From contig CALHMG010000186.1 in the NCBI GenBank assembly GCA_938034705.1, forward strand, positions 5,110-69,109: 64,000 nt of DNA. The letters run 5' to 3'. This document shows, piece after piece, positions 1 through 64,000 of the stretch. Position 1 is the stretch's first letter; the number at the start of each line of letters is the position of its first letter. The notes beneath the pieces were generated by a model. It searched no databases. It was not told where the DNA came from and worked only from the letters and a program-made list of their open reading frames with translations. Both the position numbers and the translations under genes were made by a program. The stretch is from an uncultured Gammaproteobacteria bacterium. Its GTDB lineage: Bacteria; Pseudomonadota; Gammaproteobacteria; Arenicellales; CALHMG01.

Positions 1-19
1 ACTGCATCAGCAGTCCCGG

Positions 20-376
20 GTGCTGGAGATAGCGTTTGACGATGGACAGCGATTTGAACTGCCCTGTGAGTACTTGCGAGTCCTTTCCCCGTCGGCGGAA
101 GTGCGAGGCCACGGTCCCGGGCAGGAAGTCCTGCAGCTGGGCAAGGAAAACGTCAACATCGTCAATATCGAGCAGGTCGGACACTACGCGGTCCGACTCG
201 TTTTCGATGATGGTCATGACTCGGGCCTCTACTCATGGGACTTGCTGCACGATCTCGGTCGCAACAAAGACGAGTATTTTGCGAAGTACCTTGCAGATCT
301 TGCGGCCGCGGGTCACAAGCGCAAATCCGGTGACGATCACTCTGCCGCGGCAGGCGGAACTGAAATCAAAATCTGA
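20..376 (+). CDS. DUF971 (gamma-butyrobetaine hydroxylase-like N-terminal) domain protein. The reading frame is open back to base 2, so it may be 5' truncated by the window edge.
   Basis: The 118-aa ORF contains [17 protein letters not shown] and [19 protein letters not shown], which resemble the DUF971 family. Its position directly upstream of ubiE is a common gammaproteobacterial arrangement. Confidence 0.6.
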
Positions 377-378
377 CA

Positions 379-1137
379 ATGACTGAAGCCAACGATTCCG
401 GTCGCGCAAATTTTGGATTTCGAGAAGTCGATGAACGAGACAAGGCGGGCCTTGTCGGTGAAGTCTTTCACTCGGTAGCAAGCCGATACGACGTAATGAA
501 CGACCTCATGTCGTTCGGCATTCACCGGGTGTGGAAGGATTACACGCTTGGCATCAGCGGCGTCCGGGCCGGTCATCGAATACTCGACGTTGCGGGCGGC
601 AGTGGTGACATGGCGATCCGGTTTGCCCAACGTGTCGGTCCGACGGGACACGTTGTTCTTTCCGATATCAACTCATCGATGCTTGCCGAAGGCAGGCGTC
701 GACTCGTCGATGCGGGGATTGTGGACAACGTCAGCTTCCTGTTGACCGATGCCGAGAATCTCAGCGTCGCCGAAGACAGTTTCGATCGAGTGTGTATTGC
801 GTTTGGTTTACGCAACGTGACCCGGATCGATACCGCCCTCGCCTCGATGTACCGTGCCCTTAAACCGGGCGGGAAACTGCTTGTTCTTGAGTTCTCAAAA
901 CCGGTGTCGCCGGCCATGAACCGGATCTATGATGCCTACTCGTTTAACGTGTTGCCGCGTCTCGGGCAGGCCGTAACGGGCGACGCTAAAAGCTATCAGT
1001 ATCTGGTCGAGTCGATTCGCAAACATCCGGACCAGGAAGAATTGAAACAGCGCATGCTCGATGCAGGTTTCGACAAGGTCGACTACCACAACCTCACTGG
1101 TGGCGTGGTCGCACTGCACGTTGGCGTCAAGTTCTGA
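379..1137 (+). CDS. ubiE: Ubiquinone/menaquinone biosynthesis C-methyltransferase UbiE
   Basis: Full-length 252-aa match to the UbiE pattern. It has SAM motif [18 protein letters not shown] and [13 protein letters not shown], and is followed by ubiJ-ubiB. Confidence 0.95.
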
Positions 1138-1138
1138 A

Positions 1139-1747
1139 ATGCTTGACCGTATCATCGAGACCGCGACGAATCGGTTGCTCACCATGGATCCAGCCGCGGC
1201 GAGCAAGCTTGATCCACTGACGGGGCAAACTATCGATCTCGTCGTAAGCGGCTTCCCCGACCCGGCCCGATTTACGTTTACGGCAGCGGGAGTTCAGGTT
1301 GATCGTGTCACCCCGGACCTGGCCCAGGTCTCGGCTGACGCCGTCCTTTCAGGGTCACCTTTTGCCTTTGCCCGCGCGTTCATGGCGTCCGACCCGATGA
1401 CGGCAATGAGTGCAGGAATCAGCATTGATGGTGATGTCGAGCTTGCGCAGAAATTTTCCATGCTGATGAAAGAGCTGGATATCGATTTTGAAGACGAGCT
1501 CGCCCGCTATATCGGCGGCGCGCCGGCCTACCAGCTCGGCAGAATATTCAAACAGGGCCGAGAATTTTTCAAAGACGGTGGCGAGCGACTGCAGGCCAAT
1601 ATCGGCGAATTTCTGCGTGAGGACAGTGACCAGCTTGTCTCGCCGGAGGACATGCATCGATTCATGGATGACGTTGACGACCTGAGAGCGTCGGTAGACG
1701 CGCTCGAGCGACGGATTGAATCAGTCGCAGCCCGGAGGAAAACATAA
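1139..1747 (+). CDS. ubiJ: Ubiquinone biosynthesis accessory factor UbiJ (SCP2-like lipid-binding protein)
   Basis: The ATG at 1139 lies 1 nt after the ubiE stop (MLDRIIETATNRLL...). Size and position between ubiE and ubiB fit UbiJ. The 1061 start in the ORF track overlaps ubiE and is unlikely. Confidence 0.75.
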   Translation: MLDRIIETATNRLLTMDPAAASKLDPLTGQTIDLVVSGFPDPARFTFTAAGVQVDRVTPDLAQVSADAVLSGSPFAFARAFMASDPMTAMSAGISIDGDVELAQKFSMLMKELDIDFEDELARYIGGAPAYQLGRIFKQGREFFKDGGERLQANIGEFLREDSDQLVSPEDMHRFMDDVDDLRASVDALERRIESVAARRKT

Positions 1748-3379
1748 ATGCTTCGTGGGCTGGGACGAATTCGCCGTATCCTTTCTGTCATCAATCGTCA
1801 TGGCCTCGGCGAATTTCTTGACGGACTTGATCTGAAGCCGGCAGCGCGGCTCGCTTTGAAAGTGCTCGCGCCATCGCGCGCGGACAGCAGCGTCGATCGT
1901 GGTGAACGTTTACGGCGCGCTCTTGAAGAGCTCGGGCCGGTGTTTGTCAAATTCGGTCAGGTGCTGTCGACTCGACCTGATCTGCTTGCCGATGACGTTT
2001 CGCGAGAGCTGATCGCGCTGCAGGATCAGGTTCCGCCATTTCCTGGCGCAGAAGCGCGCCGGGTTGTAGAGGATAGTTTTGGCGAACCGATCGGGGCCAG
2101 GTTTGCCGCGTTTTCCGACACACCGATGGCATCGGCAAGCGTTGCTCAGGTGCACGAGGCAACGCTTCTCGACGGCACTGATGTCGTCGTCAAAATTCTG
2201 CGCCCCGGCATCGTCGACATTATCGACAGAGATCTCGAGCTGCTCTACACCATGGCGCGAACACTCGAAAAGGTCTGGAAAGATGCCCATCGATTGAAGC
2301 CTGTCGAAATCGTGCGAGATTACGACCGCACGATTCATGATGAACTCGACATGCAGCGAGAGGCGGGCAACGCCAGTCAGATGCGCGCCAACTTCATAGA
2401 CTCAGATCTCATCTATGTTCCCGAAGTCTATTTTGATCACACAACGCGTGACGTCATGGTGATGGAAAAGATCGACGGGATTTCGATTCGCGAAGTTGAT
2501 CAGCTCCGTGCTCTTGGCATCGACATGAAAAAACTCGCACACGAAGGTGTTGAGATCTTTTTCACCCAGGCCTTTCGCGACGGTTTCTTTCACGCCGATA
2601 TGCATCCGGGCAACATCCTGGTGTCTCGTGATGGTCAATACCGGGCGATTGATTTTGGCATCATGGGCACCCTTGCGGACGCCGACAAACGCTACCTCGC
2701 CGAGAATTTTCTGGCATTTTTCAATCGCGACTATCGCGCGGTAGCCGATGCCCATTTGCGTGCAGGCTGGGTTCCCGCGCACATTCGCGCAGAAGATTTT
2801 GAGTCCGCCATTCGCACGGTCTGCGAGCCGATTTTCGCCAAGCCGATCAGCGAGATCTCATTTGGAAAACTCGTCATGCGACTGTTCCAGACCGCACGAC
2901 GTTTCGAGATGCCGGTCCAGACACAGCTTGTGCTGCTGCAGAAAACGCTGCTGCAGATTGAAGGCCTCGGCCGCCAGCTGTACCCGGACCTTGATCTCTG
3001 GGATACCGCAAAACCGTATCTTGAGCGCTGGATGAATGAACAGATCGGTCCGCGCGCGGCGGTTAACACGCTGAAGAAGGAAGCGCCGCGATGGGCAACT
3101 ATCATTCCTGAGATGCCCCGTGTCGCGCACACGTTTTTGTCGCGTGTGGACGGTGACGGGCCCGACGCGTTCGTCAGCCGAGGCGATCTGGATCGCGCGA
3201 CATCGGCAGGCGCCGCCCGATCGAGATATCAGGTGCAGGCCATCGTCGGCGTCGGCCTGATCATTGCCGCAAGTGTTCTGGCCGCGGCGCCGGGCGCGTT
3301 GTCGGTGACTGGCTGGATCGTCGGTATCACCGGTGTTTTTCTGAGTGGCCATGCGCTCTACAGGACTTTCAGAAACTAA
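1748..3379 (+). CDS. ubiB: Ubiquinone biosynthesis regulatory kinase-like protein UbiB (ABC1/ADCK family)
   Basis: 543 aa with LGPVFVKFGQVLSTRPDLL, ASASVAQVHEA and FHADMHPGNILV plus C-terminal TM helices. The ATG abuts the ubiJ stop. Confidence 0.93.
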   Translation: MLRGLGRIRRILSVINRHGLGEFLDGLDLKPAARLALKVLAPSRADSSVDRGERLRRALEELGPVFVKFGQVLSTRPDLLADDVSRELIALQDQVPPFPGAEARRVVEDSFGEPIGARFAAFSDTPMASASVAQVHEATLLDGTDVVVKILRPGIVDIIDRDLELLYTMARTLEKVWKDAHRLKPVEIVRDYDRTIHDELDMQREAGNASQMRANFIDSDLIYVPEVYFDHTTRDVMVMEKIDGISIREVDQLRALGIDMKKLAHEGVEIFFTQAFRDGFFHADMHPGNILVSRDGQYRAIDFGIMGTLADADKRYLAENFLAFFNRDYRAVADAHLRAGWVPAHIRAEDFESAIRTVCEPIFAKPISEISFGKLVMRLFQTARRFEMPVQTQLVLLQKTLLQIEGLGRQLYPDLDLWDTAKPYLERWMNEQIGPRAAVNTLKKEAPRWATIIPEMPRVAHTFLSRVDGDGPDAFVSRGDLDRATSAGAARSRYQVQAIVGVGLIIAASVLAAAPGALSVTGWIVGITGVFLSGHALYRTFRN

Positions 3380-3459
3380 GTCGCCTGGCGCGACGATAAA
3401 AAATCGGTTCAGATTTTCCCGTTGTTAACGCCACGGGGTGCGGACGCGTCTACGGGCCA

Positions 3460-4515
3460 TTGAACAGTGATAACGTGACCCCCACGAGAAAAAGTGAGGG
3501 TTCAGTCAACGCTCACCTCGAGCCTGATCGTCAAAGGGAGTTCAAAGTCGTGCAAACCGCGTTGAATCAACAGCAGATTGATCGTCACCAGCGTCAGAAC
3601 TTCTGGCACACGATCGTGCTGCTCGGCGGCCTTGGATTGATTCTGGTCGTTGTCTGCATGGTGATGTGGGGACCGGTTGGCCTCGTCATGGCGATCGTTG
3701 CGGGCGGACTGATGGTCACCATGGGCCGAAAGATCGCGCCGCAGATGGTGCTGCGAATGTACAAGGCGAAACCGGTCACCCGTGACTCGGCACCACAGCT
3801 GTTTGACGTGGTCGAAGAACTGTCGCGACGTGCCGGTCTTGAGCGTGCACCAGACGTTTACTACGTCCCGAGCCCCATCATGAATGCGTTTACAACCGGG
3901 ACCCAGGACACGGCTATTCTGGTGCTGTTCGACGGTCTGATCAAAAAGCTCAGCAGTGAAGAAGTTGCCGGTGTCATCGCGCACGAGATCGCTCACATCA
4001 AAAACAACGACACGCTGGTGCTGGGCGTGGCCGACATGGTCAGTCGGATAACCGGGTTTATGCCCTTTCTCGCGATTTTGCTGGTCATCGGCAACTTTGG
4101 CGGTGCCGGCGTGCCCTGGGGCACCGCGCTGATGCTGTTCTTTGCGCCTCAGCTGACGGCGGCGCTGCAGATGAAACTTTCACAAAGCCGCGAGTACGAT
4201 GCCGATCTTGACGGGGCGATGCTGACAGGCAATCCGCGAGCCCTGGCGTCCGCGCTTGAGAAAATTCAGCAGGTGCAGGGCAAGATGCTCGAACGCGTCA
4301 TGCTGCCCGGTCGCAAGGAGCCTGATCCTTCCCATGCGCGATCACACCCGCCCACACAGTTGCGCATCGAACGCCTGCTTGCACTTGAAGCGCCTGGCAA
4401 TGACGCGATGACTTCAATAGCGGCATTCGCCAGTCTTAATCCAGCGGACGTTGTGCCCGCGGGACTGCAGGTAGCCGATCAACCCCGGTGGCGTCTGACC
4501 GGACTCTGGCACTGA
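3460..4515 (+). CDS. M48-family zinc metallopeptidase (HtpX-like), membrane bound
   Basis: HEXXH motif HEIAHIKNND, a downstream EYDAD glutamate, and several hydrophobic TM stretches. The TTG start at 3460 is uncertain. Confidence 0.8.
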   Translation: MNSDNVTPTRKSEGSVNAHLEPDRQREFKVVQTALNQQQIDRHQRQNFWHTIVLLGGLGLILVVVCMVMWGPVGLVMAIVAGGLMVTMGRKIAPQMVLRMYKAKPVTRDSAPQLFDVVEELSRRAGLERAPDVYYVPSPIMNAFTTGTQDTAILVLFDGLIKKLSSEEVAGVIAHEIAHIKNNDTLVLGVADMVSRITGFMPFLAILLVIGNFGGAGVPWGTALMLFFAPQLTAALQMKLSQSREYDADLDGAMLTGNPRALASALEKIQQVQGKMLERVMLPGRKEPDPSHARSHPPTQLRIERLLALEAPGNDAMTSIAAFASLNPADVVPAGLQVADQPRWRLTGLWH

Positions 4516-4559
4516 CGCGCAGTTGACTTGAATGCGGATGCGCGATGGTTGCGCTCGGA

Positions 4560-4859
4560 TTACTGTTCGCCGAAGCAGGACCAGTCCTGTAGCAGTGACG
4601 CATCCTGCATCGCAAAGCTCTTGTGCCGTTCAAACGCGTCATAGTCCCACTGCTCGGGGGAGAACATGGCGTCAACATGTCCCTCGAGGGAACTCAGTCG
4701 ATTCACTCGACCTTCGATGTCTTCTGACTGCGCGTACTCGCGCAAGTCCCGGATGAACGTCTTGCACGCCACCCATGACATCGTTGCATTCAAATCCCCG
4801 TCTTCCCAATCTTGAATAAAGCCCTGAATGCGCTTGAGCGCAGCTACCGGATTGTTCAT
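4560..4859 (-). CDS. Hypothetical acidic 99-aa protein
   Basis: Isolated ORF in an otherwise non-coding gap with a plausible ATG. I recognise no family. Confidence 0.4.
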   Translation of the reverse strand: MNNPVAALKRIQGFIQDWEDGDLNATMSWVACKTFIRDLREYAQSEDIEGRVNRLSSLEGHVDAMFSPEQWDYDAFERHKSFAMQDASLLQDWSCFGEQ

Positions 4860-5247
4860 CGATTCAGTTCCTTTGAATTAATGCCCGTCGATCATAGCCA
4901 CGGGCCTGCCCGGAATTCTGTTGACAATGTTCGGCAATGTGGCCGTAAACGCATGTCTGTCGGTCGATAAAACCCGCTCTTCGGCGGTTTAGGCGGGTCA
5001 CAAGCCGCCGACGCGTTACGGGGCCCGTTTGCCGGCCCCGCAATACAGCGCCCGGAGCACGCTCACGCGAAGCGCTCCCCCATCGAAAGATTCAGCCCAA
5101 GCTGTTGATCCAAAGACCAAAATCAATCGTAATAAATCTTGACTGCAACACTGGGTTTTTAATAACCTAGCCGGCCGCTCAGGATTAGTCGGGGCTGCGG
5201 CCCCCACCGTCGATCGGACACTTTTAACGCTATACGGGCATCTCTCT

Positions 5248-5715
5248 ATGCGACTCACCACCAAAGGACGCTACGCCGTAACCGCCATGATGGATCTGGC
5301 GATTCACGCCGAGGCCGGCAAGGTCACGCTGGCCGACATAGCCAGTAATCAGGATATCTCGCTGTCTTATCTCGAGCAGCTTTTTGCCAAGTTGCGCAAA
5401 CAGGGCCTTGTCAAAGGCGTGCGCGGTCCCGGCGGCGGCTATCGGCTCGCCAGGGATGCCGACATGATCTCGGTGGCCGAAATTGTTACCGCGGTTGATG
5501 AGCGCGTCGACGTGACGCAATGCGGTGGCAAAGAAGACTGTCAGGGTGGTGAACGCTGCCTCAGTCACGATCTCTGGACCGACCTCAGTCAGCGCGTTTT
5601 CGAATTTCTCGATGGCATCACGCTGGGTGAGCTCGTCACACGTCCTGGTGTTTGCCAGGTCGCCGCACGTCAGGAGGCGCGACACGAAGTAGCGCCGCCC
5701 TCCACCTTGCAGTAG
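5248..5715 (+). CDS. iscR: Rrf2-family Fe-S cluster regulator (IscR-like) heading the suf operon
   Basis: [19 protein letters not shown]-terminus with a wHTH. The Cys cluster [17 protein letters not shown] supplies three Cys plus His as cluster ligands. It lies directly upstream of sufB. Confidence 0.88.
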
Positions 5716-5780
5716 CTCGATCCGCGATCTCTCACGACAGAAGATCAAAGTTAAAACAAGAATAATTACGGCAAACGAAT

Positions 5781-7229
5781 ATGAGCAGCACAGCATCAGA
5801 AATCGATCGGCGAATTTCCCGCGACTACAAAGAAGGTTTTGTCACCGACATCGAAGCCGAGACGCTTCCGCCCGGACTGGATGAAGGCGTCATTAACAAG
5901 CTCTCGGACATTAAGGATGAGCCAGACTTCATGCGAGAGTGGCGCCTGGCCGCCTATCAGCAGTGGCTCGAGATGAAGAATCCCGAGTGGGCTCACGTCA
6001 ACTACGAACCTATCGACTATCAGTCCATCAGCTACTACTCAGCGCCCAAGAGCGACGCGGACAAGCCGAAAAGTCTGGATGAGGTTGACCCCAAACTCCT
6101 CGAGACCTACGACAAGCTCGGGATTCCGCTGATTGAGCAACAGATGCTGGCTGGCGTTGCGGTTGATGCGGTCTTCGACAGTGTTTCAGTTGCGACGACT
6201 TTCAAGGATACGCTTGCAAAGGCGGGCGTGATCTTCTGCTCGTTCTCCGAAGCGGTCAAGGAACACCCGGAACTGATCAAGAAGTATCTCGGCTCGGTTG
6301 TGCCGGTAGCGGACAACTACTACGCGGCGCTCAACTCGGCCGTGTTTACGGATGGCTCGTTCGTCTATATCCCCAAAGGGGTTCGCTGCCCGATGGAGCT
6401 GTCGACGTACTTTCGAATAAACGCCTCAAACACCGGACAGTTCGAGCGCACGCTGATCATCGCCGACGAAGGCTCCTATGTGAGCTACAACGAAGGCTGT
6501 ACCGCGCCGATGCGTGACGAGAATCAGCTGCACGCTGCTGTGGTCGAGCTGGTCGCCATGGGTGACGCAGAAATCAAGTATTCGACCGTTCAGAACTGGT
6601 ACCCCGGGGATGAGAATGGCAAGGGTGGCATTTACAACTTTGTCACCAAGCGCGGCGCGTGTCGTGGGAACAACGCGAAGATTTCATGGACCCAGGTCGA
6701 GACGGGCTCCGCAATTACGTGGAAGTATCCGAGCGTCATTCTTGAGGGTGACAACTCCGTTGGCGAATTTTACAGCGTTGCCCTGACGAACAACTATCAG
6801 CAGGCGGACACCGGCACCAAGATGATCCATGTCGGCAAGAACACGTCGAGCACGATTATCTCCAAAGGCATATCAGCTGGTAAGGCACACAACGCCTATC
6901 GTGGCCTGGTTCGGGTCACGCCCGGCGCCGACAATGCCCGCAACTACACGCAGTGTGATTCGCTGTTGATGAGCGATGAATGTGGTGCGCACACGTTTCC
7001 CTATGTCGAGGTGAAGAACCCGACAGCCAAGGTTGAACACGAGGCTACGACATCCAAGATCGGTGAGGATCAGCTGTTTTACTGCAAGCAGCGCGGCCTG
7101 GATGAAGAAGACGCGGTCAACCTGATCGTCAATGGATTCTGCAAGGAGGTTTTCAACGAACTGCCGATGGAGTTCGCGGTAGAGGCCCAGAAGCTCCTTG
7201 AGATCAGTCTGGAAGGTTCGGTGGGCTGA
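5781..7229 (+). CDS. sufB: Fe-S cluster assembly scaffold protein SufB
   Basis: 482 aa with typical SufB blocks ([42 protein letters not shown]). Confidence 0.97.
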
Positions 7230-7294
7230 CGCCCGCGCAGCACCACGCAAATCGAACCATCACAACAAGAACAACAACGCAGAAAGATAAAGAC

Positions 7295-8050
7295 ATGCTC
7301 AGTATCAAAAATTTAAGCGCGGACGTGGACGGCAAGCCAATCCTCAAAGGCATCAACCTCGAGATTGGAAGCGGCGAAGTCCACGCCATCATGGGGCCCA
7401 ACGGTTCGGGCAAAAGCACACTCGCAAACGTAATCGCCGGACGTGACGGCTACGAAGTCACGGGTGGTTCTGTTACCTATGCGGGCAACGATCTGCTTGA
7501 GCTGGAACCTGAAGAGCGCGCACGGGACGGCATTTTTCTCGCTTTCCAGTATCCGGTTGAGATACCGGGCGTCAGCAACGTCTACTTTCTCAAAGCGGCG
7601 GTCAACGCGGCACGCAAGCATCGCGGCGAAGAAGAGCTTGATGCCATGGACTTTCTGAAGCTCATTCGCACCAAGCTGAAGCTGGTGGAGATGAAGGAAG
7701 AGTTCATGCACCGGGCGGTGAACGAAGGCTTTTCCGGTGGCGAGAAGAAGCGCAACGAGATTTTGCAGATGGCAATGCTTGAGCCAACGCTTGCGGTGCT
7801 CGACGAAACCGACTCCGGTCTGGATATCGATGCGCTGAAAGTCGTCGCGGGTGGCGTCAACGCCCTGCGCAGCAAAGACCGGTCGATGATTGTCGTCACT
7901 CACTATCAGCGATTGCTCGATTACATTGTGCCGGATCATGTGCACGTGCTTTCCGGCGGCAAAATCGTCAAGTCCGGTGACAAGAATCTCGCTCTGGAGC
8001 TTGAACGCGAAGGCTACGGCTGGGTTGAGCAGCTGGCACAGGCGGGGTGA
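7295..8050 (+). CDS. sufC: Fe-S cluster assembly ATPase SufC
   Basis: Walker [13 protein letters not shown] signature FSGGEKKR, Walker [13 protein letters not shown]. Confidence 0.97.
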
Positions 8051-9399
8051 CGATGGCAATTTCGGCAGAACAGCAGCTCCTGGAAGTTGCGCGTGATGTA
8101 ACCCTCGCCGGCAACGGCGTCGACTGGGTTGATGCGTTTCGCAAAAACGCCGCGAAGGAATTTGGAGAACGCGGGTTGCCAACGGCAACCATGGAGGACT
8201 GGCGCTATACCAATCTGCGCGGCCTTGCTCGCAAGTTTCCACAGCCGGTTCTCGCAGAGTCGGTCGGTGCACAGGGCAGCGTCCCCGCGGTGCCGGCGCG
8301 AATCCCGGATCTGGTGACGATTCGGCTTGTATTTGTTGACGGACAGTTTTCGGCAAAGCTGTCCGATGGCCACATCAATTCCAGCGACATGCTGGTGGAA
8401 AATCTGGCCAGCGTTCTAAAACGAGACTCGAGTCTGGTCAAAGGGCTTGTGGGTGATCGAATCGGTAACCATGCCCATGGATTTACGGCCATCAACAGCG
8501 CCCTGCTGGATGACGGGTGCGTCATTCGATTCGGCAAGAACGCCGATCTGTTGACGCCCATTGAGCTGGTTTATCTCTCTACCGGCAGTGAACGCTCGCG
8601 ATTTGCTCGCAACGTCATTCATCTCGATCAGGGCAGCCGCGCTACGGTCATTGAGCGATTTGTCAGCGTTGACGAAAATGCCTCGGGACTCACCAGCGTA
8701 ATCAGTGAAATTTCGGTTGGCGCGAATGCGAGTCTTTCGCACTACCGAATTCAGGAAGAAAACGCGGCATCGTCACACGTCGGCGGCAGCTATGTGGGTG
8801 TGGCCGCGGACGGTCGATATCGAAATGCAACCGCGTCACTGGGCGGCAATGTCGTCAGAAACGATCTCGTGGTTGCGCTCAACGGTAAGGGTGCGGACTG
8901 CCAGCTCGATGGCGTTGTTATCGGGCAGGGCAAAACCCATGTCGATAACTTCACGCGTATCGAGCATCACGAACCACACGGCACAAGTCGCGAACATTAT
9001 CGAAGCGTTCTCGACGACCGTTCTCGCAGTATTTTCCACGGACGCGTGTTTGTGGCCGTAGACGCACAGAAGACAGACGCGCAGCAGTCCAATCAAAGTT
9101 TGCTGCTGTCAGAATATGCGGAGTCCGACAGCAAGCCCCAGCTTGAGATTTACGCCGATGACGTCAAATGCGCTCACGGTGCAACGGTTGGACAACTCGA
9201 CGAGAACTCGGTTTTCTATCTCAAAAGTCGCGGCATCGGTGATGATGAAGCACGCGGGATGCTGACCGTCGCGTTTGCGAGCGAGGCTCTGGTTGAGCTC
9301 GATAATGATCCACTTCGTAAAGCCATTGAGTTGGCGGTGCGTTCGCGGCTCGCGCCGGAACTTGCCGAGGCGCAGAGTATTTTCGAGGACCAGCAGTGA
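8047..9399 (+). CDS. sufD: Fe-S cluster assembly protein SufD
   Basis: 450 aa with a 4-nt overlap on the sufC stop. The C-terminal SufB/SufD beta-helix block reads [21 protein letters not shown]. Confidence 0.9.
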
Positions 9400-10649
9400 T
9401 GGCGATTGCATCGAACAAGTTAAACGCCGATTTCGACATCGACAGCATCCGGGGCCAGTTCCCGGCGCTGGATCAGAAAGTACACGGGCACTCGCTGGTG
9501 TATCTGGACAGCGGTGCCAGTGCTCAAAAGCCGAACGTTGTTATCGAGGCCGTTGACCACTACTACAGAAACGATCACTCAAACGTTCACCGGGGTGTGC
9601 ACACCCTGAGCGAGCGCGCGACGGTCAAATATGACGCGTCACGAGTTTCCATTCAGAAATTTGTCAACGCGGCGAGCGATCGCGAAATCATATACACAAG
9701 CGGCACCACAGAAGCTTTGAATCTGGTCGCCCAGAGCTGGGGCCGCGCCAATATAAAAGAAGGCGATGATCTGCTGGTCTCTGAAATGGAGCATCATTCG
9801 AACATCGTCCCGTGGCAGATGCTGGCTGCGGAAAAATCCGCAACCGTTCGCAAGATCCCGATGGATCAGGACGGCGTGCTCGACATGCAGGCGTTCAAAA
9901 AACTTCTCGAAGGCAAGCCACGCGTTGTTGCGATCACGCATGTGGCCAACGCGCTTGGCACGGTGAATCCGCTCGCTGAAATTGTTCGCCTCGCCCATGA
10001 TGCAGGTGCGATCGTTGTTGCCGACGGTGCCCAGTCGACGCCGCATATGTCGGTTGACGTTCAGGCGCTGGACGTTGATTTCTACGCGTTCTCCGGTCAC
10101 AAGATCTATGGCCCGACAGGCATCGGCGTGCTGTACGGCAAGGAGTCGCTGCTCGACGCGATGCCGCCCTGGCAGGGCGGCGGCGACATGATCAAGAGCG
10201 TGACGTTTGACGGCACGATCTATAACGACCTGCCTTTCAAGTTCGAGGCGGGAACACCGAATATCGCTGATGCCATCGGCATGGGCGTGGCGGCGGACTA
10301 TCTCCTCGATATCGGTCTGGAGGCGGTCGCGGCACATGAACACAGCGTCCTGTCCTATGCGTTGAGTCGTGCAGCCGAGCGTAGTGAAATGACGGTGTTC
10401 GGTAATGCTCCCGACAAAGCGGGCATTCTGTCGTTCGCTCTCGAGGGGGTTCACCCACACGACATCGGCACGATGCTGGATCATCAGGGCGTTGCTGTTC
10501 GCACCGGTCATCACTGCGCGCAACCTGTCATGCAGTTTTTTGGAGTGCCGGCAACGACGCGTGCGTCGCTGGGCATTTACAATAATCGCCAGGACATTGA
10601 TCGTCTGTTTGATGGTATCGACGAAGTCATGAAAATGTTCAGGCGGTAG
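9396..10649 (+). CDS. sufS: Cysteine desulfurase SufS (class II aminotransferase V)
   Basis: PLP lysine motif FSGHKIYGPTGIG, active-site Cys loop RTGHHCAQP, and a 4-nt overlap with sufD. Confidence 0.95.
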   Translation: MMAIASNKLNADFDIDSIRGQFPALDQKVHGHSLVYLDSGASAQKPNVVIEAVDHYYRNDHSNVHRGVHTLSERATVKYDASRVSIQKFVNAASDREIIYTSGTTEALNLVAQSWGRANIKEGDDLLVSEMEHHSNIVPWQMLAAEKSATVRKIPMDQDGVLDMQAFKKLLEGKPRVVAITHVANALGTVNPLAEIVRLAHDAGAIVVADGAQSTPHMSVDVQALDVDFYAFSGHKIYGPTGIGVLYGKESLLDAMPPWQGGGDMIKSVTFDGTIYNDLPFKFEAGTPNIADAIGMGVAADYLLDIGLEAVAAHEHSVLSYALSRAAERSEMTVFGNAPDKAGILSFALEGVHPHDIGTMLDHQGVAVRTGHHCAQPVMQFFGVPATTRASLGIYNNRQDIDRLFDGIDEVMKMFRR

Positions 10650-10750
10650 TCGCCCGAGCAGAACAACCCCCGAATTGAAAACCCGGAACAGAAACAACAG
10701 GGGCTCGACGACAACAGGTCGGGTTACACCACAGACATGAGCATGAGTCG

Positions 10751-11209
10751 ATGATGGATGATTTGAGAAACCTCTACCAGGAGGTGATTTTCGACCACAA
10801 CCGTAACCCCAGAAACTACGGTGCGCTCGAAAACCCCAATCGAACAGCCCAGGGCTACAACCCGCTGTGCGGTGATCAACTGAAGCTGTACATGGTTCTC
10901 GACGACGACGGTCGGATTGCGGACGTGTCATTTGAAGGCAACGGCTGCGCCATTTCGACGGCGTCGGCTTCAATCATGACCAGTATCATCAAGGGCAAGA
11001 CCGCCGAAGAAGCTCAGATCTACTTCGACAGCTTTCATGGCATGGTCACCGGCGAAGGTGATGGCGACGATTCGCTTGAAGACTTTGACAAACTGCGAGT
11101 GCTTGGTGGCGTCGCCGAATACCCGTCCAGGGTCAAGTGCGCGACTCTGGCCTGGCACACCGTGCGGGCGGCAATAGACGAGTCCGAAGAACCGGTAACA
11201 ACCGAGTAG
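10751..11209 (+). CDS. sufU: SufU/IscU-like sulfur acceptor (NifU N-terminal domain)
   Basis: Three conserved Cys in NPLCGD, GNGCAIS and RVKCATLAW, and the SufU-type N-terminus LYQEVIFDHNRNPRN. Confidence 0.85.
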   Translation: MMDDLRNLYQEVIFDHNRNPRNYGALENPNRTAQGYNPLCGDQLKLYMVLDDDGRIADVSFEGNGCAISTASASIMTSIIKGKTAEEAQIYFDSFHGMVTGEGDGDDSLEDFDKLRVLGGVAEYPSRVKCATLAWHTVRAAIDESEEPVTTE

Positions 11210-11213
11210 AACA

Positions 11214-11675
11214 ATGTCTGACAACTCCAGCAAAAAACCGGAAGCATCGACAGGCGACACACAATACGCTGACGATTTTGTGAATCGCTTCATGCAGGGT
11301 AACGCGCTCGATGCGGATATGCCGGCCGAGCCCGAGGTCGTCAGGACCGCCTCGGACGCGCCACTTGAAAAACAGATTCTGGAAGAACAGGTGGTGCTGG
11401 CGTTGCGTGAAATTTACGACCCCGAACTGCCGGTCAACATCTACGATCTCGGATTGATCTACAAGGTCGACGTTGACGACGACGCGAACGTCAAGGTTGA
11501 CATGACGCTGACCACTCCCGGCTGTCCGGTTGCGCAGACATTTCCGGGCACTGTCGAGAACGCCGTCAGCAAGGTCGAAGGCGTCGCCAGCGCCTGTGTC
11601 GAGCTGGTCTGGGAACCTGCCTGGACCAAAGATCGAATCAGCGAGGCCGCGCGGCTGGAGCTGGGTATTTTCTGA
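11214..11675 (+). CDS. sufT: DUF59/SufT-type Fe-S assembly protein
   Basis: DUF59 core LREIYDPELPVNIYDLGLIY...TLTTPGCPVA. It is the last gene of the suf operon. Confidence 0.8.
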   Translation: MSDNSSKKPEASTGDTQYADDFVNRFMQGNALDADMPAEPEVVRTASDAPLEKQILEEQVVLALREIYDPELPVNIYDLGLIYKVDVDDDANVKVDMTLTTPGCPVAQTFPGTVENAVSKVEGVASACVELVWEPAWTKDRISEAARLELGIF

Positions 11676-11873
11676 ATACGCCGCGCGTCCGGACCCAGGG
11701 TTGTCCACAAACGGACAGCCTTATCGGTGTGACGTCGGTTCCCGCACCGGCCTGGAGCGCGGGCACACGGGAAGAAGTCCCGATACTGTCTGTCTGAGCA
11801 GGTCCCGGTTCACGGCATCGGGAAATTGGCGCAAATCGGCGGCGAATCTGCAACCGGCTGCCATACTGATCCA

Positions 11874-12620
11874 ATGCGCCTGCACGTGATGAGTGATTTA
11901 CACCTCGAGTTCGCTCCGTTTGACCCGCCTCAAACGGACGCGGATGTGATTGTGCTCGCCGGCGACATACACGTTGGCAACGAAGGCGTGCGCTGGGCGC
12001 GCAAGCACTTTAAGAAGACACCCGTTATCTATGTCCTCGGCAATCACGAGTACTACGGCCAGGCTTTCCCGGGTCACGCCGCCAAACTCAAGTTCCTGAC
12101 CGCTGGCAGCAATATCAAGATTCTTGAGCGCGATGAACTGGTCATCGATGGTGTGACATTTTTAGGGTGCACGCTGTGGACGGATTTTCGTCTCAAAGGC
12201 AATATGAAGGTTGCTGGCGCCAAAGCCGAAGAACGCATGAACGACTATCGCAAGATTCGCGTGAGTCCCGGTCATCGAAAGCTCAAGTTTACGGACTGCG
12301 CCAAGCTGCATCAAACGTCGGTCGACTGGTTGCGTGAAAAAGTCGAGAACTATAACGACCGCAAAACGGTCGTCATCAGTCATCATGCTCCAAGTCCCAG
12401 ATCGATTCCCGAGCGCCACGCCGGATCCTCTATTGGTGCGGCCTATGCATCTGATCTTGAGCCGATCATCGAAGAAAACAGTGTTGCCATGTGGATTCAT
12501 GGACACATTCACGATCAGCAGGACTACAAGGTCGGCGACACCCGCATTATCGCGAATCCTCGCGGATATCCGGCCGAGCCTAACAGCGAGTTCGCCGACA
12601 ACTTTATCGTTGACGTCTAG
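11874..12620 (+). CDS. Metallophosphoesterase (calcineurin-like)
   Basis: Motifs SDLHLE, GDIHVG, GNHEYY, SHHAP and HGHIH. The ATG at 11874 is preferred over the TTG at 11826. Confidence 0.8.
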   Translation: MRLHVMSDLHLEFAPFDPPQTDADVIVLAGDIHVGNEGVRWARKHFKKTPVIYVLGNHEYYGQAFPGHAAKLKFLTAGSNIKILERDELVIDGVTFLGCTLWTDFRLKGNMKVAGAKAEERMNDYRKIRVSPGHRKLKFTDCAKLHQTSVDWLREKVENYNDRKTVVISHHAPSPRSIPERHAGSSIGAAYASDLEPIIEENSVAMWIHGHIHDQQDYKVGDTRIIANPRGYPAEPNSEFADNFIVDV

Positions 12621-12643
12621 CTATCGGGTTAAGGTGCAGGTCG

Positions 12644-13336
12644 TCACCCAAGCAGACTGCTGCGAAAATTTCGTTCCCCGGCAGCCGTAAATTTGATGAT
12701 GCGTGTGCCTTGCTCACGACTGGCCCATTTTTTCTCGTAGCAGTAGTCGAGCAGCGTGGCGCCCAGGGTGCCCGCAAGGTGGTGACGCCGAACGCTCCAG
12801 TCGAGACAGGCTTTGCAAAGTGGTCGTCTGGAAGATGGCGCGGTTGCAGGTTCAATACCCAGTTCCCCGAAGAACTTTTTGCCTTTCGCTGTCACAGCAA
12901 CCTCGGAAGTTTCCTCTGCGCGGGTAACCTTCAGCAATTTGCGCTGCACGAGCGAATCAAATAGCTCAACCCCGAGATCCCCCGCAAGGTGGTCATAACA
13001 AACCCGCGCTCGACGCAGTTCCGGGTCTTTAGGGCCGGGACGCACACGTCTTGCGCCCGTGCGTTCGGCGATGCCCATCAAATTTTCGAGAAGCCGTGCG
13101 ACATCCTGATCGGCCAGGCGGAAGTATCGGTGGCGACCCTGCGCCTCGACTTCAATCAATCCTGCGTCGCAGAGTTTGGAGAGATGCCCGCTGGCGGTTT
13201 GCTTGGTGATACCGGCCTCTGCCGAAAGTTCCGTCGCGGTGAGCGCTTCGCCGGACACCAGAGCAGTCAGCATCGTCGCGCGCGCATGGTCGCCGATCAG
13301 TGCTGCTATTCCAGTGATATTGGGGCCGTCAAACAT
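12644..13336 (-). CDS. ArsR-family HTH regulator with an additional C-terminal domain
   Basis: The N-terminal wHTH reads LTATELSAEAGITKQTASGHLSKLCDAGLI. The C-terminal half carries a duplicated C..DHLAG / RRHHLAG motif. It is divergent from the NIPSNAP-ABM-EamA-radical SAM operon. Confidence 0.8.
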   Translation of the reverse strand: MFDGPNITGIAALIGDHARATMLTALVSGEALTATELSAEAGITKQTASGHLSKLCDAGLIEVEAQGRHRYFRLADQDVARLLENLMGIAERTGARRVRPGPKDPELRRARVCYDHLAGDLGVELFDSLVQRKLLKVTRAEETSEVAVTAKGKKFFGELGIEPATAPSSRRPLCKACLDWSVRRHHLAGTLGATLLDYCYEKKWASREQGTRIIKFTAAGERNFRSSLLG

Positions 13337-13417
13337 GGTTCGATCGTAGCCGAACCATTGATGGAGAGCAAACTGCTAGGTTTACACCTCAAGACAACAA
13401 CGCCTCAGGAGCTTGAG

Positions 13418-13765
13418 ATGTCACTGACCTGCTTTATCCGCTACCAGATTGATCCCACAAAAAAGGAGCAATTCGAAAAATACTCCGAAAACTGGGGCCG
13501 CGTGATCCCTCAGTGTGGCGCCGACCTGATTGGCTACTACGCCCCGCACGAGGGGTCCGCGACTACGGCTTATGGCATCTACAACGTGAAAAGCCTCGCC
13601 GACTACGAGGCCTACCGCGCACGTCTGGCCGCTCACCCCGAGGGGAAAGCAAATTACGAGTTCGCCATGCGCGAGAAGTTTCTGTTGAAGGAAGATCGGA
13701 TCTTCCTCAAGCTGGCTTCCGGCTCGGATCAGTCACATGCAATTGTTCAGGGGGACCAAACATGA
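13418..13765 (+). CDS. NIPSNAP-like small alpha/beta protein
   Basis: 115 aa from the ATG at 13418 (MSLTCFIRYQIDP...YGIYNVKSLADYEAYR). The longer 12989 ORF overlaps the ArsR gene in antisense and is rejected. Confidence 0.6.
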   Translation: MSLTCFIRYQIDPTKKEQFEKYSENWGRVIPQCGADLIGYYAPHEGSATTAYGIYNVKSLADYEAYRARLAAHPEGKANYEFAMREKFLLKEDRIFLKLASGSDQSHAIVQGDQT

Positions 13766-14106
13766 TCGCCGTTATTTTTGAAGTCTGGCCAAAGCCGGAA
13801 TACAGGAACAAATATCTCGAGCTGGCAGCCGCGCTACGTGAGTCTGTCGAAAGCATAGAAGGGTTTATTTCGATCGAAAGATTCCAGAGCATTGTCAATG
13901 AGGACAAGATGGTGTCGCTGTCATTTTTTGAAGACCATCATGCTCTGGATGAGTGGCGTAACGTTGCCGGACACAGATCGGCGCAGAAGATTGGTCGATC
14001 AAAATACTTCGCCGACTACCGGCTGCGGATTGCAAATGTAGAACGTGACTACGGTATGAACGCCCGTGACGAAGTTCCCGAGGACAGCCGAATCAGTAAC
14101 GGGTGA
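13762..14106 (+). CDS. Antibiotic-biosynthesis-monooxygenase (ABM) domain protein
   Basis: MIAVIFEVWPKP...GFISIERFQS...SFFEDHHALDEWRN is typical of the ABM ferredoxin-like fold. There is an ATGA start/stop overlap with the preceding gene. Confidence 0.7.
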   Translation: MIAVIFEVWPKPEYRNKYLELAAALRESVESIEGFISIERFQSIVNEDKMVSLSFFEDHHALDEWRNVAGHRSAQKIGRSKYFADYRLRIANVERDYGMNARDEVPEDSRISNG

Positions 14107-15059
14107 ACTCGGTGAGAGAAAGCGGACGGCCACCTGCGACACCGGCTGCGCCGTTGAAGATGGGTGTTGTCGAGTGGGCGTTGCTCGCCCTGCTGGCGTC
14201 GCTCTGGGGCTGTTCGTTCTTCTTTCAGGCAATCTGTCTCGAAACACTGCCGGTGCTGACAACCGTTTTCGGGCGCATGGCTGTTGCCGGGGTTCTGCTG
14301 TTGCTTGTGGCCGCGGCCATGGGCGAGCGGATCGCCTTGACGCCCGTTGCGGTTGGTGAGTTTTTCGCACTGGGGCTGATGCGCACCGCGCTGCCGATGC
14401 TGTGCATTGTCTGGGCGCAAACTCGAATAGAAAGTAATGTCGCCGGCATCCTCAATTCGACGTCAGTCATTTTTACGGTTGTGGTCGCACACTTTCTGAC
14501 GGCGGATGATCGTTTGACCCGCCCCAAAGCGATCGGGGTGGCGGTAGCCGTGCTGGGCATGATCGTTATGGTTGGATTCGACGCGCTGCGTGGCCTCGGC
14601 GACAACGTTGCCGGGCAGCTCGCAATGCTGCTGGCCACATTAAGCTATGGTTTCGCAGCGGTTTTTGGCCGAAGGTTCAAGGGAACGTCACCCGTGGTTT
14701 CTGCCGCCGGGATGCTGATCGCCGGGGCGATTCTTGTAGGGCCGTTTGCGTGGGTCTACGACTGGCCATTGAGTCAGGCCCCTTCGACGCGATCAGCTCT
14801 TGCGCTGGGTGCGGTAGCGGTGTTCAGCACAGCCTGCGCTTTTGTGGTTTGGTTCAGGCTGATCCAGACGGCCGGTCCGAGTAACACGTCGATGGTGACC
14901 CTGCTGATTCCATTCGTGTCACTGCTACTCGGCGTTGTGTTGCTTGGAGAAAGTGTGAGTATGGCAAAGCTTGGCGGGCTGGGGTTGATTTTGCTCGGCC
15001 TGCTCATTACCCGGCAACGGCTGTCTTTGCGTCAGGGCGAGATTAACTCGTCTCGTTGA
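14103..15059 (+). CDS. EamA/DMT-family transporter (10-TM permease)
   Basis: Two EamA-like halves and about 10 hydrophobic helices. GTGA overlaps the ABM stop. An alternative start is the ATG at 14160. Confidence 0.85.
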   Translation: MNSVRESGRPPATPAAPLKMGVVEWALLALLASLWGCSFFFQAICLETLPVLTTVFGRMAVAGVLLLLVAAAMGERIALTPVAVGEFFALGLMRTALPMLCIVWAQTRIESNVAGILNSTSVIFTVVVAHFLTADDRLTRPKAIGVAVAVLGMIVMVGFDALRGLGDNVAGQLAMLLATLSYGFAAVFGRRFKGTSPVVSAAGMLIAGAILVGPFAWVYDWPLSQAPSTRSALALGAVAVFSTACAFVVWFRLIQTAGPSNTSMVTLLIPFVSLLLGVVLLGESVSMAKLGGLGLILLGLLITRQRLSLRQGEINSSR

Positions 15060-15196
15060 ACACCGGCGATACGCAAGCTTGCCAAAAGCGAACTTTCGGG
15101 CTCGCGGGGTTCCAGTGTGGTGCTAATTCGGCGCGTATCGCCGCGCAACGCCGGTATCATACCGGGGCCCTGTCTCCCCCACGGAATTCGCCTGAA

Positions 15197-16570
15197 GTGA
15201 AAGTCACGCTGATCAGTCCTTATGAAATTGGCCGCCAGCCGTTTGGTCTGGCGCAGCCTGCCGCATGGCTCGACCGCGCGGGTTTTGATGTCTGGTGCAT
15301 TGACCTCGCCCAGGAACGACTTTCCCGGGATCGTATCGAGGGTGCCGGGATGATCGCGCTGTATCTTGCGATGCATACGGCGACGAGAATCGCGGTTGAG
15401 GCGATACCCAAGATTCGGGAAATCAATCCGGGCGCCACGCTTGTTGTTTACGGGCTCTACGCGCCGATGAATCGTGAGCTGTTTGAGGAGCTTGGAGCTG
15501 CCGCGGTACTGGGTGGCGAAAGCGAACCTGACATTGTCGCGGTTGCGCAGGCGGTGCGCGACGGCACCGAGATCCCGGCTTCTGTAACGCGTCTTGAGAA
15601 AATTGATTTTGTCATGCCGGACAGACGTGCGCTGCCACCGCTCGAGCGATACGCTGATCTCATCCTGCCAGACAATTCGCGCAAGATGGTCGCTTTCGCT
15701 GAAGCGACTCGAGGCTGCAAGCATCTTTGCCGTCACTGTCCGGTAGTGCCGGTTTATGAAGGAAAGTTTCGTGTCGTGCCGGTCGACATAATTATCGATG
15801 ACATCTCAGGTCAGGTTCAGCGCGGCGCTACCCATGTTTCGTTCGGAGACCCGGACTTTCTGAACGGCCCGGGTCATGCCCGCCGCGTCATCAAGGCGCT
15901 CAAGGAACGCCATCCGCAAATTACTTTTGACGCGACCGTCAAGGTTGAGCACATCATCAAACATGCAGACATGTTGCCTGTGATGGCGGACGCCGGATGT
16001 CTGTTTCTAACCACGGCCGTAGAGTCGGTCGATGATGATGTTTTGCGCAAGCTCGACAAGGGCCACACCCGGCAGGAATTCGAGCTTGCGCTTGAATCTC
16101 TGCGTGAAGTCGGTATCGCCATGGCGCCGACCTTTGTCCCGTTTAATCCCTGGACGACTATCGACGGGTATCGCGAACTGCTTGAGCGAATCAGTTCGCT
16201 CGGGCTGGTCGAGGCCGTGGCGCCCGTTCAGCTGAGTATCCGGCTTCTGATTCCAAAAGGTTCGTGGATGTTGCGCATTGATGGTTTTGAAGAACTCATC
16301 AAGCCTTTTGATGAAACCATGCTCGGCTACCCTTGGGATCACCAGGATCCAGCGGTTGATGCGCTGCAGCAACGTGTGATGACCATTGCCATGCACGGTG
16401 AGGACAACAAACGCGCCCGTGCGGATGTGTTCGCCGACATCTGGCGTGAAGCCCATGCCGGTGTTTCGGTTCCGCCGTTGCCGGACGTTGTGAGCGAACG
16501 GGTCCCGTCGTTGTCTGAACCCTGGTATTGCTGCGCCGAACCTACCGAGATGCAGCTTCAGGCAATCTGA
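15197..16570 (+). CDS. CUAEP/CCAEP-tail radical SAM protein (Cys-Cys variant) with an N-terminal B12-binding-like domain
   Basis: CX3CX2C motif RGCKHLCRHCPV and C-terminal tail WYCCAEPTEMQLQAI. A GTG start at 15197 (VKVTLISPYEI) is proposed. TTG at 15056, which overlaps the EamA stop as TTGA, is the alternative. Confidence 0.8.
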   Translation: MKVTLISPYEIGRQPFGLAQPAAWLDRAGFDVWCIDLAQERLSRDRIEGAGMIALYLAMHTATRIAVEAIPKIREINPGATLVVYGLYAPMNRELFEELGAAAVLGGESEPDIVAVAQAVRDGTEIPASVTRLEKIDFVMPDRRALPPLERYADLILPDNSRKMVAFAEATRGCKHLCRHCPVVPVYEGKFRVVPVDIIIDDISGQVQRGATHVSFGDPDFLNGPGHARRVIKALKERHPQITFDATVKVEHIIKHADMLPVMADAGCLFLTTAVESVDDDVLRKLDKGHTRQEFELALESLREVGIAMAPTFVPFNPWTTIDGYRELLERISSLGLVEAVAPVQLSIRLLIPKGSWMLRIDGFEELIKPFDETMLGYPWDHQDPAVDALQQRVMTIAMHGEDNKRARADVFADIWREAHAGVSVPPLPDVVSERVPSLSEPWYCCAEPTEMQLQAI

Positions 16571-16592
16571 TAACGCGTGACCGCAAGCCAAA

Positions 16593-16618
16593 GAAAAGGA
16601 CCCGTCAGGGTCCTTTTC
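16593..16618. terminator. Bidirectional intrinsic terminator between convergent genes
   Basis: Perfect 11-bp stem GAAAAGGACCC / GGGTCCTTTTC with loop GTCA. T-runs sit on both strands between the radical SAM gene (+) and ctpA (-). Confidence 0.7.
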
Positions 16619-16681
16619 TCGTGACATCGGCGCTAACGCATCAGGCGCACGCGATATTCAAGTTCGCAATCCGGCGCCCTG

Positions 16682-17980
16682 CTACTGCTGTGTCGCTTTG
16701 ACGACGTTCAGACCCTTGAGCAGATTCAGCGCCTCGCGCAACTGAAAGTCCTCGTCGAGTCGTTCGTCCCGCTTTTTCGCCTTTGCCTTGTCCTTTTCGT
16801 TAGTCAGGTGACCGGACAGGTCAGCTTCGCGCAGGCGACGGCGTTCGTTACTTTTGGTCTTCGCGAGCTCGAGGTTAGCGACCTGAATGTCGGGTTCGAT
16901 GCCGGTTGCCTGGATCGAACGGTCGCTGGGTGTGTAGTAGCGAGCGGTGGTGATCTTCAAAGCGGCGCCGTTCGACATGGGCAAAATGGTCTGCACGGAG
17001 CCTTTGCCAAAAGTCTTTTCGCCCATGATGACAGCGCGTTTGTGATCCTGCAGAGCGCCGGCAACAATTTCAGAAGCGGATGCCGAGCCGGGGTTAACCA
17101 GCACAACGAGAGGTGCACCATCAATCAGATCATCCGGTGTTGCGCTGAACTTCAGTTGCGACTCTTCGCCCCGGCCGCGCGTGAACACGATGTCGCCTTC
17201 CTTCAGGAACGCATCGGTAACCCCTACGGCGCCGTTAAGCACACCGCCGGGGTTGTTGCGCAGGTCGAGAACAAGTCCCTGCAGATTCTCGCCGTTCTTT
17301 TCTTTCAGGCGACCCAGCGCCTTGCGCAGACTCTCGGTGGTTCCCGACTGGAACTGGGAAATCCGGACATACCCGTAACCCTCGTCGAGAAAACGACTCT
17401 TGACGCTGGTTACCTTGATCACCGCACGCTTCATCTTGAAATCGAGAGGCTTGTCCTCACCCTCGCGCACAACGGTAACTTCAATCTCTGAACCCGGCTC
17501 GCCACGCATCAGCTTGACGGCTTCGCCAAGGGGCAGATCCTTCATGGTCTTGCCGTCGATCTGGGTGATGATATCGCCCGCCTCGATGCCGGCCTCGGAC
17601 GCGGGCGTGTCATCAATGGGTGCGACAACCTTCAGAAAACCGCCATCGGTTGTGACCTCGATCCCGAGTCCACCAAATCGACCCTCGGTTCCGATGCGGA
17701 CTTCCTTGAACGATTCAGCATCAAGATAGGTCGAGTGTGGATCAAGCCCGGCGAGCATTCCTGATATTGCGTCGCGAAGCAGACTCTTGTCAGCGACGTC
17801 TTCGACGTACTCGCTCTTGATCTTGCCAAACACGTCAGCGAAGACGCGCAGGTCTTCAAGCGGCAGTGCACCTGTAGATGCAGCGACAACTGCACCACCG
17901 GTTGCGACGCCCGCACCGAGTGCCGTGCCGGTTACCAGTCCGATGATCCAGGACGTAGGTTTTTTCATTGTCTGCTCCAT
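16682..17980 (-). CDS. ctpA: S41-family carboxy-terminal processing peptidase
   Basis: A PDZ domain plus the S41 core (LRNNPGGVL, GSASASEIVAGALQD, GEKTFGKGSVQ), with an N-terminal signal/TM segment. Confidence 0.92.
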   Translation of the reverse strand: MEQTMKKPTSWIIGLVTGTALGAGVATGGAVVAASTGALPLEDLRVFADVFGKIKSEYVEDVADKSLLRDAISGMLAGLDPHSTYLDAESFKEVRIGTEGRFGGLGIEVTTDGGFLKVVAPIDDTPASEAGIEAGDIITQIDGKTMKDLPLGEAVKLMRGEPGSEIEVTVVREGEDKPLDFKMKRAVIKVTSVKSRFLDEGYGYVRISQFQSGTTESLRKALGRLKEKNGENLQGLVLDLRNNPGGVLNGAVGVTDAFLKEGDIVFTRGRGEESQLKFSATPDDLIDGAPLVVLVNPGSASASEIVAGALQDHKRAVIMGEKTFGKGSVQTILPMSNGAALKITTARYYTPSDRSIQATGIEPDIQVANLELAKTKSNERRRLREADLSGHLTNEKDKAKAKKRDERLDEDFQLREALNLLKGLNVVKATQQ

Positions 17981-18140
17981 GCTTGGCCGAAGCCTTAATA
18001 TACCTTGTAAATCTAGACCACCAGAGACGACAAACGTTCGCAGTGTGTCCGGACAAACCCGCCGCCAATCTCAGTTCAAATTTTCGAGATTGCTGAAAAG
18101 CCCTTAGTTCCGGGGATTTATCGAATCGTCGGCAACGCGG

Positions 18141-19475
18141 TTACTGGCGACTCTGAAGCCACTTCAGTGGGTCGAGCGCCTCGTTGTCATGATTTATACG
18201 AAACAGCAGCCCGGGCCGATCAAGTCCTGCGCTGCCCATGTAGGCGATTTCTTCGCCGGCCTCAACACGATCACCAAGCTGTCGCAAGAGTTCACTGTTG
18301 TGCATGTAGACGCTTGAATAGTTGTCACCGTGGTCGATGACTATCACTTCGCCAGCGCCACGGATCAGGTTGCCGACCCAGATAACTTCACCACCTGCGA
18401 CCGCACGAACCGCGGTCCCGGCGTCTGCAAACAGCAGCACCCCTTCCCATTTGAACTCACCGTTCGAGCCGGGCTTCGGGTCACCAAAACGAGCCCCGAC
18501 TTTCCCGTCCGACGGATACGGGAGTCGGCCTTTGAGTTCTGCAAAGTCGTAGCTTTTAAGCGGTGGGACGACGTTGGCTTTCTGTTGCTCTTCGAGTTGT
18601 TCCAGTTCTGTATTCTGCTGCGCCTCGATGCGGCTCTTTTCGCGCAGCACGACCCGGGATTTTTCAATTTCCTGCAGCAACATCTGCAGCGCAAGTTGAT
18701 CCTGACGCAGCGTCTGCGCCCTCGCCCTGCGCGCCGTGATGTCACTGTCGATGCTGGCCAGAAGCTGTCGTTTTTCACCCAGTCGGGATTCAAGCGCAGA
18801 CTCGGATTCCTGCAGCGTCCGGGTCAGTTTCTGCAGTCGCTCGGTTCTCGTTGCGAGCAGAGTTTTGGTTTGCGTCACCCGGTTGATCTTGTCTCGAACC
18901 GATTTGATTGCGTCTGCCCGCGCGGCGGCGACGTATCGGTACCACGCCATGCTGCGACCGAGACGTATCGGGTCTGACTGGTTCAGGAGAATTTTCAGAT
19001 AGGGTTCGCGGCCGGTCGCCAGCGCGCTGCGGGTAAGATTTGCGATGCGACCCTCGTGGACTTCAACCTCGGCCTGTGCGATCTGCAGGTCTTTCTCAAG
19101 CGTGCTGATCTCGGTCTTTACGTTTGAGCTTTCGGCTCGCGCCTTGCGTTGAGCGATGCGCGTTTCACTGATGCGGGCGTCGAGCGTGCTGATGCTCTGG
19201 GACGTCTTGTCTCGCTCAACCCGGGACTGCTGCAGCTTTTTTTCAATGGATGCGGACGCCTCCCGCAGGTCCTGCAGGCGCGCGGCGTTATCGGCTGCCT
19301 GTGCCGAGGGCGCCATGATGGCGGCCAGGGTCAGGGCTCTCAGCAGGCTGATACCCCGTGAGTTACCCGCTCGGGGAACTGCCGCCGCGGGCTGTGGCCA
19401 TACACGGGCCATCAGCGCGTGCGCGGGGCGAAAAAACCGCAAAGCGAGGGATCCGAGACGTGCGGTGATGCGCAT
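18141..19475 (-). CDS. envC: Murein hydrolase activator EnvC-like (coiled coil + M23/LytM domain)
   Basis: A long coiled-coil N-terminal half and a C-terminal M23 domain (VIDHGDNYSSVYMHNSEL). The start is uncertain among Met codons at 19523, 19475 and 19412. The signal peptide ends in SAQA. Confidence 0.85.
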   Translation of the reverse strand: MRITARLGSLALRFFRPAHALMARVWPQPAAAVPRAGNSRGISLLRALTLAAIMAPSAQAADNAARLQDLREASASIEKKLQQSRVERDKTSQSISTLDARISETRIAQRKARAESSNVKTEISTLEKDLQIAQAEVEVHEGRIANLTRSALATGREPYLKILLNQSDPIRLGRSMAWYRYVAAARADAIKSVRDKINRVTQTKTLLATRTERLQKLTRTLQESESALESRLGEKRQLLASIDSDITARRARAQTLRQDQLALQMLLQEIEKSRVVLREKSRIEAQQNTELEQLEEQQKANVVPPLKSYDFAELKGRLPYPSDGKVGARFGDPKPGSNGEFKWEGVLLFADAGTAVRAVAGGEVIWVGNLIRGAGEVIVIDHGDNYSSVYMHNSELLRQLGDRVEAGEEIAYMGSAGLDRPGLLFRINHDNEALDPLKWLQSRQ

Positions 19476-19556
19476 CCGTGCATTATACTGCGAAGCCGGT
19501 CCCGGACCGTTGACTTTGATCACACCGGTCCCTTAACAACCCGTTATCCAACCGTT

Positions 19557-19588
19557 TTCTATTTCTATTTTTCTATTTATTTTCTATT
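19557..19588. repeat. Four copies of TTCTATT in an AT-rich divergent promoter region
   Basis: TTCTATT occurs at 19557, 19563, 19571 and 19582, between the envC and rhodanese gene starts. Confidence 0.6.
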
Positions 19589-19620
19589 CATGAATCTCAA
19601 GCCTGGGCGTTTAACCGAAA

Positions 19621-20040
19621 ATGTTTATTGAATTTGTCAAACAGCAGTGGATGTTGTTTCTGATGCTGGGTGTGATCATCTTCCTGCTCTTTCTGGACCC
19701 TGCCAAGCGACGGGTTGCGGGCGTCAGTTCGCTGAACCAGACCGATGCGCTGCGTCTTCTGCAGAAAGAATCGACTCAAGTGATCGACGTATCCGAGGAA
19801 TCGGACTTCAAGGCAGGCCACATATCGGGCGCGGTAAGTTCGCCGTCGTCAAAACTGGACAAGGACATCGACCGCCTGTCCAAGTACAAAGATCGGGAAG
19901 TCATGGTGGTCTGTAGAACCGGTCAGCGATCGGGCAAGGCGGCAGCGGCACTGCGAAAGGCCGGATTTACCAACGTTCACCTTCTCGATGGCGGAATGGT
20001 GGGCTGGATGAAAGAGAACCTTCCCGTCGAGAAAACCTGA
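19621..20040 (+). CDS. Membrane-anchored single-domain rhodanese (sulfurtransferase)
   Basis: An N-terminal TM helix followed by a rhodanese domain with active-site loop VVCRTGQRSG. Confidence 0.85.
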   Translation: MFIEFVKQQWMLFLMLGVIIFLLFLDPAKRRVAGVSSLNQTDALRLLQKESTQVIDVSEESDFKAGHISGAVSSPSSKLDKDIDRLSKYKDREVMVVCRTGQRSGKAAAALRKAGFTNVHLLDGGMVGWMKENLPVEKT

Positions 20041-20141
20041 GCTATGCTGACAGTGTCGGCGTAGTCTTGCCATACGCGGCATAGCCAACATCAAATTTCA
20101 CCCAGCCTGACACATCGGGCGAATCACACAGGGACTGTGGC

Positions 20142-20633
20142 ATGAGTGAGAACACAAGTACGAATAACGGCGGTGCGAACAACGGGGGTGAAGCGAGCTC
20201 ACAGGTACGCTTTGATATTCGCACCCTGTACATCAAGGATGTCTCGTTCGAGTCACCCAAAAGTCCGGCTGTCTTCACGGCGGCTGAGTTCAATCCCGAA
20301 ATTGACGTGCAGATGAATGTGAATCATCGCGGTCTCAATGTGGATGAAGGTTTTCACGAAGTAGTGCTCAAACTCACGGTCACGGCCTCCTTTGAAAAGG
20401 AAACCGTATTCCTGTGTGAGATTCAGCAGGCAGGCGTTTTTCTCATTCAGGGCGTTGGTGGCGATGATCTTGAAAAAGCTCTGGAGATCGGCTGTCCGAA
20501 CGTGCTGTTGCCGTTTGCGCGTCAGGCGGTTTGCGACATGGTAGTCAAAGGCGGCTTTCCGCAACTGCTGGTGAGTCCGGTCAACTTTGAGGCAGTGTTC
20601 GCGCAACGTCGGGCAGCGCAGGGCAAGGCCTGA
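20142..20633 (+). CDS. secB: Protein-export chaperone SecB
   Basis: FDIRTLYIKDVSFESPKSP and NVLLPFARQAVCDMVVKGGFPQLLVSPVNFEA match the SecB pattern. Confidence 0.93.
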   Translation: MSENTSTNNGGANNGGEASSQVRFDIRTLYIKDVSFESPKSPAVFTAAEFNPEIDVQMNVNHRGLNVDEGFHEVVLKLTVTASFEKETVFLCEIQQAGVFLIQGVGGDDLEKALEIGCPNVLLPFARQAVCDMVVKGGFPQLLVSPVNFEAVFAQRRAAQGKA

Positions 20634-20690
20634 CGTCATCGTGTTGACCCTGTGGCACACAGGTTTCAACAGGCGTGACAGGGGATTCCC

Positions 20691-21716
20691 GTGAGTGATT
20701 TCGGCAAAACACCCGTGGCCGTACTCGGCGCCGGGTCCTGGGGCACCGCGCTGGCCCTGTTGCTTGCGCGCGGTGACAGACCGGTTTTGCTGTGGGCACA
20801 TCGCGCCGAACATATCGCCAGCCTCAAACGAGACCGCGAAAACACCGCCTATCTCCCCGGGATCACGTTTCCCGACAATCTTCACCCGGTCGACAGTCTT
20901 GATGATGTGAGTCGCGAGGCGGCCGACATCCTTGCGGTAATTCCGAGTCATGCCTTTGCCGCAACGTTGACTGAAGTTGGACAATCGCTTGAACGTTGTG
21001 GGCGTAGCCAGAACGACATCACCATCACCTGGGGCACCAAAGGCTTTGAGCCCGGGACCGGTGCGCGACTCGACGAGGTCGTGGAACGTGTCCTGCCCAA
21101 TCTCAAGGCCCGGGCTATTGTGTCAGGGCCTACCTTTGCGAGGGAGGTTGCGCAGGACCTTCCGGCGGCAATGAGCATAGCCGGTTCGAGTCCGGCCGAG
21201 ACGGCGCGGCTGGCCGACCTCTATCGCACCCAGCGCATGCGGATCTACAGCAACGAAGATTTTGTGGGTGTGCAGACCGCAGGCGCGATCAAAAATGTAA
21301 TGGCAATTGCGACCGGCATCAGCGATGGCCTCGGTCTTGGTGCCAACGCGCGCGCGGCTCTGATCACGCGGGGCCTTGCGGAACTCGTACGACTGGGGAT
21401 TCATCTGGGCGGGCGCCCCGAGACGTTCATGGGTTTGGCTGGCGTGGGTGATCTTGTTCTTACCTGCACCGATGACCAGTCCCGCAACCGGCGTGTTGGT
21501 CTGGGCCTTGGGTCAGGCAAATCTCTCGACGAGGTTCGCGCCGAGATCGGGCAGGAGGCCGAAGGCATCAACACGTGCCGCGAGCTGCATAGAATGAGCG
21601 TCAAGCTCGGCGTACCGATGCCGGTAACCGCCGAAGTCTACAAAGTCGCCCTCGAAGGCAAGGACGCCATGGCTGCCGTTGCCGAACTGATGCAGCGCGA
21701 CCCCAAGCAGGAATAG
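20691..21716 (+). CDS. gpsA: NAD(P)H-dependent glycerol-3-phosphate dehydrogenase
   Basis: Rossmann motif VLGAGSWGTALA plus GAIKNVMAIATGISDG. It uses a GTG start. Confidence 0.95.
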   Translation: MSDFGKTPVAVLGAGSWGTALALLLARGDRPVLLWAHRAEHIASLKRDRENTAYLPGITFPDNLHPVDSLDDVSREAADILAVIPSHAFAATLTEVGQSLERCGRSQNDITITWGTKGFEPGTGARLDEVVERVLPNLKARAIVSGPTFAREVAQDLPAAMSIAGSSPAETARLADLYRTQRMRIYSNEDFVGVQTAGAIKNVMAIATGISDGLGLGANARAALITRGLAELVRLGIHLGGRPETFMGLAGVGDLVLTCTDDQSRNRRVGLGLGSGKSLDEVRAEIGQEAEGINTCRELHRMSVKLGVPMPVTAEVYKVALEGKDAMAAVAELMQRDPKQE

Positions 21717-21851
21717 TGCGGCTCGGTCATTCCCGTAATTTCGACGCTATCTGACGTCAGAATCTGCTCCCACTGTAGCCCGGAACTTCGGGGCATCGTT
21801 CTTGTCATACACTTCACACGAGCGCTTACCACCAGATAAAGGAACAGAGAA

Positions 21852-22445
21852 TTGAACAGAACTATCTCTCGGCCTCGCCATTGGCTTGCCGCAACAGGCG
21901 TTGCTCTCGCCATGACCCTGTCATCGGGCACGGCGACTGCAGCCGACTATGATCTGGACGTCGGACATTCTTTCGTCCAGTTCAGGATTCAGCATCTTGG
22001 CTACAGCTGGCTCTACGGACGTTTCAACACTTTTACCGGCAGCTTCAGCTACGACGAGGCCGATTCGTCGGCGAACATGATCAATCTTGAGATCGATACG
22101 GCGAGTGTCGACACCAATCACGCGAAACGCGACGACCATCTGCGAAGTGCCGATTTTCTCGACGTTGCGAAGCACCCGACAGCAAGCTTCAAAAGCACAG
22201 GTTACAGCGGCAGTGATGCCGAGGGTGTGCTTGAGGGCGAACTCACTTTAATGGGCGTGACCAAGCCTGTGAAAATCGACGTCAGGAAAATGGGCGCGGG
22301 TCCTGACCCCTGGGGCGGTGAACGCGTTGGCTTCGAGGGAACCACCGTGATCAATCGCAAGGACTTTGGCATGGCCAAGACTCTGGGGCCAAAGGGCTGG
22401 GAACTGGAAATGACCCTCGGCATCGAAGGCATCAAGAAAAAGTAA
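21852..22445 (+). CDS. YceI-family periplasmic polyisoprenoid-binding protein
   Basis: A signal peptide ending TATA, then YDLDVGHSFVQFRIQHLGYSWLYGRFN, which is typical of YceI. It uses a TTG start. Confidence 0.88.
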   Translation: MNRTISRPRHWLAATGVALAMTLSSGTATAADYDLDVGHSFVQFRIQHLGYSWLYGRFNTFTGSFSYDEADSSANMINLEIDTASVDTNHAKRDDHLRSADFLDVAKHPTASFKSTGYSGSDAEGVLEGELTLMGVTKPVKIDVRKMGAGPDPWGGERVGFEGTTVINRKDFGMAKTLGPKGWELEMTLGIEGIKKK

Positions 22446-22506
22446 CTGAAATATGATGGCCGCACGTTAGCGCCGTCGAGCCCAACGCCCGGCGATCGCG
22501 ATGCGG

Positions 22507-22983
22507 TCAGCCGGGTGTTTTTTGTCCGCTGAAACCAAGCTGCCGCCAGGCTTCATAAACCACTACGGCAACGCTGTTCGACAGATTGAGGCTGCGATTC
22601 GATGGCCGCATGGGCAGACGCAGCCGCTGCTCGTTGGGTAGCGACTCTCGTATGTCCAGCGGCAGTCCACGGGTTTCGGGTCCGAACAGCAACGAGTCGT
22701 TGTCGCCAAACTGAACATCCGTGTAGGTGGTCGAGTGATGGGTCGAAAAGGCGTACAGCGTTGATGCGGGGTGTTTGGCCCGGTATTCGTCCAGCGTTGA
22801 CCACAACTGAACGCTTGCCCATTCGTGGTAGTCGAGTCCCGCTCGTCGCAGCTGTCGATCTTCGAGTTCAAAGCCAAGCGGTTCGATCAGGTGAAGGCTT
22901 GCGCCGGTGTTCGCGCACAGACGAATAACGTTACCCGTGTTCGGCGGAATTTCCGGCTGGTAAAGAATAACGTTGAGGTTCAT
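22507..22983 (-). CDS. trmL: tRNA (cytidine/uridine-2'-O-)-methyltransferase TrmL (SpoU family)
   Basis: [27 protein letters not shown] and the C-terminal [17 protein letters not shown] motif. The ATG at 22983 is preferred. Confidence 0.9.
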
Positions 22984-23062
22984 TGCGGGCGAATCACACC
23001 GACCCGGACGGGCGACCGACAAGGCGGGGCTTGATGACGAGTGGTCGAGTCACGCATCCCGC

Positions 23063-23476
23063 TCAAAACGGCTTGACGACTACCAGTACGATGCAGCCAA
23101 GAAGGATCAGTACAGGAAACTCGTTAAACCACCGGTAAAACACGTGGCCGCGCACATTTCGATCTTCGCGAAATTCTTTCAGAATGCGCCCACACCACAG
23201 GTGATAGACGATCAGAACAACCACCAGCGCAAGTTTCGCCAGAAGCCAGCCGCCACTGAATCCGTAGCCAAGCCAGAGCCACACGCCAAAAACCAGCGTT
23301 AACACAGCGCCAGGTGTCATGATTCCGAAATAGAGCTTTCGCTCCATTACCTTGAAGCGTTCGATGCTGGTCTTGTCTTCGCTCATGGCGTGATACACGA
23401 ACAGTCGCGGCAGATAAAATAGCGCCGCAAACCACGTCACCATAAAAAATATGTGAAAGGACTTTATCCAGAGCAT
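23063..23476 (-). CDS. hemJ: Protoporphyrinogen IX oxidase HemJ-type membrane protein
   Basis: MLWIKSFHIFFMVTWFAALFYLPRLFVYH plus 4 TM helices, adjacent to hemW. Confidence 0.85.
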   Translation of the reverse strand: MLWIKSFHIFFMVTWFAALFYLPRLFVYHAMSEDKTSIERFKVMERKLYFGIMTPGAVLTLVFGVWLWLGYGFSGGWLLAKLALVVVLIVYHLWCGRILKEFREDRNVRGHVFYRWFNEFPVLILLGCIVLVVVKPF

Positions 23477-23507
23477 CGACGTTCTCTTCGGCTGGCGGTA
23501 AACCGAC

Positions 23508-24017
23508 TCAGGTTGAAGGTTTCAGGTACTTGCTTAAAACACCGTCGATTTCTTCTGGTGTGAATTCGCCAAGTTTTTGAAAGACGATGCGCCCTTCCGG
23601 AGACAACACAAACGTTGTTGGAACCAGACGCACGTCACCAAACGCATTGGCAATCGCATCACCGTTATCGACTCCGACGGGGTATTCCATAGCAAAACGT
23701 TTTACGAACTCGTTGACCTGATCAACCGGGTCATAGGACATGGCGACGCCCAGCACCTCGAGTCCCTGTGCACCATACTGCTTGCGTAGCTCAACCAGGT
23801 GCGGGACCTCGCGTCGACAGCCGACACAGGTTGTTGCCCAGAAATTCACAACAACGGTTTTTCCGCGCAGGTCCTCCACCGCCACGGAAGATCCGTCCAG
23901 CAGTGTCAGTCGTGCGTTGGGTGCCGACCGCAGTCCCGAATCCGAGAACCACAAAAACAACGCGCCTGCCGCAATCGCAAGCACGAACACCGTAATGAGA
24001 CCGTCTCGAAGCTTCAT
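23508..24017 (-). CDS. TlpA-like thiol:disulfide oxidoreductase (thioredoxin fold), membrane anchored
   Basis: An N-terminal TM helix and the CXXC motif WATTCVGCRRE. Confidence 0.85.
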   Translation of the reverse strand: MKLRDGLITVFVLAIAAGALFLWFSDSGLRSAPNARLTLLDGSSVAVEDLRGKTVVVNFWATTCVGCRREVPHLVELRKQYGAQGLEVLGVAMSYDPVDQVNEFVKRFAMEYPVGVDNGDAIANAFGDVRLVPTTFVLSPEGRIVFQKLGEFTPEEIDGVLSKYLKPST

Positions 24018-24095
24018 CCTTCTACTCTGTTAATTGAAAGTCAGTCGTCGATTATAGGCAGCTGGCGCTGGTGGATCTTCACGTTTTGGACGTTT

Positions 24096-25247
24096 TCACA
24101 GAAACATTGCGGTCAGATCGTTGAGGAACCGACGCCCGAGCGGGGTTGCCCGCAGGCGCTGACCGGTCAGCTCGATCAGACCTCTGGAGGCGGCGTCATC
24201 GAGCGTTGGCTGAATTTGTGCAAGACCGAGGCCGGTGCGTGTCGTAAAGAAATCCAGTTCAAAACCTTCCGTGAGCCGAAGCGCGTTGAGCATGAATTCG
24301 AATGCGCGGTCGTCACCTTCGACCGTGCCAGCCACGTCTATAGACTGCTCTGTCCCGGCGTGTTGCATGAACCGGGTCGGGTGTTTGAGTTTGGCGCGCC
24401 GGGTGATGCGGCCGTCGACGGTGAGTTTACCGTGGGCACCGGCGCCAACGCCGAGATAGTCACCAAACAGCCAGTAGTTGGTGTTGTGACGACTGCGCTG
24501 TCCGGGTCTGGACCAGGCGGATACTTCGTAGTTGTGGAAGTCCGCGCAGCGCAGCTCCCCGGCTATCGATTGCGCCATGTCCCAGGCCGCTTCATCGTCG
24601 GGCAGCGTGGGCGGACGGGCATGAAACAGCGTGTTCGGTTCGATGGTGAGCTGATAACACGACAGGTGAGTTGGGTCAGTCGCGAGCGCTGTTCTGATGT
24701 CGGCGAGAGCGAGACTTTCAGACTGCTCCGGCTGGGCGTACATGAGATCAATGTTGTAGTTGTCGAAACCGGCCGCTCGCGCGTAGTCAATCGCCGCCAG
24801 AGCCTCGCTGCCACCATGTATTCGTCCGATACGGTTTAAGGTCGCATCGTCGAAGCTCTGAACACCTATCGACAGTCTGTTTACGCCGATCTGTCGATAC
24901 CCTTTGAAGCGGCCGGCCTCTGCCGTGCCCGGGTTCGCCTCCAGCGTAATTTCAGCATCTCGCTCAATACCGATCGTACGTTCAAGCGTTTCTATAATCG
25001 TGGCAATAGAGTTCTCGCCAAAGAGGCTGGGCGTTCCGCCGCCGAAGAAGATCGACGTGATGCTCCGGTCGTGAACCAGGCTCGACTCCATCTCGATATC
25101 CCTGATGAGTGCCTGAAGATATTCCGTTTCAGGCAGATCCTGCTTGATAGCGTGGGAGTTGAAGTCGCAGTACGGGCATTTTTTGACGCACCACGGCAGG
25201 TGAACGTAAACGCCAAAAGCGTTTTCTGGGGATTCGGGTTTCAACAT
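24096..25247 (-). CDS. hemW: Radical SAM heme chaperone HemW (HemN-like, oxygen-independent coproporphyrinogen oxidase family)
   Basis: VHLPWCVKKCPYCDFNS (CX3CX2C), GGGTPSL, and a HemN C-terminal domain. Confidence 0.92.
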   Translation of the reverse strand: MLKPESPENAFGVYVHLPWCVKKCPYCDFNSHAIKQDLPETEYLQALIRDIEMESSLVHDRSITSIFFGGGTPSLFGENSIATIIETLERTIGIERDAEITLEANPGTAEAGRFKGYRQIGVNRLSIGVQSFDDATLNRIGRIHGGSEALAAIDYARAAGFDNYNIDLMYAQPEQSESLALADIRTALATDPTHLSCYQLTIEPNTLFHARPPTLPDDEAAWDMAQSIAGELRCADFHNYEVSAWSRPGQRSRHNTNYWLFGDYLGVGAGAHGKLTVDGRITRRAKLKHPTRFMQHAGTEQSIDVAGTVEGDDRAFEFMLNALRLTEGFELDFFTTRTGLGLAQIQPTLDDAASRGLIELTGQRLRATPLGRRFLNDLTAMFL

Positions 25248-25346
25248 CGTGATTCGTTCGGCGTGTCGAGTTGTATTACGCCATACGTGACGTTAGGGTG
25301 CGTCGATACGTAACCTACGACGATAAGCAGACCAGGAATTCGATTC

Positions 25347-25958
25347 GTGCACATCATATGTCTTGATCTAGAAGGCGTTCTCATTCCGGAAATCTGGATC
25401 GGTGTCGCCGAGCGCACCGGCATTGAGGAGTTAAAGCTCACTACTCGTGATATCGCTGATTATGATGAGCTGATGGCCCATCGGCTCAAAATTCTCGATA
25501 AAGAGGGTCTGGGCATAAAGGACATCAGCGCGGTCATCGACGGGCTTGAGCCACTCGATGGTGCGCAGGAACTGGTTCAGTGGATCAAGCAAACACATCA
25601 GCTCATCATCTTGTCCGACACCTTCTACCAATTCGCCGGACCAATGATGTCGAAACTCGACTGGCCAACGCTGATGTGTCATCACCTTAACATCGCTGAC
25701 GACGGTCGTATCGCCGGTTACGAGCTGCGCCAGTCAAATCAGAAAGAACATGCCGTACGCGCGTTTCGATCACTGAATTTTGCGACGGTTGCGGCCGGCG
25801 ATTCCTATAACGATACAACCATGCTTGCCGCCGCCGACGCCGGGATACTGTTCAGGCCTCCGGAAAACGTCATTGCCGAGTTTCCGATGTATCCGGTTGT
25901 CACAACTCACGAACAGCTGCGCGTGGAAATCGAGGCGGCGGTAGAGCGCACGAGTTAA
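25347..25958 (+). CDS. thrH: Bifunctional phosphoserine phosphatase / homoserine phosphotransferase ThrH
   Basis: Colinear similarity to the Pseudomonas ThrH sequence as I recall it (CLDLEGVLIPEIWI, ILSDTFYQFAGPMM, AAGDSYNDTTML). It uses a GTG start. Confidence 0.85.
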   Translation: MHIICLDLEGVLIPEIWIGVAERTGIEELKLTTRDIADYDELMAHRLKILDKEGLGIKDISAVIDGLEPLDGAQELVQWIKQTHQLIILSDTFYQFAGPMMSKLDWPTLMCHHLNIADDGRIAGYELRQSNQKEHAVRAFRSLNFATVAAGDSYNDTTMLAAADAGILFRPPENVIAEFPMYPVVTTHEQLRVEIEAAVERTS

Positions 25959-26350
25959 CCCCCGCGCTTGAGGTCGTCGAGAAGACGACGATCGCGCTTG
26001 GTCGGGCGCCCGTCGCCCCGCACCATCCCGAGGTTTGCCGCTTTGATCGTGGCTGCGCGTTCTTCGCGCGCCGCAAGACTCTCCTCGCTTTCCTGATACA
26101 TCGTTGCCGCAATCGTGGCTGAAACGCGCTTTTCGCCGGTTTTCAAAACTTCGATGTGATGGCGATAGCCTTCTTTTGTCACGACCAGACTGTCACCGAC
26201 ATGCACGAGTTTTGCAGCCTTTGGCCGTTGTCCGTTCAGCGTGACCTTGCCGCCTTTGACGGCCGCTGCAGCGATCTGGCGTGTCTTGAAAAGACGAATC
26301 GCCCACAGCCAGCGGTCGATTCTGGTCCCATCGTCGGCATTCTGAGTCAT
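25955..26350 (-). CDS. hslR: Ribosome-associated heat shock protein Hsp15 (S4 RNA-binding domain)
   Basis: RIDRWLWAIRLFKTRQIAAAAVKGGKVTLNG matches the S4 domain. The size is 131 aa. Confidence 0.88.
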   Translation of the reverse strand: MTQNADDGTRIDRWLWAIRLFKTRQIAAAAVKGGKVTLNGQRPKAAKLVHVGDSLVVTKEGYRHHIEVLKTGEKRVSATIAATMYQESEESLAAREERAATIKAANLGMVRGDGRPTKRDRRLLDDLKRGG

Positions 26351-26400
26351 TATTTAGCTAAATCATGCTCGAAAAATTTAAGAAAAACGGTATCATAGGC

Positions 26401-26435
26401 GGCCCTGTTAAAGTAACGGATGCATAAACAGGGCC
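26401..26435 (+). other. Stable hairpin in the hslR / outer-membrane-protein divergent intergenic region
   Basis: GGCCCTGTT (26401-26409) pairs perfectly with AACAGGGCC (26427-26435) around a 17-nt loop. No T-run follows. Confidence 0.3.
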
Positions 26436-26575
26436 TCGGCAGTGGCCAGATTGCTGGTCAGATAGCCGCCTAAAACCCTTTATTTCAGTGGTTTTTGGCG
26501 CATTGGGCCGAATCCTTAAGGACCTGTCTGAACCCTCGCGTTCACGATCAGGCGCTAGCAGGGAGTGTTGAGAAG

Positions 26576-27397
26576 ATGATGTCGACAAAGGCACAGGCAA
26601 AGGCAAAGGCACAGGCAAGGCCAACAGAGCTGACAGAGCAGATGACGGCGCACACAGCGTTGTCGGGCTGTGTTACACACTCGCGCAGTTTGCTTCGCGG
26701 TGTGACGCTGGCATCGGCGATGGCCTGCATGGTGGCGTCGACAACGGCCCAGGCCGATCTGCTCCGACTCGGTGCTCCAAGCCCGATGTTCAACGCGTCC
26801 GTGCTCCCGGCACCCTGGTGGGTTGAGCACAACACGCTCGACTACGACAGCGACTACGATATTGACGGCAGCGCCGGCTTTGCCGACTTCAGCTTACGTC
26901 TACGACAGGGCTTCACTGAATCTGTTCGTCATCCACTGTCGACTCGATTCGACTCCTGGACGTTCGGCAGCAGCGCTACCCGTTTTGGCGAAAATAATAC
27001 AGCCGACTCCGGCGCGGTTAACTCGGTAAGTTTTGATTTCAAGCGGCAGCTGCTGCCTGAAACATCGAGTGGCAAGCTGGCACTTGCGCTTGGCTGGGCG
27101 CTTATTGATGCGCAATCAGGTGCGCGCGGTGCGCCGCTGCTCAGTCTTGAGGGCACGGTAGAAATCGGCGGTCGCTGGTCCCTGTACGGTCAGTCAGCCT
27201 GGCTGGGTGACGCAGGTGAAATCGGGGCAGGATGGTCGGGCGACACGTTCGAAGCCGGTCTTTCGTATAACCCGAGTCCGGATCTTTCCCTGCGAGCCGG
27301 TTACAGACGTTCGCGCATCAGACTGGGTGAATCTGCCGGTGACATCGATGCCGGCGAGTCCAGTGGATTTATTTTTGGCGCAGGCTTCCGCTGGTAG
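26576..27397 (+). CDS. Putative outer-membrane beta-barrel protein
   Basis: A signal peptide ends at TTAQA/DLL, alternating beta-strand-like segments follow, and the C-terminus is GFIFGAGFRW with a terminal aromatic. The alternative start at 26642 gives a more canonical signal peptide. Confidence 0.6.
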   Translation: MMSTKAQAKAKAQARPTELTEQMTAHTALSGCVTHSRSLLRGVTLASAMACMVASTTAQADLLRLGAPSPMFNASVLPAPWWVEHNTLDYDSDYDIDGSAGFADFSLRLRQGFTESVRHPLSTRFDSWTFGSSATRFGENNTADSGAVNSVSFDFKRQLLPETSSGKLALALGWALIDAQSGARGAPLLSLEGTVEIGGRWSLYGQSAWLGDAGEIGAGWSGDTFEAGLSYNPSPDLSLRAGYRRSRIRLGESAGDIDAGESSGFIFGAGFRW

Positions 27398-27515
27398 CGT
27401 TTACTTGCGCAAACAGCGTCGACCGCATCAGCCGACGCCGCATCGCATTCAGTCAGAATCCAACTCAGAGCGAATCTGTTCGCAACGCTGCGCGCGAACT
27501 GCCCGTGGCCGTTGT

Positions 27516-30500
27516 CTATCCCGTCGGCCGCCGGGTCCGTGACGATGACCTGTTCGGGGCTTCGCTACCGCCTGACTCATCGTCGAGGGGACGATGTTCC
27601 GGCGCAAGATTCTGCAGTCTTGAGAAGCTCAGCATCACCCGCAGCTCAAGCGCTCGGGCTCCCTGCTCTTTTGCGGTCGAGAGGGCTTCGCGAAACAGTC
27701 GCGTCGCCGTCTCGGTGTCCCGGGCCGAGAGCGCAACTTCACCCTGAACTCGCAGGAGTTCGGCGCGCCAGTGCGCTTCACCGTGAAGCTCGGTGCGCTT
27801 GAGCGCGATTGTCGCGGTCTGGCCTGCACCCTTCACGTCGCCCGCACGCGCCTGGGCGCTGGCAACCATTGACAGAACCCACGGTTGTCCGATGCCGCCC
27901 TGACACTCGCGCATCGCCTTGAGCCCCATGCTCATTGTCTCCAGGCCTTCCTTGAGCTTGTTCTTCATGACCAGCGTCTGCCCTTTGAGGACGATCACGA
28001 CGGCAGACAGATATGAAAATTCGTTCTGAGTCGAAAGACGCGCAAACTGATCGACAATTTTGCTTACGGCGTTGGCGTTGCCCATGCAGATATTGGTTGC
28101 GCAAACCCAGAACAGCGTCATCGCAGCCATAAACGGCTGGGGTGTTTCGCGCGCCGCCTTGAGCGCGCTTTCGCAGGTCATCATGGCCAGCGCCGGATTG
28201 CCCGTCATCCACTGGGTCCATCCCAGATGTCCAAGTACCGCTGCGCGAAGGTCGATTTGTTCGGACAGCATCATGCCCGAATCCGAACCGTCTTCTTCAT
28301 GATCCAGAGCGCTCTCAAAGTGTTCTCGCGCGGTGGAGAAGTTACCGCTCCAGAATTCAACAGCGCCGTCCAGAAAGTCAGCTACCGCCTTTACGTGATT
28401 GCAGCTGTTGTCAGTGGCGAGCGCTCTTGCCCGTCCGGCGAGTTCGCGCGCCTGTTTGAGTTCACCACGCGCGTAGTAGCACGTGAAAAGGCCGCGAATC
28501 GCATCAAGATTCAGGGCATCGCTGTCTACTCGTTCACCCAGTTCAATGGCGCGTTCAAACGCGGCCTGGGCCGCTGTCGATGCAAAACCCTGCAGCGCGC
28601 GGTGTCCGGCGCCAAGCAGAATATGCAAGCGCATTTCGATTTTGTCGGTCTTACTGTTACGCGGTGACAGGGCGATGGCCGCCAGAGCGTTTTCGGCGTG
28701 ATCGATCATCTCCTTGTTTGATGCACGTCCAAACGCATCCTTCGCCGCCCGGGACCAGAACTTTGCTGATTCCCAGTGTCGACCCGCACGCGTCAGATGC
28801 CACGCAATCTCCGCCCAGCCGCCGGCGCCAATTTGGGGTTCGGCTACAAGGACGTCAGCGAGACTTCCGTGCAGTTCAGATCGTCTCTCCAGCAGCAGTC
28901 CGTCGTACGCGGCTTCCTGAATCAAGGCATGTCGGAAGGCATACATCGACTCACGTCGTCTTACTGGCTTTATCACGCCCGTCTCTATCAGCGAGTCGAT
29001 CGCAAGATCTGTGGTTGTCTGATCGCACTGCGCCAGACGCATCAACATGTCGGTTGTGAATTCGCGGCCGATGACGGCAGCTACCGACGCGATGTCGCGT
29101 TCAAAACCGGCTTTGCCGAGTTTGGCGCTGAGCAATTCACGCAGCGATTCGGGAATGCGGGTTTCGAGACCGGCATTCCTGTCTTCTACGCAAAGCGAAC
29201 GTGCGAGTTCCTGCGCAAACAGCGGATTGCCACCAGATCGATCGACAATGGCCTCGCGCGCGAATAAATCGGGTTTGTGAGTGCCGGCGATAACGTCGAC
29301 CAGCTGACCCGTTGCGCCCGCCGTGAGGCTCGCAAGTTCAACATGGGCAACGTGGGGGTGCGATACCCAGGATGCCGGAACTTCTCCGCGTGTTGTCACG
29401 ATGAGCAGAACACGGCGATCCTTGATCCGCGCGATCATCGTTTGCAGAAATTCAGCGGACGTCGGATCGATCCACTGTGCGTCTTCGACTATGGCCAGCA
29501 CCGTTTCGGTATTGGTCAGCTCTTCGAAAAGACCGCTTAACGCGGCGACCGTTTCTTCCTTGCGCAAAATCGGGATCGATCGCGACGCATCGGTGTCATC
29601 GGTATCGAGCAGGAAATTGAAAATAGGTATGGCTTTACTGACGTTTTCGCCTGAATCACGGACCAGTCTGCGCCAGGTGTCGCGAACTTCCAGGTCGTAG
29701 ACGTTTTCTCTTGCAAAACGAGCTGCGTGTTCCAGATGACTCAGAAACGGATACAGCGGTGATGCGGTGTGGTACGGCGAACACTGATAGGTAATCTGCG
29801 TCGGCTTTTCGGCTTCGGTTACAAGCGCCATTTCGGTCGCAAGTCTCGACTTGCCGATACCGGCCTCGCCAGAAATCACAACTACCTGTCCGAGGCCGCG
29901 ACGCGCATCCTCCCAAGCACGTCGAAGGCTCAGCATCTGGCCGGATCGGCCGATCAACGCGCCATCGTCGCTGTGTCGCCGCGACGCGGTCGCGGTGCTG
30001 GTGACGTGGGAAGTGATCGCCTTCCAGACACCCACCGGCTTTTCCATACCGGTCAGTGTGTGCGCTCCAAGATCTTCAAAATCAGCAGCGCGCCCGATGA
30101 GCCGGCGCGTCTGATCGGCAACGACCACCTCGCCAGCGGCGGCAAGGTGATGCAGACGCGACGCGACGTTTGGCGTTTGACCCACAATGGCGTGCTGTTC
30201 GGCCGAGCCCTCTCCAATCAGATCTCCCGCAACAACAAGTCCGGTAGCGATGCCAATGCGCACGGCGAGGGGGTCGGCCCCCTGATAGCCGGGATCGATT
30301 TCGGAAACCGCCTGAACGAGTTCCAGAGCGGTGTGCACCGCGCGCTCCGCGTCGTTCTCGTGGGCATTGGGGTAGCCGAAGTACGTCATGATGCCGTCGC
30401 CAACAAATCGCGCGATGTAGCCATCGTAGTGTTTGATGGTTTCGGTGCACGTGCTTTGGTATCGCCTTAAAATTTCGCGCCACTGCTCCGGGTCGAGGCG

Positions 30501-30857
30501 CTCGGAGAGTCTTGATGAACCGACCAGGTCGCAAAACATCACCGTCAGCTGGCGACGCTCGGCCGCCGTTGAATGTCCTTTCGGGACTTCAATTTTTTCG
30601 ATTTGCGAGTACGGCTCAATTGGATTGGCGAGCACCGAACGCACGGTTGCGTTCTTGGGTGACAGCGCAGGCGCCAGCGCCGCGAGTTCAAGACTGAAAC
30701 TTCGTCCGGCAAGGGACACACCACATCCACCACAGAACTGTTCTTCTTCTGTGTTCTGAAATCCGCAGCTGCGGCAGTTGGACATAAGTGCTGCGCCACA
30801 ATCAGCGCAGAAGCTTCTTTCAGGTCGGTTGTTGTGACTGCAATAAGCGCACTGCAT
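27516..30857 (-). CDS. Multidomain signalling protein: double zinc ribbon + class III adenylate/guanylate cyclase + AAA (STAND-like) ATPase + TPR repeats
   Basis: The N-terminus has CAYCSH..CADCG and CRSCGF..CGGCG. The cyclase core has TVMFCDLVGSS, ARFVGDGIMTYFG and GQTPNVASRL. The P-loop is ISGEAGIGKSRL, and the C-terminal roughly 450 aa is helical repeat. Confidence 0.9.
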   Translation of the reverse strand: MQCAYCSHNNRPERSFCADCGAALMSNCRSCGFQNTEEEQFCGGCGVSLAGRSFSLELAALAPALSPKNATVRSVLANPIEPYSQIEKIEVPKGHSTAAERRQLTVMFCDLVGSSRLSERLDPEQWREILRRYQSTCTETIKHYDGYIARFVGDGIMTYFGYPNAHENDAERAVHTALELVQAVSEIDPGYQGADPLAVRIGIATGLVVAGDLIGEGSAEQHAIVGQTPNVASRLHHLAAAGEVVVADQTRRLIGRAADFEDLGAHTLTGMEKPVGVWKAITSHVTSTATASRRHSDDGALIGRSGQMLSLRRAWEDARRGLGQVVVISGEAGIGKSRLATEMALVTEAEKPTQITYQCSPYHTASPLYPFLSHLEHAARFARENVYDLEVRDTWRRLVRDSGENVSKAIPIFNFLLDTDDTDASRSIPILRKEETVAALSGLFEELTNTETVLAIVEDAQWIDPTSAEFLQTMIARIKDRRVLLIVTTRGEVPASWVSHPHVAHVELASLTAGATGQLVDVIAGTHKPDLFAREAIVDRSGGNPLFAQELARSLCVEDRNAGLETRIPESLRELLSAKLGKAGFERDIASVAAVIGREFTTDMLMRLAQCDQTTTDLAIDSLIETGVIKPVRRRESMYAFRHALIQEAAYDGLLLERRSELHGSLADVLVAEPQIGAGGWAEIAWHLTRAGRHWESAKFWSRAAKDAFGRASNKEMIDHAENALAAIALSPRNSKTDKIEMRLHILLGAGHRALQGFASTAAQAAFERAIELGERVDSDALNLDAIRGLFTCYYARGELKQARELAGRARALATDNSCNHVKAVADFLDGAVEFWSGNFSTAREHFESALDHEEDGSDSGMMLSEQIDLRAAVLGHLGWTQWMTGNPALAMMTCESALKAARETPQPFMAAMTLFWVCATNICMGNANAVSKIVDQFARLSTQNEFSYLSAVVIVLKGQTLVMKNKLKEGLETMSMGLKAMRECQGGIGQPWVLSMVASAQARAGDVKGAGQTATIALKRTELHGEAHWRAELLRVQGEVALSARDTETATRLFREALSTAKEQGARALELRVMLSFSRLQNLAPEHRPLDDESGGSEAPNRSSSRTRRPTG

Positions 30858-31472
30858 ACATCTTCCGCAAGTCAGGAGCCCGACATGTCACGCAGTGATC
30901 TAAAGATCCTGCGCAGCCGGCGCCCCGTCTTGCTATCCCCTTTGACTGATGGCGAACAGCCAATCCTGATTGCTCAGGACAGGTTGTTCGTGGATCGGTT
31001 AACCGATCTCTGTTTTTGTGTGCCCGATGCAGATCGTTGCTGCATCGCGTGGGGTACAGTCTAAGGTCATGCGTTTGGGCGATAAAGACCGACGATGATC
31101 ACGTCGGATTGCCTGCGTGCGCGTTCGTTGCATTGACTGTGTGAACGACCCGCCTAAAGTATGTCGAACGTCCTGCTATCCGCTCCAATTGAAACTGTCG
31201 GCGAACAAATCGATCGTTTGAGTATTTTTTTTCGGGAAAGCGACGTGATTTTGAAGACATAAAAAATATTTCAGGGATGTCACGGTTACGTAGTTACAGG
31301 GTCTTTGACTCGCAATTACCGGGGTTTTGTCCTGACAGCAGCGCCGCGAGACGGGACAGGAAAATGTGTAACATACGCGCGGGCCGGATCAGACAGATGC
31401 GATCCGCCTCAACAGGATGAAACCGGGTGAGTGGGTAATACGCCGGGCGCGGGGCTACTTTCAGGGACACAG

Positions 31473-32345
31473 ATGAGCAAAGCGGGTTCAATCACATGTG
31501 CGGGCAAGAAGGATGGCGCGGGCGCCCAGGCCCTTGCGGTAATTACGACGCAGGCGTTTGCGGCCGCAACCGGCGTTCGCTACATCCACACGCCGTTTTC
31601 GTCTATCGCTCACAACGATGATAACGATCCTCACTGGGCGGCAAGATGGGAAAGATTTTTTAATCTGGGCGAGGGCGCTCCGAGTGACCCCGGTGGTCTT
31701 GAACGCGTTGAACTCAAACGTGTGATGGATATTGATATCGCCGCAACGGATGCCGCTGACAGGCTCTATGTCGTGCAACACGCGCTTGGCTATACCGATG
31801 CCAATCCTGACGCGATCGACGCGATCCGCGCTGATTTGCGTGACCGCTACAACGGACCCGATGCTGACGACAGCTCTGACGTTGATCCGGACGTTGTGAA
31901 TGTCGCCGTACACATTCGCCGCGGCGATGTGTCGAACTCAGGCGTAAACGCTATTCGCTACACCGACAACGAGCGGATCAAGCGAGCACTCGACAACGTT
32001 CTGGACGCAATCAAAAAGATGGGCGAGACCGCATCGGTCACGATCTACTCGGAAGGGTCCATGGATGACTTTGCCGATTTTGTTCAGCCGGGTGTGCAGT
32101 TCAATCTGGGCGGCGACGCGTTTTTGACGTATCACCGGCTCGTCAGCGCGGACGTTCTGCTGATGGCCAAAAGCGCTTACAGCTACTCCGCCGCGATCCT
32201 CAGTCATGGCGCGTGCGTTTATGAGCCCTACCATCGCACTCCCCTTGCCGACTGGATTGCTCTGGACGACACCGGCGACGTACATCGGGTCGCCTTTACC
32301 CTGCGGCTGCGACGTCGCCTGGCGCAACGAAGAGAATCAGACTGA
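31473..32345 (+). CDS. Putative glycosyltransferase of the fucosyltransferase-like (GT11/GT23/GT65-type) superfamily
   Basis: The N-terminus KKDGAGAQALAVITTQAFAAATGVRYIHTPF resembles the G-x-G-N-Q type motif, and the HxRRGD motif is present as VAVHIRRGDVS. The ATG at 31473 is preferred over the upstream GTG at 31431. Confidence 0.5.
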   Translation: MSKAGSITCAGKKDGAGAQALAVITTQAFAAATGVRYIHTPFSSIAHNDDNDPHWAARWERFFNLGEGAPSDPGGLERVELKRVMDIDIAATDAADRLYVVQHALGYTDANPDAIDAIRADLRDRYNGPDADDSSDVDPDVVNVAVHIRRGDVSNSGVNAIRYTDNERIKRALDNVLDAIKKMGETASVTIYSEGSMDDFADFVQPGVQFNLGGDAFLTYHRLVSADVLLMAKSAYSYSAAILSHGACVYEPYHRTPLADWIALDDTGDVHRVAFTLRLRRRLAQRRESD

Positions 32346-32696
32346 CGCCAGACACAATGAAGGTTTCGCGGTGCAGATCGCAGTTGTGTCGCCGCCGACC
32401 GGAATCGGGTTGCGCAGCGACTTACGCGATAGCGCGTGCGTTTCGCCACATACGACCACGCCAGCGTGTTGTGTAATACGCCTGCTCTTTACAGGTGTTA
32501 CTCCGTATAGGGCAACGTCAGGGATGTTCGTATACTTTTTTGATTCGCACGGAGGCCGCAAACACGTTCTGAAACTGCAGTACCGGGGGGAAATCTAATG
32601 GAACATCGCGTATCTGAAACCAGGTCCAGGCACACAGATTCCGGGGGCCGGATGTCCGGGTCTGACATCTCAGGGTCGGGTCGCGCCAATCACAGA

Positions 32697-33395
32697 ATGT
32701 CTCAGGCTCTGGCCGAGTCCTTGAAGCAGGTCGATCTGTTCGCGACTCTTGATGACCAGGCGCTGCGCGCCGTCGCCGGAGTCTGCAGAATTCGTCACTA
32801 CGCCAGCGGCCAGCCTGTTCTTTCCCAGGGTGATGCGGGTACCGACGTTTACTTTGTTGTTGATGGCGAGCTCCGCGCGACGCTGTATTCGCCCACCGGC
32901 CGCGAGGTTGCATTTGAAGAGCTGCCAATCGGTTCCGTGTTTGGAGAACTGGCGGCGATCGACTCCGGGCCGCGCGCGACCACGGTACTTGCGCTGAGTG
33001 ACGCGACACTTGCGGTAATGAGCGCCGAAGGGTTCAAAGTCATGTTAAAGGCGCATCCCGGTATTGGGCTGGTGGTGCTTGAACGATTGACGCAGCTGGT
33101 GCGTCGACTCTGCGATCGTGTCTTTGAATACACCACGCTTGATGTGTCCCAGCGCGTCCAGTCAGAGTTGCTTCGGCTCGCCCAGGGCAAATCGGTTGAC
33201 GGAAACAGCATAGTCATTGACGACTTTCCAACTCATGCGGAGTTCGCCAACAGGATCAGCACTCACAGAGAAGCGGTTACCCGGGCGATAAACGCGCTTG
33301 AGCGTCGTTCACTGATTTCTCGCAGCAGCGGCCAGCTCGTTATCTGTGACTATCGCAAACTTGCAGAGATTGTCGGCGAACTTCGCTCGAACTGA
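32697..33395 (+). CDS. Crp/Fnr-family transcriptional regulator with an intact cNMP phosphate-binding cassette
   Basis: cNMP-binding domain (LFATLDDQAL...FGELAAIDSGPRATTVLA) and C-terminal HTH (HAEFANRISTHREAVTRAINALE). There is no FNR-type N-terminal Cys cluster. The start could also be at 32598 or 32652. Confidence 0.85.
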   Translation: MSQALAESLKQVDLFATLDDQALRAVAGVCRIRHYASGQPVLSQGDAGTDVYFVVDGELRATLYSPTGREVAFEELPIGSVFGELAAIDSGPRATTVLALSDATLAVMSAEGFKVMLKAHPGIGLVVLERLTQLVRRLCDRVFEYTTLDVSQRVQSELLRLAQGKSVDGNSIVIDDFPTHAEFANRISTHREAVTRAINALERRSLISRSSGQLVICDYRKLAEIVGELRSN

Positions 33396-33504
33396 GCTGG
33401 CGGATGGAGAAGACTCGTCTGGCGTCGTTTTTTGCGCGATAATCCGAGCAACTCAAAACGCGGACACGGCAGTTCGCGCAGGCAAGACTGATGACGGATC
33501 ATTG

Positions 33505-34743
33505 ATGACGATAGCAGGGCTCCAGTATCGACCGTCCGGATGGGGCCTTGTTCGAATCGCTGCGTTCGTCGTCGCAATACTCTGGGTGATCGGACTGTTG
33601 TTCCCGGCTCCCGACAAAACCCTGGCTCATGTGCCGATTGCCCGGGATATCGCCGCCGACCCTCGGCTTCGGCCAGCGCTTGCCCCACGCGATGACGGTC
33701 GTGGCGTGCTTGACTACACGACCCTGCGCCAGATCAGTCCACAAACCAAAACGATCGCCTGGGTCGGCGGGTCTTCGACGATGCAGTATCGCGACGTCCA
33801 CAAGGCTCGGAAAAAAAAGAATCAGGACCTCGACAAGGCGGCCAGAAAAGCGAAGCGCCAGAAACGCAAATTGCGGGAGCTGTTGCCATCCAAAGTTCTT
33901 GACGAGTTGACGCAACGGTGTGATCTCGACTCCGTGGTTGACGTCTACATCAACCCCGGCATGCGCACGCTCGATCAGTACATTTTCCTGCAGCATGTGC
34001 TGGCGACGAAGCCCACCGCGTTGATTCTCACTCTCAACCCGTACTGGGCGTTTAACGATTTCGCGCTGAATCGAAGGCAGGATGTGTTCCCTGGTGCGCT
34101 GTATCGCGGTGTTGACGACGAGCTGACGCGTTTTTGGTCGAGTGTGCTTGGACAGCCGAGTGATTTCGCTTACGCGCGAGCCGCCCGGGTTCTCCCGGTT
34201 GTGCGTGACCGATGGGACTACCATCGTCAGCTTTTCGAGTTCTGGCAAGGTGTTCAGCCGAACATCCAGGGTACACAGAAGCAGCGTAACCAGCGCAAGC
34301 GCCAGCTTCGCAAAGAGGCGCAACGCGAATCGGTCGATACACTGAGAATGAGTCGATGTGCGCCCGATTGCATCAACGTCGATCCCGACGGCGCAAGCTA
34401 TCGTTTGCTTCGTCAGATGTTCGAGATGATCAGGAACAGCGGCGTTAACGCTGTCGTATACGAGGCTCCGCTGAATCTGAAAGGGCTGATGGACGATGTG
34501 CCGGACGCATCGGATGAAAATCTTGCCGCGCAGTTTGCGTCTTTGCTGAAACAACAGAGTGCGGCAATCAGAACGATTGCAGACGAGTTCAGTTCGCCGA
34601 GTGTTAGCGTTATCACTGCCGACGACTGGGAACCTGACGGGTTAAAGTTCAACGATGTCATTCATCTTTCGTCGATGGGCAATCTTCCGCAGGAACTGAC
34701 CGACGCCCTGGCACCCATGGTCGGGTGTGGAGCGACCCGGTGA
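33505..34743 (+). CDS. DltD-like / SGNH-type membrane-anchored acyltransferase-esterase (putative)
   Basis: A single N-terminal TM helix (LVRIAAFVVAILWVIGLLF), a block-I-like WVGGSST and a block-V-like DxxH (FNDVIHLSS) near the C-terminus. It lies immediately upstream of, and overlaps, the MBOAT gene. Confidence 0.55.
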   Translation: MTIAGLQYRPSGWGLVRIAAFVVAILWVIGLLFPAPDKTLAHVPIARDIAADPRLRPALAPRDDGRGVLDYTTLRQISPQTKTIAWVGGSSTMQYRDVHKARKKKNQDLDKAARKAKRQKRKLRELLPSKVLDELTQRCDLDSVVDVYINPGMRTLDQYIFLQHVLATKPTALILTLNPYWAFNDFALNRRQDVFPGALYRGVDDELTRFWSSVLGQPSDFAYARAARVLPVVRDRWDYHRQLFEFWQGVQPNIQGTQKQRNQRKRQLRKEAQRESVDTLRMSRCAPDCINVDPDGASYRLLRQMFEMIRNSGVNAVVYEAPLNLKGLMDDVPDASDENLAAQFASLLKQQSAAIRTIADEFSSPSVSVITADDWEPDGLKFNDVIHLSSMGNLPQELTDALAPMVGCGATR

Positions 34744-36002
34744 CCGACACATTCAGCGCATTTAGCTACTTTGTTAACTTCCTGGTGCTGCTGATTGTTG
34801 CGCTACCGGTTTACTATCTTCTGCCTTCGATTTCGCTGCGACGAATCTGGCTGATCGTGATTTCTGCGGCACTGATGTTTTATGTCGCGCCAAAACTTCT
34901 GCTGCTCTATCTGGTTTTCTGGCCTCTTGGCTACGCGCTTGTTGTCCTTTTGCGCAAGCAAAGCGAAAAGTCTGATGGTTCGCTTTATCTGGGGGCGGCG
35001 GTTGTGGCGGCTTTGCTGCCGCTTGTACTGTGGAAGTTGTTCAGTCACGAATTTGAAGCCCAGCTGAACCAGCTTTCTCGGGGTTTTCTGCTGCACGTCT
35101 TCGAGCCCTTCGCGCAAACCGATGCCGTGAAGTCAGCCGTGATTCCTGTTGGCCTGAGTTTTGCCACGTTCAGGCTGATTGATGTCATGGTGCAGACGCA
35201 TCTAGGACTTGTGCAGAAGATTTCGTTTTTGCGGTTCATGTACTTCGGTTTTTTCCCTTCCCTTCTTCCTGTTGGCCCCATTGCCGAATATCGTGAAGCC
35301 GGGGCTGAGAATGACCAGTGCGTTGCGGCCAGCGCAGAAAACTTTGGCGCCGGCGCAATGCGAATCCTGATTGGATGCGCGAAGATCTTCGTTCTGGCCT
35401 ATCCGCTGGCGTGGAGCACGAATATTTTTGAGTATCACGATTTCAACACTGCGGTGATGATGTGGGTAAGCCTGGCGGCATTCGCCATCTACTTCTGGCT
35501 TAACTTCTCTGGTTACTCCGACATTGCTATCGGCACGGCGCGTTTGCTGGGTGTTCAGCTCAAGGAAAATTTCAACAACCCTTACTGGCGACGTAACCCG
35601 CAGGAGTTCTGGGCCAACTGGCACATGAGCCTGACACGATTTGCGCAGCGCAATATTTTTGTTCCTCTCGGTGGCTTCAGAAAAAAGACACAGTTCATCG
35701 CGATATTCTGTACGATCATGACGATTGCGCTCTGGCATGACATTTCAGTGTCGCTGATTCTCTTCGGTCTTTACCACGCTGCCGGATTGATATTCGTCAG
35801 GATCTGGCAGGACCGCCGGTCCGGTTCTGCTGCATCTGTTTCTCCGGCGTCGGATGACGAAAGCCTGGCTCTCGGCGCTCGGGCGAAGGATATCGGTTCG
35901 CGTGTGGCAACTTTCGTCTTTGTTCTGCTGAGCTTTCCGATGCTGGTGCTTCCCTACCACGAATTGCCGGCCTTCTATCTGCGCCTGCTTTCACCCTTCT
36001 GA
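34725..36002 (+). CDS. MBOAT-family membrane-bound O-acyltransferase (DltB/AlgI-like)
   Basis: A multi-TM protein with FWANWHMSLTRFAQRNIFVPLGG and the conserved-His block IALWHD (His codon 35736-35738). GTG at 34725 or GTG at 34740 (GTGA overlap with the upstream stop) could be the start. Confidence 0.9.
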   Translation: MWSDPVTDTFSAFSYFVNFLVLLIVALPVYYLLPSISLRRIWLIVISAALMFYVAPKLLLLYLVFWPLGYALVVLLRKQSEKSDGSLYLGAAVVAALLPLVLWKLFSHEFEAQLNQLSRGFLLHVFEPFAQTDAVKSAVIPVGLSFATFRLIDVMVQTHLGLVQKISFLRFMYFGFFPSLLPVGPIAEYREAGAENDQCVAASAENFGAGAMRILIGCAKIFVLAYPLAWSTNIFEYHDFNTAVMMWVSLAAFAIYFWLNFSGYSDIAIGTARLLGVQLKENFNNPYWRRNPQEFWANWHMSLTRFAQRNIFVPLGGFRKKTQFIAIFCTIMTIALWHDISVSLILFGLYHAAGLIFVRIWQDRRSGSAASVSPASDDESLALGARAKDIGSRVATFVFVLLSFPMLVLPYHELPAFYLRLLSPF

Positions 36003-36017
36003 CCCACGAGTTCAACC

Positions 36018-36164
36018 ATGAAATCTGACAGCCCGGCACGCCCACGCTCTTTCATTTTGACGCTCGCGATAGAGTTCGGTATCGCCTTGTTTGCGGCGCT
36101 CGTCATCTTTCTTACGATTGCGCTGTCTCAGAAGAACATCGAGTTCGTATATCAGGGGTTTTGA
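36018..36164 (+). CDS. Small single-pass membrane protein with a C-terminal F-x-Y-x-x-F motif (DltX-like); not in the supplied ORF track
   Basis: Hand translation gives MKSDSPARPRSFILTLAIEFGIALFAALVIFLTIALSQKNIEFVYQGF*. The ATG lies 15 nt after the MBOAT stop. The N-terminus is basic, one TM helix follows, and the short tail ends in FVYQGF. Confidence 0.55.
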   Translation: MKSDSPARPRSFILTLAIEFGIALFAALVIFLTIALSQKNIEFVYQGF

Positions 36165-36233
36165 GTTCCATCGGTTGCGGCCAGTCGTTACAATTCCGGC
36201 CTCAAGCTCCCATGAGTTGCACGGAATTCAACT

Positions 36234-36470
36234 ATGTCTGACCCACTCTTTGACCTGTTTGCGCAAGGGCTGAAGGTATCGGCTGATCAATTGACGGACG
36301 AGTCTTCCCCGGACAACACGCCTCAATGGGACAGCCTGGCTGCAATGAATCTGGTCTCCCTTATAGAAGACACGTTCGATGTTGAACTGAGCACCCGCGA
36401 CATCATGCAGATGAGATCGATTGGTCTTGCGCGCCAGGCGCTGAAAGACAAGGGTGTCGACACTGTCTGA
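36234..36470 (+). CDS. Acyl/peptidyl carrier protein (DltC-like)
   Basis: 78 aa with phosphopantetheine attachment motif WDSLAAMNLVSLIE (Ser34, codon 36333-36335). Confidence 0.88.
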   Translation: MSDPLFDLFAQGLKVSADQLTDESSPDNTPQWDSLAAMNLVSLIEDTFDVELSTRDIMQMRSIGLARQALKDKGVDTV

Positions 36471-36476
36471 CGCTGA

Positions 36477-36516
36477 AAAGACCTCTGACCGGACTGTTCC
36501 GGTCAGCAGCGTCTTT
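36477..36516 (+). terminator. Terminator/attenuator-like hairpin between the carrier protein and the FkbH-like gene
   Basis: Perfect 9-bp stem CTGACCGGA / TCCGGTCAG with loop CTGT, extended by an outer AAAGAC / GTCTTT pairing and followed by TTTTGGG. Confidence 0.4.
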
Positions 36517-36576
36517 TGGGTTGCACGCGAAATCACACTGCCCTGACCGAACAGCACTGCACTGTACTGTATTGAA

Positions 36577-38325
36577 ATGAATCCCCTACTCGAGGCTCGC
36601 AAGCGATGGATGGCCTGGTCGCCACAGCATGATGCACCCCGAGTGAGCGTCGGTGTGTTGGGCAGCTACACGGTAGATCCGATGGTGCCTTATCTTGGCG
36701 ACGCGCTGGTTCAGCAGGGGCAGTCGCCGGATATCAGGGTTGCGCCATTCAACCAGCTGATTCAGGGAGCTCACAATCCTGGCGCTGCGTTCGATGGTGA
36801 CATACCTGACACTCTGGTCTTTATCTGGCGAATCGAAGATCTTTTTCCGTCACCAGTCGCACGATTTGTGGAAGGCGACGCCGCGGCGCTGTCAGATGTG
36901 TTTGATGGTCTTGATCAGTTTGCCGCAGCGTTGCGCCAGCTGCGTGCCGGTTTCGAGGGTACGGTCGTTGTGGGGATACCGCCCTGTCCGATGCTTGCGG
37001 TGATGGACATCGAACATCTAGCTGCGCACAGTTCGCTGACTGAACTGCACCGCAAGGTTGTGAGCCGTTGGCTTGATCTGCTCGATGAAATCAAGGGTCT
37101 GCTCAGGGTTGATCTTGATTCCATCGAACGTGCGATTGGCTCAACAAGCGCGGCGGATCCTCGCAAGTGGTATCTGTATCGTCAGCCGTACAAGGACGTC
37201 ATGCACAACGGTGTCGCACAGGCGTTGGCGCGAATTATTCGACTCGAGCGCGGCACGGACCTTGTGAAGTGCCTGGTGGTTGACTGTGATAACACGCTTT
37301 GGGGTGGTGTTGTCGGCGAGGACGGTGTGGAGGGTCTCGCTCTCGGGGAGGATTTTCCCGGCAGCGCATACGTTGATTTTCAAAGACAGCTTGTTGCTTT
37401 GCAAAAAACGGGACTCTTCATCACTCTCGTGAGCAAGAATAACGAAGCTGACGTGATGGAAGTCTTCGACCGCCATGACGCAATGATGCTGCGGCGCGAG
37501 CATCTCTCAACGTGGCGCATCAACTGGCAGCCCAAGTCGCAAAACATTACCGAAATCGCCAGCGAGCTGAATATTGGCCTTGATGCAATCGCGTTTATTG
37601 ATGACAGCTCGTTTGAGATCGAGGAAGTGAAAGCACGCACACCTGAAGTTTTGTGCCATCAGGTTCCTGAAGATGTTGCACTCCTGCCCAAGAGCATTCG
37701 CGACCTGCGAGTGTTTGAAAGAGTCGGGATCACCGAGGATGATCGTCGTCGAACCCGACTCGTGCAGGCCGAGAAGCAACGCATCAGCGCAAAAGGTACG
37801 GTAAGTGAAGAAGAATTTCTGAAAACTCAGGGCCTTTGTCTTACCGTTGGTGAGGCAACTGACGGTCAGATAGATCGAGTTACCCAGCTGATTAACAAGA
37901 CGAATCAGTTTAATCTGACAACCAGACGACGAACCCGCGAAGAGGTAGAAGCACTCGCCAACGCTGCCGATAGCAGAGTTTACTTTGCCACCGCTGCCGA
38001 TCGGTTTGGTGAATACGGTTTGATCGGTGTTGCGGTGGTGTCCTGTGCCGAGCGCAGCTGGCACCTGGATACCCTGCTGCTAAGCTGCAGGGCGCTGGGC
38101 AGAAAGATCGAAACTGCGTTTGTGGCGCGAATTGGCGATGACGCATCCGCGACCGGTATAGCAACGCTGACAGCAGAGTTTATTGAGACCGCAAAAAATA
38201 CCCCGGCAAAATCGTTTTTGCCCGACCACGGATTTACGGTTTCTGGCGCAAACGCTTTTACGGCAGAGATCAAAAATATGCCTCCGTGTCCTGACTTTAT
38301 TCAAGTGAAGAGCTTTGGTTCATGA
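36577..38325 (+). CDS. HAD-superfamily subfamily IIIC / FkbH-like protein (putative carrier-protein loader)
   Basis: HAD motif I VVDCDNTLWGG (37282-37296), LVSKNN, FIDDSSFEIEEV, and a C-terminal GNAT-like region with LLLSCRALGRKIE (Cys codon 38086-38088). Confidence 0.88.
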   Translation: MNPLLEARKRWMAWSPQHDAPRVSVGVLGSYTVDPMVPYLGDALVQQGQSPDIRVAPFNQLIQGAHNPGAAFDGDIPDTLVFIWRIEDLFPSPVARFVEGDAAALSDVFDGLDQFAAALRQLRAGFEGTVVVGIPPCPMLAVMDIEHLAAHSSLTELHRKVVSRWLDLLDEIKGLLRVDLDSIERAIGSTSAADPRKWYLYRQPYKDVMHNGVAQALARIIRLERGTDLVKCLVVDCDNTLWGGVVGEDGVEGLALGEDFPGSAYVDFQRQLVALQKTGLFITLVSKNNEADVMEVFDRHDAMMLRREHLSTWRINWQPKSQNITEIASELNIGLDAIAFIDDSSFEIEEVKARTPEVLCHQVPEDVALLPKSIRDLRVFERVGITEDDRRRTRLVQAEKQRISAKGTVSEEEFLKTQGLCLTVGEATDGQIDRVTQLINKTNQFNLTTRRRTREEVEALANAADSRVYFATAADRFGEYGLIGVAVVSCAERSWHLDTLLLSCRALGRKIETAFVARIGDDASATGIATLTAEFIETAKNTPAKSFLPDHGFTVSGANAFTAEIKNMPPCPDFIQVKSFGS

Positions 38326-39212
38326 CCGCCGCCTACAACGAAATTTCAAGTCGCCTTGAGGCCGTCCCCTACATACGACGGTCGGTAGATGAGGTGAAAC
38401 TCGCCGGCGGTGACCAGTGGCTGGCGACGCTGGACGACCATATGGAGAATTTCGCGGGCTATCTCGCTGAAACCGGCGGCAGCATCGATGACGCGGTTGA
38501 AGGTTTTGTTGAGATGACGCTGGAGACCATCCGTCTGCAGCAAAATTTCTTCAAGACCGGGAAGTTCAATACACTGGACGACTACGATGATCAGGCAGAT
38601 GTCTATCAGGACAGAGACCTGATGGTGAGACGCTACCTGCCGGGGCTTTATCTGGCCCAGCTGCTCTGGAAAAACCATTACCAGAAACTGCGATTTTTCA
38701 CCGATCGAGTTGTGCCTGAGGCGCAATCCGCCGACCGAGCCTTCGACGTTGGCGCTGGACCCGGCACCTTTGGGCTGACGCTGGCCAGTCGTTATCCAGA
38801 ACTTGCGGTCACGTTCAACGACATCAGCCCTTTCAGCGAGGAAATGATTACGGCACTCGCCAAACGAAAAACGGGTATTGATTTCCTGCCTGGCGATTTC
38901 CTCAAGCTCGACGTTACCCGACCCTATGATTTTGTTGTGTTCAGCGAAGTTGTGGAACACCTGAGTGATCCCGGAGCCGGGATGGACAAACTGCTCGACG
39001 TGGTTGCAGCTGATGGCAAGGTTTTCTTCAGCACCGCGACCAACGCGGCGTTTTACGACCACACCATTATTTACGAGTCAGTTGCGGAGATTCGCTCGAT
39101 GATCAAAGACCATGGCTTTGACATTGAGTTCGACGAAGAGGTGATGGCGCTTGAGTCCGGTGATGGTGTTGATGTGATTGACTACAACGCCGTGATCAGG
39201 CGAGCTGGCTGA
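38322..39212 (+). CDS. Class I SAM-dependent methyltransferase (paralog 1)
   Basis: Motif I FDVGAGPGTFG and the post-I acidic FNDIS. Its N-terminal helical domain is shared with the paralog at 39648. There is a 4-nt overlap with the FkbH-like stop. Confidence 0.85.
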   Translation: MTAAYNEISSRLEAVPYIRRSVDEVKLAGGDQWLATLDDHMENFAGYLAETGGSIDDAVEGFVEMTLETIRLQQNFFKTGKFNTLDDYDDQADVYQDRDLMVRRYLPGLYLAQLLWKNHYQKLRFFTDRVVPEAQSADRAFDVGAGPGTFGLTLASRYPELAVTFNDISPFSEEMITALAKRKTGIDFLPGDFLKLDVTRPYDFVVFSEVVEHLSDPGAGMDKLLDVVAADGKVFFSTATNAAFYDHTIIYESVAEIRSMIKDHGFDIEFDEEVMALESGDGVDVIDYNAVIRRAG

Positions 39213-39215
39213 ACC

Positions 39216-39644
39216 ATGGTCGAACCCAACAACGCTGCTGGGCTTGAACTTGCGCACATAGGTTACGTCGTCAACAACATGGACGGTGCCCTGAAGCGGT
39301 TCGTTCGTGAAGGCGCGACCATCGTGATGTCATCCTGTCATGACCCGATTCAAAAAGTTCACGTGGCGGTGGTTGAACTGCCGGGCAACGTTTTGATCGA
39401 GCTTGTCGCGCCAGACGACAGCGGCAGTTCGCCGGTTGAGGCTCGGCTTGGTCGCGGCGGTGGGCTGGATCATCTTTGTTACTTTACCGATGATATTGAG
39501 GCCGCGATAAAAACCGAAACCGAACAGGGTGCCGTCGTCGTGTGCGAGCCGGTATTTGCGGTCGCCTTCAATGCCACGGTGGCGTTTGTCCATCGACGCA
39601 CCGGCCTTGTGGTTGAATATATGACTCGACCGGAGGTTGCTTAG
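39216..39644 (+). CDS. VOC-family (glyoxalase / methylmalonyl-CoA epimerase-like) protein
   Basis: LAHIGYVVNNMDGALKRF...IELVAP...LDHLCYFTDDIEAA...VEYM is the typical paired beta-alpha-beta-beta-beta VOC pattern with His/Glu metal ligands. Confidence 0.8.
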   Translation: MVEPNNAAGLELAHIGYVVNNMDGALKRFVREGATIVMSSCHDPIQKVHVAVVELPGNVLIELVAPDDSGSSPVEARLGRGGGLDHLCYFTDDIEAAIKTETEQGAVVVCEPVFAVAFNATVAFVHRRTGLVVEYMTRPEVA

Positions 39645-39647
39645 TCG

Positions 39648-40574
39648 ATGGACCGGACCGAACTCGAGAAATTTGCCAGGCCCTTCGCCAGCCAGTGGAT
39701 TGCGGAAAACGTGCCGATGATTTCCGGCGGGCTGACGGTGTTCCAGGAAGCGCTGGCGGACGACGACCGCGAGATTATCGATGATGTGTTCTGGCGTTTT
39801 ATCCAGAACCACGAGGACCCCAGGGCCGCTCTCGCCGGCGGGCTCGAGTCTTTTTCGACAATCAGCGTGGATTTTCTCAGGCTTCAGGGGCGCTTTATGC
39901 GTAGCGGCAAGTATCGCGCGGCCGCCAACCCGGAGACGTTGCAGGAGCTGTACGCCGACGGCGAGCGAATGCGCGGTTACTATCTCGACGGTCTTTTTCT
40001 GACCTATGCGCTGTGGCCGAACCACGTGCAGATGCTCAAATTCTTCAGAGATCGATTTCTTGCGCGTTTGCCCGAGAACGTTTCGTTGCTCGAGGTCGGC
40101 GTGGGTCATGGATTGATGGCGTCATTGATGCTGGAGCAGTTACCCGGCAGTAGCTATCACGGGATCGATATTTCCAGTCACTCAATCGACTACGCGATGG
40201 AAAACTTTTCACCTGCGCTCAAACAGGCGGGTCGGGTAAAGATGAGTTGCGCTGATATCACCGACCCGGCGCTCAAGCCCGGACATCATGATGCAGTTGT
40301 ATGTTGCGAAGTACTTGAGCATGTTCTTGAGCCCGATGTTCTGCTCGAGGCGCTGAGTCGGTCCGTTGAGGCTGGCAGTTTCGGGTTTCTCACGACGGTC
40401 GCAAATATGGAAGCCGAAGACCATGTCTATCTCTTTCATGATGCGGATGACATTCGCACCCATATCACCAGGGGCGGATTTGAGATTGTCGAAGACCAGG
40501 CCAACGGGTTGCCGGGAATGGAAGATGCGACCCCGCGTCCGCTGAACTACAGCGCAATCGTTCAACGCACCTGA
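39648..40574 (+). CDS. Class I SAM-dependent methyltransferase (paralog 2)
   Basis: Motif I LLEVGVGHGLM and CCEVLEHV. Its N-terminal region aligns with the paralog at 38322 (LRLQGRFMRSGKY vs IRLQQNFFKTGKF; LWPNHVQMLKFFRDRF vs LWKNHYQKLRFFTDRV). Confidence 0.85.
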   Translation: MDRTELEKFARPFASQWIAENVPMISGGLTVFQEALADDDREIIDDVFWRFIQNHEDPRAALAGGLESFSTISVDFLRLQGRFMRSGKYRAAANPETLQELYADGERMRGYYLDGLFLTYALWPNHVQMLKFFRDRFLARLPENVSLLEVGVGHGLMASLMLEQLPGSSYHGIDISSHSIDYAMENFSPALKQAGRVKMSCADITDPALKPGHHDAVVCCEVLEHVLEPDVLLEALSRSVEAGSFGFLTTVANMEAEDHVYLFHDADDIRTHITRGGFEIVEDQANGLPGMEDATPRPLNYSAIVQRT

Positions 40575-40687
40575 TGCATCACAACACCGCAATTGATTTC
40601 TGAAGGGCCGCAAACGGTCTCCGGGACATTCGCTGATCCTGTTTCGGGATTGCGCTATGGTGTTCGCGCGGGTCTGGTGACCCAGCA

Positions 40688-41386
40688 ATGTTTGATAGCG
40701 TTTATCTGTCTCGCAAAAAACCGATGAACGGATATCTCGCACCGTGCCGGAGTTTTAGTTTGTACGACCTTGCCGAAATCCGCAGCGCACTCAATGTGGC
40801 GCCGGGCCTTCAGTTTGAATCCGCAGAGAAGCGAGCTTCAGTCGCGTTGATTCTCAGAAGCGTTGATGACGAAACACAGGTTTTTTTGATTCGCCGCGCC
40901 GACAAGGATGGTGACCCATGGTCCGGACATATGGCATTTCCCGGTGGCCGGGTTGAAGCAACAGATCGCGATCTGGAGCACACCGCGCGGCGGGAAACTC
41001 TGGAGGAGACTGAGCTCGTCATTACGAGTGAGGATTGTATTGGTCGCATAGATGACGTCCAGGGCCGCTCCAGAGGCAGGAGTATCGGGCTGGTTATTTC
41101 ATGTTTTGTGTTTCAGATCGATGCTGACCGTGGTGAGCGACCGGTTGGCAACTATGAAGTCGCCTCAACCCACTGGGTACCGCTGTCCTGGTTCAGTGAT
41201 TCAACTCGATTCCTTCATTACTACCCACCGAAGCCGCACGGCGACGTCTATCCTGGGATGCGGATCGGTGACCATGAACGCGAAATACTGTGGGGCCTGA
41301 CGTATCGGTTCATGTGCGATTTCTTTTCCCGGCTTGGGACTTCGCTCCCTGAAACTACAGGCGAAATCACACCAAAATCCGGCTGA
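40688..41386 (+). CDS. Nudix hydrolase, CoA-pyrophosphatase-like
   Basis: Nudix box GGRVEATDRDLEHTARRETLEETEL, preceded by FLIRRADKDGDPWSGHMAFPGG, which resembles the CoA pyrophosphatase signature. The start is uncertain (40688 or 40724). Confidence 0.78.
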   Translation: MFDSVYLSRKKPMNGYLAPCRSFSLYDLAEIRSALNVAPGLQFESAEKRASVALILRSVDDETQVFLIRRADKDGDPWSGHMAFPGGRVEATDRDLEHTARRETLEETELVITSEDCIGRIDDVQGRSRGRSIGLVISCFVFQIDADRGERPVGNYEVASTHWVPLSWFSDSTRFLHYYPPKPHGDVYPGMRIGDHEREILWGLTYRFMCDFFSRLGTSLPETTGEITPKSG

Positions 41387-41408
41387 TTCAGTGCGTCCGT
41401 ACCACTGC

Positions 41409-41470
41409 GGCTGGACGACCGTGATATCGTGATCGGCCTGATTCAAAAGAGCCACGATGCTGGTCCAGCC
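41409..41470 (+). promoter_or_regulatory. Structured leader hairpin immediately upstream of moaA
   Basis: Outer stem GGCTGGAC (41409-41416) / GTCCAGCC (41463-41470) and inner stem ATCGTG (41426-41431) / CACGAT (41453-41458). It ends 11 nt before the moaA ATG. Confidence 0.3.
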
Positions 41471-41481
41471 TCGCAGAACCC

Positions 41482-42552
41482 ATGACCAACGTTCCTTTTA
41501 ATCCTTCACCGAAGTCGTTGTCTTCAGGCGTAGAAAAATCCTCGGGCGTCGTCGATCAGCGGGGCCGCGGCATACGGGACTTGCGAATCTCGGTAACGGA
41601 TCGTTGTAACTTCCGATGTGTTTACTGCATGCCCAAGGAACTGTTTGGTTCTGATCATGCGTTTTTGCCGCGTGCTGAACTGCTGAACTTTGAGGAAATC
41701 GAACGGATCGCTCGCGCGTTCGCAAGCCTTGGGGTAACCAAGCTACGGCTGACCGGCGGTGAGCCTCTGGTACGCAAGGAACTTGAAACGCTGATCAGTC
41801 AGCTTGCGGTGATACCCGGTATTGATGATGTGAGCCTCACCACTAACGGCTCGCTGTTGACGCTCGATAAGGGACGCGCGCTAAAAGATGCCGGACTGAA
41901 GCGACTCACCATCAGTCTCGACGCCGTGACCGAAGAAGTATTCTCGGCAATCAATGACGTCAAATTTCCTGTCGCCAAGGTGCTCGGTGCCGTCGACAAC
42001 GCGCTTGCTGCGGGTCTTGATCCAATCAAGGTCAACATGGTTGTGGCCAAGGGGATGAACGAGGAGGAGATCCTGCCCATGGTGCGTCAGTTCAAAGGCA
42101 CCGGCGTGATCCTGCGATTTATCGAGTTTATGGATGTTGGCAACACCAACGGGTGGAAGCTTGATCGCGTTGTTTCTGCGCGTGAGATTGTCGAGACCAT
42201 AGCCAGCGAATTTCCCGTTGAGCCCCTGAACGCCAACTACCCTGGCGAGGTTGCGAGCCGATGGAAGTTTTCAGACGGCAGCGGTGAGATTGGTGTTATT
42301 TCATCTGTGACCAAACCGTTTTGTTCCAGCTGCACCCGCGCGCGACTGTCCGCCGAGGGGAGCGTCTACACGTGTCTGTTCGCCAGCGAGGGCACCGACC
42401 TCCGTGCGCTCGTTCGAAGTGGCGCGAGTGATGACGAGCTGCGCGACGCAGTCCAGAACGTCTGGTCACACAGAGACGATCGATATTCGGAGCTGCGCTC
42501 CGACGCTACTGTCGATCTTCCAAAAGTTGAAATGTCCTACATCGGGGGGTGA
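41482..42552 (+). CDS. moaA: GTP 3',8-cyclase MoaA (radical SAM)
   Basis: RISVTDRCNFRCVYCMP, a C-terminal second cluster CSSCTRARLSAEG, and a terminal GG. Confidence 0.95.
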   Translation: MTNVPFNPSPKSLSSGVEKSSGVVDQRGRGIRDLRISVTDRCNFRCVYCMPKELFGSDHAFLPRAELLNFEEIERIARAFASLGVTKLRLTGGEPLVRKELETLISQLAVIPGIDDVSLTTNGSLLTLDKGRALKDAGLKRLTISLDAVTEEVFSAINDVKFPVAKVLGAVDNALAAGLDPIKVNMVVAKGMNEEEILPMVRQFKGTGVILRFIEFMDVGNTNGWKLDRVVSAREIVETIASEFPVEPLNANYPGEVASRWKFSDGSGEIGVISSVTKPFCSSCTRARLSAEGSVYTCLFASEGTDLRALVRSGASDDELRDAVQNVWSHRDDRYSELRSDATVDLPKVEMSYIGG

Positions 42553-42600
42553 CGCGGCGGACCGCTTTGTCCCCGGGTACAAGGCACGCCCTCGGCGCTT

Positions 42601-43131
42601 TTATTTTTCGAGGAGTCGTGGCATGAGCTCGACCAGGTTGCACGGCCTCGTGCGGTAGTCGAGTTGGTGCACGATCAGGCGGTCCCACGCTGTTGCGCAC
42701 GCGCCGGAGGATCCCGGAAGACAAAAAACGTAAGTGCCGTTGGCAACGCCCGCAACCGCACGGGACTGCAGCGTTGAAGTTTTGATTTCCTCGTATGACA
42801 GCACTCTGAACATTTCACCAAAGCCCGTGATGATCTTGTCGAGCAGAGGTTCGACGGCCTCGGGAGTTCCGTCACGTCCGGTAACACCTGTGCCACCGGT
42901 GCTGACAATCACCTGGACGTCGGGGTTCGCAATCCAGTCCGACATCGCAGCGCGGATCTGATACATGTCGTCCTTAACGATGCGTTTGTCTGCGAGGTTA
43001 TGACCGGCCTCAACCAGCCTTGTGGCCAGCAGTTTGCCGGACTTGTCGTTTTCCTCGGTTCGTGAGTCAGAGACAGTGAGAACACTGATATTGACCGGGA
43101 TCAGTTCCCGTGCGGCTCGGTTTTCAGTCAT
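42601..43131 (-). CDS. moaB: Molybdenum cofactor biosynthesis protein MoaB (MogA-like fold)
   Basis: ISVLTVSDSRT...STGGTGVTGRDGTPEA matches the MoaB/MogA pattern. Confidence 0.9.
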   Translation of the reverse strand: MTENRAARELIPVNISVLTVSDSRTEENDKSGKLLATRLVEAGHNLADKRIVKDDMYQIRAAMSDWIANPDVQVIVSTGGTGVTGRDGTPEAVEPLLDKIITGFGEMFRVLSYEEIKTSTLQSRAVAGVANGTYVFCLPGSSGACATAWDRLIVHQLDYRTRPCNLVELMPRLLEK

Positions 43132-43229
43132 GGATGGCGCTCCTCAAGACGGCATGGATTGCGCAAACTGCGCCTGACCCGATGATACACTGGCTGACCC
43201 GGTTCAAGCCGTGCCGACGTGACACACCG

Positions 43230-43463
43230 ATGAGCATAAAGGTCCATTTTTTTGCCAGTTTGAGCGAGCGTCTCGGTTTGTCCGAGACCGAGGTCAGCTC
43301 GGCGTCGGCGACCACCGCTCTGGATGTCTGGGTCGAGGCGACGGGGCAGACCGAACTCGCCGACAACATTCTGATCGCCGTGAATAAGGAATATGCGAAG
43401 TCTGACACCGGCATCGAAGACGGTGACGAGGTCGCGTTCTTTCCTCCGGTGACGGGCGGCTGA
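43230..43463 (+). CDS. moaD: Molybdopterin synthase sulfur carrier subunit MoaD
   Basis: 77 aa from the ATG at 43230, with a ubiquitin-like fold pattern and C-terminal FFPPVTGG. Confidence 0.88.
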   Translation: MSIKVHFFASLSERLGLSETEVSSASATTALDVWVEATGQTELADNILIAVNKEYAKSDTGIEDGDEVAFFPPVTGG

Positions 43464-43473
43464 GGGCACCCGT

Positions 43474-43917
43474 ATGAAAGTCGAGATCTTCCCCAAGACC
43501 TTTGATCCCTGGCGTTCGCTTGTCGACTACCAGGCGCAGAATCTCGAGTCCGGTTCTTTCGGCGCGACCGCGACGTTCGTCGGCACGATGCGCGATTTCA
43601 ACGAGGGCGACGACGTTACAGCGATGACGCTGGAGCACTACCCGGGAATGACCGAAAAAGAACTTGAACGGATCGCAAGCGAAGCGGTAGCAGAGTATGA
43701 CCTCGCCGACGTCTACCTGGCACACCGAGTGGGTGACATTGCGCCGGGTGATCCGATCGTTCTGGTTGCCGTCTGGTCATCGCACAGACGCGAGGCGTTT
43801 GTAGCCTGTCGCGAAATTATGGAGTTCCTGAAATCACGCGCGCCATTCTGGAAAAAAGAAACGCTCAAAGGCGACAGTCAAAGCGCGCGGTGGGTTGAGA
43901 AAAACACCGCCGGTTAA
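43474..43917 (+). CDS. moaE: Molybdopterin synthase catalytic subunit MoaE
   Basis: GATATFVGTMRDFNEGD...HRVGDIAPGDPIVLVAVWSSHRREAF...APFWKKE. Confidence 0.92.
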   Translation: MKVEIFPKTFDPWRSLVDYQAQNLESGSFGATATFVGTMRDFNEGDDVTAMTLEHYPGMTEKELERIASEAVAEYDLADVYLAHRVGDIAPGDPIVLVAVWSSHRREAFVACREIMEFLKSRAPFWKKETLKGDSQSARWVEKNTAG

Positions 43918-43981
43918 AGTGCCCACGCTCGCCATGAGCTGGCAGCAGTTACAGTTACAAAAAATCAAAGAGGAATCAGAC

Positions 43982-44284
43982 ATGAGTCAACTTGATGATC
44001 AGACCCGGACCGAGCTTGAGGCCGCAGTGTTCAGGCGTCTTGTCACACACCTGCAGGACAACACTGATGTCCAGAATATTGATCTGATGAATCTGGCGAG
44101 CTTCTGTCGCAACTGCCTGTCAAAGTGGTATAGCGCCGCGGCTGACGACAAGGGCATTGAGATTGACTACGGTGCGGCTCGCGAAATCGTTTACGGCATG
44201 CCCTACGATGAGTGGAAGGAAAAATATCAGACCGAAGCGACGCCTGAACAAAAAGCGGCATACGCCGCGAAGCACGACAAGTAG
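43982..44284 (+). CDS. DUF1244-family protein
   Basis: The ATG at 43982 follows AAGAGGAA. The sequence TELEAAVFRRLVTHL...NLASFCRNCLSKWY is typical of DUF1244. Confidence 0.75.
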   Translation: MSQLDDQTRTELEAAVFRRLVTHLQDNTDVQNIDLMNLASFCRNCLSKWYSAAADDKGIEIDYGAAREIVYGMPYDEWKEKYQTEATPEQKAAYAAKHDK

Positions 44285-44310
44285 CACAAGGGTCTCGAGA
44301 CGCTGACGCG

Positions 44311-45759
44311 GTGACGGCGCCCGCCAATCTGCTGTTTATTTTCTCCGACGAACATCGGCGTGACGCGATGGGTCACGCCAATGGTCCCGTCAGGGTCTCG
44401 ACGCCAAACCTCGACCGACTCGCCCGTGAAGGTACGGTGTTTTCATCGGCCTATACCCCGTCACCGATCTGTGTACCGGCTCGTGCGAGCCTCGCGACGG
44501 GTCGTTATGTTCATGACACACGCTGCTGGGACAGCGCCGAACCTTACCGGGGACAGATCGAGGGCTGGGGCCATCAGCTGATCGCCGAAGGTCATGAGGT
44601 TGTATCAGTTGGCAAGCTTCATTATCGCTCGAGTGAGGACGACAACGGTTTCTCCGAAGAGCACATTCCGATGCATGTTTCAGAGGGCGTCGGCTGGGTT
44701 CTTGGTCTCGTGCGCAATCCGCTCCCGCCCTACGTTCACGGCCCGCGCGAACTTGCCGAGCAGGTGGGCTCTGGTGAAAGCGAGTACGTAGCCTACGACC
44801 GCAAGGTGCTGAATCTGGCTATCAGCTGGCTCAATGATCATGCGCGCCATCGAGACAAACCCTGGGTGCTTTTTGTGTCTTTTGTAAGTCCCCACTATCC
44901 GCTGGTTGCGCCACCCGAATTTTATGATCTGCATGACAGCATTACCGTAGGCTGGCCTCATCGAAACGGACAAAAGCCCGAACATCCTGCACTCAAGGAA
45001 CTTTACCGCTTCTACAACTACGCAGATCACTTCAGTGACGACGCGATCACCAAAGGGCGACGCGGCTACTACGGCCTCACTTCATTCCTCGATCACAACG
45101 TCGGCGTCCTGCTCGACAAACTCGACGAAACAGGTCTCGCTGCCAACACGCGAGTGATGTACTCGAGTGACCACGGGGACATGCTTGGCGATCACGGCAT
45201 GTGGACCAAGATGGTCATGAATGAACAATCTGCGGGGATTCCATTGATTCTGCGCGGGCCTGGAGTTCCCGAGGGCAAAGTCGTCGATACACCGGTTTCT
45301 CTCGTCGACTGTCATCAGACCATCGTTGAAAACGCGGGGCTCGCTGTGGATTCGACCCAATCGGAGCTTCCCGGTCATTCACTTCTGGCGCTGGCGACGG
45401 GTGATCGGCCGAATCGCAATATCATCTCGGAGTTTCACGATGGCGGATCGCCATCAGGCTACACGATGATAAGAGTGCGGAACTGGAAGTACATCTATTA
45501 CGTTGGCTATCCGCCCCAGCTCTTTGATCTGGTCAGTGATTCGCGTGAGGATCATGACCGGGCGAGTGATCCCACCTGCGAAGCGGTTCTCGCCGAGTGC
45601 GAATCGCGATTGCGAGATCTGCTCGACCCTGAAGAAGTAAACGCATCCGCGTTTTCAGATCAGGCCGCGGCGCTTGAAAAACTCGGTGGCCGCGAGGCCG
45701 TGCTCTCACGAAAGGATCATGACTTTGGTTGGACGCCAATCGAATCTGTCGTATCTTAA
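44311..45759 (+). CDS. Sulfatase (Cys-type formylglycine-dependent, choline-sulfatase-like)
   Basis: NLLFIFSDEHR, FGly motif SPICVPARASLATGR, SDHGDMLGDHG. It uses a GTG start. Confidence 0.9.
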   Translation: MTAPANLLFIFSDEHRRDAMGHANGPVRVSTPNLDRLAREGTVFSSAYTPSPICVPARASLATGRYVHDTRCWDSAEPYRGQIEGWGHQLIAEGHEVVSVGKLHYRSSEDDNGFSEEHIPMHVSEGVGWVLGLVRNPLPPYVHGPRELAEQVGSGESEYVAYDRKVLNLAISWLNDHARHRDKPWVLFVSFVSPHYPLVAPPEFYDLHDSITVGWPHRNGQKPEHPALKELYRFYNYADHFSDDAITKGRRGYYGLTSFLDHNVGVLLDKLDETGLAANTRVMYSSDHGDMLGDHGMWTKMVMNEQSAGIPLILRGPGVPEGKVVDTPVSLVDCHQTIVENAGLAVDSTQSELPGHSLLALATGDRPNRNIISEFHDGGSPSGYTMIRVRNWKYIYYVGYPPQLFDLVSDSREDHDRASDPTCEAVLAECESRLRDLLDPEEVNASAFSDQAAALEKLGGREAVLSRKDHDFGWTPIESVVS

Positions 45760-45765
45760 AAGGCT

Positions 45766-46332
45766 ATGAGCCAGCCAACGCTTGAAACCGAACGCCTGAT
45801 TCTTCGGCCCTACGCGCCTGAGGATGCACAACGTCTGACCGAACTTATCGGCGACTGGAAGATCTTCGACACCACTGAACGAATCCCGCACCCCTATACA
45901 GTCGAGATGGCGCAGGAGTTTATTGCGACAAATCTCGATCGATCAGAGCCAGGCGGCCACAGCGCATTCGGAATCGAGAGCAGGTCCGAGGGACGACTCA
46001 TCGGCGGCACTGGGCTAACGATTAACGACATTAACAGGCGCGCGTCTTTAGGTTACTGGATCGGTGTTGAATACTGGGGCCATGGCTACACCACGGAAAC
46101 GGCGCGAGAGATGCTGCGGTACGGGTTTGAGGACCTGGGGCTTAACCGCATCGAAGCGCAATTTCTGAAGCGAAATCCGGCTTCGGGCCGCGTAATGGCT
46201 AAAGCCGGGATGCGTCCGGAAGCCGAGTTTCCTGAATACGCTCTTAAACACGGCGTGTTTGAGGATGTGGTCCAGTATGTTCTGTATGCCAGCGAGTTTG
46301 CGGTCGCGCGGGATTCAGTCGAGACGCGCTAG
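45766..46332 (+). CDS. GNAT-family N-acetyltransferase (RimJ/RimL-like)
   Basis: LETERLILRPY...LGYWIGVEYWGHGYTTE...GLNRIEA is the typical RimJ-like pattern. Confidence 0.88.
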   Translation: MSQPTLETERLILRPYAPEDAQRLTELIGDWKIFDTTERIPHPYTVEMAQEFIATNLDRSEPGGHSAFGIESRSEGRLIGGTGLTINDINRRASLGYWIGVEYWGHGYTTETAREMLRYGFEDLGLNRIEAQFLKRNPASGRVMAKAGMRPEAEFPEYALKHGVFEDVVQYVLYASEFAVARDSVETR

Positions 46333-46345
46333 GGGCCATACAGAT

Positions 46346-46906
46346 TCAGGTTTTGCGTCCAATGTAGCGCGTTGTCGATCCGGTCTGATCGTTCACAACA
46401 ACTTCGAAGTTTGCGAAAGACTCGTTCAGTTCGTTGTCAGCCAGCACGTACTCCGCGTTAAACCCGGGCTTGTCGATCAGAAAGTTGGTGTTAAACGTCT
46501 GATAGACCAGAAGCCCGCCCGGGCGTAGTGAATCATTCATCGCATCAAAGAGATTGCGATTGAGAAAGCGAAACACGCAAAGGACGTCAAAGGCCTGCCC
46601 GGGCCATTGCCAGTCATCGAGATCCACGATCTGGGTATCGACCGCAACGTTGCGACGCGCGGCCTCAGCGCTGAGTAACGAGAGTCCGTTCGCGGAACAG
46701 TCAACAGCCGTCGTCCTGTAACCCTGTTCGGACAGCCACAGCGCGTTGCCTCCGAGACCTGTCGCCACGTCCAGCGCGTCGCCGTCACCCTGAAACAGCG
46801 CGCCGTGATTCAACAACAGCTCGTCTGTCTTGAAGGCGGGTTCTTTTTCGCCACTGAGATATCGAGCGTAGCGCTCGTCCCAGCGTTCTCGGTCGGCTAC
46901 AGACAT
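46346..46906 (-). CDS. Class I SAM-dependent methyltransferase (TehB-like)
   Basis: Motif I ALDVATGLGGNALWL. The ATG at 46906 avoids overlap with the moeA stop, whereas the 46963 start overlaps moeA by 41 nt. Confidence 0.75.
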   Translation of the reverse strand: MSVADRERWDERYARYLSGEKEPAFKTDELLLNHGALFQGDGDALDVATGLGGNALWLSEQGYRTTAVDCSANGLSLLSAEAARRNVAVDTQIVDLDDWQWPGQAFDVLCVFRFLNRNLFDAMNDSLRPGGLLVYQTFNTNFLIDKPGFNAEYVLADNELNESFANFEVVVNDQTGSTTRYIGRKT

Positions 46907-46922
46907 AGAGCAGTAACGATCG

Positions 46923-48194
46923 TCAGACCAGGCCTTCGAAAGGTTCAACATCGACGATTTCACCAGCCTCGATATCGCCCGATTCCAGCGGAAGGATGAT
47001 GAAACAGTTTGCGCGGCTCATCGACGTCAGTATGTGCGATCCCTGTCCGCCCGTCGTGTGTACCTGCATTTGACCTTTGGCATCCGGTCTTAAAATACCG
47101 CGCTGAAACTCCAGTCGCCCGGGACTTTTTTTGATGGGATCAGCAAGTCGCACCGGCATGCGTACGGGCATTGTCTCCGTGAGGCCCATCAGGCGTTTCA
47201 GCGCCGGGGTGACAAACTGATAGAACGTCACCATGACGGAGACCGGGTTGCCGGGGAGGCCGAAGAAGAGCGCATTGTCGATGCGTCCGAACGCGAGTGG
47301 TCGGCCGGGTTTCATTGCCATTTTCCAGAAGTCGACGGTTCCCAGTTCGTTCAGGGTTTCGTGCACAAAGTCAGCATCACCGACGGAGGCTCCGCCGGAT
47401 ACCACGACGGCATCTGCAATTTTTGCGGCTCGTGAAAATGCTTCGCGAACGTCGTCGCGGTCGTCTCGAATGACACCCATGTCGAGCAGCTCGACACCGA
47501 GACGTTCGAGCATCGCGTGCAGTGAGTATCGGTTGCTGTCGTAAACGTCGCCCGTGTTGAGGGTTTCTCCGATCGCACGAAGTTCATCGCCGGTGGACAT
47601 GAACGCGACGCGCGGTCGACGCACGCAGTTAACCTCACCGACTCCTACCGTTGCCAGAAGCCCGACGTCGGCCGGAATAATTCGCTTTCCTTTGGGCAAG
47701 ACAACAGCGCCCGCCATGACATCGTCGCCTTTGGTTCGCACGTGCTGACCGACCCGATGTCCGGCGCCGATGCGAAGTTGATCGCCATCGCGCTCGCAGT
47801 CTTCCTGGATCACGATGGTGTCTGCCCCAGCGGGTATTACGCCGCCGGTCATGATGCGGACGGCGTTACCGGAAGTCACCTCGCCATCGAAGGGCTTTCC
47901 CGCCCAGGACGTGCCAGTGACGTGAAGCGTTGTGGTGCCATCGGCTGGCAGATCGGTACCCGCGACCGCGTAGCCGTCCATTGCCGAATTGTCATGATTG
48001 GGTACATTGATTGCCGCGGTGACGTCGTCGGCAAGCACACGCCACAGGGCATCACGAACAGGAACGCGCACCCGATCAGAGATCGGGGCGATGAAAGCCT
48101 GCATTCTTTCCAGAGCCTGTTCGACCCGAACAGAGTTGGGGTCAAAGTCGTCCATGCAGCTTGGATCGGGGATAATTTCGTCAGGTTTGGTCAT
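46923..48194 (-). CDS. moeA: Molybdopterin molybdotransferase MoeA
   Basis: MoeA domains ([36 protein letters not shown]). The ATG at 48194 forms an ATGA overlap with the moaC stop. Confidence 0.92.
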
Positions 48195-48691
48195 GGCTTT
48201 GTTGTCGACGTCTCGGTGCGCTGCCAGGTGCCGGATTTTCCTCCGGCCTTGGACGCGAGCTGCACGTCGCCGATTGTCATTCCGCGATCGACGGCTTTGC
48301 ACATGTCGTAGATCGTGGCTAACGATGTTTGAACGGCGATGAGGGCTTCCATTTCAACACCGGTTCGCTCTCGACACTCGACCGTCGCCTCGCAGTGCAC
48401 ACGGCTTTGATCAAAGTCCGTCGTAAACTCGATGTTGATCCTGGTGACCATGAGTGGATGACACAGAGGAATGAGTTCATGGGTTTTTTTTGCGGCCATG
48501 ATCCCGGCAACACGAGCGATGCCGAGAACGTCCCCCTTCTTGTGTCCACCGGCTTCGATCAACTTAAGGGTAGCCGGTTCCATGCTGATCCAGCCGGTTA
48601 CGGTCGCGCGCCTGGCGGTTACCGCTTTGTCGCCAACATCCACCATGTGGGCTTCGCCGCTTTCATTAAAATGGGTCAGTTTCGAAGACAT
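48191..48691 (-). CDS. moaC: Cyclic pyranopterin monophosphate synthase MoaC
   Basis: [18 protein letters not shown]...IPLCHPL...TGVEMEAL. Confidence 0.95.
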
Positions 48692-48834
48692 CTGGCGCGC
48701 AGGACCTCAGGTTGGCGGGAGGACCACAGGCCCTCCCCGGGGCGTGAAAATGCAAACTGTGAAAAACAAGTTAGCGCGATGTGAGTGATGCAGGCAAGGG
48801 CGGGGGTCCGCTTTGTGCGTGCTAAAGTTCTTTT

Positions 48835-49581
48835 ATGCAAGACGAACAGCTTCTGCGTTACAGCCGACAGATCATGCTCCCCGGGATCGACATCGAGGGA
48901 CAGCAGCGTCTGCTTGACGCCCGGGTACTCGTGATTGGGGTTGGCGGTCTGGGGTCGCCGGTTGCGATGTATCTCGCGGGCAGTGGCGTTGGTCATATGG
49001 TTCTGGTTGATGACGATGTTGTTGATCTGAGCAACCTGCAGCGACAGATCGTCCACACGACCGATCGGGTCGGGACCCCCAAGGCTGAGTCCGCGCGCCA
49101 GACGCTGACGCAACTGAATCCGGAAATCAGAGTCGACGTAATCAACCAGCGACTGGTCGGTGCTGCGCTTGATGAACAGGTCCAGGCGGCTGACCTGGTG
49201 GTTGAGTGCACCGACTCGTTTGAATCGCGTTTTGAGGTAAATCGTGCGTGCGTGGCCGCGGGCAAGCCACTCGTTTCGGGTGCCGCGATACGTATGGAAG
49301 GTCAGGTCACGGTATTCCCTCTGAACGAAGCCGATTCACCGTGTTATCGATGCGTGTATCCCAACAGCGGCGAACTTGAAGAACGCTGCGCCGATACCGG
49401 TGTACTCGGCTCCCTTGTTGGCATTATCGGCTGCGTTGAAGCCACCGAGGCAATCAAGCTGCTTGCGGGATTCGGCGAGCCGCTTGCAGGCCGTCTGCTC
49501 ATGCTCGACGCGCGGAACATGAGCTGGAACGAATTTCGCATTCGCAAAAATCCCGAATGCCCGGCCTGCTCAAACGGCTGA
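48835..49581 (+). CDS. moeB: Molybdopterin-synthase adenylyltransferase MoeB (ThiF/E1-like)
   Basis: LRYSRQIMLP, VIGVGGLGSP, DLSNLQRQ, and zinc CxxC pairs CYRC and CPAC. Confidence 0.92.
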   Translation: MQDEQLLRYSRQIMLPGIDIEGQQRLLDARVLVIGVGGLGSPVAMYLAGSGVGHMVLVDDDVVDLSNLQRQIVHTTDRVGTPKAESARQTLTQLNPEIRVDVINQRLVGAALDEQVQAADLVVECTDSFESRFEVNRACVAAGKPLVSGAAIRMEGQVTVFPLNEADSPCYRCVYPNSGELEERCADTGVLGSLVGIIGCVEATEAIKLLAGFGEPLAGRLLMLDARNMSWNEFRIRKNPECPACSNG

Positions 49582-49797
49582 TTCGTCTGGCTCCCTGGCG
49601 TCACACGAACCCGAAACCGTCCCTCCAATAGTGTGCGAGCGCCCGGTCCAGTGAGCGGTTCGGGCAAGTTGATCGCGGGATCTGACCGCCAGCGGACCGC
49701 GCGATTGCCGGGACTGTTGGGGGGAAATGGCTGGGAAAAATTCCTGCGAGTGGTCGTGGATTTCAGGTGTGACGGTCCGGTGGGCTAATCTGGAATT

Positions 49798-50019
49798 ATG
49801 GCTAGCGCGAAGATCATCAAGGGCGAATTCAAGTGGCATGGACCGGATCGGCGTGCTCGGGACGATCGCCGTGTACAGGATCGTCGCGAGGAAGTTCGGT
49901 ATGAACCTGCCAAAGATGATCGCCGGACGGGATCGGACCGACGTCAGGACGGTCGAGATTCTGATGGCTATCGTCGCGGCAAGCAGTCGCGGCACGACAC
50001 CGACAGCCAGACCGACTAG
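49798..50019 (+). CDS. Hypothetical 73-aa highly charged protein with repeated D-R-R motifs (coding status uncertain)
   Basis: MASAKIIKGEFKWHGPDRRARDDRRVQDRREE...DDRRTGSDRRQDGRD. It is one of four mutually overlapping ORFs in a 475-bp gap. I recognise no family. Confidence 0.3.
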   Translation: MASAKIIKGEFKWHGPDRRARDDRRVQDRREEVRYEPAKDDRRTGSDRRQDGRDSDGYRRGKQSRHDTDSQTD

Positions 50020-50057
50020 GTTCTGCGGATAACAACATTCCCAGCGCGTTTGGGCGG

Positions 50058-50969
50058 TTGTTACCATGTCTCCAGAAAATCTGGAGCGCGCTCTTGACCC
50101 AATCCATATTCATAACCGGTTACGGCTACACGGGCTCCCGTCTTGCCCGGCGGCTGCTCGCGGACAAACACAACGTGAGCGTAATTGTCCGGCGTCAGTC
50201 CCAGGCCGATGAAGCGCAAGCCGATGGCGCGAACGTCGTTGTTGCCGACCTTGATGACGCGCCGACATTTCCACAAGTCGATTTCTCTGGCCAGACGCTG
50301 ATCCATCTTGCACCCCCGCCGCGCGATGGTGACACCGATACCCGATTGAGATGTCTTCTGGATTCGATGAGGGAACGCGCGCCCGGATTGATTGTGCTGA
50401 TCAGCACGACCGGCGTTTATGGCGATCAGCGTGGTGCCATCGTGACCGAGCAAACGCCGGTCAACCCACAAAGTGCCCGTGCCGTTCGACGTGACGATGC
50501 CGAACGCGCCGCGCGCGAGTTCTGCAGCAGGGCTGGAACAAGGCTGATCGTCTTGAGGGTTCCCGGCATCTACGGTCCTGGCAGACTGCCGCTGGCGCGA
50601 TTACGAGAAGGCATGCCGCTACCGCCCGCGAAGGACTGTGGCGTCAGCAACCGGATTCACGTTGAAGACCTTGTCACCGCCATTGTCGCCTGTGTTAACA
50701 GCACCATTGATAACGCGGTTTTCAACGTTTCAGACGGTCAGGCTCTGAACATGCGTGTCTGGCGAGAGATGGTGGCCGACATCGCCGGCTTGCCGCGACC
50801 GCCGGAAATACCGCTGAGTGAGGCGGCGCAAAAGCTCTCGCCCATGACGATGTCTTTTTTGCGCGAGTCCCGGGTGATTGATTCAAGCGCAATCAGAGTC
50901 GCCCTGAAACCGGCTTTTGAATTCGAAGACACCGCAGCTGGAATACGCGACAGCCTGAGAGACGACTAA
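50058..50969 (+). CDS. NAD-dependent epimerase/dehydratase-family (SDR) protein
   Basis: Rossmann-like IFITGYGYTGSRLARRL. Both start candidates are TTG codons, at 50058 or 50094 (MTQSIFITG). There is a 4-nt overlap with the convergent nudF end. Confidence 0.8.
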   Translation: MLPCLQKIWSALLTQSIFITGYGYTGSRLARRLLADKHNVSVIVRRQSQADEAQADGANVVVADLDDAPTFPQVDFSGQTLIHLAPPPRDGDTDTRLRCLLDSMRERAPGLIVLISTTGVYGDQRGAIVTEQTPVNPQSARAVRRDDAERAAREFCSRAGTRLIVLRVPGIYGPGRLPLARLREGMPLPPAKDCGVSNRIHVEDLVTAIVACVNSTIDNAVFNVSDGQALNMRVWREMVADIAGLPRPPEIPLSEAAQKLSPMTMSFLRESRVIDSSAIRVALKPAFEFEDTAAGIRDSLRDD

Positions 50970-51505
50970 AGTTCTTTCAGCGCGGCCTGAGCTCGTAACA
51001 GGCCGATAACGGTTTTCGAATCTGTGATTTTTGAGCTCAGAGCCTGGGCGCAGGCTTCGTCAAGATTCATCCAGAACACTTCGATGATCTCGTCTTCTTC
51101 GTGACGGGTCGGGACTTGGGTAAGTCCGGTCGCGAGGTAGAGATAAATCACCTCGTCGCAAAACCCCGGCGTTGACAGCATGGTTCCAAGATCGTGCCAG
51201 TTACGGGCGACGAGACCGGCTTCTTCTTCAAGCTCACGTCTCGCGGTCGGTAAAGGCAGCTCCCGGGGTTCCAGTTTGCCCGCCGGCAGTTCGACTATGA
51301 AACCGCCTGCACAGTGGCGAAGCTGTTTGACGAGGCAGACTTCACCAGAGTCATTCACAGCGGCGACGGTTGCGCCGCCGGGGTGCCGGACCACTTCCAG
51401 TGGAAATTTGCGTCCGTCGGGCAGCGTTACCTGCTCTATCCCGAGATCTACGACGCGGCCTTTGTAAATCTGTTCACGCGTCGGTGCGTCACTCTTGCTG
51501 GACAT
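50966..51505 (-). CDS. nudF: Nudix hydrolase, ADP-ribose pyrophosphatase-like
   Basis: Nudix box GKLEPRELPLPTARRELEEEAGL and N-terminal IYKGRVVDLGIEQVTLPDG. Confidence 0.85.
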   Translation of the reverse strand: MSSKSDAPTREQIYKGRVVDLGIEQVTLPDGRKFPLEVVRHPGGATVAAVNDSGEVCLVKQLRHCAGGFIVELPAGKLEPRELPLPTARRELEEEAGLVARNWHDLGTMLSTPGFCDEVIYLYLATGLTQVPTRHEEDEIIEVFWMNLDEACAQALSSKITDSKTVIGLLRAQAALKEL

Positions 51506-51623
51506 GTCACTCTCTGGTCTTGGTCTGGCTCGCGACTGCGTCGATCTGCGCGTCGGCCGTCAGTGTGCGACCGGCGCTTGCGCGCTTTTTGAAACTGAAT
51601 CCGACGTCGTTGACAGTCAGTTG

Positions 51624-52226
51624 CTACAACAGCCTGGGTTTTAATTCAGCGATCAGCGCTCGAACCGCCTTGGCGCGATGGCTCACCTTGTTCTTGTCTT
51701 GCGGTGCCAGCTGCGCCGACGTTCTGGTGTCGCCCTGGATCAGAAAAAGCGGATCATATCCAAATCCGTTGGTACCGCGCGCGGTGTCAATAATCTCACC
51801 CTCCCAGCTGGCCTGGGCGATGATCGGGCACGGATCGTCGGCGAATGCGACGTAGACGGCTGCGCAGAAAAATCTGGCGGTTCGCGGGGCGTCGGGCATG
51901 GCCTTCAGCGTTGCCAGAAGTTTGGCGTTGTTCTGCGCGTCCGAGGCGTCTTCTCCGGCATAGCGCGCCGAGCGAATACCGGGCGCACCTGCGAGTGCGT
52001 CGACAACTATCCCCGAGTCGTCTGCCAGCGCGGGCAGACCCGTGATCCTTGCCGCATGGCGCGCCTTGATCAGCGAATTCTCGGCGAAGGAAAGCCCGTC
52101 TTCGACCGCGTCCTCAACGCCAAGTTCTTTTTGTGTCACAAGCTCGACGTCAACACCCTCAAGCAAAGCGCTGATCTCCCGGACTTTGCCAGGATTGCCG
52201 GTTGCAACAACGAGTCGCGAGCTCAC
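51624..52226 (-). CDS. rdgB: dITP/XTP pyrophosphatase RdgB (Ham1 family)
   Basis: VVATGNPGKVREI, ALADDSGIVVDAL, GFGYDPLF. A GTG at 52226, just after the rph stop, is preferred. The 52262 ATG would overlap rph by 34 nt. Confidence 0.9.
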   Translation of the reverse strand: MSSRLVVATGNPGKVREISALLEGVDVELVTQKELGVEDAVEDGLSFAENSLIKARHAARITGLPALADDSGIVVDALAGAPGIRSARYAGEDASDAQNNAKLLATLKAMPDAPRTARFFCAAVYVAFADDPCPIIAQASWEGEIIDTARGTNGFGYDPLFLIQGDTRTSAQLAPQDKNKVSHRAKAVRALIAELKPRLL

Positions 52227-52228
52227 GG

Positions 52229-52942
52229 TCAGTCTTCGAGCGATGAGCGCTGGGTCAGGCACAGATCGGCGATACCCTTCTTGGCGTACTCGGTCATCTT
52301 CTGCATCTCGGCCTCGGAGAAGGGAACGCCTTCGGCGGTGCCCTGTATTTCGATGAAGCCTCCGTCAGAATCCATGACGACGTTCATGTCGGTTTCGGCA
52401 GCCGAGTCTTCAACGTACTCAAGATCCAGTCGTACCTCGGAATCGACGACACCGACGGAAACGGACGCAATCTGCCGAATCAGAACATCTTCGGCCTTGA
52501 TGTTGCGAATGTTGTTGACCGCGTCAGCAAGCGCGATCCACGCACCCGTTATCGACGCTGTCCGGGTTCCGCCATCGGCCTGGATGACATCGCAATCGAG
52601 AGTGATGGTTCTTTCACCAAGCGCTTTCAGGTCGAGCGCAGCGCGAAGCGACCGACCGATCAAGCGTTGAATTTCCTGCGTGCGTCCAGACTGTTTGCCG
52701 CGTGCAGCTTCGCGACTGTTACGCGTGTTGGTAGCGCGTGGAAGCATGCCGTATTCAGCGGTAACCCAACCTTCGCCAGAACCTTTCTTGAAATGAGGAA
52801 CCCGCTCCTCGACGCTTGCGTTACACAGGACGCGGGTGTCGCCGAACTCGATCAACACAGAGCCTTCAGCGTGTCGGGTGTAGTGGCGGCGAACGCGGAC
52901 CTGGCGTAGCGCATCGGGAGCACGGCCGTTGGGTCGGGACAT
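52229..52942 (-). CDS. rph: Ribonuclease PH
   Basis: [17 protein letters not shown]...[14 protein letters not shown]...[16 protein letters not shown]...[19 protein letters not shown]. Confidence 0.95.
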
Positions 52943-53013
52943 GTTGTTGAGACTCCGGAAATTTTGTGGTGCCAGATGGTACACCATGCTTCCGGGATCG
53001 ATCGTTAAAGAAC

Positions 53014-53982
53014 TTACTGTGGAATTGTCGAGGCGAACGCTTCCAGTTCACTCAGAGCCTGATCGATTTCTTCGATCTCATCGTCGATGAATTCATCATC
53101 GAAGACCCCGGAGTCAGTGCCGGTCGGATTTTGGCGGTTTTTGCGACGTGCGCGTGCCTGTTCCCATTCGTCTTCCCAGAGTTTGATCTGCTCGGGACCG
53201 CTGTAGCGACGGGGCTGCAGTGGTGGCGACGATGTCGCCTCGTCCTGCCAGCGAACCGCGATCGAGGTGACGTTATCGCTGTGTTTTCCCATAATGCGGA
53301 CGGACTCGGTCACCAGATTGACGTTCTGGTCCTCGAGGTTTCCGTTGCACACGGTTGACGCCATTTCCTGGGTGCTGTGCGCACGCCACATTCCGTCGGA
53401 GCACAGCAGGATGTGATCGTCAGGTTGCAGCAGGATTTCGGCACTCAGGGAAACAACCGGTCTCAATTTACCGCCAACGCACCGCAATAGCGGGCCCTGG
53501 TGTTCGTTGAGACGCATGTCGTCTTCGGAAATATAGCCATCTTTGCGCAGCTGTTCTGTTGCCGTGTGATCGTCAGTGCGCAGAAACGGCGCGCCGTTCC
53601 TGAAAAGATACAGGCGGCTGTCGCCGACGTGACCCCAGTAGGCGTAGCCGTTCTGAATCACACAGACAACGGACGTTGTTCGCGGGTGAGACTCTTCCGA
53701 GTAACCCACTTCTTTCGCCATCTTGTTGATCATCCTGTGACCATGGATGGTCGCAAGCGTCGTGAATTTGTGCGGGTCCGAAATTAGTTCGGGTTTAAAG
53801 TTCTCGAAACTCTCGATCACGGTCTGCGTGAAAATCTGTGCTGCCTTGTCACCGTCTTCATACCCGCCAAGCCCGTCACAGAGGACGAGCAGCAGCGCAT
53901 TGTTCCGAATGGCCCAGCCGCAACGATCCTGATTGACCTTGCGGGCACCAACGTCGGTATGTTGAGCGACTTTGAATTTCAC
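53014..53982 (-). CDS. PP2C-family Ser/Thr protein phosphatase with an acidic C-terminal extension
   Basis: [43 protein letters not shown], then an approximately 80-aa tail ending [20 protein letters not shown]. Confidence 0.88.
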
Positions 53983-54016
53983 TGTCTCGGGCTTTCCCTT
54001 GCCTGATCGTTACGGG

Positions 54017-54985
54017 TTACGAAAGTACTTCGTCTTCATCCTCGATGATGGCAACACTTTCGTCCTCGATCTCGTCAAGAAATCGGTTAACGATGTCATC
54101 CGGCGCGCCATCGAGAGCGAGCTTGAGGAAACTGTCGACATCCTGAGGGCGATAGTTGTAATCAAGTTGAATTGCCCACTCGATCGCCGTCAGCAGCGGC
54201 TTTGCGTACTTGCGAGCGTGAGTCTTGGACAGCGGCTTGATGGTGTCGTTGTCAAGCCGTTCGAGTGCAGGTGGTGGTGGCTCGCCGGTGATGCAGCCAT
54301 ACATCGTGGCGCCGAGTGCATAGATATCTGACCAGGGTCCCATCGCACCGTTGCGATACTGCTCCGGCGCTGCAAAGCCGTGAGTCAGGGTTTGAACCCC
54401 TTTGAACCTCGAGCCTTTGACCAGCGGTTGCACGGCGCCAAAATCCAGCAGCAGTGGCTTGCCGCCTGCGCGAAGCAGGATGTTCGCGGGTTTGATATCG
54501 AGATGCAGAAAGCCGTTCTTGTGCAGCTCGCGCAAGCCCAGAGCGACCTGGGGAAAGACCTTCCACATGAATTCATTGCCAAGACGCCCGGCGCTTCGCT
54601 TGATAAACCAGCGAATGTCGCGACCACGCTCATAGTTCATGACGTAGTAGACGGTGTCGTTGTAGCGAAAGAAGTTCTGAACGTGAACGATGTTCGGGTG
54701 TTCGAGTTTCGACAGCGCAATCGCTTCGTTGAAAAAGCGCTTGATTCCCAGTCGATAGGATTTCAGCTTCTCGTCGTCCTTGGGCACAACCTTGCCACCC
54801 GGGAGCCGATCCACAAGATCGCTCGGGAAGTACTCTTTAATGACAACCGTTTGCTTGTTCTTAATCTGAGATGCCAGATAGACAAGACTGAAGCCTCCGC
54901 CACCAAGCAATCGCTCGATTCGGTATCCTTCAATAAGGTAGCCCTTGCTGAGCGGTGTTCGCGTCAACTCTGGCATAGATCCCAA
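54017..54985 (-). CDS. Hanks-type Ser/Thr protein kinase (soluble, kinase domain plus a short acidic tail)
   Basis: G-loop LGGGGFSLVY, catalytic lysine VIKEY, HLDIKPANILL, DFG, and APE as FAAPEQ. No TM segment. Confidence 0.9.
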   Translation of the reverse strand: MGSMPELTRTPLSKGYLIEGYRIERLLGGGGFSLVYLASQIKNKQTVVIKEYFPSDLVDRLPGGKVVPKDDEKLKSYRLGIKRFFNEAIALSKLEHPNIVHVQNFFRYNDTVYYVMNYERGRDIRWFIKRSAGRLGNEFMWKVFPQVALGLRELHKNGFLHLDIKPANILLRAGGKPLLLDFGAVQPLVKGSRFKGVQTLTHGFAAPEQYRNGAMGPWSDIYALGATMYGCITGEPPPPALERLDNDTIKPLSKTHARKYAKPLLTAIEWAIQLDYNYRPQDVDSFLKLALDGAPDDIVNRFLDEIEDESVAIIEDEDEVLS

Positions 54986-55249
54986 CTCTTCCTTAGTTTT
55001 CTCGGGTGCTTTTGCCCTCGGCCGCGCTGGTCCTTAACGCGTTGATTCCGAGGCAATTGTCCACCCAGGCCCAGGATTACAGGACGACCCGAAGGTCTCT
55101 GTATCCCCCACATTGCTTACGAAAATCAGTATAGATCAGCGTTTGGAGGACACCGGGTATGAACGGGTGGATTAACGGCCAAACAGCACGTTTCGCGAGA
55201 ATTAGGTAAAACGGCTAAGATTCGCGCCCCGGCCTCGACGGATACGCAC

Positions 55250-56116
55250 GTGACACACAGCATGACCGCATTCGCTCGCACAGAATCCGTCTCGGATCTG
55301 GGCGAAATATCACTGGAAATGCGCTCGGTAAACCACCGATATCTGGAGATGGTGTTTCGCCTCCCGGAGGAATTGCGCCGGTTTGAGCCACGCTATCGCG
55401 AACTCATTTCCAAAAGATTTTCCCGCGGACGGGTCGACGCGAACATGCGGTTCAAGCCAAGAGATCTGAACGCTGACGGGGCCGAACTCAATCCCGAAGC
55501 GGTGGCGAAGCTGAACGCGGTCGTCGATCAGTTGACCACGGCAATGCCTTCTCTTGGACAGCTGCGAGCGGTTGACGTTTTGAACTGGCCGGGTGTAATC
55601 AAAACGCCGGAGCTTGAGATGGACAGACTTGGTGCCCAGGCGGAAGAGATTTTTCTTGAAGCACTCGATCAGATGGCTGATCGCCGCGCGCGCGAAGGCG
55701 GATCGCTCAACGAGTTGATCACGGGTCGCATGGACGAGATGCGCACGATAGTCGGTAACCTGAAGCCCGTGATTCCCGAATTCGAAACGCACTTCAGAGA
55801 GCGCCTTAACGAAAGACTCAAGTCCGTCATAGAAGAACTCGATTCGTCACGGCTTGAGCAGGAAGTGATGCTTTTCCTGCAAAAGAGCGACGTCGCCGAG
55901 GAGCTTGACCGTCTGACTCTGCACATTGATGAGGTCGATCGCGTGCTCAGCTCGAACAAGCCGGTCGGTCGACGGCTTGATTTTCTGATGCAGGAACTGA
56001 ACAGGGAAGCCAATACGCTCGGTTCCAAAGCAGCCGACCCTCGCGTTACAGCCGCATCGGTTGACCTTAAAGTGCTGATCGAACAAAGTCGCGAACAGGT
56101 TCAGAACATTGAATAA
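55250..56116 (+). CDS. yicC: YicC-family stress-induced protein
   Basis: SMTAFART...EMRSVNHRYLE...REANTLGSKA. It occupies the conserved position upstream of gmk-rpoZ. Confidence 0.9.
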   Translation: MTHSMTAFARTESVSDLGEISLEMRSVNHRYLEMVFRLPEELRRFEPRYRELISKRFSRGRVDANMRFKPRDLNADGAELNPEAVAKLNAVVDQLTTAMPSLGQLRAVDVLNWPGVIKTPELEMDRLGAQAEEIFLEALDQMADRRAREGGSLNELITGRMDEMRTIVGNLKPVIPEFETHFRERLNERLKSVIEELDSSRLEQEVMLFLQKSDVAEELDRLTLHIDEVDRVLSSNKPVGRRLDFLMQELNREANTLGSKAADPRVTAASVDLKVLIEQSREQVQNIE

Positions 56117-56134
56117 GGCCACGGGCAGTTTGCA

Positions 56135-56770
56135 ATGACCGCGACGAGTACTCAGCCGGCGCGCATGATTATCCTTTCGGCACCTTCGGGCGCCGGGAAA
56201 ACTTCTCTGGCCCGTGCGCTGGTGGATGCTGAGCCTTACGCGGATCTTTCCATCTCCCACACGACCAGGGACCGACGTCCCGGTGAAGCCGACGGCGTTC
56301 ACTATCATTTCGTTGATCATGCAACGTTCGAGGAGATGATCGAGCGGGATCTCTTTCTTGAATACGCCCGTGTCTTCGACAATCTCTACGGCACGTCGCG
56401 AGAGGCGGTTGATCCGATCATCGAGGCCGGGACCAACATTATTCTCGACATCGACTGGCAGGGGGCGCGAAAGGTCCGTGCGCGGATGCCCGAATGTGTC
56501 AGCGTTTTCATACTGCCACCCTCGCGTCAGGCGCTGGCCCAGCGCCTGAGCGACCGGGGGCGGGACTCTGCCGACGTCATCGAGCGGCGCATGCGCGACG
56601 CGGCCAGCGAGGCCTCGCACTACGGCGAGTACGACTGGGTCGTCATAAACGACGATTTTGATCAGGCTTTGGCCGAGTTACGGGCGATTCTGGCGGGCAG
56701 GCCTGTCAGTGAGCCGGCTTCGTCCGACCGTGTAAAAGGCCTCGTCGCCAGCCTGTCGGAACCTGCCTGA
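56135..56770 (+). CDS. gmk: Guanylate kinase
   Basis: P-loop SAPSGAGKTSL plus TTRDRRPGEADGVHYHFV. Confidence 0.95.
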   Translation: MTATSTQPARMIILSAPSGAGKTSLARALVDAEPYADLSISHTTRDRRPGEADGVHYHFVDHATFEEMIERDLFLEYARVFDNLYGTSREAVDPIIEAGTNIILDIDWQGARKVRARMPECVSVFILPPSRQALAQRLSDRGRDSADVIERRMRDAASEASHYGEYDWVVINDDFDQALAELRAILAGRPVSEPASSDRVKGLVASLSEPA

Positions 56771-57027
56771 ACCGGTTTAAAAAGGCTCGTAAACCCGCAT
56801 AAACATGGTATCTTTACAGACCGGCATCTGACGTACGCCGACCATCCTCCCCCGCAGTCATCGGCGCGAGCCTGTCTCGCGGGCAGTGCAGCAGCGAAAT
56901 GCTTAAGTTGACGGGAACCGGCACGCCGTTTGGCGCACGCGACAGAGGTGGTCTGAACGCTCGGATTTGCACTGATCAAATCAATTAGTATTTTTTCCAC
57001 GAACAAATTTATAGGGACCAATTCGAA

Positions 57028-58266
57028 ATGGCTCGAATTACCGTAGAAGACTGTCTTGAGAACGTTGATAACCGTTTTCAGCTCGTGCTGGTCGCTACCA
57101 AGCGCGCACGTCAGATCACCAACGGCGCTGATCCGCTGGTGCCTGAAGACAACGACAAGCCAACCGTCATCGCGCTGCGCGAAATTGCTGAAGGACTGAT
57201 TGGTCCTGCGATTCTTGACGAAGAGGATATTCCGCCAGAGCTGAGTCCTTTTGATCCCCGCGCGGGAGCAGGCGATGCCGATGCGACACAGGACGGCTTC
57301 GGTCTGGGTGCAGGTTTTGGTGCAGGTGCCCCCGACCCCGCCAATCCGTTTGCACCGGCTGGTGGCCAGGGCGGAGGATATGAGTCCGATGCCGACGCTG
57401 ATGCTGCGCTTATCGCAGCGCTCCAGCGTGAGCTTGCCGCAGCGGCCGACGCCGAGCAGCGTGCGATTGCCGCTGACGCCGCAACCGGAGGTGCCGCATC
57501 TTCGGTTGATCCGTTCAAGACCACGCCCGACAACGCGCCTGATTTGCCGCCTCTGGCGCCTGCTTCAGATCCGAACGTTGGGACTGGCGATGCCGGTGCC
57601 ACCGGTCTCGATGCCGCCAGCGACAGCGAGCTGCTTGGCGCGGTCGAGTCATCGACAACAATCCCGCCCCAGGAAGACAGCAAGCTGTGGGGTCTGCCGG
57701 CTGCGGGCGCGGGTGCGATTTCATCATCGTTTAATCAGGGTGGTCAGAGCGGTAGCGACGCTGGTGATAACGACAACCTGCTCGGGGCCGATACCGGCGC
57801 CAGCGAGCAGACGCCAAGCTACACGGGCAGCGCAGCATTCACCGAGGCGCCCACCCCGTCATTCGGATCAGGCGCCACAACCCCTGACAGCGACAGCTCT
57901 GATGTACAGGATGCGCCGGCGCTGTTTGGATCGTCAGTGAGCGAAACGCCCGCGGCTACGCCATTGACCGAGTCCATTGATTCGACTCTCGATTCATCCA
58001 GCGAGTCGATCGGCGAAGCGTTCGGCGCGACGACGTCTGCGTTCACCGCGACGACTAACGAAGAGGTGACGCCAACCACGTTGTTTGGTTCGAGTGATGC
58101 CACCGATTCGCAAGCGGCTGACAGCTCCGGCAGCGAGACTGACGAAGAAGAAGTAACCGAGTTCAATCTCTTTGCCGATTCCGGCTCGGATGACACCAAC
58201 GAGGCCAATGAGGACACGGATGGCAATCCGACCACTTCGGAGGATCCAGACAAACTGGATAACTGA
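57028..58266 (+). CDS. rpoZ: DNA-directed RNA polymerase omega subunit with a very long acidic low-complexity C-terminal extension
   Basis: The first approximately 75 aa are canonical omega ([29 protein letters not shown]...[14 protein letters not shown]). The frame then stays open for about 335 more codons rich in D/E/S/T/A/G. Confidence 0.8.
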
Positions 58267-60406
58267 TCTCCCGGGTGCCCCGGTAAAGCACCGGGACCTG
58301 GCACGCGATCTCTGCAAGGAACTCGGCGAGTACCTCGATGAGCAGGCGGTCGCGGATGTCTATCGGGCCTACGATTACGGCGCGCGAGCCCATGAAGGGC
58401 AGACGCGCCGGTCGGGTGAGGAATACATCACCCACCCGGTCTCCGTCGCACGCATTCTCGCTGAAATGCGTCTCGACAGCCGCAGCATCATGGCTGCCAT
58501 TCTCCACGATGTCGTCGAAGATACTGCGATAACGACGCAGGTTCTGGCCGACGAATTTGGCGATGACGTCGCCCAGCTGGTGGATGGCGTTACCAAGATC
58601 AACCAGATCGAATTTGATTCGCGCGAAGAGGCCGAGGCTGAGAATTTTCGCAAGATGCTGCTCGCGATGTCGCGCGACATACGGGTCATTCTTATCAAGC
58701 TCGGCGATCGCCTGCACAACATGCGCACGCTCGACGCGCTGGCGGCGGAAAAGCGTGTTCGTATCGCCAGTCAGACGCTCGACATCTTCGCGCCAATTGC
58801 CAATCGCCTCGGCATGCATCGGTGGTCGCGCGAGTTGGAAGATCTCTCGTTCAAGCACATCTATCCCAAGAGATTCGATGCCATTACCAAGGCGCTCAAA
58901 CGCCGCAAAGGTAATCGACGTTCGGTACTGAAAAAACTCAATGCCCAGATTGTTTCGCATCTGAGCGATGTCGGCATCACGGCCCGTGTTGAGGGGCGTG
59001 AAAAAAATGCGTGGGGCATCTACCGAAAGATGCAGCGCAAACACGTCGCCTTTGAACAGGTTCTGGATATCCAGGCGTTTCGGATCATTGTCGAGGACGT
59101 CGACACCTGTTACCGCGTACTCGGGCGCATGCACCAGCTTTACAAGCCGATCCCCGGTCGTTTCAAGGATTACATCGCGATCCCGAAGTCCAACGGCTAC
59201 CAGTCGCTGCATACGACGGTGTTCGGGACTTTCGGTGAATCACTTGAGGTACAGATCAGAACCGAGGAGATGCACCGAATAGCCGAGGCCGGCGTTGCAT
59301 CGCACTGGCTGTACAAGAGTGACGAAAAAACCGACGTGGCGCCGCAGGATCTTGCGCGTCAGTGGTTGCTGGATCTGCTTGATACGCAATCCAACGCTGG
59401 CGATCCATCAGAATTTCTGGAACACCTGAAGATCGATCTGTTCCCGGATCAGGTCTACGTGTTCACGCCAGACGGCGAAATCAAAAAGCTGCCGCTCGGT
59501 GCAACCGCTCTCGACTTCGCGTATGCGGTGCATTCGGATCTCGGCAATCGCTGCGTGGGCGCACGGATCAATCAAAAGCAGGTGCCGTTGCACGAGGTTC
59601 TGAAAAACGGTGATCACGTCGAAATTCTGACGACGCGATCAGCTCGACCGTCTCCGTCCTGGCTCAACTACGCGATCACCTCCAAGGCACGTGCGGCGAT
59701 TCGCGGGTCGCTTAAAAACCGCCGCAACCGAGAGGCCATTGCGCTCGGACGTCAGCTTCTCGATCGCGCCTTAAAAGGCGTCGGACATCGGCGCCGGCTG
59801 TCATCAACGCAGAAGGTCAGCCTGCTCGAGACGCTCAATCTGGAACACTGGGACGAGCTCTTGTCCGATATCGGATTTGGAAAACGCCCGGCGATGATCG
59901 TGGCGCGACAGATTTACCCAGCCGACGGCGAACAGGGCGACGAGGTTGACGAGTTTGCGGTGCAGTCACTGGCGATTCGTGGAGCCGAACGCCTGCTGAT
60001 CACCTATGGCAAATGCTGCCATCCCATACCTGGCGATCCCATTATCGGTTTTTTCTCCAAAGGCCGGGGCCTGGTGATTCACACAACCGACTGTCCCAAC
60101 AACAGTCGCTATCGCAAACATCCGGAAAATTCGGTGCACGTTCACTGGTCAGAAAATCTGACCGGTGTGTTTCAGGTTCTGCTGCGGCTCGAAATACAAA
60201 ATCAGCCCGGCGTACTTGCCAAGGCCGCCAGCATCATTGCCGAGAACGATTCAAACATCGTCAACGTTCACCTTGTTGAGCGCGACGGACGCAATTCGCA
60301 GCTGAATTTCAGCGTCGAAGTTCGAGATCGCATACATCTCGCCCAGATCATGCGACAGCTGCACAATGAAGACGACATTTTTCGCCTCTATCGGGTTAAG
60401 GGATAG
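58220..60406 (+). CDS. spoT: Bifunctional (p)ppGpp synthetase/hydrolase SpoT/RelA-family
   Basis: HD domain ([24 protein letters not shown]), synthetase domain (YQSLHT), then TGS and ACT domains. The start is uncertain: in-frame ATGs lie at 58172, 58190, 58208 and 58220, all inside the rpoZ tail. Confidence 0.9.
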
Positions 60407-60677
60407 CCGTTAGTACGGTTCAGAGACCGCATTAAGGTTGCGCGATAAGCGGGTGCCCGTTCCCGGTTTGATGACGCGTCCTGACGCTCACGACTGACCA
60501 TTTAGTGAGCGGCCGTCCGTCAATAAAAAACTCTCTGATCCACAACTTTTGTGATTCAATTGGCGGTTTATGGCGTCTTTACCAGCGCCTCGAACGGGGT
60601 CGGTGTGCTTTGGCTTTGCCGACTCATTTCTCTTGAGTATTCAAGTTGACGACCCAACCAGCGACGGAATCCTTGTC

Positions 60678-61070
60678 ATGAGCAGAACCACGATTCAAAC
60701 GCCCGATGCCCCCGCGGCGATCGGCACCTACTCTCAGGCGGTGCGTGTCGGGAATACGGTGTACATCTCCGGCCAGATCCCGCTGGATCCCGCCACAATG
60801 GAGGTCGTGAGTGATGAACCTGTCGCCCAGATCGATCGGGTATTCGCCAACCTCGCGGCAATCTGTGAAGCATCCGGCGGCGCCATCAACGATATCGTCA
60901 GTCTGCGGGTGCTTCTCACCGACCTCGGTAACTTCCCTCACGTAAACGAAATCATGGCGAAGCACATGAGTGAGCCCTATCCGGCCCGCGCGGCGTTCGA
61001 GGTGTCTGCCTTGCCGAAAGGTGTCGGTGTTGAAATCGAAGCCATCATGGATCTCGGTTCCTCGTCCTGA
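60678..61070 (+). CDS. ridA: RidA-family reactive enamine/imine deaminase (YjgF/TdcF)
   Basis: APAAIGTYSQAVRVGNTVYISGQIPLDP...PARAAFEVSALPKGVGVEIEA. The ATG at 60678 is preferred. Confidence 0.92.
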   Translation: MSRTTIQTPDAPAAIGTYSQAVRVGNTVYISGQIPLDPATMEVVSDEPVAQIDRVFANLAAICEASGGAINDIVSLRVLLTDLGNFPHVNEIMAKHMSEPYPARAAFEVSALPKGVGVEIEAIMDLGSSS

Positions 61071-61132
61071 ACGACTGACTCACCGTAAAAAGACATCGAC
61101 TGACACCCGCAAGAGCCAACACGGATCGGTAC

Positions 61133-63262
61133 ATGGCCAAGACCGCCACAAAGGAAGCTAAAAAAGAGGCCGCGCCAGACGAGGCTGCACCGGTCGGTGC
61201 CGGTCGACTGGTAACCGCGCTGCCGGGCATAGGTGATCGGCTGGCGGAGATTCTGGCGAAGCTCGGCATCCATACGCTTGCCGATCTGCTTTTTCATCTG
61301 CCCGTGCGCTATCAGGATCGAACCACGGTGTCGCGCATAGGCACGTTACGTCCCGGCGATGACGCCGTGATCGTGGGTCAGATCGCGATCGCCCAGATCG
61401 CTTACGGCCGGCGTCGATCCCTGATCTGCAAGGTCAGCGATCGAACCGGAATGATCACGATCCGGATGTTTCACTTTTCGCCGAATCAGAAAAACAATCT
61501 GGCTCGCGGTCGCTGGATCGTCTGTTTCGGTGAGGTTCGCGCTGGCGGCACGGGCATCGAACTGATTCATCCGGAATACACGGTCTACGAACGCAAGCCC
61601 GATAACCCCACCGAAGATTCGCTGACGTCGGTGTACAAGACCACCGAAGGAATCAGTCAGCAACGACTGCGACAGTTCATTAACAAAACGCTCGCCGACG
61701 AAGTACCTGAACTGGTCGAGCTGCTTCCACCGGAAGTGCTGGCGGAGACCAGCTACCCGCCGCTACTCGACGCGGTACGACTGTTGCATCATCCGCCGCC
61801 GGACATCTCCCAGGCGCAGCTGCTTGAAGGTTCTCATCCGGCCCAGCACCGACTGGCGTTCGAAGAATTGCTGGCGCATCACCTGTCGCTGCGTAAACTG
61901 CGACTCGAGCGTCAGGATAACAACGCACCCTCGATGAAACCCAAAGGCGCGCTGAAAAACAAATTCATCAAAGCGCTGGATTTTGATCTGACGGATGCCC
62001 AGAAGCGCGTCGTTGACGAGGTCATCGCCGACTTCAAACTGAAGCAGCCCAGTCTGAGACTGGTTCAGGGTGACGTGGGCAGTGGCAAAACGGTCGTCGC
62101 CGCCGCCGCGGCGCTCTGGGCGATCGAAGCGGGCTGGCAGGTGTCGGTCATGGCGCCAACAGAACTTCTCGCCGAACAGCATCATCGCTCTTTCAAAGCG
62201 TGGTTTGAGCCGCTCGGACTGAAGGTCACCGGGCTCACCGGCAAGCTTGGCGCAAAAGCCCGTCGCGAGGCGCTGGCCGCTATGGCCGATGGCAGCGCTG
62301 ACGTCGTCGTGGGAACCCATGCACTGTTTCAGGATGGTGTTGAGTTTCACAAACTGGGTCTGGTCATCGTTGATGAGCAACATCGGTTTGGCGTTGACCA
62401 GCGTCTGGCCTTACGCGAAAAAGGCGTCGGCGACGAAGTTGTTCCGCATCAGATGACCATGACCGCAACGCCGATTCCCAGAACCATGGCGATGGTGTTT
62501 TACGCTGACATCGATGTTTCGAGCATTGACGAGCTGCCTCCGGGGCGTATACCGGTGGAAACGGTTGTCGCGCCCGAAGGTCGACGACCGGAGATTCTCG
62601 ATCGCGTGCGAAGCGCATGTGAAGAAGGTCGTCAGGCGTACTGGGTCTGCCCTTTGATTGACGAATCCGACAATCTGCAGGCACAGGCCGCTACCGAAAC
62701 CGAACGCCAGTTCACCGAGTCCTTTCCGGATCTGAGCATCGGGTTGATTCACGGTCGCATGAAAGGCGCCGACAAAGACAAGGTGATGGAAAAGTTTCGG
62801 AGCGGCGAGATCCAGCTTCTGGTCGCCACAACCGTGATCGAAGTCGGTGTCGATGTTCCCAACGCAAGCTTGATGATCATCGAAAATGCGGAGCGACTGG
62901 GTCTGTCCCAGCTGCACCAGCTGCGCGGTCGCGTCGGGCGCGGTGCTGACAAGTCCGCATGCGTGCTTCTTTACAAAAGCCCTCTCGGAAAACTGGCACG
63001 GGATCGTCTTGCGATCATGCGCGATACCAACGACGGGTTTGAAATCGCACGTCACGATCTGCACCATCGTGGTCCCGGCGAAGTGCTCGGCACGAGACAG
63101 ACGGGGCTTGCCGATCTCAAGGTCGCCGACCTCGCACGTGATCAGGATCTCTTTCCCGAGATCGAGCGCATTGGCGGCATCCTGCTGGATGAACATCCCG
63201 AGAATGTGGAGCTGTTGATCAGACGATGGATCGGCGGAAGCACTGACTACGGCCATGTTTGA
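61133..63262 (+). CDS. recG: ATP-dependent DNA helicase RecG
   Basis: Wedge domain, Walker A GDVGSGKT, DEQHRFG, and motif VI QLHQLRGRVGRG. Confidence 0.95.
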   Translation: MAKTATKEAKKEAAPDEAAPVGAGRLVTALPGIGDRLAEILAKLGIHTLADLLFHLPVRYQDRTTVSRIGTLRPGDDAVIVGQIAIAQIAYGRRRSLICKVSDRTGMITIRMFHFSPNQKNNLARGRWIVCFGEVRAGGTGIELIHPEYTVYERKPDNPTEDSLTSVYKTTEGISQQRLRQFINKTLADEVPELVELLPPEVLAETSYPPLLDAVRLLHHPPPDISQAQLLEGSHPAQHRLAFEELLAHHLSLRKLRLERQDNNAPSMKPKGALKNKFIKALDFDLTDAQKRVVDEVIADFKLKQPSLRLVQGDVGSGKTVVAAAAALWAIEAGWQVSVMAPTELLAEQHHRSFKAWFEPLGLKVTGLTGKLGAKARREALAAMADGSADVVVGTHALFQDGVEFHKLGLVIVDEQHRFGVDQRLALREKGVGDEVVPHQMTMTATPIPRTMAMVFYADIDVSSIDELPPGRIPVETVVAPEGRRPEILDRVRSACEEGRQAYWVCPLIDESDNLQAQAATETERQFTESFPDLSIGLIHGRMKGADKDKVMEKFRSGEIQLLVATTVIEVGVDVPNASLMIIENAERLGLSQLHQLRGRVGRGADKSACVLLYKSPLGKLARDRLAIMRDTNDGFEIARHDLHHRGPGEVLGTRQTGLADLKVADLARDQDLFPEIERIGGILLDEHPENVELLIRRWIGGSTDYGHV

Positions 63263-64000
63263 TCGAGTTGGCGCGTGGGCCGCGCTGATGCGCATCGAGC
63301 GTCCGATCGGAGCGCTGCTGCTGCTCTGGCCGACACTCTGGGCGCTGTGGCTTGCCGGACGCGGTCAGCCTGACGCCAGTCTGGTCGTCATTTTTATCAT
63401 TGGGACCTTCCTGATGAGAAGCGCCGGCTGTGTAATCAACGACTATGCCGACCGCGACTTCGATGGGGATGTAAAGCGCACCAGCACCCGCCCCCTCGCG
63501 ACTGGTGCGGTGTCAGAAAAAGAAGCGCTGGTGCTGGCGGCGGTGTTGGCGCTGGCAGCGTTTGTGCTTGTGCTTTTTACCAACCTGCTCACGATCGGCC
63601 TGTCGGTTGCAGGCGTTGTCATCGCGATGGTTTATCCGTTTCTCAAGCGATATACCCACCTGCCCCAGGCGTGGCTGGGCATCGCTTTTTCGTGGGGTAT
63701 ACCGATGGCGTATGCCGCCCAGACGGGTCAGCTGCCCGGCGAGTGCTGGCTGTTGCTCATTGCCAATCTGTTCTGGGTTTTTGCGTACGACACGATCTAC
63801 GCCATGGTCGATCGTGATGACGATATTCGAATTGGCATCAAGTCAACGGCAATCCTTTTTGGTGATGCTGAACGCTGGGTCATCCTCGGATGCCACACAT
63901 GTGCCATCGCCCTGCTCCTGCTCGTTGGGCTGCGCGCGGGATTGAACGGCTGGTTCTACGCCGCGATGATCGTGGCGATGGGTCTGGCCGCGTGGGAAGC
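63255..64000 (+). CDS. ubiA: 4-hydroxybenzoate polyprenyltransferase UbiA (3' partial, runs off the window)
   Basis: Hand translation from the ATG at 63255 (overlapping the recG stop) gives MFDRVGAWAALMRIERPIGALLLLWPTLWALW...CVINDYADRDFDGDVKRT...YDTIYAMVDRDDD. It is absent from the ORF track because no stop occurs before the window end. Confidence 0.9.
   Translation, partial: MFDRVGAWAALMRIERPIGALLLLWPTLWALWLAGRGQPDASLVVIFIIGTFLMRSAGCVINDYADRDFDGDVKRTSTRPLATGAVSEKEALVLAAVLALAAFVLVLFTNLLTIGLSVAGVVIAMVYPFLKRYTHLPQAWLGIAFSWGIPMAYAAQTGQLPGECWLLLIANLFWVFAYDTIYAMVDRDDDIRIGIKSTAILFGDAERWVILGCHTCAIALLLLVGLRAGLNGWFYAAMIVAMGLAAWE

Follow-up and report, generated by a model that had tools for sequence, protein, structure and literature searches.

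The question raised by this locus is what an operon might do when it carries, with their defining residues, all the parts of the Dlt acylation relay except the ligase (MBOAT, membrane microprotein, acyl carrier protein (ACP) and SGNH transferase), and sets beside them an FkbH-type enzyme, two methyltransferases and a VOC enzyme. The answer favoured here, at a probability of roughly two in three, is that it constitutes a self-contained, horizontally mobile envelope-acylation cassette, in which a Dlt-like relay would handle a glycerate-derived cargo. The overall reading reached by a first-pass annotation of the same DNA is supported, every proposed check that was carried out agreeing with it, the acyl group, the acceptor and the transfer chemistry being those parts of it that we infer.

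The window, that is, the whole 64,000-nucleotide stretch analysed (from an uncultured Gammaproteobacteria bacterium), contains the operon at positions 33505-40574 on the + strand, as are all the features described below. There are eight ORFs, all co-directional; the first-pass annotation had spoken of seven genes while listing eight products, so that its list stands, each ORF being found where it had been placed, but its count does not. The intergenic spacings, in order along the operon, are -19, 15, 69, 106, -4, 3 and 3 nt, in agreement with the earlier description of tight or overlapping genes with the largest gaps around the carrier-protein gene. Directly upstream, and in the same direction, lies a gene for a Crp/Fnr-type cNMP-binding transcription factor (32598..33395; cNMP_binding 66.6 bits, HTH_Crp_2 46.4 bits), which is a possible regulator of the operon; it is not recurrent among related loci, and so is not a conserved member of the cassette. 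The Gram-negative context that had been proposed is backed by inference from the UbiE and UbiB genes in the window, both of which exceed their equivalog cutoffs, from a weak, sub-cutoff UbiJ-like gene between them, and from the layout rph-yicC...rpoZ-spoT-recG.

The first gene (33505..34743; its longest ORF begins at 33346, the start at 33505 being favoured by homologues and by the database gene call) encodes a DltD-like SGNH acyltransferase anchored by an N-terminal TM segment (residues 12-32) and assigned from a fold match and conserved residues. An alignment of 93 sequences, at about 20% identity, shows no variation at S90, Y319 or H387 and very little at W86, N178, P179 or D384; the putative catalytic residues are S90 (33772-33774), N178 (34036-34038), D384 (34654-34656) and H387 (34663-34665). 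The only match of the product by sequence is to GDSL_2, and that is sub-threshold; DltD sequence models do not detect the protein, and no Pfam model covers the family, which amounts to 196 clusters among 1.84 billion representatives. For the confident AlphaFold (AF2) model (pLDDT 88.3), the best PDB structural matches are to DltD (3bma, 6pfx, 7dxm, 6o93), at a TM value of only about 0.4, with SGNH esterases next. The earlier label “SGNH/DltD-like” consequently holds as regards the fold, for which DltD is the top structural match, but not as regards family membership: judged by sequence, this protein lies outside the DltD family and forms a small family of its own.

The next gene (34725..36002) encodes, as had been claimed, an MBOAT (PF03062, 69 bits) that is DltB-like, its best NCBIfam match being DltB TIGR04091 at 138 bits (below the cutoff of 375) and its sole PDB relatives the DltB structures 6bug and 8jem, with which both of its conserved His motifs align (His300 in WHMSL, 35622-35624; His338 in LWHD, 35736-35738). 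Inspection of its C-terminus revealed no fused FxYxxF, the acyl-shuttle motif with an invariant Tyr defined in PMC12148441. The motif is carried by the following ORF (36018..36164), a DltX-like single-TM microprotein of 48 aa with a basic N-terminus, which ends F43-V-Y45-Q-G-F48 (Tyr45 at 36150-36152) with the stop directly after the motif. This ORF, singled out earlier for its FVYQGF ending, has counterparts beside cassette MBOATs elsewhere: in 90 sequences (the window and related loci L001-L089), 11 of 15,671 complete small ORFs have the F-x-Y-x-x-F-stop ending and all 11 adjoin a cassette MBOAT, an association far beyond chance. Motif and stop are kept in L001, L002, L005/6, L011-L014, L016 and L017, with the variants FVYQGY in L007 and FVYQGL in L026, while in some relatives (L010, L044) the motif is fused to the MBOAT and accompanied by FkbH and ACP, in what looks like an intermediate architecture.

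The dedicated ACP (36234..36470) matches PP-binding at 29.2 bits against a cutoff of 20.8, and its phosphopantetheine Ser34 (36333-36335) lies in QWDSLAAMNLV (D33-S34-L35), which bears out the carrier protein with a DSL site read there previously. It is visibly the best-conserved protein of the cassette, the core DNTPQWDSLAAMNLV being almost identical between distant loci, and a local ACP HMM gives at least 118 bits for cassette-type ACPs and at most 72 bits for nearly all loci without an MBOAT. The FkbH/HAD-IIIC loader, a putative glyceryl-ACP synthase (36577..38325), matches TIGR01686 at 304 bits against a cutoff of 146.65, covering profile positions 3-322 of 323, and HAD-IIIC at 72 bits, and PDB 3slr matches its HAD part. 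Its motif residues are invariant in an alignment of 38 homologues: these are the HAD DxDxT motif (D236-C-D238-N-T240, 37282-37296) and S503-C504-R505 (38083-38091), which includes the invariant SCR cysteine C504. Membership of a phosphatase-only clade, which the first-pass annotation had kept in view, does not apply to this full-length FkbH, where DxDxT and C504 are both intact.

Profile matches also agree with the methyltransferase, VOC enzyme and methyltransferase previously assigned to 38322-40574. The first class I SAM methyltransferase, MT1 (38322..39212; Methyltransf_23/12/25/11), has an N-terminal extension of ~130 aa, a best NCBIfam match to the malonyl-ACP O-methyltransferase BioC (47 bits, sub-threshold), and orthologues at 78% identity in L001 and 36% in L002. 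The second, MT2 (39648..40574), also matches a class I SAM methyltransferase profile and is a paralogue of MT1, at 26% identity over the full length; the single methyltransferase of most other cassette loci is nearer to MT2 than to MT1. Between them lies a VOC metalloenzyme (39216..39644) resembling glyoxalase I and methylmalonyl-CoA epimerase (Glyoxalase_4, 75 bits; TIGR03081, 48 bits and sub-threshold; PDB glyoxalase I 3hdp and 2qh0, about E 5e-15), with H14, E62, H86 and E134 as candidate metal ligands. Methyltransferase and VOC genes are present in 10 of 15 cassette-type loci, and L092 likewise has two methyltransferases and a VOC gene; in L005, L012, L026 and L090 they are replaced by a MaoC-dehydratase/SDR fusion. 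The notion that they are local add-ons was ruled out, as they are conserved cassette members across loci.

The gene set proved to be syntenic across distant genomes. All eight of the nearest FkbH homologues sampled (41-73% identity) have an adjacent ACP and MBOAT, and six, where the contig permitted the check, also have a ~400-aa SGNH gene and a ~40-aa microprotein, while the remaining pair, L009 and L091, are variants. A species-level genome scan found the full set in Hydrogenedentes, in Micavibrio and in another alphaproteobacterium; among Actinomycetota it is complete in two MAGs (L016, L017) and partial in contigs L026 and L029. A cassette specific to Gram-negatives is ruled out by this last occurrence. 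The cassette was seen in about 10 named genomes (Alphaproteobacteria, Hydrogenedentes, Actinomycetota), usually with methyltransferase and VOC genes, and while gene order varies by lineage, gene content is kept.

FkbH enzymes and their ACPs are known to produce glyceryl-ACP from 1,3-BPG (PMC7489565), and on this family precedent the loader would take a glycolytic C3 unit, 1,3-bisphosphoglycerate, and dephosphorylate it to leave a glyceryl thioester on Ser34 of the ACP. The two methyltransferases may then O-methylate (presumably rather than C-methylate) the ACP-bound glyceryl group, giving mono- or 2,3-di-O-methylglyceryl-ACP, and the VOC enzyme would act at C2, alpha to the thioester, the most economical guess being epimerisation; the cargo is probably a methylated glycerate unit. 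For the later steps the model is the acyl-Tyr relay mechanism established for Dlt and PatAB (PMC12148441). As in those systems when reconstituted, the acyl-ACP would dock at the cytoplasmic face of the MBOAT, whose His-lined funnel would allow transfer to Tyr45 of the microprotein at the outer face; the acyl-Tyr C-terminus might then swing across to the Ser90 residue of the anchored SGNH protein, which would esterify a hydroxyl on an acceptor outside the cytoplasm. No gene of the cassette accounts for this acceptor, which is probably either an envelope component of wide occurrence or a polymer synthesised from genes elsewhere in the genome.

Since no genes for acceptor synthesis (polysaccharide, LPS or teichoic acid) are linked in about 20 loci, that the acceptor is a polymer is an assumption. 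On the outside of the cytoplasmic membrane, the same relay could serve the head group of a membrane lipid, a lipid-linked intermediate or a small glycoconjugate that is secreted. We consider this unlikely, though it would suit this lack of linkage, and the presence of the cassette in diderms as well as Actinomycetota speaks for an acceptor that is universal and membrane-proximal. The distinction is in any case only one of degree, as LTA, the first Dlt acceptor, is itself lipid-anchored. MBOATs are able to acylate small glycosides, as BslP does in suomilide (PMC13122637), whereas the characterised bacterial MBOAT/SGNH pairs all modify polymers, namely LTA, peptidoglycan, alginate and cellulose (PMC12148441).

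It is similarly doubtful that the relay carries something other than (methyl)glycerate, whether derived from another phospho-acyl precursor or remodelled by the VOC enzyme and methyltransferases into a methoxyacrylyl, pyruvyl or lactyl-type unit. Glyoxalase I, which the VOC enzyme resembles, interconverts 2-oxoaldehyde hemithioacetals and 2-hydroxyacyl thioesters, and FkbH-family enzymes can give non-glyceryl products after tailoring, such as the lactyl unit of the bryostatin loading module. The MaoC-dehydratase/SDR fusion of the four sister cassettes suggests dehydration and reduction to lactyl in those cases, and the FkbH sub-clade shares only 30-47% identity with the other, uncharacterised FkbH-ACP systems found. 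Against this, the loader matches the whole of the FkbH domain model and keeps every invariant residue, the number of methyltransferases (two) fits two hydroxyls, di-O-methylglyceroyl is known on a bacterial surface glycan (in C. jejuni), and there is direct precedent in suomilide, where an FkbH-like domain loads glycerate onto a carrier and O-methylation follows (PMC13122637).

Methoxymalonyl-ACP and tetronate pathways are the best-known homes of FkbH/ACP pairs, and in about 65 other FkbH-ACP loci there is no MBOAT, so one might suppose a cytoplasmic secondary-metabolite pathway in which the unit on the ACP is destined for a PKS, NRPS or tetronate line whose genes lie elsewhere, with the MBOAT and SGNH genes as unrelated neighbours. 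This is highly improbable: in different phyla and gene orders alike, MBOAT, SGNH and microprotein co-vary with the FkbH sub-clade; FkbK/FkbI dehydrogenases, a FabH-like gene and KS/AT/C/A domains are all missing from the cassette; and none of the cassette-positive loci is embedded in a PKS/NRPS locus. Housekeeping genes flank the cassette, and the ORFs in the flanks examined are at most 1,215 aa long, which leaves the ACP no assembly line to feed there; the earlier statement that adenylation enzyme, PKS and NRPS genes are absent, and a polyketide role for the ACP unlikely, is borne out by these megasynthase-free flanks. Least credible is ordinary D-alanylation with DltA encoded elsewhere and FkbH, methyltransferases and VOC enzyme forming a separate adjacent pathway, for although dlt operons exist in some Gram-negatives (such as Dickeya, PMC3544676), none of the cassette loci has an adenylating enzyme, FkbH always adjoins the ACP, the NCBIfam profile search gave no match of the ACP to the DltC model, and the MBOAT falls far under the DltB equivalog cutoff.

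A Dlt-like cassette with an FkbH loader thus recurs in several phyla and has apparently not been described before, the searchable literature containing no account of a bacterial envelope MBOAT system combined with FkbH or HAD-IIIC. It shares with Firmicute Dlt, the D-alanylation pathway of the Gram-positive cell wall (DltX-DltA-DltB-DltC-DltD), an operon arrangement, a carrier-dependent MBOAT without fused shuttle motif, a separate membrane microprotein of ~45 aa ending FxYxxF, and a TM-anchored SGNH transferase of DltD-like fold. In contrast to Dlt, it has a predicted FkbH/HAD-IIIC loader for its ACP and no adenylating ligase; its cargo would be a hydroxy-acid derivative and not an amino acid, and would therefore add no positive charge; its SAM methyltransferases and VOC enzyme are putative tailoring enzymes for the carrier-bound acyl group; its MBOAT, ACP and SGNH protein are all under the DltB/DltC/DltD family thresholds; and its hosts include diderm Proteobacteria, which to our knowledge have no teichoic acids.

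PatA/PatB (peptidoglycan), AlgI/J/F/X (alginate) and WssH/I (cellulose) also combine MBOAT, SGNH protein and acyl-Tyr shuttle motif and, as here, work in Gram-negative envelopes. These O-acetylation systems use acetyl-CoA directly, with no carrier protein, and have FxYxxF on two extra C-terminal MBOAT helices (PMC12148441), whereas the MBOAT in the window has no fused motif and is accompanied by an ACP.

Methoxymalonyl-ACP (FkbGHIJK) and tetronate modules likewise give their FkbH-domain enzyme a stand-alone ACP of its own, and in them, as is likely for the cassette, a SAM methyltransferase acts on the unit bound to the carrier. The cassette differs from them in having no FkbK/FkbI-type dehydrogenases, FabH-like tetronate synthase or PKS, its consumer presumably being a membrane acyltransferase relay.

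The parallel with the cj1295-cj1304 region of C. jejuni 11168 is one of annotated gene content: the region includes cj1302, which has an FkbH domain, and cj1301, annotated as an epimerase, as well as, presumably, ACP and methyltransferase genes. Flagellar pseudaminic acid in C. jejuni carries 2,3-di-O-methylglyceroyl (DMGA), and strains lacking either cj1302 or the “epimerase” cj1301 are without this modification (PMC3068675, PMC7099621). These links between gene and function are correlative. Both systems would place a methylated glycerate on a surface glycoconjugate, but DMGA is attached by an N-linkage to a nucleotide-sugar precursor in the cytoplasm (CMP-Pse) and is not itself moved across the membrane, and its system has no MBOAT/SGNH/DltX relay. 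Finally, the FkbH-OMT module of suomilide and banyaside (aeruginosin-type) loads glycerate onto a carrier and then O-methylates it (to 2-O-methylglycerate), as may happen in the cassette; there, however, loading and methylation are carried out by domains fused within an NRPS that makes a soluble peptide, where here an envelope ester would be formed.

The eight genes at 33505-40574 of the window are all co-directional on the + strand in the ORF listing, so the co-directional set read there in the first-pass annotation is real; the junctions between them, in gene order, measure -19, 15, 69, 106, -4, 3 and 3 nt. They encode in turn an SGNH protein (33505-34743, +; in profile searches a sub-threshold GDSL_2 match only), an MBOAT (34725-36002, +; PF03062, 69 bits), a 48-aa microprotein (+, between the MBOAT and carrier-protein genes; F-x-Y-x-x-F C-terminus), a carrier protein, ACP (36234-36470, +; PP-binding, D33-S34-L35), an FkbH protein (36577-38325, +; TIGR01686, 304 bits, plus HAD-IIIC), the methyltransferase MT1 (38322-39212, +), a VOC enzyme (39216-39644, +; Glyoxalase_4) and the methyltransferase MT2 (39648-40574, +), both methyltransferases being of the class I SAM type according to profile searches. 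For the first gene the longest ORF begins at 33346, the start at 33505 being favoured by homologues and by the database gene call, while the FkbH product is 582 aa as read here and begins 11 residues later in the database gene call. A promoter and terminator scan gave signal at chance level, and there are no Rfam families and no tRNAs, so that none of these marks operon boundaries or island ends.

Homologues of the FkbH protein number more than 7,400 at E < 1e-10, and eight of the nearest (41-73% identity) were examined. In all eight, ACP and MBOAT genes lie adjacent to FkbH, and the gene set thus proves to be syntenic in related genomes; six of them also carry an unannotated gene of ~360-417 aa and an ORF of 35-59 aa, with the loci L009 and L091 as variants, and in L001 the ~400-aa gene is cut by the short contig. 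An FkbH alignment scan restricted to one genome per GTDB species gave 80 loci, whose components were then scored with local HMMs. The full set (ACP, FkbH, MBOAT, DltD-like protein and FxYxxF microprotein) was found in a Hydrogenedentes MAG (L011), an unclassified MAG (L012), Micavibrio (L013), an alphaproteobacterium (L014) and two Actinomycetota MAGs (L016, L017), and in part in L026 (Ilumatobacteraceae) and L029 (Actinomycetota). Together these cassette loci make up the sub-clade of FkbH nearest to the window (HMM scores above ~560 for FkbH and above ~118 for ACP); of 15 cassette-type loci, 10 also have MT and VOC genes, and the window's arrangement of two MTs plus VOC is repeated in L092. 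The order in the window is SGNH-MBOAT-microprotein-ACP-FkbH-MT-VOC-MT, that in most others ACP-FkbH-MBOAT-SGNH-microprotein-MT-VOC, and functional coupling may be argued because content is conserved while order is shuffled between lineages. All-against-all clustering of flanking ORFs revealed no other consistently recurrent family, barring a MaoC-dehydratase/SDR fusion (L005, L012, L026, L090) and an ABC ATPase (three loci). Elsewhere the cassette is flanked by Mfd, RecG, ProS, DnaE and trehalose phosphatase, in the window by SUF, Moa, gpsA and rpoZ-spoT-recG; these are housekeeping flanks, without a PKS in those surveyed around the window or at the related loci, and no ORF there exceeds 1,215 aa; none of the cassette loci surveyed sits inside a PKS/NRPS cluster. 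Confidence that the cassette is real and co-inherited is very high.

In the 48-aa microprotein a basic N-terminus is followed by one hydrophobic helix and by a C-terminus reading F43-V-Y45-Q-G-F48 immediately before the stop. In the Dlt pathway the acyl group moves between DltB and DltD on the invariant tyrosine of an FXYXXF acyl-shuttle motif in DltX (PMC12148441), and the ending of the window microprotein fits that motif, being C-terminal to a single TM segment with the Tyr present. Every well-assembled relative has a comparable ending on the MBOAT-side microprotein (IEFVYQGF, IPFVYQGF, IPFIYQGF, VPFIYQGF, TQFVYQGF, LQFFYGAF), with FVYQGY and FVYQGL as variants. Among the 15,671 complete ORFs of 25-120 aa in 90 sequences (the window plus L001-L089), only 11 end in F.Y..F followed by a stop; all 11 adjoin a cassette MBOAT, and the ending is absent from the other 15,660.

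The MBOAT itself has DltB as its best NCBIfam model (TIGR04091), at 138.4 bits and therefore far under the cutoff of 375, and its only solved relatives are the DltB structures 6bug and 8jem. Both of its His motifs, WHMSL (H300) and LWHD (H338), align to DltB 6bug, while the C-terminus (...LRLLSPF) contains no fused FxYxxF shuttle motif; the window MBOAT thus resembles Dlt in having the DltB-type His residues without fused C-terminal shuttle helices. A different arrangement occurs in Stellaceae and Acidobacteriota MAGs (L010 12058-13518, L044 11947-13446, L009 13118-14579), where a longer MBOAT of 486-499 aa beside FkbH and ACP ends in PPFLYYKF or HTFIYFQF directly before the stop, i.e. with the shuttle motif fused, as in PatA/AlgI. 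No description of a fused-motif MBOAT together with a carrier protein and FkbH was found in the literature. The 334-365-aa genes downstream of these MBOATs have no Pfam match, and hhalign comparison of those in L009 and L044 with the DltD-like family found no relationship.

For the SGNH protein a word-indexed search, whether with a single query or with a 5-sequence profile, returned only 4-5 relatives; when 1.84 billion cluster representatives were searched exhaustively with a HMMER profile, 196 clusters matched at E <= 1e-3, 48 of them at E <= 1e-30. The family appears to be small and discrete, without merging into true DltD. In a 93-member alignment (~20% identity) S90, Y319 and H387 are invariant and W86, N178, P179 and D384 nearly so, the conserved residues corresponding to a Ser/His/Asp signature with an additional Asn. 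Pfam has no model for the family: weak GDSL_2 matches occur in 6 of the 93 members, weak DUF1574 matches in 2 and DltD matches in none, and a profile search of the alignment against PDB sequences yielded only noise. An AlphaFold model based on a 6-sequence alignment was unusable (pLDDT 55), and the 93-sequence alignment was adopted, giving pLDDT 88.3, pTM 0.88 and an N-terminal TM helix at residues 12-32. When this model was compared with the PDB using Foldseek, the best full-length matches were the DltD structures 3bma, 6pfx, 7dxm and 6o93 (E 2e-5 to 1e-3, TM ~0.35-0.43), followed by generic SGNH esterases. On the strength of these structural results the product of the gene at 33505 can be taken as an SGNH enzyme with DltD as its closest solved relative, which places it inside the fold proposed in the first-pass annotation; by sequence, it would not be counted a member of the DltD family.

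On the donor side, the ACP scores above the PP-binding cutoff with the DSL serine at Ser34, and its NCBIfam matches are all sub-threshold and to generic ACP models, no DltC-specific model being among them. The FkbH protein matches TIGR01686 with 304.1 bits (cutoff 146.65), and its residues 230-556 align to positions 3-322 of the 323 in the profile. Residues D236, D238 and T240 (HAD motif I, DxDxT) and S503-C504-R505 are invariant in 38 FkbH homologues, and D342-D343 are also conserved among them; C504 would correspond to the catalytic acyl-accepting Cys of OzmB-type enzymes. PDB entry 3slr matches only the HAD part of the protein. A phosphatase-only HAD enzyme at 36577-38325 can be dismissed, since the FkbH domain is full-length with the HAD and SCR motifs intact. 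The ACP gene lies 106 nt upstream of FkbH in the window and is adjacent to it in nearly all related loci. None of the eight cassette products contains the AMP-binding domain of DltA, and no adenylating enzyme recurs in related loci; on sequence grounds, the loader position held by DltA appears to be taken by FkbH.

Of the tailoring enzymes, MT1 and MT2 are paralogous, sharing 26% identity from end to end, an N-terminal extension of ~130 aa included; the nearest NCBIfam model to VOC is methylmalonyl-CoA epimerase (48 bits, sub-threshold), and its nearest PDB entries are the glyoxalase I structures 3hdp and 2qh0. In L090 (6086-7504, -) the MaoC/SDR fusion lies next to the ACP and replaces MT/VOC, while in L005 (268-1719) and L012 (12968-14266, -) an MT is still kept; it also lies next to the ACP in L026 (184-471). 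Such cassettes may have a tailoring flavour of their own, in which glyceryl-ACP is perhaps dehydrated and reduced to lactyl-ACP. A more elaborate variant is seen in L091 (Magnetococcales; 1089-2720, 8723-9604 (-), 10662-11900), where ACP-FkbH-MT-VOC is followed by two separate MBOAT genes and preceded by a B12-binding radical SAM enzyme and another MT. Some 65 more distant FkbH-ACP loci have no MBOAT at all, often with a VOC or MT of the same family (L015, L018-L025, L027, L028, L030-L043, L045-L089; e.g. L021 9348-11982), and include archaeal MAGs (Promethearchaeota L027, Thorarchaeota L042, Nanoarchaeota L082, Methanospirillaceae L086). It seems that a donor-synthesis submodule (FkbH and ACP, with or without VOC/MT) is reused with other consumers. 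One of them, L057 (9498-11533, Gammaproteobacteria MAG), has a frameshift-split FkbH 45% identical to the window's and no MBOAT within 9 kb; either the cassette is in decay or the assembly may be at fault.

As to the host, UbiE and UbiB score above their equivalog cutoffs, with a weak sub-cutoff UbiJ-like gene between them, and the layout is rph-yicC...rpoZ-spoT-recG; these features indicate a ubiquinone-producing proteobacterium, and the Gram-negative context assumed earlier therefore holds for the window. The window's proteins, encoded on a contig of 105,854 bp, are all singletons or in tiny clusters in the database, and the closest relative of the cassette is L001, a marine JGI metagenome contig (FkbH 73% identical). 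GC content of the cassette region (window 34001-42000) is ~54-55%, that around it ~56-59%, a dip of ~2-4 points below most of the window, and transposases (DDE_Tnp_1, rve) flank relatives in L002 (726-1728), L005 (1799-2935, -) and L007 (5304-6523, -); taken together, these are consistent with horizontal mobility of the cassette.

Just upstream, a 1,113-aa protein (27516-30857, -) combines a double zinc ribbon, a class III nucleotidyl cyclase, AAA_16 and TPR repeats, and a Crp/Fnr-type cNMP-binding regulator (32598-33395, +), just downstream of it, directly precedes the cassette; the two could form a cyclic-nucleotide switch over the operon, and neither recurs in related loci. Between them a 304-aa ORF (31431-32345, +), with a very weak GT11 (fucosyltransferase-like) match (E 0.047) and no NCBIfam match, is the sole glycosyltransferase-like candidate near the cassette. 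A co-directional NUDIX hydrolase (40688-41386, +) lies 113 nt downstream of MT2 and is not kept beside other cassettes; its stretch ...LIRRADKDGDPWSGHMAFPGG... resembles the CoA-pyrophosphatase NUDIX signature. At 53014-54985 (-) a PP2C-type Ser/Thr phosphatase adjoins a Hanks-type Ser/Thr kinase, in a stretch that is otherwise housekeeping.

There is precedent for formation of glyceryl-S-ACP from 1,3-bisphosphoglycerate by an FkbH-family enzyme (PMC7489565), and in suomilide glycerate is loaded on a carrier by an FkbH-like domain and then O-methylated (PMC13122637). Flagellin glycans of C. jejuni bear 2,3-di-O-methylglyceroyl; a gene with an FkbH domain and an 'epimerase' belong to the locus there, and strains without either are without the modification (PMC3068675, PMC7099621). 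In the D-Ala route DltB hands the acyl group from DltC to the DltX tyrosine, whence it reaches the DltD serine and LTA, an equivalent relay being performed by PatA/PatB with a fused motif and acetyl-CoA (PMC12148441). By analogy, FkbH would load glyceryl onto Ser34 of the ACP, MT1 and MT2 would methylate its two hydroxyls (one only in single-MT loci), and VOC, probably an epimerase, would act alpha to the thioester; the acyl group would then travel via the MBOAT, Tyr45 of the microprotein and Ser90 of the SGNH protein to an extracytoplasmic hydroxyl. Since the cassette is autonomous and occurs in diderms and Actinomycetota, the acceptor would most likely be an envelope component common to many lineages, or else a polymer whose genes lie elsewhere. 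The earlier interpretation, a Dlt-like envelope acylation operon with an FkbH-type loader, is supported overall by the SGNH fold, the full FkbH domain, the synteny and the lack of PKS/NRPS embedding, and we put the probability of a Dlt-style relay fed by the ACP at roughly 0.8. That the cargo is glycerate-derived is probable; whether it is O-methylated as proposed is evenly balanced. A bolder proposal, which we hold tentatively and at slightly less than even odds, is that this is the founding case of a second, phylum-spanning class of carrier-dependent MBOAT/microprotein/SGNH relay, by which a neutral, methylated hydroxy acid (mono- or di-O-methylglyceroyl) would be esterified to some widely conserved part of the envelope (e.g. 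peptidoglycan, lipoglycan or periplasmic glucan). If true, the cell envelope would be modified in a chemically new way, and the flavours (MT/VOC or MaoC/SDR; split or fused motif) would show relay evolution and cargo swapping.

To our knowledge, Dlt has so far been treated as the sole MBOAT/SGNH envelope-acylation route that relies on a carrier protein and on DltX as a separate microprotein. MBOAT/SGNH pathways other than Dlt have neither, as a mechanistic paper of 2025 expressly states (PMC12148441). In the literature searched (about 8.3 million full texts, subscription titles outside its scope) HAD-IIIC combined with MBOAT gave no match, and FkbH with MBOAT or O-acyltransferase gave only three natural-product papers of the aeruginosin/suomilide family; FkbH and HAD-IIIC terms were absent from the 25 top-ranked matches for their pairing with DltB, DltD or AlgI. 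The cassette would represent re-use of the relay architecture with a wholly different way of loading, in which the acyl unit comes from glycolysis through a HAD/FkbH enzyme and not through an ATP-dependent amino-acid ligase, and in which on-carrier tailoring is added; it occurs in both diderm and monoderm phyla. DltB-type MBOATs are antibiotic-adjuvant targets, and the cassette, if confirmed, would offer a natural test bed for their cargo specificity. It would also imply methylated glycerate esters as a new modification of the envelope, one with a possible bearing on surface charge, hydrophobicity and phage or antimicrobial susceptibility, a new SGNH transferase family missed by current domain databases, and a link between FkbH-ACP-MT-VOC modules, widespread in uncultured bacteria and archaea, and glycoconjugate decoration, not polyketide synthesis.

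In its proposed working the cassette is like Dlt, yet it is no Dlt member: the DltA ligase is absent and the DltB score is 138.4 against 375, the comparison being less clear-cut for DltC (sub-threshold matches to generic ACP models) and for DltD (top structural match at TM ~0.4, no Pfam match); classical D-alanylation is rejected, no AMP-binding domain being present in the eight products and the DltB equivalog cutoff being missed. In the methoxymalonyl-ACP pathway (FkbG/H/I/J/K), FkbK and FkbI oxidise glyceryl- to hydroxymalonyl-ACP for a PKS consumer; both are lacking here, no dehydrogenase domains (FkbK/FkbI type) being found among the eight products, and with no PKS nearby a methoxymalonyl-ACP or tetronate supply route is likewise rejected. 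The O-acetylation systems PatAB, AlgIJFX and WssHI carry the shuttle motif on the MBOAT C-terminus and use an acyl-CoA donor and no carrier protein (PMC12148441), whereas the cassette has both a carrier protein and a split microprotein, and is therefore not of the PatAB/AlgI type.

Follow-up and report, generated by a model that had tools for sequence, protein, structure and literature searches.

A conserved microprotein with a DltX-like C-terminal motif, most likely an acyl shuttle, encoded in an FkbH-associated MBOAT-SGNH cassette

Introduction

A contig from an uncultured gammaproteobacterium (CALHMG010000186.1) carries an open reading frame of 48 codons between the genes for an MBOAT acyltransferase and an acyl carrier protein (ACP). 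The frame is located on the forward strand at positions 36018 to 36164 of the 64,000-nucleotide stretch that was analysed, here called the window. The locus raises the question of whether so short a frame is a gene and, if so, what its product may do next to these two proteins. A preliminary description of this DNA had pointed to a peptide resembling DltX, a membrane microprotein with a C-terminal FXYXXF "acyl shuttle" motif, in which an invariant tyrosine carries D-alanine from DltB to DltD (PMC12148441). The tail of DltX reads FIYNEF in L. plantarum (PMC13653941) and FLYFGF in a further case (PMC11035591), and the form of the motif and its acyl-carrying tyrosine, as given in that description, are correct according to these three papers. 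We conclude, with a probability of about 0.75, that the frame is the gene for a predicted single-pass microprotein that most likely works as an acyl shuttle within a membrane machine of three parts, the role played by DltX in the D-alanylation of teichoic acids.

A 48-codon reading frame with a rare ending

The frame opens with an ATG at 36018, 15 nt after the stop of the MBOAT gene at 36002, and closes with a TGA at 36162-36164. The ORF for the carrier protein starts at 36234, 69 nt further downstream. Start, length, stop, spacing and the position between the two genes were all re-read from the sequence and agree with what had been described. The product is MKSDSPARPRSFILTLAIEFGIALFAALVIFLTIALSQKNIEFVYQGF. 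Its N-terminus is net basic (K2, R8 and R10 versus D4) and is followed by a single hydrophobic stretch from about F12 to L36, corresponding to one transmembrane helix with a conserved glutamate, Glu19, inside it. The remaining 12 residues, S37-F48, form a tail that ends in F43-V-Y45-Q-G47-F48-stop, and both the topology and the fit to F-x-Y-x-x-F had been correctly recognised. By the positive-inside rule, the N-terminus is predicted to face the cytoplasm and the C-terminus the outside. No clear Shine-Dalgarno sequence was seen upstream of the ORF, and the neighbouring genes of the cassette likewise lack one. A scan for promoters and terminators yielded no more sites than in shuffled sequence, and an Rfam scan of the whole window returned no RNA families.

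Frames with this ending are rarer than expected by chance. A six-frame reading of the window gives 1,686 stop-to-stop frames with 20 or more amino acids, and this ORF alone ends in F.Y..F. In 1.17 Mb of sequence from related loci, such an ending was found in 51 of 26,987 frames, and all but 4 of these represent the ORF that adjoins the MBOAT or SGNH genes.

Conservation and selection

Using the MBOAT, we identified a set of 65 related loci that contain an FkbH-type gene. A single-transmembrane ORF ending in F-[IV]-Y-x-G-[FYLI] adjoins the MBOAT or the SGNH gene in 62 of these, while in the remaining 3 the contig ends short of the position where the ORF is expected. The hosts include Alpha-, Beta- and Gammaproteobacteria, Actinomycetota, Pirellulales, Hydrogenedentota and Pseudobdellovibrionaceae, with Terrabacter sp. 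Root85, Nocardioides jensenii, Nocardioides marmoriginsengisoli and Marmoricola sp. URHB0036 as cultured carriers. The microprotein is always encoded together with the MBOAT, an SGNH-like protein, the ACP and the FkbH protein.

Two close relatives of the peptide are 90% and 69% identical to it; the tail SQKNIEFVYQGF is retained in both, the N-termini have diverged, and the gene order MBOAT-microprotein-ACP-FkbH is common to the window and both relatives. The ratio of nonsynonymous to synonymous changes (pN/pS) in comparisons with these relatives was 0.16 and 0.31. The preliminary description had proposed that conservation of frame and motif be set against synonymous drift. In this analysis, all 62 orthologous loci whose contigs extend to where the ORF should lie retain it, with both frame and motif conserved. 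Phe(-6) is present in 62 of 62 orthologs, encoded by TTC in 50 and TTT in 12, and so is Tyr(-4), encoded by TAT in 24 and TAC in 38, which means that the codons for these two residues have changed synonymously only. Gly(-2) is present in 60 of 62 and uses all four glycine codons. The last residue of the motif varies (F in 31, Y in 22, L in 5 and I in 4 of the 62), and the strict form FxYxxF is not universal in the family. In the alignment, F43 and Y45 are invariant, E19 and G47 are conserved in at least 90% of the sequences, and the spacing from the helix glutamate to the motif is nearly fixed. The ORF is a real gene under selection at the protein level.

The carrier protein, its loader and the probable cargo

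The genes that follow on the same strand encode a putative pathway for the supply of an acyl group. The ACP (36234..36470, 78 aa) matches the Pfam family PP-binding (E = 1.1e-6) and has its phosphopantetheine serine, Ser34, in the sequence W-D-S-L. It also matched NCBIfam ACP models weakly as well as ACPs in the PDB, and shows 53-96% identity across the related loci. Next to it is a gene for an FkbH-domain/HAD-IIIC protein of 582 aa (36577..38325), a putative glyceryl-S-ACP loader that was found in 62 related loci. It scores 304 bits against TIGR01686 (FkbH), for which the cut-off is 146.65, and covers model positions 3-322 of 323; the score against TIGR01681 is 72 bits. No model matched the N-terminal 229 residues. 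The two features by which FkbH modules are recognised, a domain above the curated threshold and a stand-alone ACP with a DSL serine, were thus both found here.

Three candidate tailoring enzymes are encoded downstream. The first is a class I SAM methyltransferase, MT1 (38322..39212), the start of which overlaps the stop of the FkbH gene; it matches Methyltransf_23, 12, 25 and 11 in Pfam, weakly resembles BioC and may act on the acyl-ACP. The second is a VOC/glyoxalase-fold protein (39216..39644; Glyoxalase_4, E = 5.7e-21), a putative acyl-thioester epimerase or isomerase whose match to TIGR03081, the methylmalonyl-CoA epimerase model, is below the cut-off (E = 1.9e-12). The third is another class I SAM methyltransferase, MT2 (39648..40574), assigned from matches to Methyltransf_12, 23, 11 and 25 and from the related loci. 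At least one such methyltransferase is present in most of the related loci, and the VOC gene was located by tblastn in more than half but not all of them. The flanks of the related loci share nothing beyond the cassette and contain no conserved gene for the synthesis of an acceptor. A moaA gene neighbours the cassette both in the window and in a Terrabacter locus (L018), which we consider a coincidence since tblastn gave a good match in L018 only and a partial one of 31% identity in L059.

Described members of the FkbH family convert 1,3-bisphosphoglycerate to glyceryl-ACP (PMC7489565), and in aeruginosin-type pathways the combination of FkbH with a methyltransferase yields O-methylglycerate units (PMC10143770). 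Judging from family membership, the FkbH-type enzyme would take 1,3-bisphosphoglycerate as the source of a three-carbon unit derived from glycerate and place this unit on the carrier protein. The methyltransferases and the VOC enzyme might then modify the carrier-bound unit, for example by O-methylation or by epimerisation at C2, a step that we offer as speculation. The FkbH loader, the methyltransferases and the VOC enzyme together indicate that the cargo is not D-alanine, and it is probably derived from glycerate.

An account that keeps the shuttle and changes its cargo deserves to be weighed here: the FkbH protein could load another small acyl group, or the methyltransferases and the VOC protein could act on the acceptor. 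In its favour, the cassette has none of the dehydrogenases, nor the FabH-like enzyme, with which FkbH occurs in the methoxymalonyl-ACP and tetronate pathways, and the 229 N-terminal residues resemble no model. We nevertheless consider it somewhat unlikely, since the FkbH domain is matched from end to end at twice the curated cut-off, the described members of the family make glyceryl-ACP, and the pairing of FkbH with an O-methyltransferase has precedent.

The MBOAT and SGNH-like partners

The gene that immediately precedes the microprotein encodes a DltB-type MBOAT acyltransferase (34725..36002, forward strand; Pfam MBOAT, E = 5e-19). Its probable start is a GTG at 34740, which gives a protein of 420 aa and an overlap with the stop of the upstream gene. 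The score against the DltB model TIGR04091 was 138 bits, which is below the cut-off of 375 bits but still the best curated match, and DltB is the sole relative in the PDB that was recovered by sequence. An AlphaFold2 model (pLDDT 87.9) has its top structural matches in DltB (6bug and 8jem, TM-scores 0.72-0.74). In the alignment, H333 corresponds to His336 and H295 to His289 of DltB, and both histidines are invariant in 38 relatives. The length of 420-425 aa lies within the range of about 400-425 aa for DltB-type partners, and the C-terminus (...AFYLRLLSPF) contains no fused FxYxxF motif.

Upstream of the MBOAT, and adjoining it also in the related loci, is a gene for a membrane-anchored SGNH-like protein of 412 aa, a putative counterpart of DltD (33505..34743, forward strand), for which mechanical ORF calling gives an earlier start, a GTG at 33346. 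The match to Lipase_GDSL_2 is weak and below threshold (E = 0.0026), and a word-index homology search recovered only 4 proteins. The N-terminal transmembrane anchor contains a conserved arginine. A serine in GGSS, an aspartate and the histidine of D-x-x-H (S143, D437 and H440 in the numbering of a 465-aa protein) are invariant among 34 homologs, and a profile built from these homologs gave nothing above threshold against the PDB or Pfam. A Foldseek search of the PDB had DltD at the top (3bma, E = 5e-3, probability 0.90), followed by SGNH esterases, which we take as a hint only since the AlphaFold2 model was poor (pLDDT 46, from an alignment of 4 sequences). The general hallmarks of an MBOAT-SGNH shuttle, that is, the MBOAT histidine, a terminal tyrosine hexapeptide and the SGNH triad, are encoded side by side in the window as well as in 62 loci, with weak support for the SGNH fold itself.

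By analogy with these systems, the MBOAT would accept the acyl group from the carrier thioester at the cytoplasmic side of the membrane. Its histidine pair, H295 and H333, would then esterify Tyr45 of the extracytoplasmic FVYQGF tail, as proposed from DltB/DltX and PatA. From the acyl-tyrosine tail, the group would pass to the catalytic serine of the SGNH-like protein and on to an acceptor in the envelope.

Sequence covariation provides a candidate contact between the microprotein and the SGNH-like protein. The arginine in the SGNH anchor is present in 54 of 54 loci in which the helix of the microprotein has the glutamate, and is missing in 4 of 4 loci that lack it, a pattern that stems from a single clade and represents one evolutionary event. 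A Glu19-Arg ion pair probably holds the helix of the microprotein against the SGNH anchor.

Helix packing of this kind fits a shuttle and a scaffold alike, and the microprotein could be only a structural or assembly subunit that joins the MBOAT to the SGNH-like protein, with the acyl group handed over directly and no acyl-tyrosine formed. A regulatory or scaffold role has been considered for DltX and DltD in a structural paper on DltB (PMC11035591). Conservation, however, peaks in the tail and not in the helix (Phe(-6), Tyr(-4) and Gly(-2), as above), and the invariant tyrosine is the counterpart of the residue whose acylation has been shown in DltX and PatA (PMC12148441). The nearly fixed distance from the glutamate to the motif is moreover what would be expected of a tail that has to reach two active sites. 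We therefore regard a purely structural role as improbable.

Relationship to DltX and the Dlt pathway

The microprotein shares with DltX a single predicted pass, a length of 48 aa within the range of about 45-50 aa, and a terminal F-x-Y-x-x-F with an invariant tyrosine (FVYQGF here, FIYNEF and FLYFGF in DltX). Like DltX, it is encoded with a DltB-type MBOAT to which no motif is fused and with a small carrier protein, as well as with a putative SGNH-type protein anchored in the membrane, and there is evidence for contact of its helix with the anchor helix of the latter. The similarity does not extend to the sequence. The peptide had no match in Pfam or NCBIfam at E <= 0.1, and the DltX model PF12459 matched none of 39 members of the microprotein family even at E <= 10; a Pfam scan of the same 39 members gave scattered noise in which DltX was absent. 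Searched by sequence against the PDB, the peptide gave nothing but one chance match at E = 8, and a profile of three sequences, run exhaustively with HMMER against 1.84 billion representatives, brought up the known close relative and otherwise only spurious transmembrane matches in long proteins.

The systems also differ in context. DltX is known from Firmicutes and is the first gene of its operon, whereas the family described here is found in Gram-negative bacteria and Actinomycetota and its gene follows the MBOAT or SGNH gene. The last residue of the motif may be F, Y, L or I, and the helix contains a conserved glutamate. In place of a dlt operon with DltA and DltC, the ACP stands beside an FkbH-domain protein, with genes for methyltransferases and a VOC enzyme nearby. 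A DltA-type adenylating ligase is absent from the cassette and from all 65 related loci. The label "DltX-like" in the preliminary description thus fits the probable mechanism but not the family, given the lack of a PF12459 match and of a dlt operon. The microprotein is most likely a functional analog of DltX, in which acyl-tyrosine chemistry would operate by analogy.

For the same reasons we consider it very improbable that an unusual host simply carries an ordinary dlt operon here, with a plain DltX ortholog as the ORF. Such an origin would agree with DltB as the best curated model and the only solved relative of the MBOAT, and with the carrier-protein and SGNH-like genes that are present. 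It conflicts with the replacement of DltA by FkbH throughout the 65 loci, a DltB score far below the equivalog cut-off, the failure of the DltX model to match, and the methyltransferases and VOC protein, which have no counterpart in Dlt. Least credible of all is the view that the frame arose by chance, or that it encodes a leader peptide, regulatory or without function, ahead of the downstream carrier-protein gene: the ORF is short, belongs to no curated family and lacks an obvious Shine-Dalgarno sequence, but it is conserved across phyla, its Phe and Tyr codons change synonymously only, pN/pS is low, its motif is unique among the frames of the window, and a role as ACP leader is excluded because in most loci the gene follows the SGNH gene and does not precede the ACP gene.

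Comparison with other acyl-transfer systems

The strategy proposed for the microprotein, from an MBOAT histidine to an acylated tyrosine hexapeptide, to an SGNH serine and to a polymer, is the same as in PatA/PatB and AlgI-type systems. The MBOATs of those systems bear the motif themselves, fused on two additional transmembrane helices, and the donor is acyl-CoA with no carrier, whereas here the peptide is separate and a carrier protein is present. Pathways with a fused motif have neither a carrier protein nor a DltX-like microprotein (PMC12148441).

An FkbH enzyme with a stand-alone ACP is also found in polyketide, tetronate and aeruginosin modules, and pairing with an O-methyltransferase occurs in aeruginosin-type loading. 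In contrast to these modules, the cassette contains no PKS, NRPS, FabH-like enzyme or dehydrogenase, and the user of the acyl-ACP would be a membrane MBOAT/SGNH machine, which implies that the product is destined for the cell envelope rather than for a secondary metabolite.

Further triads of SGNH, MBOAT and microprotein genes, in which the microprotein ends in FIY[TVI]DF, were found in Brevibacillus, Alicyclobacillus, Pelotomaculum, Chthonomonadales and an Opitutaceae MAG (L065-L081). They resemble the FkbH-type loci in that a separate single-transmembrane microprotein is encoded directly after a DltB-sized MBOAT, with an SGNH-like gene adjoining. They differ in that the MBOAT is 30-38% identical and that lysine or arginine often takes the place of the glutamate. 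Searches by tblastn with the proteins of the window found no ACP or FkbH gene in these loci, and both were absent among the ORFs examined in L071. One member of this group matches Pfam DltX weakly (E = 0.0029), and an hhalign comparison of its family with the FkbH-type microproteins was weak (probability 39%).

Implications

The acyl-tyrosine shuttle was established as a mechanism only recently, and according to its authors the combination of a carrier protein with a separate microprotein is confined to the Dlt pathway, and every other MBOAT-SGNH pathway uses a fused motif and acyl-CoA (PMC12148441). Full-text literature searches found no description of the cassette; the judgement of novelty rests on these searches and on papers, from the same and from other laboratories, that appeared after Schultz et al. 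2023. A widespread carrier-protein-dependent cassette of MBOAT, SGNH and microprotein genes is apparently new and previously undescribed. It shows a second microprotein family, unrelated in sequence to the first, in a putative carrier-fed pathway where both the predicted loader, FkbH, and the predicted tailoring enzymes are different. Genes of 36-60 codons that would be essential to such machines are left unnamed in public annotation.

More tentatively, and with rather less than even odds, we suggest that the cassette is a self-contained, horizontally spread machine that would use an acyl-tyrosine microprotein to attach an acyl group, derived from glycerate and possibly O-methylated, in ester linkage to a widely shared component of the envelope such as peptidoglycan, the head group of a membrane lipid or a surface glycan.

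The cultured carriers make the shuttle hypothesis directly testable. The family also offers a natural comparison by which the essential features of DltX may be recognised, with the tyrosine, Phe(-6), Gly(-2), the fixed spacing between helix and motif, and an ion pair between helices as candidates. The locus and its 62 relatives in several phyla point to an uncharacterised modification of the envelope in marine and soil bacteria. If the cassette is indeed a horizontally spread machine of the kind suggested, it would represent a new class of envelope modification in Gram-negative bacteria and Actinomycetota, and carrier-fed, microprotein-mediated MBOAT pathways would not be unique to the D-alanylation of teichoic acids.

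The microprotein gene and its neighborhood

The microprotein is encoded at 36018-36164 on the plus strand, in a frame that opens with an ATG at 36018, 15 nt after the MBOAT stop at 36002, and runs for 48 codons to a TGA stop at 36162-36164. Its translation, MKSDSPARPRSFILTLAIEFGIALFAALVIFLTIALSQKNIEFVYQGF, has a net-basic N-terminus, a single hydrophobic stretch at about F12-L36 and a tail of 12 residues ending in FVYQGF, and the ORF for a 78-aa carrier protein starts downstream at 36234. The preliminary description, which had placed a 48-codon ORF of this topology and with an F-x-Y-x-x-F end between the MBOAT and the carrier protein, matched the window sequence in every detail, and the microprotein was the only one of 1,686 frames (stop-to-stop, ≥20 aa, all six frames of the window) to end in this motif.

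The surrounding cassette genes are close-packed on the plus strand, and several of their boundaries overlap or nearly abut. An SGNH-like protein (33505-34743, 412 aa as called, with a weak match to Lipase_GDSL_2) is followed by the MBOAT (34725 or 34740 to 36002; Pfam MBOAT 5e-19; 138 bits against the NCBIfam DltB model, far under its cut-off of 375 bits), the microprotein, an acyl carrier protein (36234-36470, PP-binding match) and an FkbH-domain protein of 582 aa (36577-38325; TIGR01686, 304 bits versus a cut-off of 146.65). The Pfam and NCBIfam scans identified the remaining genes as the SAM methyltransferase MT1 (38322-39212), a VOC or methylmalonyl-CoA-epimerase-like protein (39216-39644) and the SAM methyltransferase MT2 (39648-40574). 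No DltA-type adenylating enzyme was found among the cassette genes. In scans of the window, promoter and terminator sites were no commoner than in shuffled sequence and no Rfam family was matched.

The mechanically called ORF of the SGNH-like gene opens at a GTG at 33346, adding 33346-33504 and overlapping the 3' end of a gene for a Crp-type cNMP-binding regulator (32598-33395, plus strand) directly upstream of the cassette; the ATG at 33505, just ahead of the membrane anchor and used in the recorded 412-aa product, is the more likely start. Farther upstream is a gene for a 1,113-aa double-zinc-ribbon, class III nucleotide cyclase, AAA and TPR protein (27516-30857, minus strand). The regulator and the cyclase protein may be a source of local cyclic-nucleotide control, and neither is kept beside the cassette in other loci. 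The downstream region (40688-45759) contains genes for a NUDIX hydrolase, molybdenum-cofactor synthesis (MoaA, MoaB-like) and a sulfatase, with small MoaD/MoaE-like ORFs read by eye among the molybdenum-cofactor genes. The cassette of the Terrabacter locus L018 likewise has a MoaA gene beside it, but we dismissed a meaningful link as coincidence, since tblastn gave no good match in the remaining loci and only a partial one in one of them, L059.

Conservation across related loci

A protein search retrieved two close relatives of the microprotein, with 90% and 69% identity, both of which have divergent N-termini and keep the C-terminal end SQKNIEFVYQGF; the order MBOAT-microprotein-ACP-FkbH is common to their contigs. 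The protein collection contained more than 1,500 relatives of the MBOAT. Nearly all of the best 120, which were listed, are about 400-413 aa long, the size of DltB, and they are named "AlgI", "DltB", "MBOAT family O-acyltransferase", "hypothetical protein" or not at all.

A scan with the MBOAT alignment, using one genome per species, yielded 80 loci, and when these were counted together with the two close-relative contigs, 65 contained the FkbH/ACP cassette. An ORF with a single transmembrane segment and the ending F-[IV]-Y-x-G-[FYLI]-stop was located beside the MBOAT or SGNH-like gene in 62 of these 65 loci, a sample collected by MBOAT similarity whose members are not phylogenetically independent. 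In the remaining three (L013, L037 and L055), the contig stops short of the expected microprotein position. The cassette hosts belong to the Alpha-, Beta- and Gammaproteobacteria, Actinomycetota (including the cultured Terrabacter, Nocardioides and Marmoricola), Pirellulales, Hydrogenedentota and Pseudobdellovibrionaceae.

The commonest gene order, as compared with loci L003-L066, is ACP-FkbH-MBOAT-SGNH-microprotein-MT/VOC. The window and the two close relatives are rearranged to SGNH-MBOAT-microprotein-ACP-FkbH-MT-VOC-MT, and in locus L007 the microprotein gene is located between the MBOAT and SGNH genes. Whatever the order, it adjoins the gene for the MBOAT or that for the SGNH-like protein, its two proposed partners. 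Since the ORF follows the SGNH gene in most loci rather than preceding the ACP gene, a role as leader peptide for the ACP gene was ruled out.

Counted from the C-terminus, Phe(-6) was present in all 62 orthologs (TTC in 50, TTT in 12), as was Tyr(-4) (TAT in 24, TAC in 38), and Gly(-2) in 60 of the 62, with all four glycine codons and all three stop codons in use. Hence, when frame and motif conservation was set against synonymous drift, as the preliminary description had proposed, the Phe and Tyr codons varied synonymously only. The pN/pS values of the microprotein against the two close relatives were 0.16 and 0.31. Among 39 aligned members, the stretch from the near-invariant E19 at the start of the helix to the motif was nearly gap-free, with a fixed spacing of 24 residues. 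Judged by the conservation in 62 of 65 loci, the codon-level evidence and this fixed spacing, the microprotein is a real coding gene, and the chance and non-coding readings are excluded.

The proposed MBOAT and SGNH-like partners

The PDB sequence relatives of the MBOAT were DltB chains only, and its AF2 model (pLDDT 87.9) superposed best on DltB 6bug/8jem, with a TM-score of 0.72-0.74 by either length normalization. H333 and H295 aligned to His336 and His289, the named active-site residues of DltB (PMC11035591), and are invariant in 38 relatives. The MBOAT ends in ...PAFYLRLLSPF and has no FxYxxF of its own. The Phe-Tyr pair in this end (35973-35978), eight residues from the C-terminus, sits in the last predicted helix and does not fit the motif; F412 is ≥90% conserved and Y413 invariant in the 38 sequences.

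The SGNH-like protein is very divergent. An alignment of 34 sequences revealed an N-terminal transmembrane helix, an invariant Ser within a GGSS block and, close to the C-terminal end, an Asp-x-x-His that is likewise invariant. In sequence, this Ser, Asp and His make up the classical SGNH triad pattern. A profile search matched no PDB chain and gave only sub-threshold Pfam GDSL matches. The AF2 model, built from a 4-sequence alignment, was poor (pLDDT 46); Foldseek against 350,542 chains nevertheless placed DltD 3bma first (E = 5e-3, probability 0.90), ahead of SGNH esterases. An SGNH fold is thus likely but not established.

Covariation links Glu19 of the microprotein (36072-36074) to an Arg that stands at the start of the anchor helix in the SGNH-like protein (33553-33555, in LVRIAAF). 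The 54 loci with the helix Glu all had the Arg as well, and the four without the Glu (L045, L046, L049 and L052, with the tail FIYDGI) all lacked it; these four form one clade, so that the covariation counts as a single evolutionary event. A contact between the two helices is supported but not proven by this pattern, which is in line with the prediction that the DltX and DltD helices touch (PMC13653941).

Relation to known systems and proposed pathway

DltX is a membrane microprotein with a C-terminal FXYXXF "acyl shuttle" motif, whose invariant Tyr takes D-Ala from the MBOAT DltB and hands it on to DltD, an SGNH protein, at its catalytic Ser; in PatA, the corresponding Tyr of the fused motif undergoes auto-acetylation (PMC12148441). 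The motif and tyrosine-carrier role given in the preliminary description were borne out by this source. FVYQGF fits the motif, as do the DltX tails FIYNEF of L. plantarum (PMC13653941) and FLYFGF (PMC11035591), the latter also having Gly(-2). The proposed likeness to DltX therefore stood for the shuttle motif and its conservation, but not for family membership, as Pfam PF12459 (DltX) did not match the window peptide and, with the threshold relaxed to E ≤ 10, still had no match among 39 family members, nor for the pathway, which here is without DltA. By analogy, the microprotein would work like DltX, yet we do not assign it to that family. In PatA/AlgI systems, by contrast, the MBOAT itself bears the fused motif and a carrier protein is not used, and non-Dlt MBOAT/SGNH pathways are said to have neither a carrier protein nor a DltX-like microprotein (PMC12148441). 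In full-text searches that did not cover the primary 2023 paper, no paper joined FkbH with DltB, DltD or AlgI; the two papers that name FkbH together with MBOAT deal with unrelated cyanobacterial peptide clusters.

FkbH-family enzymes convert 1,3-bisphosphoglycerate to glyceryl-S-ACP (PMC7489565), and an FkbH domain with a methyltransferase gives O-methylglycerate units in aeruginosin-type pathways (PMC10143770). Going by this family function, the FkbH-type enzyme would load the ACP with a glyceryl unit. More speculatively, MT1 and MT2 may O-methylate the ACP-bound unit, and the VOC enzyme may epimerize or isomerize the thioester, because its fold includes methylmalonyl-CoA epimerase. From the analogy with DltB/DltX/DltD and PatA/PatB and the conservation pattern, the DltB-type MBOAT would then move the acyl group off the ACP and onto the microprotein, at Tyr45 on the outer face, and the tail would hand it to the SGNH Ser, which would acylate an acceptor. 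No genes beyond the cassette were conserved among the related loci, which makes it probable that the acceptor is synthesized elsewhere; it may be a common envelope component.

A second clade of possible split-shuttle systems

A second MBOAT clade (loci L065-L081), 30-38% identical to the window MBOAT, was found in Brevibacillus, Alicyclobacillus, Pelotomaculum, Chthonomonadales and an Opitutaceae MAG. Directly after the MBOAT gene these loci contain an ORF of 36-60 aa with a single transmembrane segment and the ending FIY[TVI]DF, as in L071 (6559-9031), where an SGNH-like gene is located upstream. Searches by tblastn with the window ACP and FkbH found neither in this clade, and neither was seen among the ORFs examined in L071. 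One of its microproteins matched Pfam DltX weakly (E = 0.0029), and the profile similarity to the FkbH-type family was also weak (hhalign probability 39%). The clade seems to represent another type of split acyl-shuttle system. Taken together with the FkbH-type cassette, these loci indicate that split acyl-shuttle microproteins occur in two or more types of non-Dlt system.

Follow-up and report, generated by a model that had tools for sequence, protein, structure and literature searches.

A conserved gene cassette from a marine metagenome in which an FkbH-type enzyme may load a carrier protein for Dlt-like envelope acylation

The window (the whole stretch of DNA analysed, 64 kb) comes from a marine metagenome, and its sequence was recovered from DNA-type or untyped metagenome and isolate runs only. 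Genes for an SGNH-like protein, an MBOAT, a microprotein, an acyl carrier protein (ACP) and an FkbH-type enzyme lie on one strand with short gaps, and are followed by genes for two methyltransferases, a VOC-fold protein and a Nudix hydrolase. The features of the region are as follows.

32598-33395, + strand: Crp/Fnr-family cNMP-binding regulator directly upstream (PF00027, PF13545)
33505-34743, + strand: predicted DltD-like membrane-anchored SGNH acyltransferase, 412 aa, likely start ATG 33505
34725-36002, + strand: DltB-like MBOAT, 425 aa (PF03062, E 5e-19), no fused C-terminal Tyr motif
36018-36164, + strand: DltX-like microprotein, 48 aa, one transmembrane helix, ending IEFVYQGF, previously unannotated
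36234-36470, + strand: stand-alone acyl carrier protein, 78 aa (PF00550, E 1e-6), DSL serine motif
36485-36506: perfect GC-rich hairpin of 9 bp in the ACP-FkbH intergenic region
36577-38325, + strand: FkbH-type putative glyceryl-ACP loader, 582 aa (TIGR01686, 304 bits)
aa 1-229 of the FkbH protein: N-terminal domain
37264-37734, + strand (aa 230-386): HAD-IIIC phosphatase domain, followed by a linker helix
37282-37296, + strand: HAD motif I, D236-C-D238-N-T240 (nucleophile and general acid/base), invariant in 83/83 homologues
37807-38322, + strand (aa 411-582): GNAT-like domain
38083-38103, + strand: catalytic loop S503-C504-R505-A-L-G508-R509, Cys504 being the putative acyl-S-enzyme residue
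38322-39212, + strand: SAM-dependent methyltransferase 1, 296 aa (Pfam class I methyltransferase families)
39216-39644, + strand: VOC-fold protein, glyoxalase-I/methylmalonyl-CoA-epimerase-like, 142 aa (PF13669, E 6e-21)
39648-40574, + strand: SAM-dependent methyltransferase 2, 308 aa, distant paralogue of methyltransferase 1
40688-41386, + strand: Nudix hydrolase, weakly CoA-pyrophosphatase-like (PF00293, E 5e-15)

The reading frame of the FkbH gene is uninterrupted over 582 codons, and an alternative start at Met12, used by a gene caller in the protein collection, gives 571 aa. The NCBIfam FkbH domain model (TIGR01686) spans residues 230-556 with 304.1 bits (E 1.1e-90; curated cut-off 146.65 bits), and the HAD-IIIC model (TIGR01681) scores 72.2 bits, above its cut-off of 35.75 bits. 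This profile and motif match is well beyond chance and, judged by its sequence, the product is a genuine long-form FkbH-type enzyme. It carries VVDCDNTLWGG at aa 234 (nt 37276), LVSKNN at aa 284, WQPKS at aa 317, FIDDSSFE at aa 340 and LLLSCRALGRKIE at aa 500 (nt 38074), in which codon 38086-38088 is TGC and encodes Cys504. The sequence-only reading had described a DxDxT motif, further HAD motifs and a GNAT-like C-terminal region, and every motif that it quoted lies where it was placed. It had also held that the phosphatase motif is retained, and this is borne out by the homologue alignment, in which D236, D238, T240, S286, K320, D342 and D343 are each conserved in 83 of 83 sequences, leaving HAD motifs I-IV intact.

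In the AlphaFold model of the FkbH protein (pLDDT 92.3, pTM 0.84) three domains are seen: N-terminal, HAD (of the capless kind) and GNAT. In Foldseek searches the N-terminal and HAD domains together match 3SLR (E 4e-24), the HAD domain matches MDP-1 and 3SLR, and the C-terminal domain matches dozens of GNATs. GNATs are also the only matches of a sequence profile of the C-terminal domain searched against the PDB.

Within the C-terminal domain, S503, C504 and R505 occur in 83 of 83 aligned homologues, and position 509 is Arg in 79 of them and Lys in the other four. Cys504 is the sole invariant Cys across these 83 FkbH family members. The S-C-R block being invariant in this set, the cysteine at 38086-38088 that had been singled out from the sequence is therefore the conserved residue. 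The alignment takes in the ZmaN position (B. thuringiensis zwittermicin cluster), an FkbH from a methoxymalonyl-ACP cassette and a tetronate-type FkbH, and all of these keep both the Asp and the Cys positions; comparison with methoxymalonyl-ACP and tetronate types had been proposed from the sequence. The model places Cys504 in the GNAT beta4-alpha3 loop, between strand 494-502 and helix 511-525, and in most relatives the loop reads R-x-x-G-x-G (GNAT motif A). Invariance and modelled location make Cys504 the putative acyl-carrying residue. Another cysteine, Cys232, seemed invariant in close relatives, but was rejected because in the broader set it is Cys in 44 sequences and Val (31) or Ala (8) in the remaining 39 of 83, and because it is the first residue of HAD strand beta1 in the AlphaFold model.

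In canonical GNATs, the thioester lies approximately 6-7 residues upstream of the R/Q-x-x-G-x-G motif and not at position -1. Cys504 stands at -1 to R-x-x-G-x-G, and this departure from canonical spacing was counted against the main reading set out below.

The ACP gene ends 106 nt upstream of the FkbH gene, and the serine of its DSL motif falls at the position of the phosphopantetheine serine in solved ACPs, in agreement with the sequence-only reading that a stand-alone ACP gene precedes FkbH. An ACP gene adjoins FkbH in 73 of 87 loci. By sequence the window ACP is closer to generic ACPs than to DltC, and it may take the role of DltC without being DltC-like. Long-form FkbH-ACP pairs are found mostly in polysaccharide loci and not in natural-product clusters; among the reference-genome loci, 66 of 80 have no MBOAT, and these lie in polysaccharide loci.

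Genes upstream of the ACP encode what appears to be the membrane and export part of the system. The window MBOAT has DltB (6BUG and 8JEM, E ~1e-15) as its top PDB sequence matches, with the WH(G/D) histidine aligned, and the catalytic His338 is kept by all 12 cassette MBOATs compared. It scores 138.4 bits against the DltB equivalog model (TIGR04091), under the cut-off of 375, and is on this basis classed as DltB-like and not as DltB. The 48-aa microprotein encoded next to it was found by scanning the whole window for ORFs with an F-x-Y-x-x-F-like motif at the C-terminus and a length of 15 aa or more. Two ORFs were recovered: 36018-36164, which alone lies in the cassette, and a 16-aa ORF at 56101-56151 on the minus strand. 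FXYXXF is the acyl-shuttle motif of DltX, and a Tyr shuttle is established for DltX and PatA (PMC12148441). The FVYQGF C-terminus of the window microprotein fits this motif, and microproteins at the equivalent position in other loci align with it, E19, F43 and Y45 being invariant.

The SGNH-like protein, whose ORF is open from GTG 33346, has a hydrophobic N-terminal helix ahead of the catalytic domain. Its alignment shows Ser90 (GGSS) and His387 in every sequence, with near-invariance of Asn178 and of Asp384 (D-x-x-H). Pfam gives a weak Lipase_GDSL_2 match and other weak, scattered matches, and phmmer and profile searches of the PDB found no match to DltD or SGNH sequences. Its AlphaFold model has a moderate pLDDT of 61.9, and the top Foldseek match of this model is DltD (3BMA, E 8.8e-5, with low TM-scores), followed by GDSL/SGNH esterases. 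The gene adjoins the MBOAT gene in every cassette locus.

Downstream of FkbH, the best NCBIfam match of methyltransferase 1 is the malonyl-ACP O-methyltransferase BioC (E 2e-12, sub-threshold). Methyltransferase 2 is 26% identical to it over the full length (E 1e-25), and both resemble the single methyltransferase of locus L004. The VOC protein is sub-threshold for methylmalonyl-CoA epimerase (TIGR03081), and in the PDB it matches glyoxalase I (3HDP and 2QH0, E ~5e-15) ahead of methylmalonyl-CoA epimerase (~1e-3). Most cassette loci contain an orthologue of methyltransferase 1, and most have co-conserved the VOC gene. No polysaccharide or acceptor-synthesis genes were found near the cassette in the window, the flanks being housekeeping genes.

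The cassette occurs in 16 other distinct loci from several phyla (L004, L006-L012, L014, L015, L024, L027 and L042, with L088-L090 added through a reciprocal search from the SGNH-like protein), as contiguous, co-oriented and often overlapping genes. The reciprocal search recovered FkbH and ACP every time. Hosts belong mostly to diderm phyla, including Alphaproteobacteria and Hydrogenedentes besides the marine genome of the window, which is gammaproteobacterium-like, and some are Actinomycetota. In two of the loci (L008 and L042) the MBOAT has a fused Tyr motif. The FkbH proteins of the cassettes cluster with the window protein in a single clade (15 tips, two exceptions). The cassette is conserved and apparently undescribed so far. 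A DltA-like ligase was considered as the ACP loader and rejected, as neither Pfam nor pattern searches found one in the window or the cassettes. No AMP-binding signature matching a PROSITE-style pattern was present in any frame of the 64-kb window or in called genes of the cassette loci, the pattern not being fully sensitive as it missed an unrelated, Pfam-listed AMP-binding gene of L006, and no AMP-binding Pfam match lies inside any cassette. The suggestion from sequence that an MBOAT shuttle is entered independently of DltA is strengthened by the syntenic set in the 16 other loci, the FVYQGF microprotein and the lack of an adenylation signature in these searches.

On balance, we think it probable that FkbH loads the ACP with a glyceryl group derived from 1,3-bisphosphoglycerate without ATP or an adenylate, in a Dlt-type pathway where FkbH and tailoring enzymes replace DltA. 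Sequence and predicted structures show family membership, conserved residues, domain folds and synteny; 1,3-bisphosphoglycerate as acyl donor, the group finally delivered and its acceptor are inferences. Cys504 in the S-C-R-x-x-G-R loop would attack the acyl phosphate of 1,3-bisphosphoglycerate to give a 3-phosphoglyceryl-S-enzyme, the 3-phosphate would be removed at the HAD site (Asp236/Asp238), and the GNAT-like domain would hand the glyceryl group to the ACP's phosphopantetheine thiol. These steps are modelled on the characterised enzymes OzmB and ZmaN; OzmB converts 1,3-bisphosphoglycerate through phosphoglyceryl-S-enzyme and glyceryl-S-enzyme to glyceryl-ACP (reviewed in PMC9057759). The methyltransferases and VOC protein would probably then convert the acyl group on the ACP into a mono- or di-O-methylglyceryl group, possibly epimerised at C2. 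In favour of such tailoring, these genes are co-conserved in most cassette loci, and C. jejuni 11168 bears a 2,3-di-O-methylglyceroyl group on a surface glycan (PMC3068675) and has a locus with an fkbH-domain gene and an annotated 'epimerase' (PMC7099621). By analogy with DltB/X/D and PatA/B, the DltB-like MBOAT would move the acyl group over the inner membrane to Tyr45 of the 48-aa microprotein, and the DltD-like SGNH protein would take it on Ser90 and esterify an extracytoplasmic acceptor. The tailoring step and an acceptor in the envelope are speculative.

The window enzyme shares its HAD-IIIC and GNAT-like core with OzmB (oxazolomycin), ZmaN (zwittermicin), FkbH (FK520) and Tmn16/RkE/Mad7 (tetronates). 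As in the oxazolomycin, zwittermicin, FK520 and tetronate enzymes, the DxDxT, S, K and DD motifs and the S-C-R...R loop are invariant, and its extra N-terminal domain is found in 3SLR and tetronate-type enzymes. Like the OzmB-type loaders it has a discrete partner ACP, and by analogy the same conversion of 1,3-bisphosphoglycerate to glyceryl-S-enzyme and glyceryl-ACP is expected. In contrast to the known loaders, to which it is only ~30% identical, its product apparently goes to MBOAT/SGNH export-acylation and not to a PKS, NRPS or FabH-like condensing enzyme.

The nearest overall parallel drawn here is the Dlt system of teichoic acid D-alanylation (DltA/B/C/D/X). Both would use an acyl group borne on a carrier protein, and both have a DltB-like MBOAT without a fused Tyr, a separate microprotein with a C-terminal FXYXXF motif, and a membrane-anchored SGNH protein with Ser and Asp-x-x-His, the DltD-like one of the cassette being a prediction. 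Unlike Dlt, the cassette has no DltA or adenylation enzyme, FkbH being the proposed carrier loader, its acyl group is proposed to be a glycerate derivative and not D-Ala, and it includes methyltransferase and VOC tailoring genes. Its MBOAT falls under the DltB equivalog cut-off, its ACP is not DltC-like, and its hosts, mostly diderm with some Actinomycetota, offer no teichoic-acid context. The PatA/PatB, AlgI/J/F/X and WssH/I O-acetylation systems likewise combine an MBOAT, a Tyr shuttle motif and an SGNH transferase acting on an extracytoplasmic polymer (PMC12148441), and the L008 and L042 variants, with the Tyr motif fused to the MBOAT, are like them in this respect. PatA/PatB, AlgI and WssH-type systems use acetyl-CoA and have neither a carrier protein nor a DltX-like microprotein, and the characterised fused-Tyr MBOATs use acyl-CoA (PMC12148441). 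The window cassette differs from these systems in having a carrier protein, a microprotein and a dedicated predicted loader.

FkbH and ACP, with the methyltransferases and VOC protein, could instead make an acyl-ACP with a cytoplasmic use, such as N- or O-acylation of a nucleotide sugar or lipid, while the MBOAT, microprotein and SGNH protein form a separate acetyl-CoA-fed O-acetylation system alongside. We regard this as unlikely. The many long-form FkbH-ACP loci without an MBOAT fit such a role, as they are polysaccharide loci with PglD-like hexapeptide and GNAT_6 acyltransferases, as do the fused Tyr motifs of the L008 and L042 MBOATs, seen also in the acetyl-CoA users PatA and AlgI. A precedent is Campylobacter jejuni NCTC 11168, which has the fkbH-domain gene cj1302 beside the cj1301 'epimerase' in its flagellin-glycan locus (PMC7099621) and carries 2,3-di-O-methylglyceroyl-pseudaminic acid on its surface glycan, the di-O-methylglyceroyl group being N-linked to a CMP-sugar made in the cytoplasm (PMC3068675). 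The window resembles that locus by gene kinds alone, with its FkbH, ACP, two methyltransferases and epimerase-like VOC protein. Genes for an ACP and a methyltransferase lie near cj1302 as well. Unlike what is proposed for the window cassette, however, the C. jejuni group is attached by an amide bond in the cytoplasm, and MBOAT, SGNH protein and microprotein have no part in it. The tight and often overlapping arrangement of the 16 cassette loci, in none of which was a cytoplasmic acyltransferase able to use the ACP found, argues against separate systems, as do the distinct clade of MBOAT-linked FkbHs and the constant recovery of FkbH and ACP from the SGNH-like search. The pairing of a DltB-type MBOAT with a separate microprotein points the same way, its sole characterised case drawing the acyl group from a carrier protein (PMC12148441).

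It is similarly improbable that the ACP is loaded from a different acyl phosphate or phospho-acid, or that the final acyl group is something other than an O-methylglycerate ester, such as lactyl or pyruvyl after dehydration by the VOC protein. Donor specificity is not readable from sequence, and the window FkbH is only ~30% identical to ZmaN and the methoxymalonyl-type FkbHs. The VOC protein is closest to glyoxalase I, and its chemistry could bring about isomerisation or dehydration of 2-hydroxyacyl or 2-oxo thioesters. Related polysaccharide loci encode a MaoC-dehydratase/SDR fusion, which we take to resemble the DH-KR pair that converts glyceryl-ACP to lactyl-ACP in some polyketide loading modules. 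The window cassette, on the other hand, has two methyltransferases and no dehydratase or reductase, and all FkbH catalytic residues are conserved. The FkbH literature consulted describes 1,3-bisphosphoglycerate throughout, for OzmB by assay and for others by proposal (PMC9057759, PMC7489565, PMC8949500). A role as nothing more than a HAD phosphatase, the acyltransferase-like tail being degenerate and no carrier protein being loaded, would suit the name 'HAD-IIIC family phosphatase' given to relatives by NCBI annotation pipelines and a Pfam search that found no domain in the window protein, but is very hard to reconcile with the confidently modelled GNAT-like domain, an S-C-R...R loop as invariant as the HAD catalytic aspartates, the frequent adjacency of an ACP gene and a TIGR01686 score of twice the cut-off.

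If FkbH loads the ACP from glycolysis as proposed, the consequences extend beyond this locus. According to a 2025 synthesis, Dlt alone relies on a carrier protein together with a DltX microprotein, acyl-CoA being used by all other MBOAT-SGNH systems (PMC12148441). The cassette would contradict this generalisation and predicts a new class of envelope ester; it would be a clear counter-example with the full Dlt logic, a different and cheaper loading step and a different acyl group. The saving in energy would come from using a glycolytic acyl phosphate in place of ATP-dependent adenylation. We see the case as evenly balanced that the cassette represents a second, previously unrecognised carrier-protein-dependent MBOAT envelope pathway, in diderms and Actinomycetota, making (O-methyl)glycerate esters with FkbH loading from glycolysis and a DltX-like Tyr carrier. 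Such a pathway would extend FkbH enzymes, hitherto a part of polyketide and non-ribosomal peptide biosynthesis, to the biology of the cell envelope, where MBOAT-SGNH systems tune properties of the bacterial surface, lysozyme and cationic-peptide resistance and biofilm-matrix chemistry among them. It predicts glyceryl-ACP generated from 1,3-bisphosphoglycerate, an acyl group on Tyr45 of the microprotein and an alkali-labile (methyl)glycerate ester on the envelope.

The Nudix protein scores 30 bits against NF007980, far under the cut-off, no counterpart is listed in the other cassette loci, and its membership of the cassette is uncertain. The Crp/Fnr gene is found in the window alone and lacks conservation across the other cassette loci; its product may regulate the cassette. 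The hairpin at 36485-36506 was rejected as a terminator and is weak evidence, because terminator-like sites in the region (10) are not above the number expected from shuffled sequence (11.5). Attenuation or an effect on mRNA stability is a possible role for this hairpin.

The FkbH gene lies in a row of genes that are all on the same strand and are separated by short gaps or overlap:

33346/33505-34743, + strand, SGNH-like protein of 412-465 aa, weak GDSL match
34725-36002, + strand, MBOAT
36018-36164, + strand, microprotein of 48 aa, C-terminal FVYQGF
36234-36470, + strand, ACP
36577-38325, + strand, FkbH
38322-39212, + strand, methyltransferase 1
39216-39644, + strand, VOC protein
39648-40574, + strand, methyltransferase 2
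40688-41386, + strand, Nudix protein, last gene in the row

A stand-alone ACP does precede FkbH, as the sequence-only reading had it. No AMP-binding signature was found in any frame of the 64-kb window, and the remaining large ORFs are housekeeping genes (suf, ubiB, gpsA, ctp, hemN, moa/moe, rpoZ-spoT and recG). The cassette would keep the logic of the Dlt system but use an FkbH protein as its loader.

NCBIfam holds no specific model for the MBOAT or the SGNH-like protein of the cassette. The best PDB relatives of the MBOAT are DltB structures 6BUG and 8JEM (E about 1e-15) with the catalytic His aligned, and this residue, His338, is present in 12/12 cassette MBOATs; the score of 138 bits falls far short of the DltB equivalog cut-off of 375 bits. 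The 412-aa form of the SGNH-like protein carries a transmembrane helix at its N-terminus; its Ser90 (in GGSS) and His387 are invariant, and Asn178 and Asp384 (in D-x-x-H) nearly so. Its sequence gave no match in the PDB, and a structural model of moderate confidence (pLDDT 61.9) had DltD (3BMA, E 8.8e-5) as its top match, followed by GDSL/SGNH esterases.

In homologous loci the SGNH-like gene is followed by a gene for a protein of ~40 aa ending in FVYQGY or FVYRDF. A scan of the whole window for ORFs with such a C-terminus, down to a length of 15 aa, found two. One encodes 16 aa on the opposite strand, remote from the cassette (56101-56151, -). The other, at 36018-36164, lies exactly in the 'intergenic' space that separates the MBOAT gene from the ACP gene and was absent from the 50-aa ORF listing because it is too short. 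Its product (MKSDSPARPRSFILTLAIEFGIALFAALVIFLTIALSQKNIEFVYQGF) has one transmembrane helix, and its C-terminal FVYQGF fits the FXYXXF acyl-shuttle motif of DltX, whose Tyr takes D-Ala from DltC via DltB and hands it to DltD (PMC12148441). E19, F43 and Y45 are invariant among nine aligned microproteins of this kind. The peptide that bears the shuttle Tyr behaves as a module. Most loci encode it as a separate microprotein, but L090 (3504-4871) has it as a C-terminal extension of the SGNH protein, L008 (12043-13518) and L042 (11944-13446) as one of the MBOAT, and L006 (14280-14579) on a 99-aa protein with two helices. The SGNH partner in L006 and L008 is of another kind, apparently AlgJ/AlgX-like by motif order (DGH...GPS).

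The predicted loader is encoded by a real ORF of 582 aa. It scores 304 bits against the NCBIfam FkbH-domain model TIGR01686 (E 1e-90, cut-off 146.65, aa 230-556) and also passes the cut-off of the NCBIfam HAD-IIIC model TIGR01681, which bears out the FkbH/HAD-IIIC identity first proposed from the sequence; no Pfam model matched it. The motifs quoted with that proposal are all present: HAD motif I, VVDCDNTLWGG (aa 234-244; D236-x-D238-x-T240), LVSKNN (with S286), FIDDSSFE (with D342 and D343) and the Cys504 block LLLSCRALGRKIE (codon TGC, 38086-38088). WQPKS, which includes K320, is a further HAD motif. Homologues number more than 7,400 in the protein collection; the closest is only 73% and the next 47% identical, and named close ones are labelled 'FkbH-like protein' or 'HAD-IIIC family phosphatase'.

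Catalytic residues were compared with three reference FkbHs chosen by gene context on annotated plasmids rather than by sequence name: a HAD-IIIC gene in the ZmaN position of the zwittermicin cluster (B. thuringiensis pBMB400), a 341-aa FkbH in a hydroxyacyl-CoA dehydrogenase/ACP/acyl-CoA dehydrogenase/FkbH cassette (the methoxymalonyl-ACP arrangement), and a 670-aa FkbH flanked by a FabH-like KSIII and an ACP (the tetronate/butenolide arrangement). All HAD catalytic residues and S503-C504-R505...R509 recur in these three, in the window protein and in nine homologues close to it. Cys232 was also invariant in this small alignment, so the sample was widened to 83 FkbH-family proteins from 83 loci. 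S503, C504 and R505 were each retained in 83/83, as were D236, D238, T240, S286, K320, D342 and D343, whereas position 232 was Cys in 44, Val in 31 and Ala in 8. Cys504 is thus the sole invariant cysteine of the family, and the claim that it is the conserved residue stands. Cys232 (in K-C-L-V-V-D, 37270-37272), apparently invariant in close relatives and classic polyketide-type FkbHs and easily taken for catalytic, is ruled out in that role by Val or Ala in 39/83. OzmB converts 1,3-bisphosphoglycerate via phosphoglyceryl-S-enzyme and glyceryl-S-enzyme to glyceryl-ACP (review PMC9057759). By its invariance and location, Cys504 is the putative acyl-S-enzyme nucleophile.

An AlphaFold2 model of the protein (76 sequences) is confident (pLDDT 92.3, pTM 0.84). 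Its top Foldseek match, the B. fragilis structural genomics protein BF1531 (3SLR; E 4e-24, TM 0.82 on target), spans the N-terminal and phosphatase domains; MDP-1 matches the capless HAD core, and dozens of GNAT proteins (RimI, SpeG, Gcn5, AAC(6') and others; TM 0.6-0.7 on target) match the C-terminal domain. A sequence profile of that domain likewise had no PDB matches other than GNAT proteins (alpha3-beta5-alpha4 region, best E 1.3e-3). In the model Cys504 sits in the GNAT beta4-alpha3 loop, between strand 494-502 and helix 511-525, where most relatives have R-V-L-G-R-G, which is GNAT motif A in its classic form (R/Q-x-x-G-x-G/A). Such a phosphate-binding loop, here with two invariant Arg, may have been recruited to bind the acyl phosphate and/or phosphopantetheine with Cys504 as nucleophile, subject to the caveat that in canonical GNATs the thioester lies several residues further upstream. 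The N-terminal alpha/beta domain (aa 1-229, 36577-37263), found in long-form FkbHs and confidently modelled, resembles the corresponding part of 3SLR. Because short enzymes of the ZmaN and methoxymalonyl types lack it, it is dispensable for the core chemistry; it may serve docking or regulation.

The cassette is recurrent yet uncommon. Three FkbH homologues each lie with an ACP, an MBOAT, a protein of 360-380 aa and one of ~40 aa, and the MBOAT set occurs in 10/80 loci of GTDB representative genomes (L008-L012, L014, L015, L024, L027 and L042), in Alphaproteobacteria, Hydrogenedentes, Actinomycetota, Acidobacteriota and an unclassified bacterium. A reverse search from the SGNH-like protein recovered ACP, FkbH, MBOAT, SGNH, microprotein (…FVYGGY), VOC and methyltransferase genes in three loci (L088-L090); the SGNH-like family profile collects about 200 clusters (50% identity) among 1.84 billion representatives. 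Phylogenetic placement against capsule-locus HAD-IIIC relatives, a check proposed earlier, put the window protein in a separate MBOAT-linked clade of the neighbour-joining tree (15 tips, two exceptions; L042 falls outside).

Onto the computed family membership, invariant residues, domain folds, gene set and synteny a mechanism can be projected from characterised relatives. FkbH would load the ACP from 1,3-bisphosphoglycerate via Cys504 and Asp236, and the acyl group would pass from ACP to MBOAT (His338), microprotein Tyr45, SGNH Ser90 and an acceptor; the tailoring chemistry and the choice of acceptor are speculative. The main rival, in which FkbH and ACP serve cytoplasmic acylation and the MBOAT set works independently with acetyl-CoA, is disfavoured because the contiguous gene order is reciprocally conserved, the cassettes are without any cytoplasmic acyltransferase, and the MBOAT is of DltB type with a separate microprotein. 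A full-text literature search for FkbH or HAD-IIIC jointly with MBOAT, DltB or AlgI returned nothing relevant, and a 2025 PatAB paper describes MBOAT/SGNH pathways except Dlt as having neither a carrier protein nor a DltX-like microprotein (PMC12148441). Within the searchable literature the cassette appears undescribed; subscription-only papers may contain an earlier description.

Conserved along with the cassette in most loci are a methyltransferase and a VOC protein; the two window methyltransferases are paralogues (26% identical). The window VOC protein is nearest to glyoxalase I (3HDP, 2QH0; E about 5e-15), with a remoter relationship to methylmalonyl-CoA epimerase. Both of these enzymes form a metal-stabilised enediolate adjoining a thioester, a chemistry that would suit C2 epimerisation of a 2-hydroxyacyl thioester. 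Tailored glycerate is already known as an acyl group from a bacterial surface: C. jejuni NCTC 11168 produces 2,3-di-O-methylglyceroyl-pseudaminic acid (PMC3068675), and in its glycosylation locus the fkbH-domain gene cj1302 adjoins cj1301, annotated 'epimerase' (PMC7099621). From this precedent and the co-conservation we propose that the MBOAT receives mono- or di-O-methylglyceryl-ACP; of all steps in the scheme this is the least secure. The Nudix hydrolase, weakly CoA-pyrophosphatase-like and not seen in other cassettes, could have CoA or phosphopantetheine species as substrates, or be unrelated.

In the remaining long-form FkbH-ACP loci (66/80 reference-genome loci, within L013-L087) there is no MBOAT, and the neighbouring genes are those of polysaccharide loci: GT4 glycosyltransferases, UDP-glucose dehydrogenase, AsnB-like amidotransferases, acyltransferases of PglD-like and GNAT type, and sulfotransferases. 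Eighteen of them encode a MaoC-dehydratase/SDR fusion, which could convert glyceryl-ACP to lactyl-ACP. Such loci would form an extensive, as yet uncharacterised source of glycan acylation of the glycerate or lactate type. Long-form homologues 30-36% identical also occur in MAGs labelled Promethearchaeota, Thorarchaeota, Nanoarchaeota and Methanospirillaceae (L025, L040, L080, L084), as genuine archaeal genes or binning contaminants.

Right after the ACP stop codon lies a perfect 9-bp GC-rich palindromic hairpin (36485-36506, CTGACCGGA-CTGT-TCCGGTCAG, then CAGCGTCTTTTGGG), which may be an attenuator setting ACP:FkbH stoichiometry; terminator-like sites in this region showed no excess over shuffled sequence. 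Directly upstream of the cassette is a cNMP-binding Crp-family regulator (32598-33395, +), preceded by a 304-aa ORF (31431-32345, +) that matches no Pfam or NCBIfam model and is missing from the other cassette loci examined. Nearby, a 1113-aa protein (27516-30857, -) carries an N-terminal zinc-ribbon-like CxxC pair, an apparent class III nucleotidyl-cyclase motif (FCDLVGS...FVGDG) and a long ATPase/TPR-like region; the proximity of this cyclase-like protein to the Crp regulator suggests that the cassette is under cyclic-nucleotide control.
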